Assembly: GCA_041751795.1 (NCBI GenBank)
Contig: JBGSWU010000011.1
Location: forward strand, 1 to 45,544
DNA: 45,544 nucleotides
Reading direction: 5' to 3'
DNA from: Thermomicrobiales bacterium
Lineage (GTDB): Bacteria; Chloroflexota; Chloroflexia; Thermomicrobiales; CFX8
This document shows positions 1 to 45,544 of this stretch, in pieces (the first letter of the stretch is position 1; each line of letters starts with the position of its first letter). The notes under the pieces were generated by a model. That model was given only the letters and a program-made list of their open reading frames with translations, was not told where the DNA came from and ran no database searches. The translations under genes and the position numbers were made by a program.

Positions 1-513
1 CGAAAGGCGGAAGAAGGCGTTCTCCTCCTCGATCAACTCCGGAACCGTCCCATGCTCCGGGCAGCGACCCTCAACGAGTTCGTCCTCCGTGTAGAACTGC
101 TCGCAGCCGACGCAGTAGAGGCCGCTGTAACTCTTCGTGTAGACGTCGTCAGCCGCGACCATCGCCTCCCAGATCTTTTTTGCGCCCTCGATATGCCGTG
201 GATCGACGCTGGTGCGCAGGAAGTCGTCGTTGGAGAGGTCGAGCGCGGCATAGAGATCTTGAAAGACCCGCACGTTGCGATCGACCAGTTCCTGGGTCGG
301 CATCCCCAACGCTTCAGCCGCCTGAACGTTTTTCAGCGAGTTCTCGTCTGACCCGGACAGGAAGAAGACATCGTCACCAGCCTGTCGGTGAAAGCGTGCG
401 TAGGCATCCGCCAGCACCGCCTCCAGTGCATGTCCAACGTGCGGCCTCCCGTTCACGTACGGGATCGCCTGGGCGATGAAATAGGCCGGCTCCGTGCCGG
501 ATGATGCGGTCAT
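1..513 (-). CDS. metG: Methionyl-tRNA synthetase, N-terminal part (3' end runs off the window)
   Basis: Absent from the ORF track because there is no stop inside the window. Reverse-strand translation from ATG 513-511 gives MTASSGTEPAYFIAQAIPYVNGRPHVGHALEAVLADAYARFHRQAGDDVFFLSGSDENS...GLYCVGCEQFYTEDELVEGRCPEHGTVPELIEEENAFFRLS. It has the class-I HxGH signature (HVGH) and the MetRS CxxC...CPxH knuckle. GGAGG lies 5 nt upstream of the ATG. Confidence 0.9.
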   Translation of the reverse strand, partial: MTASSGTEPAYFIAQAIPYVNGRPHVGHALEAVLADAYARFHRQAGDDVFFLSGSDENSLKNVQAAEALGMPTQELVDRNVRVFQDLYAALDLSNDDFLRTSVDPRHIEGAKKIWEAMVAADDVYTKSYSGLYCVGCEQFYTEDELVEGRCPEHGTVPELIEEENAFFRLS

Positions 514-703
514 TATGGCCTCCAGGGAGTTTCTACGAGGGTTCGGTGAAAACACAACGCAGGCTGGTGAGCCTGCGTATACACCCGATTGTCAGCGCCT
601 GCTGTTCAGCCGAATGGCGTAACACGCTTGAATGTGGCTGCAGTGTAGCATGGGGATCATTGCGACAAGCCGCGATCATCCTGAAATTTCTCACCGCAAA
701 GTG

Positions 704-734
704 ATGGCTGCCAACCGCATCGGTTGGCAGCCAT
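704..734 (-). terminator. Perfect 13-bp inverted repeat (ATGGCTGCCAACC / GGTTGGCAGCCAT, 5-nt loop) just downstream of the membrane-protein gene
   Basis: Read directly from the sequence. It lies 22 nt past the TAA at 756-758 on the minus strand. Only a weak T tract (CACTTTG) follows, so it may be a terminator or just a stabilising hairpin. Confidence 0.35.
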
Positions 735-755
735 AGTGGACCGTCGAGTCCGGTG

Positions 756-1154
756 TTAGCTGGGATCTGCCTCGCGGAACGCCTGACGAGAGGCCGGCAG
801 GGCGATCAGAGCGAGAATGACGAACCCGATCGGGATGAATACGATCAATCCGGCCAGGAGCCAGTTGCTCGGCGGATTGAAGAGCCCTGGGATCGAGGTA
901 AGCGTGTTGATCGCCGTTAATGCGAAGGTTAGGATCATCCCCCAGCGACGCAGGTTCCACATGCCCCAGGCTCCGACGAGCGATAACACTCCGGCGACGA
1001 TCCCGATGACGATCGCGAACGCGGGAATCTCGTCCGCTCCCGGCGCGAAGAACATCGGTATCGTCGCGAGTTGGGACACGACCGTCAGTAGAATGGCTGC
1101 CGTGACGGTTGCTGGCCGAACGACGGCTGGTCGGACTGATGCTGCAGTTGCCAT
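756..1154 (-). CDS. Small integral membrane protein (about 4 TM helices), no recognised family
   Basis: ORF 756..1184. The internal ATG at 1154 is preceded by GGAGG (TGGAGGTATAAACATG). Hydrophobic segments include AAILLTVVSQLATIPMFF, AFAIVIGIVAGVLSLVGAWGMW, MILTFALTAINTLTSI and LLAGLIVFIPIGFVILALIAL. Confidence 0.7.
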   Translation of the reverse strand: MATAASVRPAVVRPATVTAAILLTVVSQLATIPMFFAPGADEIPAFAIVIGIVAGVLSLVGAWGMWNLRRWGMILTFALTAINTLTSIPGLFNPPSNWLLAGLIVFIPIGFVILALIALPASRQAFREADPS

Positions 1155-1325
1155 GTTTATACCTCCAGTTTTGTGCGTCGACACGCGTCGATGCTATCTG
1201 GAAGCGACTGTATAGCTCCCGGTTTCCCAGTCGGAAGTGGAAAATATCCCAATCCGGTCGGGCAGTTGCTCCTGCTGTTATGGGGTTTCATTCCCGTCCG
1301 GATCGATGATGAAGATGAGGACGTC

Positions 1326-1982
1326 TCAGGGATGGCGGCGGCCGAGCCCCGCTTCCCGGGCGCGCTCGATTGCCTCGGCACGGTCGGCAACCTGCAGCTT
1401 GCTGAAGATGACAGAGACGTGGTTGCTGACGGTCTTGACTCTGATGCCGAGTTGCTGAGCGATGCGCGGGTTGGGGTATCCCTGCGCGATCCGCTCCAGA
1501 ATCTCGCGCTCGCGGTCCGTCAGCATCGGGAAGACTGCTACTGGCGCCGGTCGCGGATCGGAGAACAGCGTCAGGATGCGCGTTGCGACCGAGGGACTGA
1601 AGATGGCCGACCCACCGGCAACCGCGCGAATCCCGCCGAGCAGGTCGGCGTCTTCGGCGTCCTTCAGCACGAATCCCCGTGCCCCGGCCCGCAGCGCCAG
1701 AAAGACCGAGTCGTCATCCTGAAACAGGGTCACGACCAGGATCTTCACATCCGGCTGGTTCTCGAGAATGGCGCGGGACGCCTCGATGCCGCTCAGATCC
1801 GGCATCTGGAGGTCCATCACGATCACGTCGGGCACGAGCGCCGCTGCCGCTGCGATTGCCTCTCGCCCGGTCGATGCCTCTCCGACTACCTCAATATCCG
1901 GCGCCGTGCCGAGTACCGCTCGCATTCCGCGTCGAACAAGTGAATGATCGTCAACGATGAGGAGGCGGATTGTTTCAGTCAT
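1326..1982 (-). CDS. NarL/FixJ (LuxR-type HTH) response regulator
   Basis: MTETIRLLIVDDHSLVRRGMRAVL...VIVMDLQMPDLSG is the receiver domain. C-terminal LTDREREILERIAQGYPNPRIAQQLGIRVKTVSNHVSVIFSKLQV is the LuxR HTH. The ATG at 1982 overlaps the kinase stop (1975-1977) by 8 nt. Confidence 0.9.
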   Translation of the reverse strand: MTETIRLLIVDDHSLVRRGMRAVLGTAPDIEVVGEASTGREAIAAAAALVPDVIVMDLQMPDLSGIEASRAILENQPDVKILVVTLFQDDDSVFLALRAGARGFVLKDAEDADLLGGIRAVAGGSAIFSPSVATRILTLFSDPRPAPVAVFPMLTDREREILERIAQGYPNPRIAQQLGIRVKTVSNHVSVIFSKLQVADRAEAIERAREAGLGRRHP

Positions 1983-4065
1983 CGCCGTGCGCCTTTCGCG
2001 GCAACGGCAACTGGACCCGGATTGCCGTTCCACCAGCAGGGTGGGGAGCGATCAAGAAGGTGCCACCGAGTTCCGTCGCGCGTTCCCTCATCGAGAACAA
2101 TCCAATCCCTGCCTGGTAGCCCGATTCAATGCCTATGCCATTGTCCTCAATCTCAAGGAGCAGATCGTCGTCGATTGTCAGACGGACCACACACCAGCGT
2201 GCGTGGGCATGGTTGCTGACGTTCGCCAGCCCCTCCTCGACGATCCGGTAGACGGCGACTTCGACGGCGGCCGGCAGTTCGGGCAGGTGCGCCGGTAAAC
2301 CGAACTCCACGGTAAGGTCGCCAGTGTTGTACTGGCGCAGCCTTTCCTCGAGCGCGACCAGCAGGCCCAGCTCATCAATTGCCGGTGGACGCAGGCCGTG
2401 GACGAGTGTCCGGATCGACGTGATCGCCTTACGAAGCTGGGTTCGCAATTCGGCTATCTCGTCCTTGGCGGCGGCAGGGTCGGCGTCGATCAACGCTGGT
2501 AGCGCCCCCCATTGGAGATTGAGCGCTGCGAGTTGTGATCCCAGACCATCGTGCAGATCGCGTCGGAGCCGTCGCCGCTCCTCCTCCCGCGTTTCGACGA
2601 GGCGCTCGCGGGCCTGTTGCAACTCATGGGTCAGCTGGACGGCGTGGACGGCGATCCCTGCCTGCCGCGCCAAATCGTCCAGAAGCCGCAAGTCAGCCAT
2701 CCCGAACGCCTCGCCAGGCGAGCGTGGCGCGAGCATCAGCTCGCCGACCGGAATGTGCTGATAGACCAGCGGCAGCGTCACTGGATCGCGAACAGGTTCG
2801 CCACTCGCCACAGCATATGACGGCCCTGCTCCACCTGTCACCGCGATCGCTGCATAGGGAAGCTTGAGCGCCTCGCGGACCGTGCCGACGATTGTCGGCA
2901 GGACAGCATCGGGCGCCAGCGTGCTCTCCAGCCGCTGCCCCAGGCGGGCGATGACGGCATAGGGTTCATCGCGGTCGCCAAACAGCATCCGGCTGACCAG
3001 ACGCTGGATGTAGACGCGCAACGGGTGGAAGAGGACAGCGACGACTCCGGTCGCCACAAGTGAGAAAACCAGGTTGCCGTCCGAGCGAAACACGGTGCCG
3101 AGCCAGCCGACGATGAAGATGTAGATTGCGACGACGCAAGCGGTCAGCGCGAGGTAGACCAGTGCGCGATTGATGATGACGTCGATGTCCCAGAGATGGT
3201 AGCGCAGGATCGCGATCCCCATCGTGATCGGTATCAGCGCGTACGACAGCGAAAGCAGCGGACCGGTCACGAAGTAGGCCGGATTGTCGAACGCGCGTGC
3301 AACGAAATCGGCAACGAACGTTGCGACGAGCAGGACCATTGCAACAACGACCCAGGTGTACTGCTTACGGACCTCGCCCCGCGCGGCGCGAAAGCGTCCG
3401 ATCAGCAGCGTCACCGAGAGGATGCCGCAGACCCCGAGTATCAACACGCAGAGTCCGGCGTCGATAAAGGTGAGCGGCACGTCGAGCGGGCTAGGCGTTC
3501 GTTCGTAGATTTCCGGGAAGCCGGGCGGGACGACCTCGCCGGTCATTAGCGCTGATACCAGCCCAGCCGTCGTTAGAATCGTTAGACCCGCAACAACGCC
3601 GGTGCGTCGGTCTGTAATGCGGCCACTGGGAAACAGCAACACGGGATACATCGGAAAGAGCGCGATGACACCGATCCAGACGTTCGTCCATAGTCCGAGC
3701 GCCCCGCCCGGGAGATCGGGCCGTGTCTCCAGGCTGTAGACCGCCCAGGCAGCGCCGAGGGAGCCGATTTGCGCCAGCAACCCCATGCCAATAAAGAGCC
3801 AGCCGAGCCTGTTCCCCCGGCATCGGGTCGTGACGAGTGCGCCAACGACGCTGTAGGCGACAGCAGCGACGACCTGATACGGCTCGGCGATCTTCCAGAC
3901 GTCCTGGGCGTTGCGATTGAGGACTCCCAGGATCCCGATCGGCAGCAAAAGCGCACACACGATAGCGCAAATAACCCAGGGCAAGGTCGACGCCCACGAC
4001 CGGCGCTCCACGTCGAGGTTAAGGCTTTGGTAGGGCGCGCTGCGGTCGATCGGGGCAGTGTGCAT
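1975..4065 (-). CDS. Sensor histidine kinase: multi-TM N-terminus, GAF-like region, HisKA_3 dimerisation domain and HATPase
   Basis: H-box RLRRDLHDGLGSQLAAL and the N/G boxes (NVSNHA, DNGIGI, GIGLFSMRERA) are typical of NarX/DesK-type kinases. About 8-10 hydrophobic helices lie N-terminal. Start chosen at ATG 4065 (MHTAPIDRS...) because the 67 upstream codons of the track ORF (to 4266) are Arg/His-rich and unlike protein. No strong SD, so the start is uncertain. Confidence 0.85.
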   Translation of the reverse strand: MHTAPIDRSAPYQSLNLDVERRSWASTLPWVICAIVCALLLPIGILGVLNRNAQDVWKIAEPYQVVAAVAYSVVGALVTTRCRGNRLGWLFIGMGLLAQIGSLGAAWAVYSLETRPDLPGGALGLWTNVWIGVIALFPMYPVLLFPSGRITDRRTGVVAGLTILTTAGLVSALMTGEVVPPGFPEIYERTPSPLDVPLTFIDAGLCVLILGVCGILSVTLLIGRFRAARGEVRKQYTWVVVAMVLLVATFVADFVARAFDNPAYFVTGPLLSLSYALIPITMGIAILRYHLWDIDVIINRALVYLALTACVVAIYIFIVGWLGTVFRSDGNLVFSLVATGVVAVLFHPLRVYIQRLVSRMLFGDRDEPYAVIARLGQRLESTLAPDAVLPTIVGTVREALKLPYAAIAVTGGAGPSYAVASGEPVRDPVTLPLVYQHIPVGELMLAPRSPGEAFGMADLRLLDDLARQAGIAVHAVQLTHELQQARERLVETREEERRRLRRDLHDGLGSQLAALNLQWGALPALIDADPAAAKDEIAELRTQLRKAITSIRTLVHGLRPPAIDELGLLVALEERLRQYNTGDLTVEFGLPAHLPELPAAVEVAVYRIVEEGLANVSNHAHARWCVVRLTIDDDLLLEIEDNGIGIESGYQAGIGLFSMRERATELGGTFLIAPHPAGGTAIRVQLPLPRKAHGDD

Positions 4066-4321
4066 GGTGCTGATCCAGACGATCGCGATGAGACGGCGAT
4101 GGTGGCTCGTATGGCGCTCAGTGTAGTCGTGACTGTTCCTGATGAGAAGGGGGATTCTTCCCGGTCTCCCGGGATAGCGGTCCCGGGTAATCAGGCAGAT
4201 GTTTCTTCTCCCAATACGCGACGCACTCGTCGGCAGCACGACGTTCATCACGTGGCGGTGTACCATGGCGACTGTGGCACTCGTCTGTGGCGGGTTCGGG
4301 TTTCTCTTAAGGACGACGCGT

Positions 4322-5230
4322 ATGAAGTGCGATGCGGACGACGATATGCCGATTCCCTACATGCAGCGCACGCGTGACTATTATCTGGCGCTTGGTTACA
4401 ACAATCCGTACCGATGGGCGCACTTCGATGACGTGCCATTTGCGCCGCTGACGAAGCCGCTGGCGGAGTCGCGACTGGCACTGATCACGACGGCTGCGCC
4501 GTACCAGCCGGAGGCTGGCGACCAGGGGCCGGGGGCAACGCTCAACGCTGCGGTGAAGTTCTTCCGGGTCTATTCCGACTCGACCGACGCCGCACCCGAC
4601 CTTCGCATATCGCACATTGAATACGATCGCACCCACACAACTGCCAGCGATTCGAACACCTGGTATCCGCTGGCGCAATTACGACAGGCCGTCCATTCGG
4701 GGCGGCTTGGTGGCCTGACCGCTCGATTACACGGCGCGCCGACGAACCGCAGTCAGCGGATGACGATCGAGCAGGACGCGCCCGACCTTCTGGCTCGTTG
4801 CCGCGAGGATGGCGCTGATGTGGCCCTGCTCGTTCCTACCTGACCCGTTTGTCACCAGACCGTGGGTCTGGTTGCTCGCCACCTCGAAGCCAACGGCATT
4901 CCGACGGTCATCATTGGCTGCGCGCTGGATATCGTCGAGCATTGCGGTGTGCCACGCTATTTGTATAGCGACTTCCCGCTCGGTAACTCTGCAGGAAAGC
5001 CGAACGATGCTCAATCGCAGGCAGATACCCTCGAACTCGCGCTGCAACTTCTGGAAACCGCAACCGCGCCGCGAACGACCGTTCGCTCCCCACAACGCTG
5101 GAGCGACGATGCTTCATGGAAACGAGACTACAACGATCTCGATGTACTGACGCCCGACGAGATCGCCCGACGACGAACAGCGTTCGATGGTTCAAAAGCG
5201 ACGATCAAGCGGCTACAGGGACGAACCTGA
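4322..5230 (+). CDS. Glycine/sarcosine/betaine reductase component B / proline reductase PrdB-family protein, predicted selenoprotein (Sec encoded by TGA 4841-4843)
   Basis: Track ORFs 4199..4843 and 4862..5230 share a frame and are separated only by TGA 4841-4843. Read-through gives ...GADVALLVPT-U-PVCHQTVGLVARHLEANGIPTVIIGCALDIVEHCGVPRYLYSDFPLGNSAGKP. No SD precedes the GTG at 4862. Start ATG 4322 has AAGGAC upstream; ATG 4346 is an alternative. Confidence 0.75.
4854..4872 (+). promoter_or_regulatory. SECIS-like stem-loop downstream of the in-frame UGA
   Basis: ACCAGACC (4854-4861) pairs perfectly with GGTCTGGT (4865-4872). The apical loop is GUG, or CGUGG if the closing pair opens. The stem starts 10 nt after the UGA. 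Confidence 0.5.
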
Positions 5231-5237
5231 CCGGCGA

Positions 5238-6635
5238 TCAATCCTCGATCGTCGTGAACAGGTTGTTGAGCGATTCTGCAAACGTCGGATGTGCCAGAAC
5301 GGCATTCTGGACGACGGGATAGGGAAGCTTGCCCATCATCGCCAGTTGCACCATCGACATGATCTCGCCACCTTCGATGCCGAGAACCGTGCAGCCAAGG
5401 ATCTGTTTCGTGTCGGCATCGACGATGGCCTTCATGAACCCACGAGTCTCGTCGGTTTCGAGCGCCCGGGCGACCGAACTCATCTTCATCTTCGCGACCT
5501 TGAAGTTGCGTCCCTGCTCGCGTGCTTCGGATTCGCTGATGCCAACCCGCCCCAACTGGGGGTCGATGTACATGACGTATGGCACGAGTCGATCTGCGAT
5601 CGTGTCGTTACCACCTTCGATCAGGTTGGTTCGCAGCACTCGGAAGTCGTCGTACGAGACATGGGTGAAGGCCGGGCCACCTTTGACGTCGCCGACTGCG
5701 TAAATCCCGGGTGCCGTGGTTTCCAACCGCTCGTTTACCTCGACGTAGCCGCGATCGTTGGTCTGGACTCCGGCTGCCTCAAGGTTGAGCATGTCAGTGT
5801 TCGGTATTCGACCAACCCCGACAAGGAGATGTGATCCAGTCAGTTCGCGTTTGGAATCACCGACACTGACCGTCATCGTGATCTTGCCGTCCTGTCCGGA
5901 CGCGACCGTTTCTGCGGTCGCATCAAGCAGCACCTCGATCCCGTCTTCGCGCAGGATCTCGGCAACGGCTTCGGCAACATCATCGTCCTCGCGATTGACC
6001 AGTTTCCTGCCGCGCTGAACGACGGTGACATCGCTGCCGAAGCGCCGGAACATCTGCGCGAACTCGAGTGCCACGTAGCCACCGCCCAGCACGAGCAAGT
6101 GCTCAGGCACGTCGGCGAGTTCCATGATGCTCGTTGAGTCGAGATACTCAATCGTGTCCAGCCCATCAAGATCGGGGGTTCGCGGTCGCTCGCCAGTGTC
6201 GATGATAATCGTCGATGCGCTGAGGTGTTTGGTACCGCCATCGTTTAGCGCCACCTCGATCATTTTCGCTCCGGTGAAGCGCGCTTCACCCATGAGAAGA
6301 TCGACGTTTTCGGTGTTCTCAAGACCGCGCTCGCTTCCACTGCGGAAACTGTCGACGATGTCGCGCTTGCGCTTGCGGACGACTTCCATATCGACGGTTG
6401 GCGCGGGTATCTGCACGCCATAGTCGGCTGCGCGCCGCGCGAGGTGCGCGACCCGCGCGCTGGCGACCATCGTTTTCGTCGGGGTACAGCCGACGTTCAC
6501 GCAGGTTCCTCCAACGTGTTCTCTCTCGATCAGGGCGACGGTCTTTCCGGCTTTCGCGAAGGTGGTTGCCAATGGCCCCCCGCTCTGCCCGGATCCGATC
6601 ACAATGACATCGTAGGTCTGCCGGGGTGTGCTCAT
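5238..6635 (-). CDS. Class-I pyridine nucleotide-disulfide oxidoreductase (FAD/NAD(P), mercuric-reductase or dihydrolipoamide-dehydrogenase-like)
   Basis: MSTPRQTYDVIVIGSGQSGGPLA is the FAD GxGxxG motif. GGTCVNVGCTPTK is the redox-active CxxxxC. LLVLGGGYVALEF is the NAD(P) fold and a C-terminal dimerisation domain follows. AAGGAG precedes ATG 6635. No C-terminal Cys pair, so it is probably not a true MerA. Confidence 0.9.
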   Translation of the reverse strand: MSTPRQTYDVIVIGSGQSGGPLATTFAKAGKTVALIEREHVGGTCVNVGCTPTKTMVASARVAHLARRAADYGVQIPAPTVDMEVVRKRKRDIVDSFRSGSERGLENTENVDLLMGEARFTGAKMIEVALNDGGTKHLSASTIIIDTGERPRTPDLDGLDTIEYLDSTSIMELADVPEHLLVLGGGYVALEFAQMFRRFGSDVTVVQRGRKLVNREDDDVAEAVAEILREDGIEVLLDATAETVASGQDGKITMTVSVGDSKRELTGSHLLVGVGRIPNTDMLNLEAAGVQTNDRGYVEVNERLETTAPGIYAVGDVKGGPAFTHVSYDDFRVLRTNLIEGGNDTIADRLVPYVMYIDPQLGRVGISESEAREQGRNFKVAKMKMSSVARALETDETRGFMKAIVDADTKQILGCTVLGIEGGEIMSMVQLAMMGKLPYPVVQNAVLAHPTFAESLNNLFTTIED

Positions 6636-6804
6636 TCGTGTTCTCCTTGTCACGTCCTGCACCGATGGTTGCACGAAGGATGCCGCACCCGGTCTGCATT
6701 CTTCGTGAGCGGGATTACATCTGATCGCAGGGTTCAGGAAATTGGGATGAGCCGTGATCATCGGCACCTGGTTAGTCACCCGACGAATGATCCCGACGTG
6801 GCAT

Positions 6805-6847
6805 CGCCGGTGTGCGTCTGGTTCAGATCCCCAGACACACACCGGCG
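6805..6847 (-). terminator. 17-bp stem hairpin directly after the PEP-utilising enzyme stop
   Basis: On the minus strand CGCCGGUGUGUGUCUGG, a 9-nt loop, then CCAGACGCACACCGGCG (one G-U pair). It starts 15 nt after the TAA (6865-6863). No U tract, as with the other GC-rich hairpins here. Confidence 0.55.
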
Positions 6848-6862
6848 AGTGTTCAAACGTTG

Positions 6863-8572
6863 TTACCCTCGCGCGTCGCTATCCTGATCGCTCAGTATCC
6901 GGACAACGCCAGTGTCACCATCGACCTCGATGAGGTCGCCGTCGCGAATGACGGTTGTTGCGACGCCAGCGCCAACGACGGCAGGAATGCGGTACTCACG
7001 GGCGACGACGGCTGAATGACTCAGGACGCCACCTGTGTCGGTGACGACTGCCCCGGCTGTCGCAAAGAGTGGCGTCCAGGCAGGTGCAGTTGTTGGGGCG
7101 ACGAGGATGTCACCCTTCATGAGTCTACCGGCGTCCGCGAGCGACTCGACGACCCGCGCGATGCCCCGGACTGTTCCGGACGACCCGGAACTCCCTCGAA
7201 TCACGAGAATGCCGTCGGTGTGCTCCGGTTCGGGCGCGGGTGCACCAAAGAACTTTCCGATTGTCCGGCTGAGCGGATCTTCCGGCGGCGGTCCCGGCGG
7301 CAGTGTCCCGAGTGCCGGCGGCGTGACCTGACGGAAGTGCGCCATCTGCGCTGTCCGTACCGCAACGATGCCCTGTCGTTTGATGTGGGGCAGGAACGTC
7401 GCCGTATCACGGAGTTCCTGCGATGTCAGCATGAAGACGTCCTGGGGATCGTCCAGCACACCGGCCTCAGTGAACCGGCGACCGAACTCGAGCAACACCT
7501 GTCGAACCTGATAGATGGCCCCAAAGTCGATGTAGTAGTTGTGATCTTCACTGATGATCGTCGCCTGCTGGGCATAGTCGAGCATCGACTCGAACTTGTC
7601 GATCAAGTTCTGGGGATAGGCGCTGATTGGGACTCGAGCTTCCGCAACCAGACGTTCTCGCTCGGTAGCCAGCGATGCCATTTCGCTGTCGAAGTCGAGG
7701 TTTGGCTGGCTGATGTACTCCTGAAGCTGCCGGATGGCGTGGCTGGGATCTTCGATCCAGGTGATGAATCCGACGCCGAGTTTCTCACCGCGCCGTCCGT
7801 AGACATCGAGGAACGCGTGGAAGTCGGCCAGGAATGCCCGTCCCTCATTCGACTGTTCGAGGGCCGCGAAGACGTTTGACGCGCCTGACTCGGCGAGCGC
7901 GGCGGACAGCATCGGTGATCCCAGCACCTGGCGGCTCAGTTTCCAGAGGGCACGACCCATCTCGACCGTTTTGTTGTCGAAGCCCTGCATCAGCCGGTAG
8001 GCGACAAGGCCATTGTCGGTGCCGAACAGATCCTGGTACAGGTCATCGAACGTGCTCATCGCCATGTAGACCGGGAGTGTCTGGAGGAAGTGGATCTGCC
8101 AGACGCGGTTGTGACGGTCGTTCGTTTCACGTAGATGTGCCAGCAACTCCGACATTGACGCGTTTGTGAGATCGAAGGCTTCCCAGAACGCAAGGTGCTC
8201 CTATACTTCCGGAAGCCACTCGTTGTTCCAGAGCGTCGTCAGTTGTGCAATCGTCGCTTCCAGCCGTTGAATCCCTGCCTGCATCCGTGCGGGCATCTCG
8301 GACAGTTCGGCGACGGTCGGAACGACTGTGAAGTACCAGCGGTAGTTGATGTGTCGTGGGATGTACTTCAGTGGTACGCCGAACTCGATCAGCGACCAGT
8401 TGAACTGCAGATGGCTATCACGCATGTACTCGAAGTCCAACGGCGTGATTGGGTCCGGCCAGTGCATCCGTTCGACCTGCCAGAACTCATTGGCATCGTC
8501 AGGGTGTTCCCAGGTGACCGGAAAGTCGGTTGGGATGGGTAGAGGTTTTGGCGTGGGTTCCGCCGTGACCAT
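6863..8572 (-). pseudogene. PEP-utilising enzyme (swivel phosphohistidine mobile-domain protein) interrupted by one in-frame TAG at 8201-8203
   Basis: Track ORFs 8201..8572 and 6863..8155 share a frame (8572-8155=417). Read-through gives ...[40 protein letters not shown]... No SD precedes ATG 8155. The C-terminus ([16 protein letters not shown]...[48 protein letters not shown]) is the PEP-utilisers mobile domain with the phosphohistidine. Confidence 0.7.
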
Positions 8573-8647
8573 TGTGTCTCCACTTCGTTGTGAACCATCG
8601 CGGGCTTCATTGCCGGCGATGTGAAAGTTTGTGTGAGTCCGTCGAGC

Positions 8648-9589
8648 CTAGTAGAGAATCGACGGAAGGTAAGCGCCTGCTGGCTGGTTGTAGAGGCCGA
8701 CGCTCATCAGCGTCAATGGGAAGGAAACGCGAAGCCGGTGTTCGAGGGCCCACTGGAACAACGCACTGTTTCCGACCGGCACGAGAATGCCGGGTCCGCC
8801 GAATTCTGGCGCGGCACCGATCAGTGCCTTGATGTCTTCCGTTGTTTCACCGACGGCGTGGCCGAAGTAGGCCAGTGCGCTCGCGTAGCCGGTGATCCGG
8901 CCGTCGTGCTCGACGACAACAGCGGTTCCCTGCGCGATTCCATCACGCAGTTCCCCTCCTCGATCATGGCCATGCACTTTGAAACTGACCTCGTTGCACG
9001 CATCCACGTCGGCCTCGTTGGCAGGACGAACGGTATAGCCGGGAATCTCGATTCCGAGCGCTGGACCTTGCATGCACGCGATCAGGTCGCGGGCTACAAA
9101 GCCAAGGCTCGCGTAGAGGCTCAACGAGCGGCTGTGGTAAGTCGCCTGAAGCAGGCGGACACCGGTGAAGCCGCGCTCATCTGCACGATCGAGAACGGCC
9201 TGCATCAGGGTTCGGCCAATCCCGCCGTTCTGGACGGAGGGGTCAATCGTGATCGGACCGACACCCGCGATTGAGGCGCGCTCGTCGAGGAAATTGCTGC
9301 CGACGATCGTGCCATCGATCTCGGCGACAACGGAATAGAACCCTGGGTGTCCGAGCAGGGCTGTCAGGACTTCGATTCCGGACTCCGGCGTCGGGAAGTC
9401 GGAAGGGAATCCGTGGTCAGTGGCGACGGTCGTGAAAGCGCGGTGACAGATCTGGCCGAGTGCGACGGCGTCCTCCGGCCTACCGGGGCGCAGATCGACA
9501 CCAGTGCGGGTCGTGAGTGGTTGGCGTGTCGTTAGCATTGAGATGGGGATCTCCTTCTGCAACATCTTCAGGTACGCATCATGGGACAT
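8648..9589 (-). CDS. GNAT-family N-acetyltransferase (two-lobed)
   Basis: The acetyl-CoA-binding core reads ITIDPSVQNGGIGRTLMQAVLDRADERG (Q/RxxGxG/A motif) inside an alpha/beta GNAT-like pattern. An alternative start at ATG 9538 has AAGGAG 12 nt upstream. Confidence 0.8.
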   Translation of the reverse strand: MSHDAYLKMLQKEIPISMLTTRQPLTTRTGVDLRPGRPEDAVALGQICHRAFTTVATDHGFPSDFPTPESGIEVLTALLGHPGFYSVVAEIDGTIVGSNFLDERASIAGVGPITIDPSVQNGGIGRTLMQAVLDRADERGFTGVRLLQATYHSRSLSLYASLGFVARDLIACMQGPALGIEIPGYTVRPANEADVDACNEVSFKVHGHDRGGELRDGIAQGTAVVVEHDGRITGYASALAYFGHAVGETTEDIKALIGAAPEFGGPGILVPVGNSALFQWALEHRLRVSFPLTLMSVGLYNQPAGAYLPSILY

Positions 9590-9889
9590 CGGGATTGGCG
9601 CTAACGCCTGCTCGCGTGATGCATGCGTCCCCGTGTTCCACCATTGGCCTGCGGGCCACGGACAGGTCTGAGTCCTTGTCCGTGCGGGGAATGCGGGTTG
9701 AACGCCGTGCAGCGAATTCTCAAACCGCTTTGACGATGGTTACCTCGCTTTCAGTTCATGCGCTCCATTCGAATGGTCGCTCATGGAAGCGTATGGACAG
9801 GGAGTGGACGAAACGCCGTCACGAAGTTCGTGATTTGGCCTGTCCAATCAGTCAGCATGGAATGTGTCCGAGCAGGCAGGACGCAATAC

Positions 9890-9926
9890 GGAAAGCGCTG
9901 ACCCATTGAGAGCCAGCGCGCTTTCC
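9890..9926 (-). terminator. 9-bp GC-rich hairpin downstream of malQ
   Basis: GGAAAGCGC (9890-9898) pairs with GCGCTTTCC (9918-9926). It lies 36 nt past the malQ stop on the minus strand. No U tract. Confidence 0.4.
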
Positions 9927-9962
9927 GTCTGTTCAAATGCCGATGTGTCCGGAGGTTAAGAC

Positions 9963-11522
9963 TCAGGTCCCGGTTCGGCCCGCCATCTCGGTCAAGTCTG
10001 CCAGCCACTCCGCGATATCGTCTGTCATTGCGTCCCTACTCACCTTCCATCCCCAGTTTCCGTCCGGGCGGCCAGGCAGGTTCATTCGGGATTCTCCGGG
10101 GAGCGAGAGCACGTCCTGAAGTTGGACGATCGCTGTTTCAGCGACCGAAAGCCAGGCGGTACGAATCAGATCCAAGGCGATATCGTCTCCCGAAACGCCA
10201 AGATATCGGCGAACGTGATCCTGAGTGGCCTCGTCGGCGTCGGTATACCAGCCGACGGTGGTGTCGTTGTCGTGGGTGCCGGGGTAGATAACGGTGTCAC
10301 GTGTCAAGTTGTGGGGCAGGTAGAGGTTGTCGCTGCCGGAACCAAACGCGAACTGAAGCACGGCCATGCCGGGGTAGCCAAGTGCATGGCGAAGATCATC
10401 GACATCTTTCGTAATCAGTCCCAAGTCTTCGGCAACGACCGGCAGGTCGCCGAGTTCGGAGCGGACGGCGTCGAACACATCCCGGCCCGGCCCCGGCTTC
10501 CACTCGCCATTGATAGCCGTTTCCTCGCCAGCCGGAACCGACCAGTAGTTCGCGAAGCCACGGAAATGGTCAATCCGGGCGATGTCGACCATCGCGTAGA
10601 CGGCGCGGAACCGTTCGATCCACCAGCGATAACCATTGGACGCCATTTCCTGCCAGTCGTAGAGCGGGTTGCCCCAGAGTTGGCCGGTCGCGCTGAAATA
10701 GTCCGGTGGAACGCCAGCAACTGCCGTTGGACGCGCGCGTTCGTCGAGTTGGAAGTCACTCGCGTTGGCCCAGACATCGGCGCTGTCCTCGGACACGAAA
10801 ATCGGGATGTCGCCGATGATGCTGATACCGAGTTCCGTTGCGTGTTTGTGAACGGCGTTCCACTGGCGGTAAAAGGCGAACTGGATGAAGGAGAGGATGC
10901 CGATCTCGTCGGCCAATCGCGAACGCGCTGCGTCCAGGGCTGCCGGTTCACGTAGTCGCTCCGGCTCAGGCCAGTCAGTCCAGAGACCACCGCCATTCGC
11001 GTCCTTCAGCGCCATGAAGAGGGTGTAATCGTCCAACCAACCCGCCTGCTCAGTAACGAAGCGCTTGTACTCGCTCTGTAGTTCTTGGGCTTGACCGGCG
11101 TGGAAACGCTCGGCGGCGCGACGGAGTTGGGCCGTCTTGAAGTCGGCGACGGTGCTGAAGTCGACCTGCTCCTCCGCAAACCCAGCGTGGTTCAGGTCTG
11201 CGTCGTTCAACAAACCGTCATCACGAAGGAGATCGAGCGAGATCAGCAGTGGATTACCGGCAAAAGCCGAATAGGACTGGTACGGTGAATCGCCGTAACC
11301 AGGAGGTGTCAGCGGCAGGATCTGCCAGCGATTCTGCTTCGCCAGGGCGAGCCAGTCCAGGAAGTCAAAGGTTCCCTTGCCGAGATCGCCGATCCCGTGA
11401 GAACCAGGCAGCGACGTAGGATGCGCCAGAACACCGCAATAGCGGGCTGGCGGGCGACGATCGTTCTGATCTTCCTGCTGTTGTTTGATCCATGCTGTCC
11501 CGGTTCCCGACTCGTTGGGCAT
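9963..11522 (-). CDS. malQ: 4-alpha-glucanotransferase (amylomaltase, GH77)
   Basis: YCGVLAHPTSLPGSHGIGDLGKGTFDFLDWLALAKQNRWQILPLTPPGYGDSPYQSYSAFAGNPLLISLDLL, plus IGDIPIFVSEDSADVW, RIDHFRGF and PGTHDNDT, are hallmark GH77 blocks. An AGGGA-type SD precedes ATG 11522. Confidence 0.92.
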   Translation of the reverse strand: MPNESGTGTAWIKQQQEDQNDRRPPARYCGVLAHPTSLPGSHGIGDLGKGTFDFLDWLALAKQNRWQILPLTPPGYGDSPYQSYSAFAGNPLLISLDLLRDDGLLNDADLNHAGFAEEQVDFSTVADFKTAQLRRAAERFHAGQAQELQSEYKRFVTEQAGWLDDYTLFMALKDANGGGLWTDWPEPERLREPAALDAARSRLADEIGILSFIQFAFYRQWNAVHKHATELGISIIGDIPIFVSEDSADVWANASDFQLDERARPTAVAGVPPDYFSATGQLWGNPLYDWQEMASNGYRWWIERFRAVYAMVDIARIDHFRGFANYWSVPAGEETAINGEWKPGPGRDVFDAVRSELGDLPVVAEDLGLITKDVDDLRHALGYPGMAVLQFAFGSGSDNLYLPHNLTRDTVIYPGTHDNDTTVGWYTDADEATQDHVRRYLGVSGDDIALDLIRTAWLSVAETAIVQLQDVLSLPGESRMNLPGRPDGNWGWKVSRDAMTDDIAEWLADLTEMAGRTGT

Positions 11523-11598
11523 CGTCGTTCCCTCTCGGCGTTTGCTTCTTCGTTCAATATCCGGTCATACCGGAGTATGGACGATACCTTCGCAGGTT

Positions 11599-12057
11599 TC
11601 ACGCCTGCCGATCGCGCCAGGCGTGGATCGCCTGCGCGTGAAGCGGATAGTGACTGTATGTATCAAGTCTGAGCCGACGGCGAACCCTCGTTTCCCGGGT
11701 GATATGTTCGTCGGGAATCGTCTGGATGAAATCGATCAGCCGCTGGTGCGTCGTGTCGAGTTGGTGCAGGACATCGGCGAGCGACAGGTTCCGTCGTTGG
11801 GCAACCATCTGGGCATTAAACGCGTCGATACCACCGTACGTGACAGAATACCGGGGCGGTCTGCCTCCTTCAATGAGCAGCGGCAGGTGCTTCAACGCTT
11901 CTTCTTCCCAGATCGTGATGTGAGCGAGGATATCTTTGATCGACCAGTCGTCGACAACACCTGCGGCTATGAGTTGACTGTCCGGCAAACCTGTGTACGA
12001 TACTCGTAGTGCGGTCCACGCCGTATCGAGTCGTTTCAGGAGTTGCTGTCGGTTCAT
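11599..12057 (-). CDS. DinB/ClbS-like four-helix-bundle protein
   Basis: MNRQQLLKRLDTAWTALRVSYTGLPDSQL...WSIKDILAHITIWEEEALKHL...DTYSHYPLHAQAIHAW. The pattern of conserved His residues and the WSxKDxLAHxxxWE block resembles the DinB_2/ClbS-DfsB superfamily. GAGGAG precedes ATG 12057. Confidence 0.65.
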   Translation of the reverse strand: MNRQQLLKRLDTAWTALRVSYTGLPDSQLIAAGVVDDWSIKDILAHITIWEEEALKHLPLLIEGGRPPRYSVTYGGIDAFNAQMVAQRRNLSLADVLHQLDTTHQRLIDFIQTIPDEHITRETRVRRRLRLDTYSHYPLHAQAIHAWRDRQA

Positions 12058-12389
12058 GTCTGGTACTCCTCTGGGCTGGATGTATTCCTCCGGATCATGG
12101 AGTATGACCGATACCATCGCGACTGTCGTCAGTTTTCTTCGATCCGACGGCACACGATTCTCCAGCAGTTACAACAACGTGTTGCAACGAAAACGTGACG
12201 TGAGAGAATAGTTCAGAGTTTGGCTGAGACGCGTCCACGATCTGTACTATCCAGCAATACGCTTCTCGCATCTTCTGGACGATCGGACGAAAGCAGGAAT
12301 GTGAACGCTACGATGCGTACGCATATCCCGAGGACGGATCGTCGGTTGCAGCCCACCCTGACGGGTCAGGCATCAGTGACTGTGTTGAG

Positions 12390-12440
12390 AACCCTTTCCA
12401 CGATTCCACCTGCATGAGAGGTGGGACCGGTGAAAGGGTT
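12390..12440 (+). promoter_or_regulatory. Nested double hairpin in the long 5' leader of the S8 protease gene
   Basis: Outer stem AACCCTTTC (12390-12398) / GAAAGGGTT (12432-12440). Inner stem CCACCT (12406-12411) / AGGTGG (12419-12424). Followed by CGTTTCGTTC. No riboswitch class recognised. Confidence 0.3.
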
Positions 12441-12610
12441 CGTTTCGTTCAGGTCATTCGCGTTTCCGGGCAACAACCGTCCGGTTGTACGAGTCTGGAA
12501 GGGGGCCATCGGGAAGGCTGACAGGGGTTTCGGGCTGCTGTGCGCTCAGCATGTCCGTTGGCTGGCGGTATGTTCACCGCCAGGTGTGGTGGTACGGAGG
12601 GAGCACATTG

Positions 12611-15600
12611 GTGAAACCAGTGCCTGCCCGGCGCGTGCGACACGCGTCCGTGGCCGTCTCGGCCGTGATGATCCTCTCGATGTTACTCGTTGGAATTGGC
12701 GGAACCAGTGTTGGTGGCGCGACGGCAACGCAGATGCGAGTCTCGTCCAAGTCCGACGCTGCGATGCGCAAGGTTCACCCGCAACTTCTGCGGGCGGCGA
12801 AGGACTCGCCGGACACCTGGGTCCAGATCCGCGCCTACGCCAAGACCGGAACGGATCTCTCGGCCTACATGTGGGACGCACTTGCTCCCGCCTATGTCGG
12901 GCCGACCGGGTATACGACGATCACCGGCACGATCCTGGCACACAACGTGAGCAAATTGGCTGGTGTCGAGGGCGTCGCCTCGGTCTTCCCGCTGACCGGC
13001 GCTGCCCTCCCGGACCGGAAGTATGACGAGAACCGGACGACGGCACCCGTGCTGAGCGCCGATGTCCAGGCGCGGTTGAGCGAACGGCTCCAGTCCGGCC
13101 AGCGCAACAACTATCCGTACGCGACCCAACCAGTCGCCAATGGCTGGTATGACGTCCTCGGTGGTCACGACTCCCAACTTGCCTGGGAAAAGGGATACAC
13201 CGGCGAAGGCGTCAAGGTCATGGTTAACGACTCGGGCATCGACTTTGCCCACCCTGACCTGATGGGTACGCAGGCACGTGTGACAGACCCGAGTTCGCCG
13301 TACTACGGCTGGCCGTTGCAGTTCGACCAGTTCTCGATGTACCTGCTGGCGCGTGACTTCTATCTCGGTGAGGCGAACATCGCCGCCGGATTTGGTGCGT
13401 ATGCTGATACCAGCACGGTCGTTACTGACGGCAGCGCGTCGTATCAGCCGGTTGATGCCGATGCTCCGTACGATTACACGCTGACCGGCACGAGCATAAG
13501 TGGCGACTACCACATCGGCACCCACCCGGATAACGGGTTGCGGCAGTGGTATCGCCTGATCAACGAGATCGATCTGGCTGATCCACAGGCGCACGACGAG
13601 CGACCAGCGATTCTTGTCGCTGACGAGAGCGTCGCTGGCGTCTACGACACGGTCTACGTTGACCTGAACTTCAACAACGACTTCACCGATGAGAAGCCGC
13701 TTCGCAAGGGTGACGAGATTGGCGGAGCCGACTGGTGGGGCGCCTGGAACCCGGAAACGGGCGACTTCGATCCCGAACCGGACGGCCTCTACGATCAGTC
13801 TGCGGGTATGCTCTACTGGATCGCTGACGGTGTGAACTCTGTCCCGGCTGCCGACTGGTGGTGGGGCATTGGTGCAGCCGGCAATGGCGCGTCTGACGAG
13901 GGCGATCCGGCTTCGGGCAACCTCGTTCTTTTCTCGGTTCAGGACTACATCGCCAGCCCTGGTGGTGACCACGGCCAACTCTGCGCCTCGGGCGTCGCAG
14001 CTCAGGGCATCACGAATGCTCCATCGGCGCTGAACGGCGCGTACCCGACCTACAAGCCCGAGGGCACGAACGGCATGGTCACGGCAGCCGGCAAGGGTGT
14101 TGAACTCATCAACGCCGGTGACTTCTACTCGCTGCTCGGAACCGATGCGTTCTACTTCGCGGCACTCGGTTACGATGGCGTTCCTGGAACCGACGATGAC
14201 ACCCAAATCATGTCAAACTCCTGGGGCTATTCTGAGATCCACAACGATGGCTGGGATCAGATGTCGCGTGAGATCGACTCGATCGTGCGCTTCCTGAACC
14301 CGAGCCTCCTCGTGATGAATTCTGCCGGTAACGGCGCACCGGGCTTCGGCACGACCGGCCATCCCGCTCCAGCCGCTGGTATGTCGATCGGTGCTTCGAC
14401 GCAGTACGGCTCGACCGGCAACTTCGACTCGATCGTCAGCGCCGGGCAGATCACTCATGGTGATGTCGTCTCATGGTCTGGTCGTGGGCCAGGTGCACGC
14501 GGCGATGCTGGAATCAGCCTGCTCGGAAATGGCTCGGTTGGTTCGGGCGCAGCCCCACTGAATGAGTTCTTCTCCGGTGCAAGTTCATGGTACCCATGGG
14601 GTGGCACCAGCCGCTCGACCCCGGTTGCCGCGGGTAACGCAGCACTCATGTATCAGGCGTACTACGAAGCGAACGGCAGTTGGCCGGACTTTGAAACGGC
14701 CAAGGCGATCCTGATGAGTGGCGCAAAGGACCTGAATTACGATCCGTTCCTCCAGGGCGCTGGCTCGATCAACGGCAATCGAGCCGTAGATATCGCCTCA
14801 GGCGGTGGCGGTGCCTATATCACGCCGAGTGAATGGATCGCAGGCTCCTGGCATGGTGAGGAGTACCCAGCGTTTACCAACATCATGAAGCCGGGGGAGA
14901 CTGACGACGCCTGGTTCGAGATCCACAACCCAGGTGACTCCGATCTGCACTTTGACGTCGGCTCGCGCTGGCTGCTGAAGCAGGGTGAGTGGACGAATGA
15001 CTTCACGTCTGCGCCAATCAGCCAGGAGCCGCTCGACTGGGAAGAAGACAATCCAATCGGGACGGCGAGCAGTCTCAACGCACCGCATTACCTTTGGAAC
15101 ATCACTGACTTGGTTCCGGAATCGACCGATGTGCTGGTCGCGCGGATAAATGTTCCGTACGCTCAGTTCGACCCGGCTGGTTCGTACAGCGCGACAGAAA
15201 TCAATATCTGGCGCGTCTACGGCTACGACTGGACCGATGTCAACGGTGACGGCAATCTCTGGACGGACGACAATGGAGATGGTCTGGTCCAGGATGATGA
15301 GCTGGATGCCGGAGAGTACATCCGCTTCAACTACGGCTACAACGCGAGCCAGGCCAACACGCTGACCATCCAGAATCCGCGCGGTCGCGCAACGGACGGC
15401 ATCTTCCTCGGCCTGATCCACGAACAGGCACGAGAGGATGTTCCGCAGACCAACATCAACATGCTGATGGAGTTCTACGAGCAGACCGAGTGGGACTGGG
15501 TCGAATCGTACAGTGACGCAGTGACGGTTCCGGCTGGCGGCAGCAACCGGGTCAACGTCCGTGTCGCCGTCCCGGGTGACGCTCCGCACGGTGCGTACGA

Positions 15601-16840
15601 GGGTGCGATCTGGTTCAACGACGGGTACTGGACGTCGACCGTGCCGGTGACGATCAATGTCGCAGGCACATCCAACATCGAAACTGGCGTCGCCGACGAC
15701 GATACGCTGGATGTCGAGCCGTACTATCGCAACAATCAGGTGTATGGCGCCCAGGCATGGGACTGGCGGCAGGAGTCGGGCGACTGGCGCTTCTACTTCG
15801 CTGACCTGTCCGAGACTCCCGGCGGCCTCGGTCAGCCGGATCAGGGTCAGCGCTACTTCATGGTAGATTCCTGGTGGGAACACATGCCTACCGACGTCAA
15901 TGTTCACATCTATGGCCCAACGCTGGACTGCTTTACGGGTCTGGAAGACTGCGCTGGCTTGTTCGATCCGTACAATCCGGCAACTTACGGTCCGTACACG
16001 CTCGAACGACTCGGCGGCAGTGACGAGTTCTACGTCGGGTCCGGTGTCTTCCTGACAGCAACGTCGAGTGGAACGAACCGTGAGTTCGTGGCGGCCCCGT
16101 ACGTTCCGGGCCTCAACGAAGTCATGCTCGACAACGTGAACTTCGCTTCGGCTGAGCAGGCTGAATCATTCGGCATGCAAGCTGGTGCGCTGTCCGTCTC
16201 GGTTGCGCCAATCGACGTGTCACGGCCATCCGGGAATCCGGGCTTCCTGATTCAGGAGCAGGTCGTATCGACGATGGATCTTTCCGGACTGGTCGTCCAA
16301 GGCTTTGGCCTGAGCCGCCCAGAGGTCAAGACTGGCCTGCCGATCAGTCAGGACGATCCAAATGATCCATTCACCGCCAGCTACACCGAGCAGTTCACCG
16401 TCGGCAACGCTGGTCTGCTGGACATCTCGACGGCTGGACAGGATGGCGATGACCTCGACATCTACCTGCTGTATGACTTCAACGGCGACGGTGAATTCAC
16501 CGCTGATGAACTGGTGGGCGCATCGACAACGCCGACTGCCGACGAGCACATCCGGATCACGCTGCCTGCGGCTGGTGAATACAAACTGCTGGTCCAGGGG
16601 TGGGCGATCCCGACGGAAGAGTCGACGTTCGATCTGTCGATCAACATCGTCCAAGGTGACGACATCACCGTCACCGATCTGCCGCAAGGCCAGATCATCC
16701 CTGGCGTTCGCTACAACTTCACGATCGAGTTCAGCCCGGAGGGTGTTGAGCCAGGTATCTACGAGGGCCTGATCGCACTTGGCCCACCGGAAGGACCCGC
16801 CGCAATCCTGATCCCGGTGACCTACGAGATTCGGGAATAA
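12611..16840 (+). CDS. Very large secreted subtilisin-family (S8) serine peptidase with C-terminal accessory domains
   Basis: Catalytic Asp in VMVNDSGIDFAHPDL (codon 13229-13231), His in GGDHGQLCASG (13970-13972), Ser in GGTSRSTPVAAGNAALMY (14609-14611). Signal/anchor VKPVPARRVRHASVAVSAVMILSMLLVGIGG. GTG 12611 lies 7 nt after GGAGGGAG. Asp-rich Ca-binding-like loops (DVNGDGNLWTDDNGDGLVQDDELD and YDFNGDGEFTADELVG). Confidence 0.9.
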   Translation: MKPVPARRVRHASVAVSAVMILSMLLVGIGGTSVGGATATQMRVSSKSDAAMRKVHPQLLRAAKDSPDTWVQIRAYAKTGTDLSAYMWDALAPAYVGPTGYTTITGTILAHNVSKLAGVEGVASVFPLTGAALPDRKYDENRTTAPVLSADVQARLSERLQSGQRNNYPYATQPVANGWYDVLGGHDSQLAWEKGYTGEGVKVMVNDSGIDFAHPDLMGTQARVTDPSSPYYGWPLQFDQFSMYLLARDFYLGEANIAAGFGAYADTSTVVTDGSASYQPVDADAPYDYTLTGTSISGDYHIGTHPDNGLRQWYRLINEIDLADPQAHDERPAILVADESVAGVYDTVYVDLNFNNDFTDEKPLRKGDEIGGADWWGAWNPETGDFDPEPDGLYDQSAGMLYWIADGVNSVPAADWWWGIGAAGNGASDEGDPASGNLVLFSVQDYIASPGGDHGQLCASGVAAQGITNAPSALNGAYPTYKPEGTNGMVTAAGKGVELINAGDFYSLLGTDAFYFAALGYDGVPGTDDDTQIMSNSWGYSEIHNDGWDQMSREIDSIVRFLNPSLLVMNSAGNGAPGFGTTGHPAPAAGMSIGASTQYGSTGNFDSIVSAGQITHGDVVSWSGRGPGARGDAGISLLGNGSVGSGAAPLNEFFSGASSWYPWGGTSRSTPVAAGNAALMYQAYYEANGSWPDFETAKAILMSGAKDLNYDPFLQGAGSINGNRAVDIASGGGGAYITPSEWIAGSWHGEEYPAFTNIMKPGETDDAWFEIHNPGDSDLHFDVGSRWLLKQGEWTNDFTSAPISQEPLDWEEDNPIGTASSLNAPHYLWNITDLVPESTDVLVARINVPYAQFDPAGSYSATEINIWRVYGYDWTDVNGDGNLWTDDNGDGLVQDDELDAGEYIRFNYGYNASQANTLTIQNPRGRATDGIFLGLIHEQAREDVPQTNINMLMEFYEQTEWDWVESYSDAVTVPAGGSNRVNVRVAVPGDAPHGAYEGAIWFNDGYWTSTVPVTINVAGTSNIETGVADDDTLDVEPYYRNNQVYGAQAWDWRQESGDWRFYFADLSETPGGLGQPDQGQRYFMVDSWWEHMPTDVNVHIYGPTLDCFTGLEDCAGLFDPYNPATYGPYTLERLGGSDEFYVGSGVFLTATSSGTNREFVAAPYVPGLNEVMLDNVNFASAEQAESFGMQAGALSVSVAPIDVSRPSGNPGFLIQEQVVSTMDLSGLVVQGFGLSRPEVKTGLPISQDDPNDPFTASYTEQFTVGNAGLLDISTAGQDGDDLDIYLLYDFNGDGEFTADELVGASTTPTADEHIRITLPAAGEYKLLVQGWAIPTEESTFDLSINIVQGDDITVTDLPQGQIIPGVRYNFTIEFSPEGVEPGIYEGLIALGPPEGPAAILIPVTYEIRE

Positions 16841-16869
16841 TCAGGAACGCGACGCACATACGCATCGAG

Positions 16870-16901
16870 GAGCGGGGAGGGTCGAAAGGCCCTCCCCGCT
16901 C
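16870..16901 (+). terminator. 12-bp GC hairpin after the S8 peptidase gene
   Basis: GAGCGGGGAGGG, loop tcgaaagg, CCCTCCCCGCTC. It starts 30 nt after the TAA at 16838-16840. Confidence 0.6.
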
Positions 16902-17107
16902 TGTGTCCTGACAGTCACCGGATGTGTGCCGCATGCCTTGCGTGACAATCTGACACCTTTCCTCGCGACTTCCCGCGCATCGCGCTATGATGGATAGCGT
17001 TCCGCTACGGGTATTCGGTCATTGGGGATGATCGATGCTGAACGGGTACGGTGGAACGTGACCAGCGGTTGACACTGAGGAACATATACGAAGCGAAGGG
17101 GGCGACG

Positions 17108-18913
17108 ATGGCGTTGGCCAGTCTGCACACCACGCGCACCGTCAAGGTGTTGTCTGTCATGCTCGCGTTGGGCATGCTCGGGCTAGGGATTGTGAACGTG
17201 CTTGCGGTCGCACCCGCGACACCAGAGTTTGATCGTACCTGGGCGCGGACTGACAAGCCGGTGGCCGATGGCAATGTTGACCGGACATGGATGTGGGGGC
17301 CGGAAGCCAATACCGGAGCGATTGAAGAATCGTATGACGAGTCGCCGGAGGGCGTTAGAACAGTCCAGTACTACGATAAGAGTCGGATGGAGATCACCCA
17401 TCCAGATGCCGTCGATGATGGCGTCTGGTATGTCACGAACGGTTTGCTCGTCAACGAGTTGATTTCAGGCCGGGTGCAGGTCGGTGACACGCTTTTCCAG
17501 GTGCGCCAGCCAGCTGAAGACATCAATGTTGCTGGTGATCCGGACGACGTAAACGGACCGACCTACGAGACCTTCAGTCATCTGCTCGATCTTCCACCGC
17601 TGGCCGACGGCGCTCCCGTGATTCAGCGTCTGGCCCGCGATGGCACGATCACTGACGATCCATCGCTCGCTGACGCCGGCGTGACCGCTGCCTATCGTGT
17701 CCAGGTGATCGGGATCGATCATCAGATTGCCTCGCCATTCTGGGAGTTCATGATCTCTCAGGGGATCGTCTACGAAGACGGCGAGTTCGTTGAGGACGCG
17801 TTGTTCCAGAATGCGTTCTACGCGACCGGGTATCCCGTTGCCGAAGCGTACTGGGCGAGTGTCAAGGTGAAGAACACTGTCCAGGATGTCCTGATGCAGT
17901 GCTTCGAGCGACGCTGCCTGACCTACACGCCGGGCAACGAGGATGGCTGGCAGGTCGAGGCCGGTAACGTTGGCCAGCACTACTATCGCTGGCGCTATCC
18001 AGACGTCCCAACGCCGACACCAACCAGTACGCCGACCGAAACGCCAGCTGGAACAGCAACCAGCACAGCCACGAACACAGCTACGAGCACGCCGACTGCA
18101 ACACCAGTACCGCTGGCAGACGAGCGCTTGCTTATTGCTAACCTGAGAGGTGCGACAACCGCTGCTGCGGGGACCGGCGTGGCCTACTTCTATGTCCATG
18201 AGGACGGAAGCGCCATCGACTATCAGATCGTCGTCGCTGACCTCAGCAACATCACCGCTGCGCATATTCACGATGGTAGTGAAGATGAGAATGGCCCGAT
18301 CCTCGTAACATTGTTCGAGGCCGCTGACGGAACTTCAGTCACGCCGAATGGTGTGCTCGTCGAGGGAACGATCGAGTCGGATGATCTTCCAGATGATTTG
18401 ACGATCGCAGAACTGACGAACCTCATGGTGGATAGTGAGGTCTACGTCAACGTCCACACGACAGGTCAGCCAACCGGAGCGATTCGTGGGCAGACCCGGG
18501 TACTCGAGGTGGCCAGGCTGCGCGCAGCGCTCAGCGGCGAAAACGAAAACCCACCTGTCAACACGACCGCGACAGGCGCCGCACTCCTCACCTACGATGC
18601 CGATCTTGGAACCTTGTCGTTCCAGGTCGCCATCAATGGCATAGAGGGGTTGTCAGCGATTCATATTCACGCTGGTTCCGCCAACGAGAATGGGCCGGTT
18701 CTCGCGACGTTGTTCGTCGCGCGTCCGCCGCTCCCGTACTTCTCCGATGTCATCAATGGGACGGTGACCGCCGACGACCTTGAGGACATGACGATGGAGG
18801 AGCTGGTCTACCGGATGCTGACGGGCGACACCTACGTCAATGTCCACACTGGATTCAACCCTGACGGCGAGATCCGCGGCCAGATTGGGATCAGTGTAGG
18901 CGGCGTGGAGTAG
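17108..18913 (+). CDS. Secreted protein: unrecognised N-terminal module (paralog 1), Pro/Thr linker, two CHRD domains
   Basis: ATG 17108 is preceded by AAGGGGG. Signal/anchor VKVLSVMLALGMLGLGIVNVLAVAP. The N-module (FDRTWARTDKPVADGNVDRTWMWGPE...QCFERRCLTYTPGNEDGWQVEAGNVGQHYYRWRYP) is shared with the ORFs at 31523 and 34343. PT linker PTPTPTSTPTETPAGTATSTATNTATSTPTATP. Two CHRD-like units contain AAHIHDGSEDENGPILVTLF and AIHIHAGSANENGPVLATLF. Confidence 0.85.
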   Translation: MALASLHTTRTVKVLSVMLALGMLGLGIVNVLAVAPATPEFDRTWARTDKPVADGNVDRTWMWGPEANTGAIEESYDESPEGVRTVQYYDKSRMEITHPDAVDDGVWYVTNGLLVNELISGRVQVGDTLFQVRQPAEDINVAGDPDDVNGPTYETFSHLLDLPPLADGAPVIQRLARDGTITDDPSLADAGVTAAYRVQVIGIDHQIASPFWEFMISQGIVYEDGEFVEDALFQNAFYATGYPVAEAYWASVKVKNTVQDVLMQCFERRCLTYTPGNEDGWQVEAGNVGQHYYRWRYPDVPTPTPTSTPTETPAGTATSTATNTATSTPTATPVPLADERLLIANLRGATTAAAGTGVAYFYVHEDGSAIDYQIVVADLSNITAAHIHDGSEDENGPILVTLFEAADGTSVTPNGVLVEGTIESDDLPDDLTIAELTNLMVDSEVYVNVHTTGQPTGAIRGQTRVLEVARLRAALSGENENPPVNTTATGAALLTYDADLGTLSFQVAINGIEGLSAIHIHAGSANENGPVLATLFVARPPLPYFSDVINGTVTADDLEDMTMEELVYRMLTGDTYVNVHTGFNPDGEIRGQIGISVGGVE

Positions 18914-18926
18914 GAACGCTGTTGAT

Positions 18927-18965
18927 GGAAGGCAGATCGCTAAGGTATCCGGCGGTCTGCCTTCC
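18927..18965. terminator. 10-bp hairpin between convergent genes (possible bidirectional terminator)
   Basis: GGAAGGCAGA (18927-18936) pairs with TCTGCCTTCC (18956-18965), 19-nt loop. It sits between the TAG at 18911-18913 (+) and the TAG at 18978-18980 (-). Confidence 0.5.
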
Positions 18966-18977
18966 GTCACGAATCGA

Positions 18978-19772
18978 CTAGGTAACGCTGCGGATCAAGC
19001 CGCCATCGACCTGAAGCGTCGCGCCAGTGATGTACGACGCGGCGTCCGAGAAGAGGAACACCGCCCCACTGGCGTATTCGGCGGGATCACCGATGCGTCC
19101 GAGCGGAATCGTCCGTTCGGATTGGCGACGGAGGTCGTCAACTGATTGCCCGGTCTTTTCCGCACGAGCCTGATCCATCGAGCGGATTCGGTCGGTCAGA
19201 ATTCGGCCAGGAACGATCTGGTTGACACGGATGTTGTCTCCTGCCCACTCGTTTGCGAGCGACTTGGCCAGTGCTGAGACGCTGGCGCGGAGAACGGTTG
19301 AAAGCGTCAGGTTTGCGATCGGCTCTTTGACTGACGATGACGTCGACATGACGATCGCCCCACCGCCACGTGCCTGCATCGACGGGTAGACGCCGCGCGT
19401 CATTCTGATGACGCTCATCAAGAGCAGGTCGAAGCCTGCCTGCCAGTCGGCATCGCCGAAGTCGTTGAATACCCCTCCTGGTGGGCCACCAGTGTTGGTG
19501 AACAGGAGATCGACACCACCGTATGTCTCCATCGTCGCAGCCATCCAGGCGTCGATCGCGTCGCCCTTGCTCAGGTCGGCCGCCATCGCCAGGACGCTGG
19601 CGCCGTTCGACTCGGCCTCGATCTGCTGCTTCGCCGATTGAATTGCCCTTTCATCTCGGGAGGAGATCGAGACGGCGACGCCTTCTTTGGCAAGCAAGCG
19701 GGCGACATTGAAGCCGATCCCCTTACTCGCCCCACCAACCATTGCAACCTTGCCGTTGAGTCCGAGGTCCAT
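18978..19772 (-). CDS. Short-chain dehydrogenase/reductase (SDR)
   Basis: MDLGLNGKVAMVGGASKGIGFNVARLLAKEG is the TGxxxGxG-type cofactor motif. The NTGG block and a downstream catalytic region are present. GGGAGGGA precedes ATG 19772. Confidence 0.9.
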   Translation of the reverse strand: MDLGLNGKVAMVGGASKGIGFNVARLLAKEGVAVSISSRDERAIQSAKQQIEAESNGASVLAMAADLSKGDAIDAWMAATMETYGGVDLLFTNTGGPPGGVFNDFGDADWQAGFDLLLMSVIRMTRGVYPSMQARGGGAIVMSTSSSVKEPIANLTLSTVLRASVSALAKSLANEWAGDNIRVNQIVPGRILTDRIRSMDQARAEKTGQSVDDLRRQSERTIPLGRIGDPAEYASGAVFLFSDAASYITGATLQVDGGLIRSVT

Positions 19773-19880
19773 CAGTTTCGTCCCTCCCGATAGTGGAAAG
19801 CCCATATCGCCGTTGAAGATCGTTCATGACGACCCACGCAGTCGGAATGCGCGTGCGTCCCAGCGCGATCATCGCATGGA

Positions 19881-21374
19881 TCAACCGCGGTCGAGGCGCG
19901 AGAGCATTGGGAAGAGCGGTTGCAGCCGTTGGTACAGATCGCGATAGATCGTATATGCCGCATCGTAGTCGGTGACGGCGTCGGGCTGCGGGGTATAGCG
20001 TGGGCCGAAGGTGATGAATCGTTCGATCTGGCCCCAGTCCTCGAAGACCCCGACCCCGATGCCGGCGACGAACGCCGCGCCGAGTGCCGAGGCAGCCTCA
20101 CCGTCGATGACCTGGATCGGCTGTCCGGTCACATCGGCAGCGATCTGCATCCAGAGGCTGCTCCGGCTGCCGCCGTCCGCAGCGAGGACCCGTGTCACAG
20201 TCCTGCCCGACGCCAGCAGTAGTTCCAAATGGTGCCGGAAGCCGTAGCAGACGGATTCGAGGACGGCTCGGAAGAGATGTGCCCGTGTGTGATGCAGCAT
20301 GAGGCCGGCAAAGACGCCGCGTGCCAGCGGGTCGAAGATCGGCGTTTTCTCACCAAGCAGGTACGGCAGGGCGACGATTCCACCAGAACCGGGTGGGATC
20401 AGTGCCGCCTCACGATCCAGGTCATCGAGCGTCGCACTCCCGCCAAACTCCGAGGCGAACCATTTGACAAACGAGCCACTGGCCGCCATGCAGCCGTTGA
20501 TCAGCGTGAGGCCGGGGATGTCGTGATAATCGAAATAAAAGTGCCGGTCAGGGTCGGGCCGGTCGGCGACATAGAGAATGTCGCCAGCCCCGCCAAACTT
20601 CAGTAACAGATCGCCCGGCTGCGTCAGCCCTGACGCCAGCGCGGCAGCGACATGATCGGCACTTCCGGCAACCACTGGCGTCCCAGCCCGGAGGCCGGTT
20701 GCTGCTGCCGCGTCGTCCGTCACGACGCCGATGATCTCACTCGGTTGACGGACTGGTGGCAGGATTGTCGCCGGGATACCAGCCTGCTCAAGATACGGCA
20801 GATGCCAGGTTCCACGGCCAATGTCGTAAAGCCCGCTTTCGGCAGCCCAGTTGAGTTCCAGCGAACGTGTGCCGGTCAACCGGTGTGCGATGAAGTCATA
20901 GGAGCCGAACAGCGTCGTGCAGCGCTCGATGCCGTCCGGCTCATGCGTCGCCAGCCATCGCCAGCGTGGGGCGACGTTTTGCTGGTTCGGTGTCCCACCG
21001 GTGACGGCGAAGAACTCGTCCAGATCGACAGCATCGCGTAGTTGCTCGACTTCTTCGACCGAGCGCGCGTCGTTCTGCTGAATGCTCGGCCTGAGGATGG
21101 TGCCACGTTCGTCCAGCAGCACCATCGCCGGAACCATGCCGGTGACGGCGATCGCCGCGATGCCGTTGGCAGGAATCGTCGCCGTCAACTCCCGGCAGGC
21201 AGCGATGGTCGTTTCCCACCACTCGGCGGGGGCCATCTCAGCCCAGCCGGGATATGGTGATCGCAGCGTGTGCGGCTGCCCTGCCTGCGCGATGACACCG
21301 CGCTCCGGATCGAGCACGACTGCTTTCAGCGCGGTCGTTCCGATATCGATCCCCAGCAGGCAACGATTTGTCAT
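19881..21374 (-). CDS. FGGY-family carbohydrate kinase (xylulokinase/glycerol-kinase-like)
   Basis: MTNRCLLGIDIGTTALKAVVLD...PYPGWAEMAPAEWW is the FGGY N-domain. The C-terminal domain has GGGSRSSLWMQIAADVTG. ATG 21374 overlaps the stop of the upstream ORF (ATGA). Confidence 0.9.
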   Translation of the reverse strand: MTNRCLLGIDIGTTALKAVVLDPERGVIAQAGQPHTLRSPYPGWAEMAPAEWWETTIAACRELTATIPANGIAAIAVTGMVPAMVLLDERGTILRPSIQQNDARSVEEVEQLRDAVDLDEFFAVTGGTPNQQNVAPRWRWLATHEPDGIERCTTLFGSYDFIAHRLTGTRSLELNWAAESGLYDIGRGTWHLPYLEQAGIPATILPPVRQPSEIIGVVTDDAAAATGLRAGTPVVAGSADHVAAALASGLTQPGDLLLKFGGAGDILYVADRPDPDRHFYFDYHDIPGLTLINGCMAASGSFVKWFASEFGGSATLDDLDREAALIPPGSGGIVALPYLLGEKTPIFDPLARGVFAGLMLHHTRAHLFRAVLESVCYGFRHHLELLLASGRTVTRVLAADGGSRSSLWMQIAADVTGQPIQVIDGEAASALGAAFVAGIGVGVFEDWGQIERFITFGPRYTPQPDAVTDYDAAYTIYRDLYQRLQPLFPMLSRLDRG

Positions 21375-21784
21375 CGGCGACCTTGCGATTGATCGTCCGG
21401 TTCGGAGGGTGACAGATCGGGCAGTGATTCCAGACTCTCGAGGATTCTGCTGGCATTTCGGCGCGCATTCACCCAGTTGTTGGGCCAGTCCCGGTCTTGA
21501 ACGATATGAGGCTGCATCTCGTAGTCAGCAACGTTTCTCAAGTGACCAAGCGTTCCGAGTTGGCTGGCCAGCGACCGGTTTTGAGAGCTAAGGGCTGTGC
21601 GGACGCGCTCATGGACCTGCCTCTGATCAGTAACACCAGTCTTCTCTCTCGCCAGGAGAAAGACTGCATAATAAAGTCTGCCAACCGCGGTTCTCAGCGC
21701 CGCCTCGTTGGCATCGTGTGTCGCAGGGGTTTCAGCGAGACGGATGAACTCCACCGGATCAAATTCAGGCTGCTCCATCACCAT
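21371..21784 (-). CDS. HEPN-like four-helix protein (classical R..ADY variant, no RxxxxH)
   Basis: AALRTAVGRLYYAVFLLAREKTGV...QVHERVRTAL...LGHLRNVADYEM follows the HEPN pattern (RxYYAxF helix, conserved His helix, R...DY helix). Visibly more AT-rich than its neighbours. It overlaps both flanking genes. Confidence 0.55.
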   Translation of the reverse strand: MVMEQPEFDPVEFIRLAETPATHDANEAALRTAVGRLYYAVFLLAREKTGVTDQRQVHERVRTALSSQNRSLASQLGTLGHLRNVADYEMQPHIVQDRDWPNNWVNARRNASRILESLESLPDLSPSEPDDQSQGRR

Positions 21785-22140
21785 CGAACCGACACCTGGA
21801 TGGTCACATCCTGATGCTTACTCCCCTTGGGAGGCGATTCGTTCAGGTGATGAATTGCCTCCGCCAGGGCATCCCAGTATGAAAATGCTGAATCATCCGT
21901 CGAGATGATCTCAGGGATGACGACCAGTTCACGTGTCGATTCTTCGTACGATTCCCAGCCTTCTATCGAAATCTTCTTTAAACGGACATTGTCATGCTGT
22001 GCTGTATCCACTGAGATCTCAATTGCGCGTCGGACGCGGTCAGCGAGCCAATCGGTCATCAACGCAGTGGCCGACGGATCGTAGGTAACGGTTACTCCGG
22101 ATGGTGGTGCAATCGATTGGCTCACCGGATGTTCCTTCAT
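21778..22140 (-). CDS. Hypothetical 120-aa protein, partner of the HEPN-like gene
   Basis: ORF with GGAG about 9 nt upstream of ATG 22140. Its stop overlaps the HEPN-like start by 7 nt. No GSxxxG...DxD nucleotidyltransferase motif and no family recognised. Confidence 0.5.
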   Translation of the reverse strand: MKEHPVSQSIAPPSGVTVTYDPSATALMTDWLADRVRRAIEISVDTAQHDNVRLKKISIEGWESYEESTRELVVIPEIISTDDSAFSYWDALAEAIHHLNESPPKGSKHQDVTIQVSVRW

Positions 22141-22187
22141 TCAGGAGGCTCCATTGCTGCTGTCTTTATTGTAGCGCCCGTTCGTTG

Positions 22188-23015
22188 CTAATCTCCGCGA
22201 GCTTCGCGGGCGTTGTCCATGAACCTGCGAACCCGGTCAGGATCGACCGGGTTCCAGGTGTAGCCGTCCTGTTTAAGGCCGGTGCCGACGATGACGCCGT
22301 CGGCGACGGCAAGCGTCCGTGCGACCGTCTCGATCCGGACGCCGGTGTTGGCGAGAACGGGCGTTGACGGGACTGCTGCTTTCGCTTCTTCAACATGCGT
22401 CAGGTCCGCTTCGGCACCGGCCATCGGGCCGGAAATCAACAGCGCGTCCGCCAGTGACGACGTCACGACACTTCGTGCCAACGCACCGATCGGACGTGGC
22501 GCGACTGGTCGTGCGAATTCCGGAGCAATGTTGAAGAACAGCCGGATGTTTCCGGCCCCGATCCGCTCGCGATAATCCAGCGCGGCAGCAGCGTCCGGTT
22601 GCCAGAGCCCCATATCGCTGTCGTAGACGCCGGTGAAGACTTCGCGGACGAACGATGCCCGCACCGCCTGGGCGACCGCAATCGCTGCCATGCCATCCCA
22701 GAGGAGATCAACGCCGTACGGTAGTCCAATCTCCGATCTGAGTTCCCCAATGGCGGCGGCCATCGCTGCGATCGGTGCCCGGTCGGTCAGCAGGGGGTAC
22801 GGACGGTCGCCCTCGTTACAGAAGAGCAGGGCATCGACGCCCCCCTCCTGGAGGACAGCGAGGTCACGTTTCAGGCTCTCGACGACCGCCGCCATGCCTC
22901 CGGCTCGGTCGTACAGCGGTCTGCCCGGCAACGGTGGCAGGTGCATCATCGCTATTACCGGTTTTGACCGACCGAACAGGGAATCAAGGACTGCTGGTTG
23001 ACCGTTTGCGGACAT
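22188..23015 (-). CDS. BtpA/SgcQ-family TIM-barrel protein
   Basis: KPVIAMMHLPPLPGRPLYDRAGGMAAVVESLKRDLAVLQEGGVDALLFCNEGDRPY matches the BtpA-family N-terminal block. AGGAAAGGAAAC precedes ATG 23015. Confidence 0.85.
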   Translation of the reverse strand: MSANGQPAVLDSLFGRSKPVIAMMHLPPLPGRPLYDRAGGMAAVVESLKRDLAVLQEGGVDALLFCNEGDRPYPLLTDRAPIAAMAAAIGELRSEIGLPYGVDLLWDGMAAIAVAQAVRASFVREVFTGVYDSDMGLWQPDAAAALDYRERIGAGNIRLFFNIAPEFARPVAPRPIGALARSVVTSSLADALLISGPMAGAEADLTHVEEAKAAVPSTPVLANTGVRIETVARTLAVADGVIVGTGLKQDGYTWNPVDPDRVRRFMDNAREARGD

Positions 23016-23196
23016 GATGCGTGCGTTTCCTTTCCTACCGGCATGGGCAATCGACGATATACCAGTGTACCGCCGGTCAGCCGTCGATCGTTGGACGAAG
23101 CGCGGATTATGCTGAGCGGGATTCTTGCAATGGAACAACGCGTATACTAGCGACGGTCATGCCGCTGATCGACTCGCTCTTGACCAAGGCTGGCAC

Positions 23197-26622
<3,426 letters not shown>

Positions 26623-26633
26623 CTTTCGCACCG

Positions 26634-26647
26634 CTACGTATACGTAG
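26634..26647. promoter_or_regulatory. Perfect 14-bp AT-rich palindrome CTACGTATACGTAG between the regulator and the downstream secreted-protein genes
   Basis: Read directly. It lies 12 nt after the regulator stop and about 100 nt upstream of ATG 26748. Possible operator; no experimental basis. Confidence 0.35.
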
Positions 26648-26747
26648 GCTCCCACGGTAACGCCTCGGTAACAGCCCCTTCGTATCCTGCCACCATCGTC
26701 ATTGGGAGTTCGTGGAGTGCGCGACGCGCATTGCCTGAGGAGTATGG

Positions 26748-26993
26748 ATGGCTCGCCAGCACGCCTCATTCCTCCTGCGTTGTTGGTTTCTCGGCAGCGA
26801 CAGCGAGCGGATCGAGATCGTCCACGTCCAGTCTGGAACGAAAGTCCTCACCCGGTCGGTCGGGTCGGCGATCGAGTGGATCTGTGCGCATGGGGACGCG
26901 ATGACTGTGGATGATCCCGACGGCGATCCGTTGTGCGCGGTCAACAGCGACGAGAGCGAACTGGAGGTGCCATCCAGCCTGAAGCGCGAATGA
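26748..26993 (+). CDS. Small hypothetical protein (81 aa) with N-terminal SFLLRCW...RIEIVHVQSG motif and acidic C-terminal tail
   Basis: GAGGAG lies 5 nt upstream of ATG 26748. No family name recognised. Coding status rests on the strong SD and a protein-like composition. Confidence 0.5.
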   Translation: MARQHASFLLRCWFLGSDSERIEIVHVQSGTKVLTRSVGSAIEWICAHGDAMTVDDPDGDPLCAVNSDESELEVPSSLKRE

Positions 26994-27040
26994 CGGTTGG
27001 TAGCGGTTCAAACAGTGCACAGTTCCAGAAAGGGTCTCAG

Positions 27041-30000
27041 ATGTTTCATCTTACCAACGGCATAACAACCATGAATCGTATGCCCAGTGCCATGCCACGA
27101 TTGATCACGTTCGTCTTCATCGTGGCGATGTTGTTCGCAGCTGCCGGAATGCGCTTCTGGCCCGTGGCAACGGCTTCGGCTGCCGAGGTCGCGCCGCCGT
27201 TCGGTTGGAGCATGCTCCCTCGACATACGGGAACCAGCCTGATTGACCCGAACAACCTCGCCGCTGCTCGCGAGTACGTCAACCCCACCGACGGCTACCG
27301 CGTCCGCTTCGACGGTTGCGACGCGGTCATGGACAACTTCACCAGGACGACGCATACCTACACAATCACCGGCGGGGCGCTCACCGCGCCGAAGGTCGTT
27401 TCCGCGTCCGCTGAAGCATTCATGAATCCACCGAAGCTCGGTGGGGGTTTCGAGCCTTTCGACTGCGCCAGCCTGCGGGTCATTACACCGCTGCAGCAGG
27501 GAACGTACTCAGTCAGTCTTAACGTGACAATGGCTGACGGCTACACAGCCGACTCCGCCCCACAGACGATCGTCGTCAAAGACATCCTGATCATCTCGGT
27601 CGGCGACTCCTACGGCTCCGGTGAGGGCGCGCCCGACAGCTTTGTCAAGTTCGGCCTGCTCGGATACGCAGAAACGCCGGCAGTCTGGCAGGACCAGCGC
27701 TGCCACCGCTCGGCGTGGGCTGGCGCGTCGAAGGCGGCGGCGATCCTCGAACAAAGTGACCCACACACCTCGGTCACCTTCGTCTCGCTGGCCTGCTCGG
27801 GCGCGACGATCAACACGCCGATCGACGACAACCCCGACGACGGCGTCGTCAACATGGCGAAGTACCAGGGTGGCGGACTGCTGACCGGCTACAGTGGGAT
27901 CGAGCACGACGGCAGCTACAACCCAACCAGCTTCCTGCCGCCACAGATGGAGCAGGCGGCCCGGATCGCCAATGGCCGCGCGATCGACGCGCTGACAATC
28001 TCTGGTGGCGGCAACGACATGCACTTCGCGAACGTCATCATCGACTGTGTCCTCAGCGATTGCAGCACCAATACGACGACGGCCAACAGAATCGCCAACG
28101 ACTTTATTCAGTTGGAGATCCGCTATCAGGAACTCGCCGCGTTCATCAACAACGAGCGGGATACATCGGACGTGCCGGCGTTGAACATCACCCCCGACCG
28201 TGTCTTCATCACCGAATACCCGGACCCGACCCGCGACATGGACGGAAGCTGGTGCCAGGTCAATCAACTCGACGATCCGTTGCTTGCCTTCCCCGTCACA
28301 GGCATCACCAGGACAGAGATGGCCTGGGCGTCTGGCAACCTCGTCAAGCCGATGAACCAGGCGATTCAGAACTACGCGACCCAGCATGGCTGGAACTATG
28401 TCACCGGAATTGCCGCCGAGTTCTTTGGCGATCCAGCCAATGGAGTACCCGGCCGCGGCTGGTGCGCACTGGGCGAGGATGCCAACGGCGAGCCGAATAA
28501 CTGGGTCAATCGCTCCGTCCAGGCGCTGGGGATGCAGGGGCCGGTCACCGCCCCACTCGGCCTCTTCGCCTTCTACGGGACGCTTGGCATTGGCCTCTCG
28601 ATCGTGAGCGGTGGTATCTCGCTCGTGCTGACGTTGGTGTCAGCCGCCGTGTTGATCGTCGAACTCAAGGGCACTGCCGGTACCATGCACCCCAACCGGA
28701 TGGGCCAGATGGTCTACGCACGCCATATCGCCTCCGCCGTCCAGAACCGGTTCAACGGCGTCGTGCCACAGCCTGGTGACACGACCCCGCCGGCGATCGC
28801 TCCGGCCCAGAACATCACTGTTGAGACGCTGGACGCCGCCGGAGCGATCGTCAACTACCCGATCCCGGCCACGACCGACAACGTTGATGGACCCGGTCTG
28901 GCGAGTTGCGCTCCGGTGTCAGGCGGCCTCTTCCCAATCGGAACAACGCCTGTCACCTGCTCGGCCCAGGACTCCTCTGGCAACCAGGCGCCGCCGGTCA
29001 ACTTCTCGGTCACGGTTGAGCCGACCACAGGGGCGCTGCCTGATCCAGCGGTTGTCCGAACCTCGCTTCGCTCCGGCTGCACGTATGCCAATAGTGACGA
29101 CCAGTCGATCGAGAATGGCGCCGGTCCGGTCTCTTTTGACGGCACGAATGTCACCGGTTACGCAGGCGTCGACGCCCTGAAAGCCCGCGCCAGCGCCACC
29201 AACGACGACTGCGGCATGCGCGTTACCTCGGCAATGAATCTGACGGTCGGCGCTGGTGAGACCAATCTGGTCGACGGCGATCCCGTCCTGCTGGTCGTCA
29301 CGCTCGGCCTTGACGGTACGCTGACAACGTCGGCTGACGACAATCAGGTCGCCATCGCGGAGATGGCTGCCAACTACTCAATCGCTGAAACAAACTGCCT
29401 GAGCCCAGGGCCGAGCCCAGCGTTATTTGGTGATGACGGCGGCTACTGCCCTTCGATCGTCGACTTCAGCGCGAGCATCGACATGGATCAGTACGGCGGC
29501 GCGACCGATCAGTGGTACGCTCGCGCGATGTGGTCGGTCACGAGCAACGTCGGTGACGAGCAGTCCGATTTCGCCGATATCTACTGCGACGACGGCTGCG
29601 CCGATCCGGTCCGCTTGCCATTCAACACTGGCGTTCGTACCGTTATTTTCGAGTCCTTCGTTGGCGCGCGACTGAGCGTCAGCGGCATGCTGGACACCTT
29701 CGCGACCGGCTACCTCGGCGCAACCGCCGTCTCCGACTTTGCCAACACTTTCTCGCTGGGCGTCGTCCAGCCAGCAGCGGGCTTCGAGGGGTTGAGCATC
29801 GACTATACCCAGGAGGTCATCAACCAGTCGCCGACCGTCGAGATTGCCGGACCATATAGCGTCGAGGAGGGCGACTCGGTCACGCTGACCGCGTCAGGTA
29901 ACGACCCCGAGGGTAGCGCACTGACCTACGTCTGGGACCTCGACGGTGATGGCGAGTACGAGACGAGTGGCCAGGACGCCACGTTCTCCGCAGCCGCGAT

Positions 30001-31330
30001 CGACGGTCCGGCCAGCCAGCCAATCGCCGTCCAGGTCACTGACGCTGCCGGGGCAAGCGCCAATGCCAGCGGGACGATCGAGATTCTCAACGCAACGCCG
30101 GTCGTCATTGCCGGTGACGGCCAAACGATTGACGAGGGTAGCCAGTTCGCCGCGACCGGTTCGTACAGTGATGAGGGGACGCTCGACACGCATACCGCGA
30201 CCGTGAACTACGGCGATGGCAGCGGCGACGAGCCGCTGACCCTGAACGTCGATCGGTCGTTCGCGCTGGCGCATTCCTACAGCGACAACGGGACGTACGT
30301 CGCGACCGTCAGCGTCACCGACGACGATGGTGCGACTGGGACAGTGGCGACGACGATCACCGTCAACAACGTTGCGCCAACGGTGACGCTCGGCGACGAC
30401 GCGACTCTGCGCCGTGGCGAAACGCTCATGAGCAGCGGCTCATTCGCCGATCCCGGCACCGACGACTGGACGGCGACCGTCGACTACGGTGATGGCTCGG
30501 CGACCGAGGCGCTCACCCTCAACGCCGATGGCACGTTCACACTGGGGCACGTCTATACGAGTGCCGGGGCGTTCACGGTGAGTGTCTGCGTCAGCGACGA
30601 CGACAGCGGCCAGGGCTGCGACACGCTCGGCGTGACCGTCACCCCGTACGCCATCTTCGCCGGCGGCGACGACTGCGGCTCAGGCAGCGCTTACACGATC
30701 GAGTGGAGTGGCAGTACGGGAACGCTCTACGGCGATCTGCACTCGAACAGTGGGCTGAAAGTCAGCGGTTCCAAAAACACCGGCAACGGCAGCGCCAGCT
30801 ATCGCTGTCAGGTCAAGGTCAGTGGCAGCCAGAATACCTTCACATCGGGGCCAAACAATTTGACCGAGACGCGCCCCTGGCCGGTGCAGATGGACGCCAC
30901 CTCCTTCACCTGCGATGTCACGGTTGCTGGCAAACTCGACCTTTCGAAGGACGGTGTCTGGTGGGTCGGCGGGACGAAGACCAGCCAGCAACTCGCGTCG
31001 CTGACGCTGTGCGCCGATGAGATCACGCTCGGCGACTCGAACATCACCGGCAGCGTCACGCTCGTAGCCGAGCGGATCAGTCTGAGTGGCAGCAACATCC
31101 AGCTGACTGCTCACCAGCACAGTGTCCTGATCTTCGCGACTGGCGGTGACAAGAAAGCCATCAAAGTCAGTGGCAGTACCAGCCAACTGGTAGGCGATTT
31201 CGTCGCTCGTGCCGGTGGCATCGACCTCTCAGGATCAGGCAGCCAGATCTTCGGAGCGGTTATCGGCTGGACGGTCAAGCTCGTCGGCAGTAACTGGACG
31301 GTCGACGCACGGGCGACGGTCACTCCATAG
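27041..31330 (+). CDS. Giant secreted multidomain protein: SGNH/GDSL-type hydrolase, HYR domain, PKD-like repeats, C-terminal beta-helix-like repeat region
   Basis: Signal peptide MPRLITFVFIVAMLFAAAGMRFWPVATASA. SGNH blocks are VGDSYGSGEGAP (Ser codon 27608-27610), LACSGATI, ISGGGNDMHF and MHPN (His 28688-28690). HYR-like PPAIAPAQNITVETLDAAGAIVNYPIPATTDNVDGPGLASCAPVSGGLFPIGTTPVTCSAQDSSGNQA. Three or four PKD-like units (WDLDGDGEYE, VNYGDGSG, VDYGDGSA). The tail has repeated (K)VSGS.. / G.V.L beta-strand motifs. Start ATG 27041 (AAAGGG upstream); 27071 or 27080 are possible. Confidence 0.85.
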   Translation: MFHLTNGITTMNRMPSAMPRLITFVFIVAMLFAAAGMRFWPVATASAAEVAPPFGWSMLPRHTGTSLIDPNNLAAAREYVNPTDGYRVRFDGCDAVMDNFTRTTHTYTITGGALTAPKVVSASAEAFMNPPKLGGGFEPFDCASLRVITPLQQGTYSVSLNVTMADGYTADSAPQTIVVKDILIISVGDSYGSGEGAPDSFVKFGLLGYAETPAVWQDQRCHRSAWAGASKAAAILEQSDPHTSVTFVSLACSGATINTPIDDNPDDGVVNMAKYQGGGLLTGYSGIEHDGSYNPTSFLPPQMEQAARIANGRAIDALTISGGGNDMHFANVIIDCVLSDCSTNTTTANRIANDFIQLEIRYQELAAFINNERDTSDVPALNITPDRVFITEYPDPTRDMDGSWCQVNQLDDPLLAFPVTGITRTEMAWASGNLVKPMNQAIQNYATQHGWNYVTGIAAEFFGDPANGVPGRGWCALGEDANGEPNNWVNRSVQALGMQGPVTAPLGLFAFYGTLGIGLSIVSGGISLVLTLVSAAVLIVELKGTAGTMHPNRMGQMVYARHIASAVQNRFNGVVPQPGDTTPPAIAPAQNITVETLDAAGAIVNYPIPATTDNVDGPGLASCAPVSGGLFPIGTTPVTCSAQDSSGNQAPPVNFSVTVEPTTGALPDPAVVRTSLRSGCTYANSDDQSIENGAGPVSFDGTNVTGYAGVDALKARASATNDDCGMRVTSAMNLTVGAGETNLVDGDPVLLVVTLGLDGTLTTSADDNQVAIAEMAANYSIAETNCLSPGPSPALFGDDGGYCPSIVDFSASIDMDQYGGATDQWYARAMWSVTSNVGDEQSDFADIYCDDGCADPVRLPFNTGVRTVIFESFVGARLSVSGMLDTFATGYLGATAVSDFANTFSLGVVQPAAGFEGLSIDYTQEVINQSPTVEIAGPYSVEEGDSVTLTASGNDPEGSALTYVWDLDGDGEYETSGQDATFSAAAIDGPASQPIAVQVTDAAGASANASGTIEILNATPVVIAGDGQTIDEGSQFAATGSYSDEGTLDTHTATVNYGDGSGDEPLTLNVDRSFALAHSYSDNGTYVATVSVTDDDGATGTVATTITVNNVAPTVTLGDDATLRRGETLMSSGSFADPGTDDWTATVDYGDGSATEALTLNADGTFTLGHVYTSAGAFTVSVCVSDDDSGQGCDTLGVTVTPYAIFAGGDDCGSGSAYTIEWSGSTGTLYGDLHSNSGLKVSGSKNTGNGSASYRCQVKVSGSQNTFTSGPNNLTETRPWPVQMDATSFTCDVTVAGKLDLSKDGVWWVGGTKTSQQLASLTLCADEITLGDSNITGSVTLVAERISLSGSNIQLTAHQHSVLIFATGGDKKAIKVSGSTSQLVGDFVARAGGIDLSGSGSQIFGAVIGWTVKLVGSNWTVDARATVTP

Positions 31331-31522
31331 TGGATTGGGAACGATTAAGGAATGTGATGGCTTTCGTAATCCACGGCAACGTCTCGTAACAATCGCTCAG
31401 ATCTCCGGCGCATGCGTCGCTCGCCAGCGTTGCGGGCGACGCAAGACCACACTGCGGCGATACTTTGCGATAATGTCATTCAACGAGCATGAGAACTCAG
31501 AGACGATGGAGGCAGTTCAGCA

Positions 31523-34141
31523 ATGTTTCGCGTTGAGCATCTCGTGTTGGTATTCCTGCTGCTGGGCACGCTTGTCTCAATCCAGCCGTCCCGTGCAGCT
31601 CCTGTGGCCAACGATCCGTTCCAGCGCACGTGGCAGCGCACCGATAAGCCGGTTGCCGACGGTGCCGTTTCGCGAACCTGGATGTGGGGGCCGGAGCCGT
31701 TCACCGATGCGAAAACCGAGGCATATGCCGAGTCGCCGGACGGGACGCGGACGGTTCAGTACTTCGACAAGTCGCGGATGGAGATCACCCAGCCGGGTGG
31801 CGACCAGTCTTCGCCGTGGTACGTCACGAATGGGTTGCTCGTTGTCGAGTTGATGTCCGGTCGGATGCAGGTCGGTGACAACCTGTTCGAGGAACGGTTG
31901 CCTGCTGCGGTGAATGTGGCTGGCGACCCTGACGACCCGCTGACCTACGCCGTCCTTGCTGGGTTGCGCGAACATGCATCGCTGGCAACCGGGACGACGA
32001 TTATCCATCGCATCGATGCGAACGGTCAGGTGACCGACGATCCGTCGTTGGGCAACTACGGCGTCACGGCGGTGACCCACGTTCCGGAAACGAACCACAC
32101 CGTCGCCAGCCCATTCTGGGATTTCATGACGGCGTCGGGAATCGTCTATGAGAACGGCGGAATGACGACCGCGCCGCTGTTCGCTAGCGCGTACTACGCG
32201 ACCGGCCTGCCGATCACCGAAGCGTACTGGGCCGATGTCAAGGTGGATGGCCAGCAACGCGAAGTGCTGCTGCAATGCTTCGAGCGCCGATGCCTGACGT
32301 ATACGCCCGGTAACGATCCCGCCTGGCAGGTCGAGGCCGGCAACGTCGGGCAGCACTACTATCGCTGGCGATATCCCGATGCGAACCCTGGCCCCTCGCC
32401 GCTGGCCAACGATCTGGCGCGCAAAGTGACCCAGGCGACGAGTGACGATGCACGTTATGAGGCGCTGCTGGATGTGATGGCCGCGCTCCATGTCGGCGTC
32501 TACACTGGTTCGGGACAAATGATCGTCGGCGGTGCGGAGCGTGGAGCGGCTGACTTTTATCTCTACGATGTCGAGGTGCGGATGATGGCCGGAGCCATTG
32601 GCCGCGGCCAGACCTTCGGCGCCGTCGATCTGGCGATGCAATTGACGGCGATGGGCCTGTTGCCGGAGGGGCAGACGCTCGATCCGAATGTCTTCCGGTC
32701 GGCGGTCCTGACGATTGTCGAGCAGGCAGCAAAGGCACCAAACGAGTTCACATCGCTGTCACCACTGCTGGTGCGTCAACTTGGACTGAGCCAGTCGGCC
32801 CCGTTCGATCTGTTCGACGATGTTTCGCTGGACACGATGCGTTTTGATCCGCTGAGCTACTTTCTCCTGCTGGCCCATGCAAGCATTCCGTTGATCGAGG
32901 AGCATCTGCCTCTGGAGAATGGCGCGTCGTCGGAGTTGGTTGCGCAGTCGAACGGCGTCCTCAAGGCTGTTGTCGTCGATCCGTGCAAACCAGGCGGATT
33001 CCTTGGTGAGGCGTTCAAACATTCCTACGGTTGGTTGAAAAACGCCGCCGACTTGATGTCGTTGATTCCACAGGGTGTCGCCAAGGCATCCGGCGTTGTC
33101 GACGCGATTCATGGCGCGATCCTGGCCTACTCGATCGGCGTGACCGAACTCGATCAGCGTCTCGAAACACACTATGGTCCAGGTGGCCACGAGAATCAGG
33201 CAGGGCAGGCTATCACCTTCCGGATCAAGGTCGAGATGCGTGATGCGCTACCGCAGACATTGATCGATTGCGGCTGGATCCTTGGGACAGATTTCCCGGC
33301 GAAAGGTCCGATCGAAGGCGTTTCAGTCCACTGGTTCTGGGACAATCTTGAAGATCACGGCGAGGTCAACTGCGGTAACGCTTGTGCCACCGGTGGCGGC
33401 AGCGGGCTGTCGATTGACGCGACCGGTCCGGACGGCATCGCCCGGATGACCTTCCAGCCGAAGAATGAGGAAAACCCCGACGAGGGCTGGATCGTTGAGG
33501 AGCACGGAACCGTCACGGGGGTCGCGCTGTACCAGTCCAAGTTCACGAACCTGCTCGGTTCCTATGCGCAGTATCTGACACCGAAGTCGGGTGCCACCCG
33601 CTGGGTCGTCAAGTGGCACGAGGTACCGGGCTGGGACGTCGAGATGAAGTTGACGTACAGCGTCAAAACGCAGATCGGCAGTGACGGTTGGCACCGCTGG
33701 GGCAACGGCAGCATGACCTTCACGGCACACATCGACTCTCAGCGCTTTGAGGAGCAACAGACTGGCTGGTTGGTCAGCGTCGCTGGCTCAGGCTCGGGTA
33801 CGTATGGTTACACGACGAACCCACCGGTCAGTTGTTCGTGGTCAGGCGCCTGGCAGCGGCCGCAACATGCCGTCGAGATCCTCGATCGAGACCAGTTGCT
33901 TGTCGACTTCATTGGCGGCCTGGGGCCAGTGCCTGCACCTGGAGTCTCCGGCACGACTCATCCATTCGACGGGGATTGCGGCATCGCAGCAGACATCGGA
34001 CTGATCCCTTCACATTTTCCGCCCGCCTTCTCACTCAAGACGGAGGAGACGCAGGTGTTCGATGTCGCCCCACAGGGCATGGAACTTGACACAGGCACGA
34101 TCACCTGGGAGATCACGGTCACTCCGACTACTCAACCGTAG
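31523..34141 (+). CDS. Secreted protein, paralog 2 of the N-module family (872 aa), otherwise unrecognised
   Basis: GGAGG lies 10 nt upstream. Signal peptide MFRVEHLVLVFLLLGTLVSIQPSRA. N-module DPFQRTWQRTDKPVADGAVSRTWMWGPE...QCFERRCLTYTPGNDPAWQVEAGNVGQHYYRWRYP. Collinear with the gene at 34343 over most of its length. Confidence 0.85.
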   Translation: MFRVEHLVLVFLLLGTLVSIQPSRAAPVANDPFQRTWQRTDKPVADGAVSRTWMWGPEPFTDAKTEAYAESPDGTRTVQYFDKSRMEITQPGGDQSSPWYVTNGLLVVELMSGRMQVGDNLFEERLPAAVNVAGDPDDPLTYAVLAGLREHASLATGTTIIHRIDANGQVTDDPSLGNYGVTAVTHVPETNHTVASPFWDFMTASGIVYENGGMTTAPLFASAYYATGLPITEAYWADVKVDGQQREVLLQCFERRCLTYTPGNDPAWQVEAGNVGQHYYRWRYPDANPGPSPLANDLARKVTQATSDDARYEALLDVMAALHVGVYTGSGQMIVGGAERGAADFYLYDVEVRMMAGAIGRGQTFGAVDLAMQLTAMGLLPEGQTLDPNVFRSAVLTIVEQAAKAPNEFTSLSPLLVRQLGLSQSAPFDLFDDVSLDTMRFDPLSYFLLLAHASIPLIEEHLPLENGASSELVAQSNGVLKAVVVDPCKPGGFLGEAFKHSYGWLKNAADLMSLIPQGVAKASGVVDAIHGAILAYSIGVTELDQRLETHYGPGGHENQAGQAITFRIKVEMRDALPQTLIDCGWILGTDFPAKGPIEGVSVHWFWDNLEDHGEVNCGNACATGGGSGLSIDATGPDGIARMTFQPKNEENPDEGWIVEEHGTVTGVALYQSKFTNLLGSYAQYLTPKSGATRWVVKWHEVPGWDVEMKLTYSVKTQIGSDGWHRWGNGSMTFTAHIDSQRFEEQQTGWLVSVAGSGSGTYGYTTNPPVSCSWSGAWQRPQHAVEILDRDQLLVDFIGGLGPVPAPGVSGTTHPFDGDCGIAADIGLIPSHFPPAFSLKTEETQVFDVAPQGMELDTGTITWEITVTPTTQP

Positions 34142-34201
34142 TCCACCGAGAATCGCTGAAGGCGAGACCGGCTTGGGATGTCTTTTCCTGAGCCGGTTCC
34201 G

Positions 34202-34219
34202 CCTGTCCGAATGGACAGG
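34202..34219 (+). terminator. Intrinsic-terminator-like hairpin after paralog 2
   Basis: CCTGTCC, loop gaat, GGACAGG, followed by TGCGTTTCT. A second 8-bp hairpin GGCTGGCA-gtgt-TGCCAGCC lies at 34285-34304. Confidence 0.5.
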
Positions 34220-34342
34220 TGCGTTTCTACCCTATCGTCCATAGTGGCACAACATTCCGTCTAACTATCCTGCTCAATGGTTTCGGCTGGCAGTGTTGCC
34301 AGCCGTGTCTGTGATCAAGGTTGATCTGAGCAAGGGGGATCG

Positions 34343-37120
34343 ATGCACCGATTCACGAGACCCGTTCATCTGCTGGCGATCATGGTTGTTCTGACGACGT
34401 TCATGACGAGCGTCCCGGCTGCCAGCGGTGAGCCGATTGCGACCGACCCATTCGAGCGCACCTGGCAACGGACCGATAAGCCGGTCAGAGATGACGGGTT
34501 ACAGCGAACCTGGATGTGGGGTCCAGAGCCGTTCACCGACGCGAAGACTGAATCCTATGCGGAAGCACCGGGCGGCACGCGAACGGTTCAGTACTTCGAC
34601 AAGTCCCGGATGGAAGACAACAATTATCGCGGGTCGGCTCCGTGGGATGTCACCAATGGCCTGCTCGTCGTCGAGATGATGACGGGGAGCATGCAGGTTG
34701 GTGACAATCAGTTCGAGCAGCGTCAGCCAGCGCAGATCAATGTCGCTGGCGACCCCGGCGATCCGCTGACGTACGCCGTTCTGGCGGGTGTTCGGAGTCA
34801 CGCGCCGCTGGCAATCGGCACGACGATCACCCAGCGCATCAACGCCTCTGGTGAGGTCAGCGATGACTCATCGCTGGCGACCTACGGTGTGACTGCTACC
34901 ACGCTGGTGGATGCTTCGGGGCACACAGTCGCCAGTCCGTTCTGGGACTTCATGAATGCAACTGGGACGGTCTACGAGAATGGCGGCACGACCAACGCGC
35001 CGTTGTTTGAGAATCCGTTCTACGCGACCGGCCTGCCGATCACTGAAGCGTACTGGGCAGATATCACGCTTGGCGGTGTCCAGCGAGAGATGTTGCTGCA
35101 ATGCTTTGAGCGTCGCTGCCTGACCTACACGCCGGGCAACCCCGCCGAGTGGCAGGTCGAAGCTGGCAATGTCGGCCAGCACTACTACCGCTGGCGTTAC
35201 CCGGAGGCCAACCCTGGCCCGAACGCTACGGCGAATGCGCTCGCCGATGCCGTCACCCAGGCACCAGATGATGCTGCGCGTAAGCAGGCGTTGATGAATC
35301 TTTTCTCGGCGCTCAACGTCGGTGTCTACGCTGGTGATGGGACGATGCTGCTTGGCGGCGCCGAGCGCCGTGCCGAGGACTTCTACCTGTATGAGCTCGA
35401 AGTCGAGATGCTGGCAGGTGCCATCGGTCGTGGTCAGACCTTTGGGATCATCGACCTGGCGATGCAACTGACGACGATGGAGCTGTTACCCGATGGCGAG
35501 ATGTTCGACCCCGAGGTCGTCCGTCAGGCGCTGCTTGGCGGTATTGCCGCCGCCGAAGCGGACCCGAATGCCTTCACGTCCGTCTCTCCGCTGATTGTCC
35601 GGCAGCTCGGGTTGACCCAGATGCAGCCCTACGATCTCTTTGGAGACGTTCCACTCGACACGATCCGGATGGACGCGCTGGCCTACTTCCTTGTTCTGCT
35701 CGACATCACCGTGCCGCTGTTCGCAGACAAGGACATCGAGGCAGGTGCGATGTCGCAACTCATCGCCAACAGCAATGGCATTCTGACTGCCAGCGACCGC
35801 CAGCTTTTGGCCGCCTGCGACCCGCCGACAATGTTCCAGGGCGATCCCTTCAAGGATGCCTACGGATGGACCAAGATCTCGGCTGAACTGTTGCAGCTCG
35901 TCCCGGCAGCCGCCGGTAAGGTGACAGCCGTCCTCGATGGCCTGCACGGGGCGATCCTGGCCTTTTCGGTCGGTGTCACCGAACTCGACCAGCGGTTGGA
36001 GACACATTACGGCCATGAGTCACCCGGTGCGCCATTGACCTTCCGGGTGAAGGTCGAAATGCGCGACGATGTCACCAAGGCGCTCGTCGACTGCGGTTGG
36101 ATCGCCGGGACGACCTTCCCGCCGAAGGGTCCGATCGCTGGCGTCTCGGTCCACTGGTTCTGGGATAACCTCGAGAAGCATGGCCAGATCGACTGCGGCA
36201 ATGCCTGCCCATCCTAGGGTGGCAATGGCCTCTCGATCGACGCGACCGGCCCGGATGGCATCGCGAAGATGACCTTCCGCCCGAACACCGAGGAGGTTCC
36301 CGGTGATGGCTGGGTCGTTGAGGAACAGGGCGTTGTGACTGGCGTGGCGCTTTACCAGTCCAAGTTCACTAACCTGCTTGGCTCGTATGCGCAGTATCTG
36401 ACGCCGAAGTCGGGGGCCACTCGCTGGGTCGTCGAACGCCACGAGCAGCCCGGCTGGAACGTCGAAATGACGGTCGACTACGATGTTGATTCGAGCTGGA
36501 AGCACATCGGATACGATGCCCCCGCCGACTACTTTGCGGAAACAGCCGACGGTTCCGGTAAGTTCACTTTCAAGATGTTCATTCCGATTGCAGCGCTGAA
36601 CGCTGAAGGTAACTACTCGGTTCCCGCCGATGCGAGCGGTCGCGCGTCGGTTGCCCAGACATCGGTCGATTATTCCCAGTGGAGCGCCTACTACCACTGG
36701 GAGTTCGACTGCAACGGATCGTACCAGGGGGCATGGGATACCTACTTCATGTTCGAAGACATTTACAGCGACACCACTGGTGGACGGACCGTCCTATCGA
36801 AGTTGATCCTGTCGCCGTACATTGCGGGGCAGAACTGGACGGTGGGCGGCTGGCACGGTGGTGGTTCCGACTGCCGAGGGATCGTCGACGGTGACTTCGT
36901 CGTTCTGGGATCGCTGCTGAAGAACATTCCGTCCTTCTCGCTCGACAAACTCGGCGAGCAGTCACTCTCTGCCAACTCGTCAGCGGTTTGTAGCAATATC
37001 CGCGAGATGATCATCGGGAAGTGGAACACCATTCCAAACCAGCCGGGTGTACAGCAATCCTGCTCGGTCGACGCCGAGTGGACGATCAATGTGGAGTGGG
37101 CGCAGCAACCAGGACAGTAG
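34343..37120 (+). pseudogene. Secreted protein, paralog 3 of the N-module family, interrupted by one in-frame TAG at 36215-36217
   Basis: Track ORFs 34343..36217 and 36269..37120 share a frame. Read-through CGNACPS*GGNGLSIDATGPDGIAKMTFRPNTEE aligns residue for residue with paralog 2 CGNACATGGGSGLSIDATGPDGIARMTFQPKNEE, including the 17 codons between the TAG and ATG 36269. AAGGGGGA precedes ATG 34343. Signal peptide VHLLAIMVVLTTFMTSVPAASG. Confidence 0.75.
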
Positions 37121-37140
37121 CCCGGGATAGCGCTCACGCT

Positions 37141-37178
37141 GAACGATGGTCAAGGATGAATCTCCCTGGCCATCGTTC
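37141..37178. terminator. 9-bp hairpin between convergent genes
   Basis: GAACGATGG (37141-37149) pairs with CCATCGTTC (37170-37178), with further imperfect pairing inside the loop. It lies between the TAG at 37118-37120 (+) and the TAG at 37223-37225 (-). Confidence 0.45.
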
Positions 37179-37222
37179 CGTTCGTCGGGTCAGTCGCTTG
37201 ATGACGCGTCGCGCCTCATCGT

Positions 37223-39055
37223 CTATTGCGTGAGATATGTCTCCATGAACTCTGCCGTGTCGTGCATCGCCTTCAGTTCATTCTCGCGCTTGGTGAAGCC
37301 GTGGCCCTCGTCCTCATAGACGTCGTAGCGAACCTCGACACCGCGGGCACGTAGCCGTTCGACTATCTGGTCGCTCTCGGGCTTGACGACGCGCGGGTCC
37401 TGCGCGCCCTGGATGACGAACAGCGGCGCCCTGATCTGATCGACATAACTGATCGGCGAGCGTTCCATCAGGAAATCGGCTTCCGTCTCCGGGTCGCCGA
37501 CCCACTGTGTCATCATCCGCCGCCAGGTTGGTGGGACGGCTTTCACGAAGGTGACGAGATTGCTTGGCCCGACGATATCAACCGCCGCCGCGAAGTACTG
37601 AGGAAGCCGGGATACGCACGAGAGCGTTGCAAAGCCGCCGAACGATCCGCCGAAGACGCCGATCCGCTCGTTGTCAACCCAATTCAGCCCGTGCAGGTAG
37701 TGGACAGCGGCCTTGAAGTCCTTCAACTCAGCGCCACCCCAGTCGCGATGGATCAGTTTCTGATAGGTCGAGCCGTAGCCGGTCGAACCGCGCACGTTCG
37801 GCGCGAGGACGGCGATCCCACGTGAGAGCCAGTACTGGTACAGCCCGGAGTACATGTAGAGTGGCCGCTCCTGCGCTTCCGGCCCGCCGTGGATCGAGAG
37901 AACGACGGCGAATGGCCCGTCACCCTTCGGCTTGTAGAGGAACGCCGGAATCTCGCGGCCATCGTGGGTTGGGTAGGCAATGCTCTCCGGCTGGATCAGG
38001 TCTTCACGATCGACTCCGCCGAGGAACGAGTACGTGAGTTGGGTGACGGATTGCTCGTCGATATCGACGACGTAGATTTCGGTCGGATGGTCTGGGCGAT
38101 CGAGCAGCAGGCCGATTTTTCGGCCATCGCGCGATGTCGTCAGGTGACGAATGACGCCGCCTGGCACGTCGGGGAGCGCGACCTGCTGGTTTGCGTTCAG
38201 GTCGCGGGCGTAGAGTCGCGAGTAGCCACCCTCGTTGACCACCCAGATCAGGTAGCGTCCGTCAGGCGAGACTGCCACATGCTCGATATCCCAGTCGGGT
38301 GTTTCGACCCAGCGCTTCTGGCCAGTGGCCACATCCTGGAACGCCATCCCGAGGAAGTCGCGATCCTCATCGGAGAGGACATAAAAGCCGGAGCTATCCC
38401 CTGCCCAGGGGCCGGGGAAGTTCTTGACCTCGCCGTCGCGCGGCGTCAGGTGGTCGATTGTTCCAGTGGCAGGATCGAGCAGATAGATATCCTGGTTCGT
38501 GTTCGATTTGGCGTCGACGACGGTGAGCCGTTTGCCGTCTGGCGACCAGCCCGAAGCGAAGTAGAGCGCATCCCCCTCGAGGACACGCCGTACCTCCCCT
38601 GTTTGCATGTCGCGGACGAGGACATCCTGCTCGGTCGGTGTGCGGTCGTTGGCGCTGTAGGCGATTGCGCTGCCATCCGGTGACCAGGCATCCTGACCGA
38701 GGTAGTGTTGCACCTGCTCGGCGTCGGTGAGTTGTTCCGGTTGTCCACCTCGCGCGGGGATCTGATAGACCTGATAGAACTCGTCGCCGTGATGGTCGGC
38801 GGTATAAAGGATCCAGTTGCCATCCGGCGACCACTGGACATCGCGAACGGCCTGCTGGCTGTAAAGGGTGAGTTGATGCGGGTACCCGCCAGCGCTCGAT
38901 TGTCGCCAGAGGTTGTACTGCCCGGAGGTGTTGACCGAGTAGGCAACTTCCGAGCCGTCTGGTGAAAACGAGAGCGTCGGCTGGTAACGCCGGACGGCAG
39001 TGAACTGCTCGAATGTGTACCGTTGACCCTGCTGGTTCGAATCTGTTGTGTTCAT
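37223..39055 (-). CDS. S9-family serine peptidase (prolyl oligopeptidase / acylaminoacyl-peptidase type) with N-terminal beta-propeller
   Basis: Repeated WSPDG propeller blades (FSPDGSEVAY, WSPDGNWILY, WSPDGSAIAY, WSPDGKRLTV, VSPDGRYLIW). Nucleophile elbow GVFGGSFGGFATL. Acid and His are in QGAQDPRV and YEDEGHGF. Start ATG 39055 (MNTTDSNQQ). Confidence 0.9.
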   Translation of the reverse strand: MNTTDSNQQGQRYTFEQFTAVRRYQPTLSFSPDGSEVAYSVNTSGQYNLWRQSSAGGYPHQLTLYSQQAVRDVQWSPDGNWILYTADHHGDEFYQVYQIPARGGQPEQLTDAEQVQHYLGQDAWSPDGSAIAYSANDRTPTEQDVLVRDMQTGEVRRVLEGDALYFASGWSPDGKRLTVVDAKSNTNQDIYLLDPATGTIDHLTPRDGEVKNFPGPWAGDSSGFYVLSDEDRDFLGMAFQDVATGQKRWVETPDWDIEHVAVSPDGRYLIWVVNEGGYSRLYARDLNANQQVALPDVPGGVIRHLTTSRDGRKIGLLLDRPDHPTEIYVVDIDEQSVTQLTYSFLGGVDREDLIQPESIAYPTHDGREIPAFLYKPKGDGPFAVVLSIHGGPEAQERPLYMYSGLYQYWLSRGIAVLAPNVRGSTGYGSTYQKLIHRDWGGAELKDFKAAVHYLHGLNWVDNERIGVFGGSFGGFATLSCVSRLPQYFAAAVDIVGPSNLVTFVKAVPPTWRRMMTQWVGDPETEADFLMERSPISYVDQIRAPLFVIQGAQDPRVVKPESDQIVERLRARGVEVRYDVYEDEGHGFTKRENELKAMHDTAEFMETYLTQ

Positions 39056-39321
39056 TTGGTTTGTCCTGCCCGTCGATGACTGCGCATCTGCTATGATCAC
39101 TGGCAGCCATTGTTAACAACGGACGATCTGGGCGCAAACTCGGCGTGGGCAGGAAATGCTGGTGTTTCCCCACTGACCGGGGAGTGACGCCGCAGACTTT
39201 CGTACCAATTGTTCTTCAGTCGTCTTCATTGTTCATCAAGCGCGTGGCATGCTGGACCGATGCGGCAGGTCACGTTGTCTATTTGCTAACAATTTTTCCT
39301 ATCGAGGCAGGAGCCCGCTTC

Positions 39322-40695
39322 ATGACGGCCACGACGAAGTGGTCCCGTGTGGAACCCAATGTTGATCCCAGTGAATGGCCATTTGTCCAGCCGGAAGAAT
39401 CGCCGCCGTGGGAAGAGAACGAGCAACTTCGGAGCGCGTTCGAGGATGCCGCAGTTGGAATGTCGATCGCGAACCTCAACTGGGGGTTGCTGCGGGTCAA
39501 CGCTGCGCACTGCCGGATGCTTGGCTACACTGAGCATGAACTCCTGACGACTGACTTCCGAACGCGAATTCATCCCGACGACCTTGCACCAAACGATGAT
39601 TTGCGGCGTGACCTGTTCTCCGGGAGGATCAACGCCTATCAGACTGAGCGACGCTACTTCCACCGCGAGGGCCACATAGTCTGTTGCCTTGTGACCGTAT
39701 CGTTGATCCGCGATGCTGACGGCGAGCCACAGTATTTTGTCGGGCAGATGCAGGACATTACCGAGCGAAGACAATCCGAGGAGGCTCTGCGGCAAAGCGA
39801 GCAGCGGATGTCGCGGATTCTCGAATCAGCCTCGGACGGGATGATCATTTCCGATCAATTCGGGACGATGTCGATTGTGAACCCGGCAGCCGAGCGGATC
39901 ACCGGGATTCCGGCTTCGGCGCTCGTTGGCCGCTCGGTCCGCGAGCTTTCGGGAATGGTCCGGCCCGGCGGTAATCCTGATTGCGCCGTGATTGGCATGC
40001 CGATCCGGCGGGCGTTGGAAGTCGGGGAGCCGACCTACGGTCGGGAGATTACCTTCACGCGCAACGACGGCACGGTGATCTACGCTGTGATCGATATCGT
40101 CCCACTTCGAGGCGAGCAGATCGAGCAGGACGGTATCCTGCTGACGATCCATGATGTCACTGAGCGAACGATGATGGAGCAGCGGCTTTCCCTCCTTGCT
40201 CTCCACGACGCGTTAACTGGATTGCCGAACCGTCGGTTGTTCGATGACCGTGGCGAGCACGCCATCGTTGCAGCCCAGCGGGATGGCGGGTCGGTGGGCG
40301 TCATCGTCGTCGACTTGGATAACTTCAAGCCGGTCAACGACCACTACGGCCACTCAGCGGGCGATGATGTGCTGGTCGAGGTTGCGCGCCGTCTCACCTG
40401 CGTCGTACGCGAGGGAGATACGGTTGCCCGATTCGGCGGTGATGAGTTCGTCGTGCTGCTTCGGTCCGTCAGGAATCATGATGAGTTGTCCGATGTGCAG
40501 GATCGCCTACAGCACGCGCTTGAGCACCCACATACGCTCGCGGGTGACTCAGTGGTGGTAACGGCCAGTGTCGGTGGCAGCTTGCTCGCATCCGTCGAGG
40601 ACAGGCTCAGCGATCTGCTGCATCAGGCGGATAGCCGAATGTATGCAGTTAAACGTGGTCGCCGGACAGAATTGACCGGCGACCACGGCGACTGA
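39322..40695 (+). CDS. PAS-PAS-GGDEF diguanylate cyclase
   Basis: Two PAS-like units (AAVGMSIANLNWGLLRVNAAHCRMLGYTEHELL and SASDGMIISDQFGTMSIVNPAAERITGIPASALVG). The GGDEF domain has LHDALTGLPNRRLF and an intact RFGGDEFVV. An RxxD I-site (REGD) lies 5 residues before GGDEF. GGAG lies 8 nt before ATG 39322. Confidence 0.9.
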   Translation: MTATTKWSRVEPNVDPSEWPFVQPEESPPWEENEQLRSAFEDAAVGMSIANLNWGLLRVNAAHCRMLGYTEHELLTTDFRTRIHPDDLAPNDDLRRDLFSGRINAYQTERRYFHREGHIVCCLVTVSLIRDADGEPQYFVGQMQDITERRQSEEALRQSEQRMSRILESASDGMIISDQFGTMSIVNPAAERITGIPASALVGRSVRELSGMVRPGGNPDCAVIGMPIRRALEVGEPTYGREITFTRNDGTVIYAVIDIVPLRGEQIEQDGILLTIHDVTERTMMEQRLSLLALHDALTGLPNRRLFDDRGEHAIVAAQRDGGSVGVIVVDLDNFKPVNDHYGHSAGDDVLVEVARRLTCVVREGDTVARFGGDEFVVLLRSVRNHDELSDVQDRLQHALEHPHTLAGDSVVVTASVGGSLLASVEDRLSDLLHQADSRMYAVKRGRRTELTGDHGD

Positions 40696-41012
40696 GTTCG
40701 TGGCTATCAGTTCATCATCGACGTCACGATGGTTTCGTGCTGACATCCTTGAAATCATCGTGAAAATGCCGGGAATACATTTCAATCCAACGTTGTTTGA
40801 ATCATTGCGCGACCGGAGCATCAGTGCGAGGGCCGGCTAGCCTCCCCCAAGGGTGGTCGGACGCTGCATAGCCTGCACGAGAACTCGCACGGGTCTGCCG
40901 ATTACGCACCTCACAACCCCTCCTTCCCCACCCCTTTTTCCGGGCGGCTCCCCCAAGCCGCCCGGAGCTCCGATTCCCGGCATATTCCGCCACGCTAACC
41001 TCGATCCGATCG

Positions 41013-41957
41013 TCAGTTCCGGTTGCTGCGACCTCGACCGAGGAGCGAACCTAGCCTGGATTCGGGGACCGGCGCTCGACGACGGAAGGCTTCATCGAGC
41101 ATGAAGGTAATGTCGTCGGTACGCAGCAGCCACTGGAGAGGGCTGAAACCGGTCTGGCCGTAGGAATCGACCTTGGCGACGCCACCGACGGCGACGAAAC
41201 TATCCAGTTCGGTGATCGTGACGGCTTCGGCAAACTGGGTGTCGAGCCGGTAGCCAAGGGCGCGCAGGAAGTCCTCGTAGCCGGTCGGTAGGAGGGGAGA
41301 TTTGGAGCGCGAACGCTCCTTTTCGCCACGTGCGCTAAACGCGTGCTGCAGAAGTTGCGGAAAGTCCTGATTGAGGAACTCCAGCGCTTCCGGCGTCCGG
41401 CTACCACTTGCCGAACCACGAACGAGGAATCCGCCAGCGACCTCGAGAATTGTCGCGCCGCGATACCCGTAGAGGTCCAGTTGCCGCCCGATTACCCGCA
41501 GCCGGTTCTGGTAGGTGGGCTGGATGAGGCTGGCCGGGATATTCGCTTGGCCAACGACGGTAGCCGCGCTCGCTGTCCCCGGTGCGTTGGCGACGTGTTG
41601 CTGGACCAGTTGAACGAGGGTCTGCTCAAATCCGCGTTGCTTCGGCACGAAGTCGGTGACTCGCGCCCGAAACGCGGCGACGGCGACCTGTTCGGATTTT
41701 GCGTCCGAGAGCATGATGACTGGCAGGCCCGGCTTGCGCTGGTGGATGCGGGCCAGCGTTTCGAGGCCATTGATTTTTGGCAGATCATAGTCCAGCAGGC
41801 AGACATCGCAGTCATTCGCCCCGACCCAGAGGACGGCTTCTTCGCCTGTCCTGACGTGAATAAGACGACTTCCGATGATGCGGGTTTCGATCGCGCTGGA
41901 GATACTCCGGGCGACGGCGACATCATCTTCGACCAGCAGAATGACTGGCTGGCTCAT
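41013..41957 (-). CDS. Response regulator: receiver domain plus unrecognised, internally duplicated C-terminal domain
   Basis: The REC domain reads VILLVEDDVAVARSI...DVCLLDYDLPKINGLETL...VIMLSDAKSE...DFVPKQ. The C-terminal ~150 aa has no HTH or enzymatic motif I recognise. The start overlaps the upstream CheY-like gene stop (ATGA). Confidence 0.85.
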   Translation of the reverse strand: MSQPVILLVEDDVAVARSISSAIETRIIGSRLIHVRTGEEAVLWVGANDCDVCLLDYDLPKINGLETLARIHQRKPGLPVIMLSDAKSEQVAVAAFRARVTDFVPKQRGFEQTLVQLVQQHVANAPGTASAATVVGQANIPASLIQPTYQNRLRVIGRQLDLYGYRGATILEVAGGFLVRGSASGSRTPEALEFLNQDFPQLLQHAFSARGEKERSRSKSPLLPTGYEDFLRALGYRLDTQFAEAVTITELDSFVAVGGVAKVDSYGQTGFSPLQWLLRTDDITFMLDEAFRRRAPVPESRLGSLLGRGRSNRN

Positions 41958-42397
41958 GACGCTGTTTCCTCATGGAGCGTGGCGCGTCGCATCGCCGACC
42001 AGTAGAGTAGGGTGTTGCCGAGGACGGCACGCAGATCGTGGAAGTAGCTTGGTTTGCTGATGTAGCCGCTGGCACCGAGTTCGTAGGCGCGAGCGACATC
42101 GGACGATGCGTCCGACGAGGTCAGCATCACAACGGGGACCGACTTCAGCCGCTCGTCGGCCTTGATCGCCTGCAGGACATCGAAGCCCGACAGGCCCGGC
42201 ATGTTGATATCGAGCAGGATCAGGTCGGGGAGATTCGCGGTTGCCCGTAGCCACTCCAGCGCTTCGTCGCCATCATTGGCGGCGTGGACGGTCGCCTGCT
42301 CTCCGAGTTCGCGGATCGCTCTGGAGATGATGAGGACGTGGTCCGGGTCATCATCAATCAGACAGATGTAGAGACCAGTTATCGCCGTAGTACTCAT
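41954..42397 (-). CDS. Single-domain CheY-like response regulator
   Basis: LYICLIDDDPDHVLIISRAI...DLILLDINMPGLSGFDVL...PVVMLTSSDASSDVARAYELGASGYISKP carries the full set of receiver residues (DD, D, T/S, K). Confidence 0.9.
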   Translation of the reverse strand: MSTTAITGLYICLIDDDPDHVLIISRAIRELGEQATVHAANDGDEALEWLRATANLPDLILLDINMPGLSGFDVLQAIKADERLKSVPVVMLTSSDASSDVARAYELGASGYISKPSYFHDLRAVLGNTLLYWSAMRRATLHEETAS

Positions 42398-42420
42398 TCA
42401 TTGTTCTCGTTTCAATACGC

Positions 42421-44733
42421 TCACGATACGCCCACAAGTTCCAGCGTTCGTGGTGTGCTGTTCATTTGCTCGTCGGTAGTCTTCGGGAATGTCAGGCAGA
42501 AGGTCGTTCCATTCTCATCGCTGTCGGATATCCAGCAGCGGCCACCATTCGCTTCGACGATGCGACTGATGATTGCCAGGCCCATACCAGTCCCGGTTGG
42601 GTTCATTGACCTGCCTTTTGGCAGCCGCTGAAACATCGTGAAGATCTTATCGCGGTGTTCTACCGGGATACCGGTGCCGTTGTCGCTGACAGTGATCTGC
42701 CACGTATCGTGCCTTTCTCTCGCGCTAATCTCGATGACCGGTGCACGGTCGGTTGGGGTGTATTTCACGGCGTTGTCAATCAGATTCGAGAAGACCTGCT
42801 GCAGGCGGACCGGATTGCCAGCGACCACCGGCAGGTCGCCACGGACGATGACCTGACCGTTGCGCTGATCGAGCATCTGGCGCAACTGCCCGCTGACGCC
42901 CTCGATGACGTTGCCCAGATCGACGGCACTCAGGGGCGCATCCTCGCGTCCCACTCGCGAGAGTTCGAGGAGATCGTCGAGCAGGTTCCGCATTTTTGTG
43001 GCGTTGGCGACGATCCGATCGAGATAGAGTCGTGTGTCATCGGTCAGGTTCGGGCCGATGTCCTCCTGGAGCATCGCTGCCAACCCCTGGAGGGACACGA
43101 GCGGTGCCTTGAGATCGTGGGAGGCGACGTAGGCGAATTCCTGAAGCGACCGGTTGCTCCGCTCGAGCGCGCCGGTCGACTGGCGCAACTCGGTTTCGGC
43201 ACGTGTCCGCTCGATGACCTCGACCTGGAGTGTCTCGTTCGCGAGCTGGATGGCACGCGCGCGTTCCCCCGCCTGTTGGAGGAGCCAGGTGACCAACCCG
43301 AGCAGTCCTGCCATCATCAGCCCGATCACGAGCGCGCCATACGGCATCAGTGACTGCTGCGGGTCGATGTCCCCCGGCCAGATGTGAAGCGTCCATTGCG
43401 CGTTGCGGACAACAGCCGGTAGTTCGACTTCCCAGTTTCTTCCACCGTCACTCGAACCGATGGTTCGTTCGTAGATCACGTTCCGGCCATCGGAGACGGT
43501 AATTGACGACGTTGGAGAGACCTTATCGTTGAGGACGACATCGAAGAGCTGATCGACGCGGTAGACGGCGACGACGAACCCATCGAACATCCCATCGACG
43601 TAGATCGCTCGGGCGGCGACGACTTCCAACCCGCCGCGCCCACGGTCGAACGGCTGACTGATGATCGTTTGTCGCTCGCTGCGAGCGATAGCAAGGACGT
43701 TCAGCAGCTCGGGCGTTTCACGAGCGTCGATGCCGATGTCGCGAGCGTTCGCTGCTGGTGGAACCACCCACTTTGCTTCATAGAACGGGTCGATCCACTC
43801 AATCGCCCGGTAGAGTGATGGACCATCGAAGTTGAGATTGACGTCGGCTTCCCAGCGTGCCTGGGCGGGGCGGCCACTATGTTCCCAGCGGCGTGCGATT
43901 CGGTCGATCGAGGCTACGCTGGCCGAGATCTCCGATTCCACTTCCTGCTGGATCGCCGCGGCCTCAGTCTGCGCGGAGAATCTGATCTGCCGGTTCTCGT
44001 AATTGAGAAGCGATTGGCAGAAGAGGATGCTCATTGCCGCGACGCCGATCGTGACCGGCACGAAAAGCCAGCGTGGTGCATGCGGCGATGTTGCCTGGAA
44101 CTCACGCCAGCCAAGCGCGAAGATCGCCACCCCAAGCGCGAGAAAGCCCACGGACGCCTGGGCGGACATCTTTGTCAGTTGCCCCCAGCCGTAGGCCTGC
44201 TCAAACCCGGTCGCGTAGCCAACGAATGCGACGGCACCGAGTGAGGTGACCAGTGAGCCAGCAATCGCCAATGTGACGGACTGATACCGGAACGGTGGAC
44301 GTTTTGTCGCCAGGAGTAGCGCGATCGCCGCGATAGCGAGACCAACGGCAGCTTGTGGTGCCATCCGCCCAGGGGTCGTCGTTTCTGCAACGAGATACGG
44401 ATCGTAGAGGAGCCGATCGATCCCCAGGTCGATCGTAAAGAGATGCTCGGCAAAGGTGAGGATGCCACCAAGGGCGGCGAAGCTTGCCGCGACGCGCGCC
44501 AGCACGATGCGCTTGTACACAAACAGCAACACTGCCAGGCCGCTGAGAGCAAGACCGACGGCGGTGTTGTACATCATCGTTTCGTAGCCGGAGCGGATTC
44601 GGAGGAGTGGCTCGAATTGGGCGTGCCAGCTGACGATGACGGCTAGCCCAATGACAATCGCAATCGCGCCAGTCGCGTGAACGATCGTGGTGACGGTTGA
44701 GCCGCCATTGACGCGTGGAATGTCTATTCTCAT
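42421..44733 (-). CDS. Membrane sensor histidine kinase: multi-TM N-terminus, extracytoplasmic CHASE-like region, HisKA, HATPase
   Basis: H-box FAYVASHDLKAPLVSLQGLA. N/G boxes are FSNLIDNAVKYT, DNGTGI and GTGMGLAIISRIV. About 7 N-terminal helices, then a ~210-aa segment bounded by another TM helix (PYGALVIGLMMAGLLGLVTWLL). It lies 23 nt upstream of the CheY-like gene. Confidence 0.85.
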   Translation of the reverse strand: MRIDIPRVNGGSTVTTIVHATGAIAIVIGLAVIVSWHAQFEPLLRIRSGYETMMYNTAVGLALSGLAVLLFVYKRIVLARVAASFAALGGILTFAEHLFTIDLGIDRLLYDPYLVAETTTPGRMAPQAAVGLAIAAIALLLATKRPPFRYQSVTLAIAGSLVTSLGAVAFVGYATGFEQAYGWGQLTKMSAQASVGFLALGVAIFALGWREFQATSPHAPRWLFVPVTIGVAAMSILFCQSLLNYENRQIRFSAQTEAAAIQQEVESEISASVASIDRIARRWEHSGRPAQARWEADVNLNFDGPSLYRAIEWIDPFYEAKWVVPPAANARDIGIDARETPELLNVLAIARSERQTIISQPFDRGRGGLEVVAARAIYVDGMFDGFVVAVYRVDQLFDVVLNDKVSPTSSITVSDGRNVIYERTIGSSDGGRNWEVELPAVVRNAQWTLHIWPGDIDPQQSLMPYGALVIGLMMAGLLGLVTWLLQQAGERARAIQLANETLQVEVIERTRAETELRQSTGALERSNRSLQEFAYVASHDLKAPLVSLQGLAAMLQEDIGPNLTDDTRLYLDRIVANATKMRNLLDDLLELSRVGREDAPLSAVDLGNVIEGVSGQLRQMLDQRNGQVIVRGDLPVVAGNPVRLQQVFSNLIDNAVKYTPTDRAPVIEISARERHDTWQITVSDNGTGIPVEHRDKIFTMFQRLPKGRSMNPTGTGMGLAIISRIVEANGGRCWISDSDENGTTFCLTFPKTTDEQMNSTPRTLELVGVS

Positions 44734-44982
44734 CGTTGTCTGGTTTGTCTATCCCGTTCCCACTCGGACGCTGTCCCGATCATGGCAAACGGGTGATAGG
44801 CGGGGTATGAGACGCTAGTCCTGATCGGGTTGCTGGCACGTCCCAGGACCGGCACGGGGTGACGTTCGTGCCAACATGCCCCATCTGCCTGCGTCGTCTC
44901 CACGGCGAAAGTGTCGATTCCTTCCCGAGGCACTTGCCGTGGGCGGTGGTTTGGGAGGACGCGATGCTCTCGTGCTCTACTA

Positions 44983-45544
44983 CTAGTAGAAGATGGTCAG
45001 GGTCCGGTGGTATGGCTCGCTGGTGTTTGGCAGTGATTGGCCGGATTGCCAGAGCGCCCAGTCGATGGCGTAGGCGGGCATGTCCCGGCCACGTTCGGCG
45101 ATCGACTGTCGCAAGAGTTCGACTGCCCAGATCGTTGCCGAGCGGATCTCCAGCTCCTCGTCGCTATCGGGCGGGATGAGCCGGTGCGCGGCGATCTGCT
45201 CCGCCAATGCCGGGGCGTAGGAGAGGATGCCGTGCTGGCGGAGCACCTGGGGTACTTTGTAGTCGGCAAAGGCGGTCAGTGTTTGCATATCGTGGAATCG
45301 GCCGGGGCCGTCGCCACCGAACGCGCCGTAGAGATCGGCAACAAGGATCTGGGCGCGTTTGTAGAAGCGGATGTCGTGGCCGTTCCAGGGGGCGACATCG
45401 CGGAACGATTCCAGCGCGGCCAGCACCTCGCGAACGAGTTTGGCGGCTGAGCCCTGCGCCTCGGTGATCGCTTCGAGGAATTGACCGTCCCAGCGGGATA
45501 GGAGCGTCCGGCCAACCTCGCGGAGGTGTTCCAGCCGGGCGTGG
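44983..45544 (-). CDS. Queuosine-salvage family protein (DUF2419 / Qng1-like), C-terminal part (5' end off the window)
   Basis: The reading frame is open to the window edge. ...FYKRAQILVADLYGAFGG...LTAFADYKVPQVLRQHGILSYAPAL...EELEIRSATIWAVELL matches my memory of the conserved KRAQ and FADY(K/R)VPQ blocks of this family. Confidence 0.7.
   Translation of the reverse strand, partial: HARLEHLREVGRTLLSRWDGQFLEAITEAQGSAAKLVREVLAALESFRDVAPWNGHDIRFYKRAQILVADLYGAFGGDGPGRFHDMQTLTAFADYKVPQVLRQHGILSYAPALAEQIAAHRLIPPDSDEELEIRSATIWAVELLRQSIAERGRDMPAYAIDWALWQSGQSLPNTSEPYHRTLTIFY

Follow-up and report, generated by a model that had tools for sequence, protein, structure and literature searches.

A PrdB-like gene on a Chloroflexota contig with an in-frame UGA very probably recoded to selenocysteine

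Positions 4322..5230 on the plus strand of a 45,544-bp stretch of DNA, hereafter the window, which is an entire NCBI contig of a Chloroflexota MAG, very probably form one gene for a 302-residue orphan PrdB-like selenoprotein in which UGA 4841–4843 is recoded to selenocysteine (Sec). The ORF track divides the gene into two open reading frames, 4199..4843 and 4862..5230. An earlier note on this DNA had stated that both are in the same frame and are split solely by TGA 4841–4843, and this was confirmed from the window sequence. Read-through translation of the joined ORFs gives …DGADVALLVPT-stop-PVCHQTVGLVARHLEANGIPTVIIGC…, and the peptide across the recoded UGA reads …LLVPT-U-PVCHQTVGLVAR. The joined product comprises 301 sense codons and the UGA-Sec codon, number 174, and ends at the true stop, TGA 5228–5230. 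U174 (4841..4843) belongs to a U-P-V-C motif; its column is Cys or Sec in homologs, with the TGA conserved. The second redox residue of the motif, Cys177, is encoded by TGT 4850..4852; it occupies an invariant column in the alignment of 19 homologs and corresponds to the Cys of U-G-T-C in authentic PrdB. By analogy with the GrdB/PrdB literature, Cys177 is presumed to be the resolving cysteine of a U-x-x-C redox pair.

The proposed start is ATG 4322, which is preceded at a distance of 8 nt by a Shine-Dalgarno (SD)–like AAGGA (4309..4313), a putative signal recognized from its sequence only. When the N-terminal 173 residues were used as a query, nearly all of the best 120 matches were proteins of 172 to 175 amino acids (aa) that end at the equivalent TGA, which confirms the start at ATG 4322. 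Counted from this codon, the 302 residues equal the length of the nearest relatives, and homology is continuous to full-length proteins of 300 to 313 aa. Three of the nearest relatives with available DNA (L245–L247) have 302 codons and the same layout as the window gene. Gene callers split these relatives, as well as L248, into 173- and 122-aa pieces. For the window, the deposited gene call is a 214-aa product, and the downstream piece is 122 aa long, beginning at GTG 4862. The earlier note had anticipated that gene callers would fragment the gene, as they indeed do.

A protein database search with the joined product returned thousands of full-length homologs (300 to 313 aa, 64 to 72% identity). 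In the alignment of 19 full-length homologs, the UGA column is Cys in 19/19, in the context N-C-P-V-C-H-Q; the CPVCHQ that the earlier note gave for Cys-containing relatives is therefore correct. The aligned column of the joined product is thus Cys or Sec: authentic prdB genes, which we retrieved by a tblastn search of plasmids, carry an in-frame TGA there. The RefSeq prdB genes of Peptoclostridium acidaminophilum and Terrisporobacter petrolearius are annotated through this TGA as a single CDS, and the TGA aligns exactly with that of the window (TAG-U-GTCHRS versus VPT-U-PVCHQT). Homologs neither start nor end at the UGA, since Cys-type proteins run continuously across the site and TGA-type genes are in frame on both sides of it. 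The U-x-x-C motif lies, as had been proposed, in the middle of one continuous domain.

Using one genome from each GTDB species, we looked for the pattern TGA-CCN-GTN-TGY-CAY-CAR...GCN-MGN-CAY and obtained at least 120 loci. TGA thus stands at the exact position of the window UGA in the genomes of at least 120 species belonging to many phyla. All 120 listed loci are homologous to the window gene, in frame both before and after the TGA, with 33 to 67% identity. They include Alpha-, Beta-, Gamma-, and Deltaproteobacteria, Acidimicrobiales, Rokubacteria/Methylomirabilota, and Binatia, and within the Chloroflexota, TGA-type copies are found elsewhere in Dehalococcoidia and Anaerolinea. The nearest relatives with DNA (L245–L248, 73 to 80% identity) all read LLVPT-U-PVCHQTV. 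Since they carry the TGA, it is ancestral to the clade of the window and not a private mutation.

Several further features were seen among these homologs. At the residue before the redox codon (window 4838–4840), Asn predominates among Cys-type genes (99/113) but is found in only 12/117 Sec-type genes, the other 105/117 having Leu, Val, Met, Ser, Thr, or Ile there; the window has Thr. Clade structure could account for this difference, as could an effect of codon context on the decoding of UGA. At some loci of the TGA type (L009, L037, L015, L052, and L073 of Reyranellaceae, around 5473), the frame is open far upstream (419 to 595 codons) or downstream (394 codons in L073) of the Sec codon; these long open frames may be fusions with neighboring domains or may reflect the scarcity of stops in GC-rich DNA. 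In one Cys-type homolog, P0016, the 31 residues QTISLVARHLEANGISTVVMGCAKDIVEHAA are duplicated in tandem right after CPVCH (alignment columns 217 to 247), which is probably an assembly artefact.

The hairpin downstream of the UGA is a candidate SECIS upper stem-loop, ACCAGACC / GUG / GGUCUGGU, at 4854–4861 / 4865–4872 on the plus strand. It is a perfect 8-bp inverted repeat: in DNA letters, ACCAGACC (4854–4861) is fully complementary to GGTCTGGT (4865–4872), with GTG between them. The hairpin starts 10 nt after the UGA and falls in the codons for H-Q-T-V-G-L-V, with the apical loop ~20 nt downstream of the UGA. In the register common to the family, it is a 7-bp stem (4854–4860/4866–4872) with the loop CGUGG, and the Gly codon GGU of the window supplies the eighth stem pair. 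Bacterial SECIS elements are located immediately downstream of the UGA and have a small G-containing apical loop (PMC1088965, PMC2398784); the position of the window hairpin and its small G/U-containing loop fit the published description (PMC1088965). The local fold of 4835–4905 (RNAfold, 71 nt) is thermodynamically unremarkable alone (z = −0.5). A search of Rfam at gathering thresholds gave no match anywhere in the window, hairpin included. Thermodynamics alone does not flag the hairpin; its significance emerges on comparison with other genes.

As a control, we used 113 distinct Cys-type sites with the same pattern but with TGY in place of TGA (C-P-V-C-H-Q-x-x-x-L-x-A-R-H). Stem positions were defined as 14–20/26–32, with the U of UGA counted as 1. 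All seven stem pairs are formed in 78/117 TGA-type genes and in only 2/113 Cys-type genes; the mean number of stem pairs is 6.56/7 in the former (n = 117) and 5.1/7 in the latter (n = 113; Mann-Whitney p 2e-26). Across 115 TGA-type genes, the stem helix is paired in 93.7% of cells, and three stem pairs show double, compensatory changes (C-G/U-A, G-C/A-U, and A-U/U-A). The covariation score is 0.140 compared to 0.097 in shuffles; none of 500 shuffles reaches 0.140, and the score lies well above those of all slid registers. The covariation can be followed between individual codons. The third position of the His codon covaries with the first position of the Val/Ile codon (CAC...GUN versus CAU...AUN) in Sec-type genes (Fisher p 3e-15) but not in Cys-type genes (p 0.15). 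The third position of the Gln codon behaves in the same way with respect to the first position of the Leu codon (CAG...CUG versus CAA...UUG; p 1e-9 in Sec-type and p 1.0 in Cys-type genes). Of the 117 Sec-type genes, 95 have the loop CGUGA, CGUGG, or CGUGU; among Cys-type genes, the loop varies.

Synonymous codon choice in the hairpin also distinguishes the two types of genes. The Thr codon is ACC in Sec-type genes and a mixture of ACC and ACG in Cys-type genes; Val is encoded by GTG in 95/117 of the former versus 12/113 of the latter. At the following position, which is usually Ser but may be Gly or Cys, (A/G/T)GT is found in 108/117 Sec-type genes, while Ser AGC is found in 59/113 Cys-type genes. 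The Leu codon is CTG or TTG in 117/117 Sec-type genes, compared to 88/113 Cys-type genes with G in the third position. The window has every Sec-type codon choice (CAC CAG ACC GUG GGU CUG GUU). Its leave-one-out log-odds score against a position weight matrix (PWM) is 9.8, close to the Sec-type mean of 10.7 ± 4.4; Cys-type sites have a mean of −15.2 and a maximum of 7.2. The family SECIS signature that separates the Sec type from the Cys type can be written as UGA CCN GUN UGY CAY CAG ACC GUG AGU CUG RUN.

A covariance model (CM) was built from 60 TGA-type genes, with the window left out. It matched the UGA and the SECIS hairpin at 4841..4888 on the plus strand with 70.3 bits (E 6e-14). This was the sole match in 45 kb, the next best scoring 11 bits. 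Four independent Sec-type relatives scored 68 to 73 bits, and 80 Cys-type sites scored 27 to 62.6 bits. The earlier note had described the 8-bp stem 10 nt after the UGA as SECIS-like. As judged from these alignments, the hairpin is a family-wide, covarying, Sec-specific element.

A lower stem (columns 6–12/34–40) was also considered and dropped from the element because its pairing in Sec-type genes is equal to or worse than that in Cys-type genes. A minority of Sec-type loci (L005, L010, L023, and similar ones) have CAG UCG GUC AGU UUG GCC at +12 to +33 from the TGA. In these loci, the consensus stem is broken at one pair and the loop is GGUCA or GGUCG; their hairpin may represent another form of the SECIS in this family.

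The surroundings of the gene were analyzed within the same 45,544-bp contig. The window MalQ is 82% identical to that of a Chloroflexota MAG and 68% identical to that of a Thermomicrobiales MAG, which indicates an origin in the Chloroflexota. We compared the synteny of window positions ~600–5230 with that of L243 (3879–6859) and of L241 and L244. Genes for MalQ, GNAT, the PEP-utiliser, the flavoprotein disulfide reductase, and MetRS are retained in these related contigs from Chloroflexota; the contigs are without the unannotated stretch 600–1975, the HisKA_3 kinase (1978–4266), and the PrdB-like gene, and in L243, MetRS comes directly after the flavoprotein. Since the related contigs do not have the gene at this locus, the selenoprotein gene belongs to a variable segment, which may be a recent acquisition, although its GC content of 0.608 matches that of the contig (0.610). 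The convergent flavoprotein disulfide reductase gene (5241–6842) was considered as a specific redox partner and rejected, since it is kept by relatives without the PrdB-like gene.

Two more observations concern the rest of the contig. A PEP-utiliser/Rph-like gene on the minus strand (8572..6866), 3.3 kb from the PrdB-like gene, has an in-frame TAG at 8201–8203. The corresponding codon is Arg (CGG) in L241 and L244, whose proteins are intact (561 to 564 aa). The TAG is explained by a genuine nonsense lesion, by a young pseudogene, or by an error in sequencing, and the contig therefore contains at least one such lesion or error. Farther along, very large, probably secreted proteins are clustered at 12485–16837, 17051–18910, 26933–31327, and 31523–36214. 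The cluster contains a subtilase with a PPC domain, a CHRD-domain protein, and a PKD/HYR-repeat protein, as well as ORFs of 624 to 872 aa without a Pfam match, and is partly syntenic with L241.

The host might fail to decode a gene of this type. If the Sec machinery were missing or lost, translation would end at 4843, leaving an inactive fragment of 173 residues, and the gene would be a young pseudogene. No selA, selB, or selD gene and no tRNA, including tRNA-Sec (ARAGORN), were found within the 45,544-bp contig. The absence of the segment from related Chloroflexota contigs and the presence of a real nonsense codon in a nearby gene would also be compatible with decay. We nevertheless regard this reading as unlikely. 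The 302-codon alignment with L245 and L246 contains no indel, and the frame is intact; the window gene keeps every residue that is invariant in the family 3′ of the UGA. In codons 175 to 302, pairwise dN/dS, which is not specific to the window's own branch, is 0.12 against L245 and 0.08 against L246, compared to pairwise values of 0.14 and 0.17, respectively, in codons 1 to 173. The downstream values of 0.08 to 0.12 indicate purifying selection on the part 3′ of the TGA. Nothing in the SECIS is lost, and its score resembles those of functional relatives; other Chloroflexota (Dehalococcoidia and Anaerolinea) have TGA-type copies. A global reassignment of TGA was ruled out, since TGA serves as an ordinary stop for ~11/24 window genes, the PrdB-like gene included. 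A scan for other TGA-split genes across the window revealed no convincing second selenoprotein.

Recoding also has to be weighed against the idea that an ordinary Cys-type gene recently acquired a nonsense mutation (TGC/TGT → TGA) or was misread in sequencing, the hairpin then being a by-product of the encoded conserved peptide. A single base change would be enough, another gene on the contig does contain an in-frame TAG, and the conserved peptide alone yields five of seven stem pairs in Cys-type genes. However, the nearest relatives all have the TGA together with Thr at −1, where 99/113 Cys-type genes have Asn. Moreover, the window has each of the Sec-specific synonymous choices (ACC, GTG, GGT, and CTG) and, by PWM as well as by CM, scores higher than every Cys-type site. 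A mutation or error of this kind is thus highly improbable and effectively refuted. That the region contains two separate genes, as in the ORF track and the deposited annotation (214 aa, and 122 aa from GTG 4862), has a negligible probability: although gene callers make exactly this split in the window and in its relatives, GTG 4862 falls within the hairpin and in the interior of a conserved domain and, as the earlier note had observed, has no SD-like sequence upstream, the PVCHQ residues between the ORFs are invariant, and each Cys-type homolog spans the junction as one polypeptide.

To place the recoded protein among known families, we compared it to curated profiles. The score against PF07355 (GRDB) is 16.9 bits, below the cut-off of 22, and that against TIGR01918 is 30.8, below the cut-off of 65.45; many close homologs have precomputed PF07355 matches. 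The PrdB equivalog model TIGR04483 gives 83.3 bits (E 1.7e-23), below its cut-off of 300, and the GrdB, GrdF, and GrdH models (TIGR01917, NF040794, and NF040795) give 31 to 37 bits, below cut-offs of 600 to 800. The Pfam family named in the earlier note, PF09338, was incorrect, PF07355 being the right one. The note's assignment of the protein to the GrdB/PrdB family holds as far as homology is concerned, which the TIGR04483 match makes clear, but with all scores below the curated cut-offs, the product is neither GrdB nor PrdB in the strict sense.

Authentic PrdB (T. petrolearius and P. acidaminophilum) has Sec in the same column, and U-P-V-C-H of the window aligns with its U-G-T-C-H, so that the Sec/Cys-x-x-Cys motif is at a homologous position. 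The two also have in common a fold family and the conserved flanking region ...ARHLE/QRALEE-GIPT.... Their identity is 29 to 32%, and the window protein has ~35 extra N-terminal and ~60 extra C-terminal residues. Authentic prdB adjoins prdA. In T. petrolearius, prdB is two genes downstream of prdA, and in P. acidaminophilum, which served as a positive control of the PrdA search, prdA was found directly upstream of prdB. In contrast, tblastn with T. petrolearius PrdA detected no PrdA in the window or at any of more than 240 PrdB-like loci. GrdB-type proteins belong to the same superfamily. The window protein matches the C-terminal half of their models (profile positions ~204 to 430), is ~130 residues shorter than GrdB, GrdF, and GrdH, and has the motif U-P-V-C-H-Q-T without a second Cys at +6, unlike the UxxCxxC of GrdB (PMC13188914). 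The GrdA/Gly_reductase families, GrdE, and GrdC gave no match within the window, and clustering of neighbors over 241 loci revealed no conserved neighbor gene. RefSeq Cys-type proteins annotated as [quoted passage not shown] for example, those on plasmids of Roseomonas haemaphysalidis and Haematobacter massiliensis, are full-length orthologs with 55 to 62% identity and the same architecture. They differ from the window in having Cys (TGY) for the UGA and Asn for the preceding Thr and in lacking a conserved hairpin.

On the structural side, a search of PDB sequences with the family profile gave no match at E ≤ 1. AlphaFold2 modeled the closest Cys homolog with moderate confidence (pLDDT 72), and a Foldseek search of the PDB with this model gave nothing significant (best E 0.035, TM < 0.3). 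Given scores below all curated cut-offs and no PrdA nearby, the protein is filed, by its sequence, as an orphan PrdB-like selenoprotein of the GrdB/PrdB superfamily. Because no PrdA, GrdA, or GrdE partner is encoded nearby, it is unlikely to be a subunit of a genuine D-proline or glycine reductase.

By analogy with characterized bacterial SECIS elements, decoding of UGA 4841–4843 as Sec would proceed as follows. The hairpin at 4854–4872 would present its small G/U-containing apical loop ~20 nt downstream of the UGA, and SelB-GTP-Sec-tRNA(Sec) would bind this loop with the ribosome positioned at the UGA. Sec would then be delivered in place of release factor 2, and selenium would be incorporated into the protein by this organism. 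In the folded protein, the U174-P-V-C177 center presumably cycles between the selenol/thiol and selenenylsulfide states, a redox chemistry suggested by that of PrdB/GrdB.

A family with these features has been described in environmental surveys. In the Sargasso Sea data of Zhang, Fomenko, and Gladyshev (2005), "proline reductase PrdB" (pfam07355, UxxC) ranked third in abundance among the known selenoprotein families, with 42 genes (PMC1088965). In the GOS survey of Zhang and Gladyshev (2008), the PrdB family comprised 235 Sec-type and 110 Cys-type genes and was among the most abundant selenoprotein families (PMC2398784). Selenoproteins are also known from some Chloroflexi (PMC1794560). Like the window gene, the environmental PrdB family has an in-frame UGA in U-x-x-C, Cys homologs in abundance, and, right after the UGA, a SECIS whose small loop contains G; it occurs in aerobic environmental bacteria. 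We see no essential difference between the two, the window copy coming from a Chloroflexota MAG contig; the window gene was matched to the published family by motif, Pfam family, and Sec/Cys pattern rather than by direct sequence comparison. The gene is thus correctly called as a member of a known selenoprotein family published since 2005 (PMC1088965, PMC2398784), and none of it will surprise a selenoprotein specialist.

Joining both ORFs and reading codon 174 as Sec corrects the annotation of a gene of which nearly all of the closest listed database relatives are stored as 173-aa stubs. The correction implies Sec decoding by the Chloroflexota organism of the window. The literature files the family under "proline reductase," yet more than 240 loci are without a PrdA, GrdA, or GrdE partner. 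On balance, we lean toward the view that orphan PrdB-like proteins of both the Sec and Cys types are a stand-alone selenol/thiol enzyme family, rather than Stickland-type reductase subunits, which would be widespread in aerobic soil and marine bacteria and would carry its SECIS in active-site codons. Overlap of the SECIS with the codons for the active-site helix (C-H-Q-T-V-S-L-V) would place mutual constraints on RNA structure and protein sequence.

Follow-up and report, generated by a model that had tools for sequence, protein, structure and literature searches.

Introduction

What is the domain that opens three secreted proteins in one stretch of a Thermomicrobiales genome, and what does it do for the cell? 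The window analysed here is the whole of that stretch, 45,544 nucleotides of contig JBGSWU010000011.1 (assembly GCA_041751795.1, lineage CFX8), with a G+C content of 61%. On its + strand are three protein genes, at 17108-18913, 31523-34141 and 34343-37120, that open with the same block of sequence. An earlier sequence-only reading of the window had described this block as a portable, secreted N-terminal module that could not be assigned to a named family. The question matters for this group of organisms. Chloroflexota are regarded as monoderm, yet they are multilayered, and we know of essentially no account of how they keep proteins at their surface.

Results

Three genes share one module

The three copies of the module align over 261 columns, which bears out the claim that the same secreted unit is present in all three genes. 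The second and third copies are 63% and 57% identical to the first and 75% identical to each other. A hydrophobic signal sequence lies directly ahead of the module in each paralog. The edges of the module given in Table 1 are the edges of the block that is conserved in 118-372 homologues.

Table 1. Features of the three module genes in the window.
Feature	Position	Strand	Basis
Signal peptide, paralog 1, MALASLHTTRTVKVLSVMLALGMLGLGIVNVLAVAPATP	17108..17224	+	ORF and homologue P0051 (start MALASP...)
Module copy 1, 260 aa	17225..18004	+	Alignment, homologue block, AF2 (pLDDT 96.5)
Linker of paralog 1, Pro/Thr/Ala-rich	18005..18124	+	Translation; P/T enrichment of linkers across the family
Two CHRD domains (PF07452) of paralog 1, with stop codon	18125..18913	+	Pfam (E = 2.4e-50)
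Signal peptide, paralog 2	31523..31612	+	ORF
Module copy 2, 256 aa	31613..32380	+	Alignment, homologue search
Body of paralog 2, 586 aa	32381..34141	+	No Pfam or PHROG match
Signal peptide, paralog 3	34343..34444	+	ORF
Module copy 3, 254 aa	34445..35206	+	Alignment
Body of paralog 3, homologous to the body of paralog 2	35207..37120	+	In-frame TAG at 36215-36217

The ATG at 17108 is likely the true start of paralog 1, as the homologue P0051 favours it over a GTG at 17051. The module of this paralog is joined through its linker to two CHRD domains, as had been read from the sequence. The PF07452 match (E = 2.4e-50) falls into two stretches, the best of them at residues 491-612 of the reading frame counted from 17051. 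Paralogs 2 and 3, which are adjacent in the window, share a different body; the two bodies are homologous, again in keeping with the earlier description. This shared body has no match in Pfam, and that of paralog 2 has none in PHROGs either. In paralog 3 the frame is interrupted by a TAG at a position where paralog 2 encodes Gly. Since the frame continues beyond the TAG to 37120 (GGNGLSIDATGPDGIAKMTF...), paralog 3 either is a nonsense pseudogene or holds a sequencing error.

The motifs named in the sequence-only reading can be seen in the alignment, and so can the near-invariance of the last 33 or so residues; the C-terminal stretch LxQCFERRCLTYTPGN...WQVEAGNVGQHYYRWRYP hardly varies among the three copies. 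The DNA tells a different story from the protein. Between copies, the codons differ at 43-47% of the identical residues, and identity at third positions is just 0.46-0.52. Even in the last 40 columns, where amino acid identity reaches 82-88%, different codons are used for 39-49% of the identical residues. Since the synonymous sites have diverged heavily while the protein has been conserved, the paralogs must be old and purifying selection on them strong. This codon divergence at identical residues rules out a recent duplication or gene conversion of the module copies.

A compact, beta-rich fold

An AlphaFold2 model of the 260 residues, built from an alignment of 118 sequences, has a mean pLDDT of 96.5 and a pTM of 0.92. 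The C-terminal 96 residues modelled alone still reach a pLDDT of 92.9 and a pTM of 0.81. The predicted module is compact and beta-rich, with short helices. The same succession of elements appears in two regions of the model: a beta-hairpin with a charged tip, then a short strand, then a helix. We refer to these as unit A (strand 44-50, turn D51-K52-S53, strand 54-57, strand 71-72, helix 75-81) and unit C (strand 218-227, turn E228-R229-R230, strand 231-234, strand 244-246, helix 249-257).

Are these the two copies of one ancestral unit that had been proposed around a repeated hairpin motif? The hairpins themselves are real in the model, and units A and C do align in the register first suggested, but the proposed duplication fares no better than shuffled columns. 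Aligning residues 40-85 with residues 214-260 in hhalign gives a score of 8.7, against 9.5 +/- 2.4 for column shuffles, and 112 of 200 shuffles reach the observed score. Nor does the profile of the whole family, aligned with itself, give an off-diagonal match. We therefore reject internal duplication as a demonstrated feature: the sequence signal is nil, and what the units share is the order of their secondary structure.

The turn of unit C is flanked by a pair of Cys residues, in which the motif QCFERRC had been taken to offer a possible disulfide. Both Cys are present in 221 sequences and both are replaced in about 147, with only 4 mixed cases. The replacements are hydrophobic (L/A/V and V/I) and occur mainly in the Chloroflexia branch. 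Because the two Cys covary almost perfectly, a Cys226-Cys231 disulfide probably crosses the unit C hairpin in the Thermomicrobiales branch. Such covariation is what one would expect if the disulfide links the two strands but the domain can function without it.

Across 49 genomes, 44 columns of the module are invariant, seven of them Trp or Tyr. The invariant charged residues include D10, R20, E35, R45, D51, K52, R54, E56 and E78, and D105, R229, R230, E245, H252 and R257 are invariant as well. Aromatic residues (W/Y/F) make up 12% of the module and W alone 3%. A basic module might have hinted at anionic polymers as ligands; this one is acidic, with a median pI of 4.8.

No named family and no solved relative

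The module could not be matched to any described family, as the sequence-only reading had anticipated. Searches of Pfam-A and NCBIfam with the whole proteins, and with four module fragments at E <= 10, gave no match on the module, and neither did 118 homologues scanned singly against the same two collections at E <= 1. Precomputed Pfam listings of the homologues hold partner domains only. There was no match to the module in PHROGs, and a profile hmmsearch of PDB sequences returned only chance-level matches (best E = 0.9 and 1.9). In the databases the homologues are named 'hypothetical protein' or take their name from the partner domain, e.g. WP_012642611, a module protein of T. roseum, is called 'thermonuclease family protein'. 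We found no prior description of the domain in the literature.

Comparison of structures gave the same result. With the full model as query, Foldseek found no PDB chain at E < 0.15 (TM <= 0.19) and no BFVD entry at E < 0.3. The C-terminal subdomain was modelled on its own so that a local fold match might show, but this 96-residue model also had no significant match (best E = 0.3). The top non-significant matches of this fragment were PH domains (TMq <= 0.42). They share a beta-meander with a C-terminal helix, a weak structural resemblance (E > 0.3, short alignments) that is not evidence of homology.

One lead came from LGFP-type repeats. The module could be a highly diverged array of such repeats (PF08310 superfamily), which would be an answer about ancestry rather than function, and one that we find very unlikely. 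Our LGFP profile was a shallow one, made of 18 repeats from PDB entry 6swz, retrieved with an approximate probe sequence, and from eight PF08310 proteins. Every hhalign run placed the module on this profile in the same register, G-[YL]-P-[IT]-x-E ... Q-x-F-E-x-x-x-L-x-Y-T-P ... W-x-V-x-x-G-N-V...W. Residues 196-260 scored 17.7 (P = 0.008, probability 4.9%), which was reached by none of 100 column shuffles. With the whole module, residues 168-251 cover two repeats and 4 of 100 shuffles reach the score. In addition, 6swz ranked ninth in the Foldseek list for the full model.

However, the HH probability for LGFP is only 1-5%, and PF08310 itself was matched neither by the whole proteins, nor by module fragments (E <= 10), nor by the 118 members (E <= 1). 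The Foldseek match of 6swz to the full model has an E of about 1 and a TM of 0.16-0.19, and 6swz is missing from the top 50 matches of the confidently modelled C-terminal fragment. The N-terminal 165 residues carry no LGFP signal, with units 20-95 and 125-200 no better than shuffles. LGFP is thus rejected as the family of the module, given a marginal profile match for the last unit only and a failed structural comparison. It is possible that LGFP is a very distant relative of the last 90 or so residues. Both consist of small strand-plus-helix units with conserved aromatics, but the LGFP repeats of the Corynebacteriales (e.g. MytA/PS1, 6swz) form a stalk of 54-aa repeats in a different phylum, while the module is a single compact domain of 260 aa. 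LGFP repeats bind the corynebacterial peptidoglycan-arabinogalactan wall (PMC11299179).

A large family within Chloroflexota

At E <= 0.001, a word-indexed homologue search returned 1,714 proteins. HMMER was also run exhaustively over representatives clustered at 50% identity: 2,700 of these pass E <= 0.001, and 1,747 pass E <= 1e-30; the stricter count is the safer one, as the profile held some flanking columns. All named sources of homologues are Chloroflexota, from the Thermomicrobiales (including T. roseum DSM 5159) to the Chloroflexia/Chloroheliales. In a scan of one genome per species we confirmed 190 stretches, all of them in assemblies assigned to Thermomicrobiales, Thermomicrobium or 'Chloroflexia', and the isolate Thermomicrobium sp. 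CFH 73360 is among the carriers. The copies in Ca. Chlorohelix allophototropha are about 35% identical, and a search seeded with one of these brought in 1,548 further Chloroflexota proteins. The module is restricted to this lineage, where it has greatly expanded.

Copy numbers within genomes can be high. At least 10 module stretches from a single metagenome-assembled genome (CFX8) are among the 80 best matches, and 5 copies are found on the megaplasmid of T. roseum DSM 5159. Two or more module genes were clustered in tandem at 17 of 79 loci. Apart from such tandem genes, we found nothing conserved in the gene neighbourhoods of stand-alone and fused module genes.

A secreted domain with many partners

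To call the unit an N-terminal module was too narrow. In 369 full-length modules it is N-terminal in 286, C-terminal in 37, stand-alone in 35 and internal in 11, and one protein has two copies. The stand-alone genes are genuine: they are found on contigs of 300-765 kb. Portability, the other half of the claim, holds up well. The module is fused to members of 60 or more unrelated Pfam families (two scanned sets hit 50 and 61). Partners include LTD, Excalibur, SNase, cytochrome c and DUF192; Germane, SGNH, trypsin and C11 clostripain; CAP, CHRD, fn3 and DUF11; 3-keto-disaccharide hydrolase, purple acid phosphatase N, pentapeptide repeats and the glucodextranase-N domain. NHL/SGL propellers occur in 21 of 67 larger proteins. 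In the Chloroflexia there are proteins in which a signal anchor is followed by the module and then by a class F sortase. Glycoside hydrolases are rare among the partners.

A hydrophobic signal region stands directly before the module in 268 (94%) of the 286 N-terminal-class proteins, and in a subset of module proteins the signal carries a twin-arginine-like motif. The linkers that follow the module are enriched in Pro and Thr. Neither a sortase-type C-terminal signal nor a convincing C-terminal membrane anchor was found among 374 module proteins. The module is a self-folding, secreted domain with promiscuous fusions.

The module genes in IMG/VR encode only module-SNase(-Excalibur) secreted nucleases in mobile-element contexts, next to methylase/Mrr, ArdC, DUF2786 and HipA-like genes, and INPHARED holds no module match. 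With set search patterns, neither IMG/VR nor INPHARED yielded a phage endolysin with the module, a weak negative given that few Chloroflexota phages are known.

Discussion

Proposed retention at the cell envelope

In this work we have described a new domain family, without a solved structural relative, that belongs to a known functional category. Attachment to many unrelated partners at either terminus is an architecture typical of the SLH, CWB2, LysM and LGFP anchors. Module proteins share two properties with this envelope-anchor class, an extracytoplasmic location and a module that is common to unrelated extracellular proteins, placed at either terminus and connected by low-complexity linkers. 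We infer, with about even confidence, that the module is a non-covalent retention (anchoring) domain of the cell envelope, comparable in function to SLH, CWB2 or LGFP.

How would such a domain work? A module protein would be exported behind a Sec signal, or in a subset of cases one with a twin-arginine-like motif, and the exported module would fold up as a compact domain rich in beta structure. The unit C hairpin would, in the Thermomicrobiales branch, be stapled by the putative Cys226-Cys231 disulfide. The invariant aromatic and charged surface may then bind something that is conserved in the atypical wall of the Chloroflexota, be it a polysaccharide or peptidoglycan component or a wall protein. 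The variable partner (e.g. CHRD, nuclease, cytochrome c, protease, NHL propeller or sortase) would hang off the module through the Pro/Thr-rich linker.

Retention at the surface is favoured because several of these partners, namely cytochrome c, sortase, nucleases and proteases, gain from staying at the cell. The restriction of the family to one lineage, its expansion, the strong purifying selection and the lack of sortase-type C-terminal signals and convincing C-terminal membrane anchors in the 374 proteins also favour it, as does the marginal LGFP-like register of the C-terminal unit, since LGFP repeats bind the corynebacterial wall (PMC11299179). A carbohydrate-binding module (CBM) that targets substrates is disfavoured because glycoside hydrolases are so seldom found beside the module. 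The biology of the hosts is also relevant. The wall of T. roseum is protein-dominated and peptidoglycan-poor, with a structured outer layer (PMC2615216), and the hosts of the module have a multilayered envelope and no outer-membrane genes (PMC2615216; PMC13319060). A lineage-specific anchor is plausible because the hosts have walls and envelopes of this kind.

Two known systems are useful for comparison. The CWB2 anchoring module is made of three tandem repeats, with an overall size similar to that of the present module. It is a lineage-specific, expanded family, and many paralogous secreted proteins carry it at one end or the other, next to functional domains that are unrelated to each other. 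Tandem CWB2 motifs are reported to anchor many C. difficile cell-wall proteins non-covalently via a wall polymer (PMC4973711). In contrast to CWB2, our module has no three recognisable repeats, and the two have no similarity of sequence or fold in Pfam, PDB or Foldseek comparisons. SLH domains (PF00395; Bacillota, Deinococcota and Cyanobacteria) are terminal modules of S-layer proteins and exoproteins that bind a secondary wall polymer. They share the terminal-module logic, but SLH is helical and usually basic whereas the present module is beta-rich and acidic, and it has no match to PF00395.

Some observations on the module point away from anchoring. Anionic wall polymers are often bound by basic domains, which the acidic module does not resemble. 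Its eighteen invariant charged or polar residues would suit an enzyme too. Its stand-alone copies lie on long contigs among uninformative neighbours. Finally, an endolysin with the module, which would have lent strong support, did not turn up in IMG/VR or INPHARED, and the structural comparison with LGFP failed.

Alternative functions

Does the module bind protein rather than glycan? It might be a docking or assembly unit that binds to the proteinaceous wall layer or regular surface array of the Thermomicrobia, or co-assembles into it, a reading that we think unlikely. It would suit the protein-dominated wall and structured outer layer of T. roseum (PMC2615216). The unusually strong conservation between paralogs (about 60% identity, 44 invariant columns) fits a protein interface, and the acidity of the module and the existence of stand-alone copies point the same way. 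However, the family is also present in the Chloroflexia/Chloroheliales, and the module loci examined revealed neither a partner protein nor a conserved neighbouring gene.

The aromatic content of the module, with its invariant Trp and Tyr (12% W/Y/F, 3% W), would also be at home in a lectin-like domain that targets an external ligand, such as an environmental polymer, the biofilm matrix, eDNA or prey cells. Nucleases, proteases, the 3-keto-disaccharide hydrolase and the glucodextranase-N domain are partners that such a domain might be expected to have. Yet we consider this quite unlikely: an external substrate is hard to reconcile with the cytochrome c and sortase fusions, CBMs are usually far less conserved between paralogs, and the scarcity of glycoside hydrolases counts here as well.

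Is the module itself an enzyme, e.g. a wall-remodelling hydrolase or transferase that has been recruited beside other activities? We judge this very unlikely, despite the many invariant charged residues and the stand-alone genes. No catalytic family is similar to it by sequence or fold, and the predicted structure, which is built from small units of beta-hairpin and helix, offers no evident catalytic scaffold. Moreover, the two-copy protein and the attachment of the module at either end of existing enzymes are typical of binding modules.

We find it extremely improbable that the module assists export or folding, whether as a pro-domain, as an intramolecular chaperone or as a sorting tag used by a dedicated secretion route. 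It does follow directly on the signal peptide in most cases (286 of 369), but it also occurs in C-terminal, internal and stand-alone forms, it is independent of the type of partner, its large size and good folding do not suit a sorting tag, and no conserved neighbouring machinery was found.

Implications

A bolder reading, which we regard as a long shot, is that the module builds dozens of secreted proteins into the protein-dominated wall of the Thermomicrobia, or cross-links them with it, and is a phylum-specific envelope-assembly domain of new structure rather than a glycan anchor. If this were true, the long-unexplained 'atypical proteinaceous cell wall' of T. roseum would become accessible at the molecular level, and so would the way in which a multilayered envelope is organised in monoderm Chloroflexota.

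If the module is instead the anchoring device that we favour, the surface proteome of these bacteria would be definable from sequence alone. The module would also be a probe for the wall ligand and a thermostable display tag.

The module marks a large and coherent set of extracytoplasmic proteins that has been overlooked by current annotation, and it deserves a curated family entry at least. We consider the finding to be of moderate to high relevance for the envelope biology of the Chloroflexota and for annotation.

Architectures and export

Two of the homologous module proteins from Chloroflexia, P0358 and P0362, consist of a signal or anchor, the module and, C-terminal to it, a class F sortase catalytic domain. 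The module thus carries a wall-acting enzyme in these proteins. In the Foldseek search against BFVD, a Gordonia phage Lysin A (A0A3G3M8B4) ranked third with a non-significant E-value of 0.36. Lysins of the Gordonia-phage type often bear LGFP-type wall-binding repeats. This match could be a second faint pointer to LGFP, or plain noise.

A minority of the family N-termini carry twin-arginine-like signals, e.g. P0109 (RRQALKALAAASLAGLF) and P0042 (TRRNLLKAGGAAV). A loose regular expression matched the twin-arginine pattern in 55 of 365 members, and weak matches to the Pfam TAT_signal model were found in 8/118. These signals suggest that some module proteins may be exported already folded.

Genomic surroundings

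The module genes are frequently found in tandem. Two to three of them lie within ~6.7 kb, mostly on one strand, in 17 of the 79 genome loci (L001-L079), and paralogs 2 and 3 are likewise arranged in the window (31523-37120). The neighbours of the three window genes are further very large secreted proteins and one large regulator (see the table), and the region looks like an exoprotein-rich island.

Features around and within the module genes of the window
Feature	Position	Strand	Remark
S8 subtilase with PPC domain, 1,451 aa	12485-16840	+	
BTAD-AAA-TPR-LuxR regulator, 1,165 aa	23125-26622	+	
PKD/HYR protein, 1,465 aa	26933-31330	+	
Long antisense ORFs, 199-354 aa	17465-18271, 31577-32641, 34868-35467	-	overlap all three modules
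In-frame TAG, paralog 3	36215-36217, within 34343-37120	+	Gly in paralog 2

The antisense ORFs are most likely artefacts of high G+C content, because they are without support and the plus-strand products have thousands of homologues. Around its in-frame TAG paralog 3 reads …GNACPS*GGNGLSIDATG…, against …GNACATGGGSGLSIDATG… in paralog 2, and the frame stays open beyond the stop up to 37120. Three readings fit: read-through, an error in the sequence, or a nonsense mutation that makes this copy a pseudogene.

Secreted nucleases on viral-classed contigs

Secreted nucleases of module-SNase(-Excalibur) architecture are encoded on IMG/VR contigs classed as viral (L085-L089); in every one of these loci the module spans roughly positions 6001-6760. 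The T. roseum protein WP_012642611, annotated as a thermonuclease family protein, has the same architecture. The genes adjoining the L085-L089 nucleases encode DNA methylase/Mrr, ArdC-like, DUF2786/DUF7168 and HipA-like proteins. Prophages or integrative elements may carry these module nucleases as cargo.
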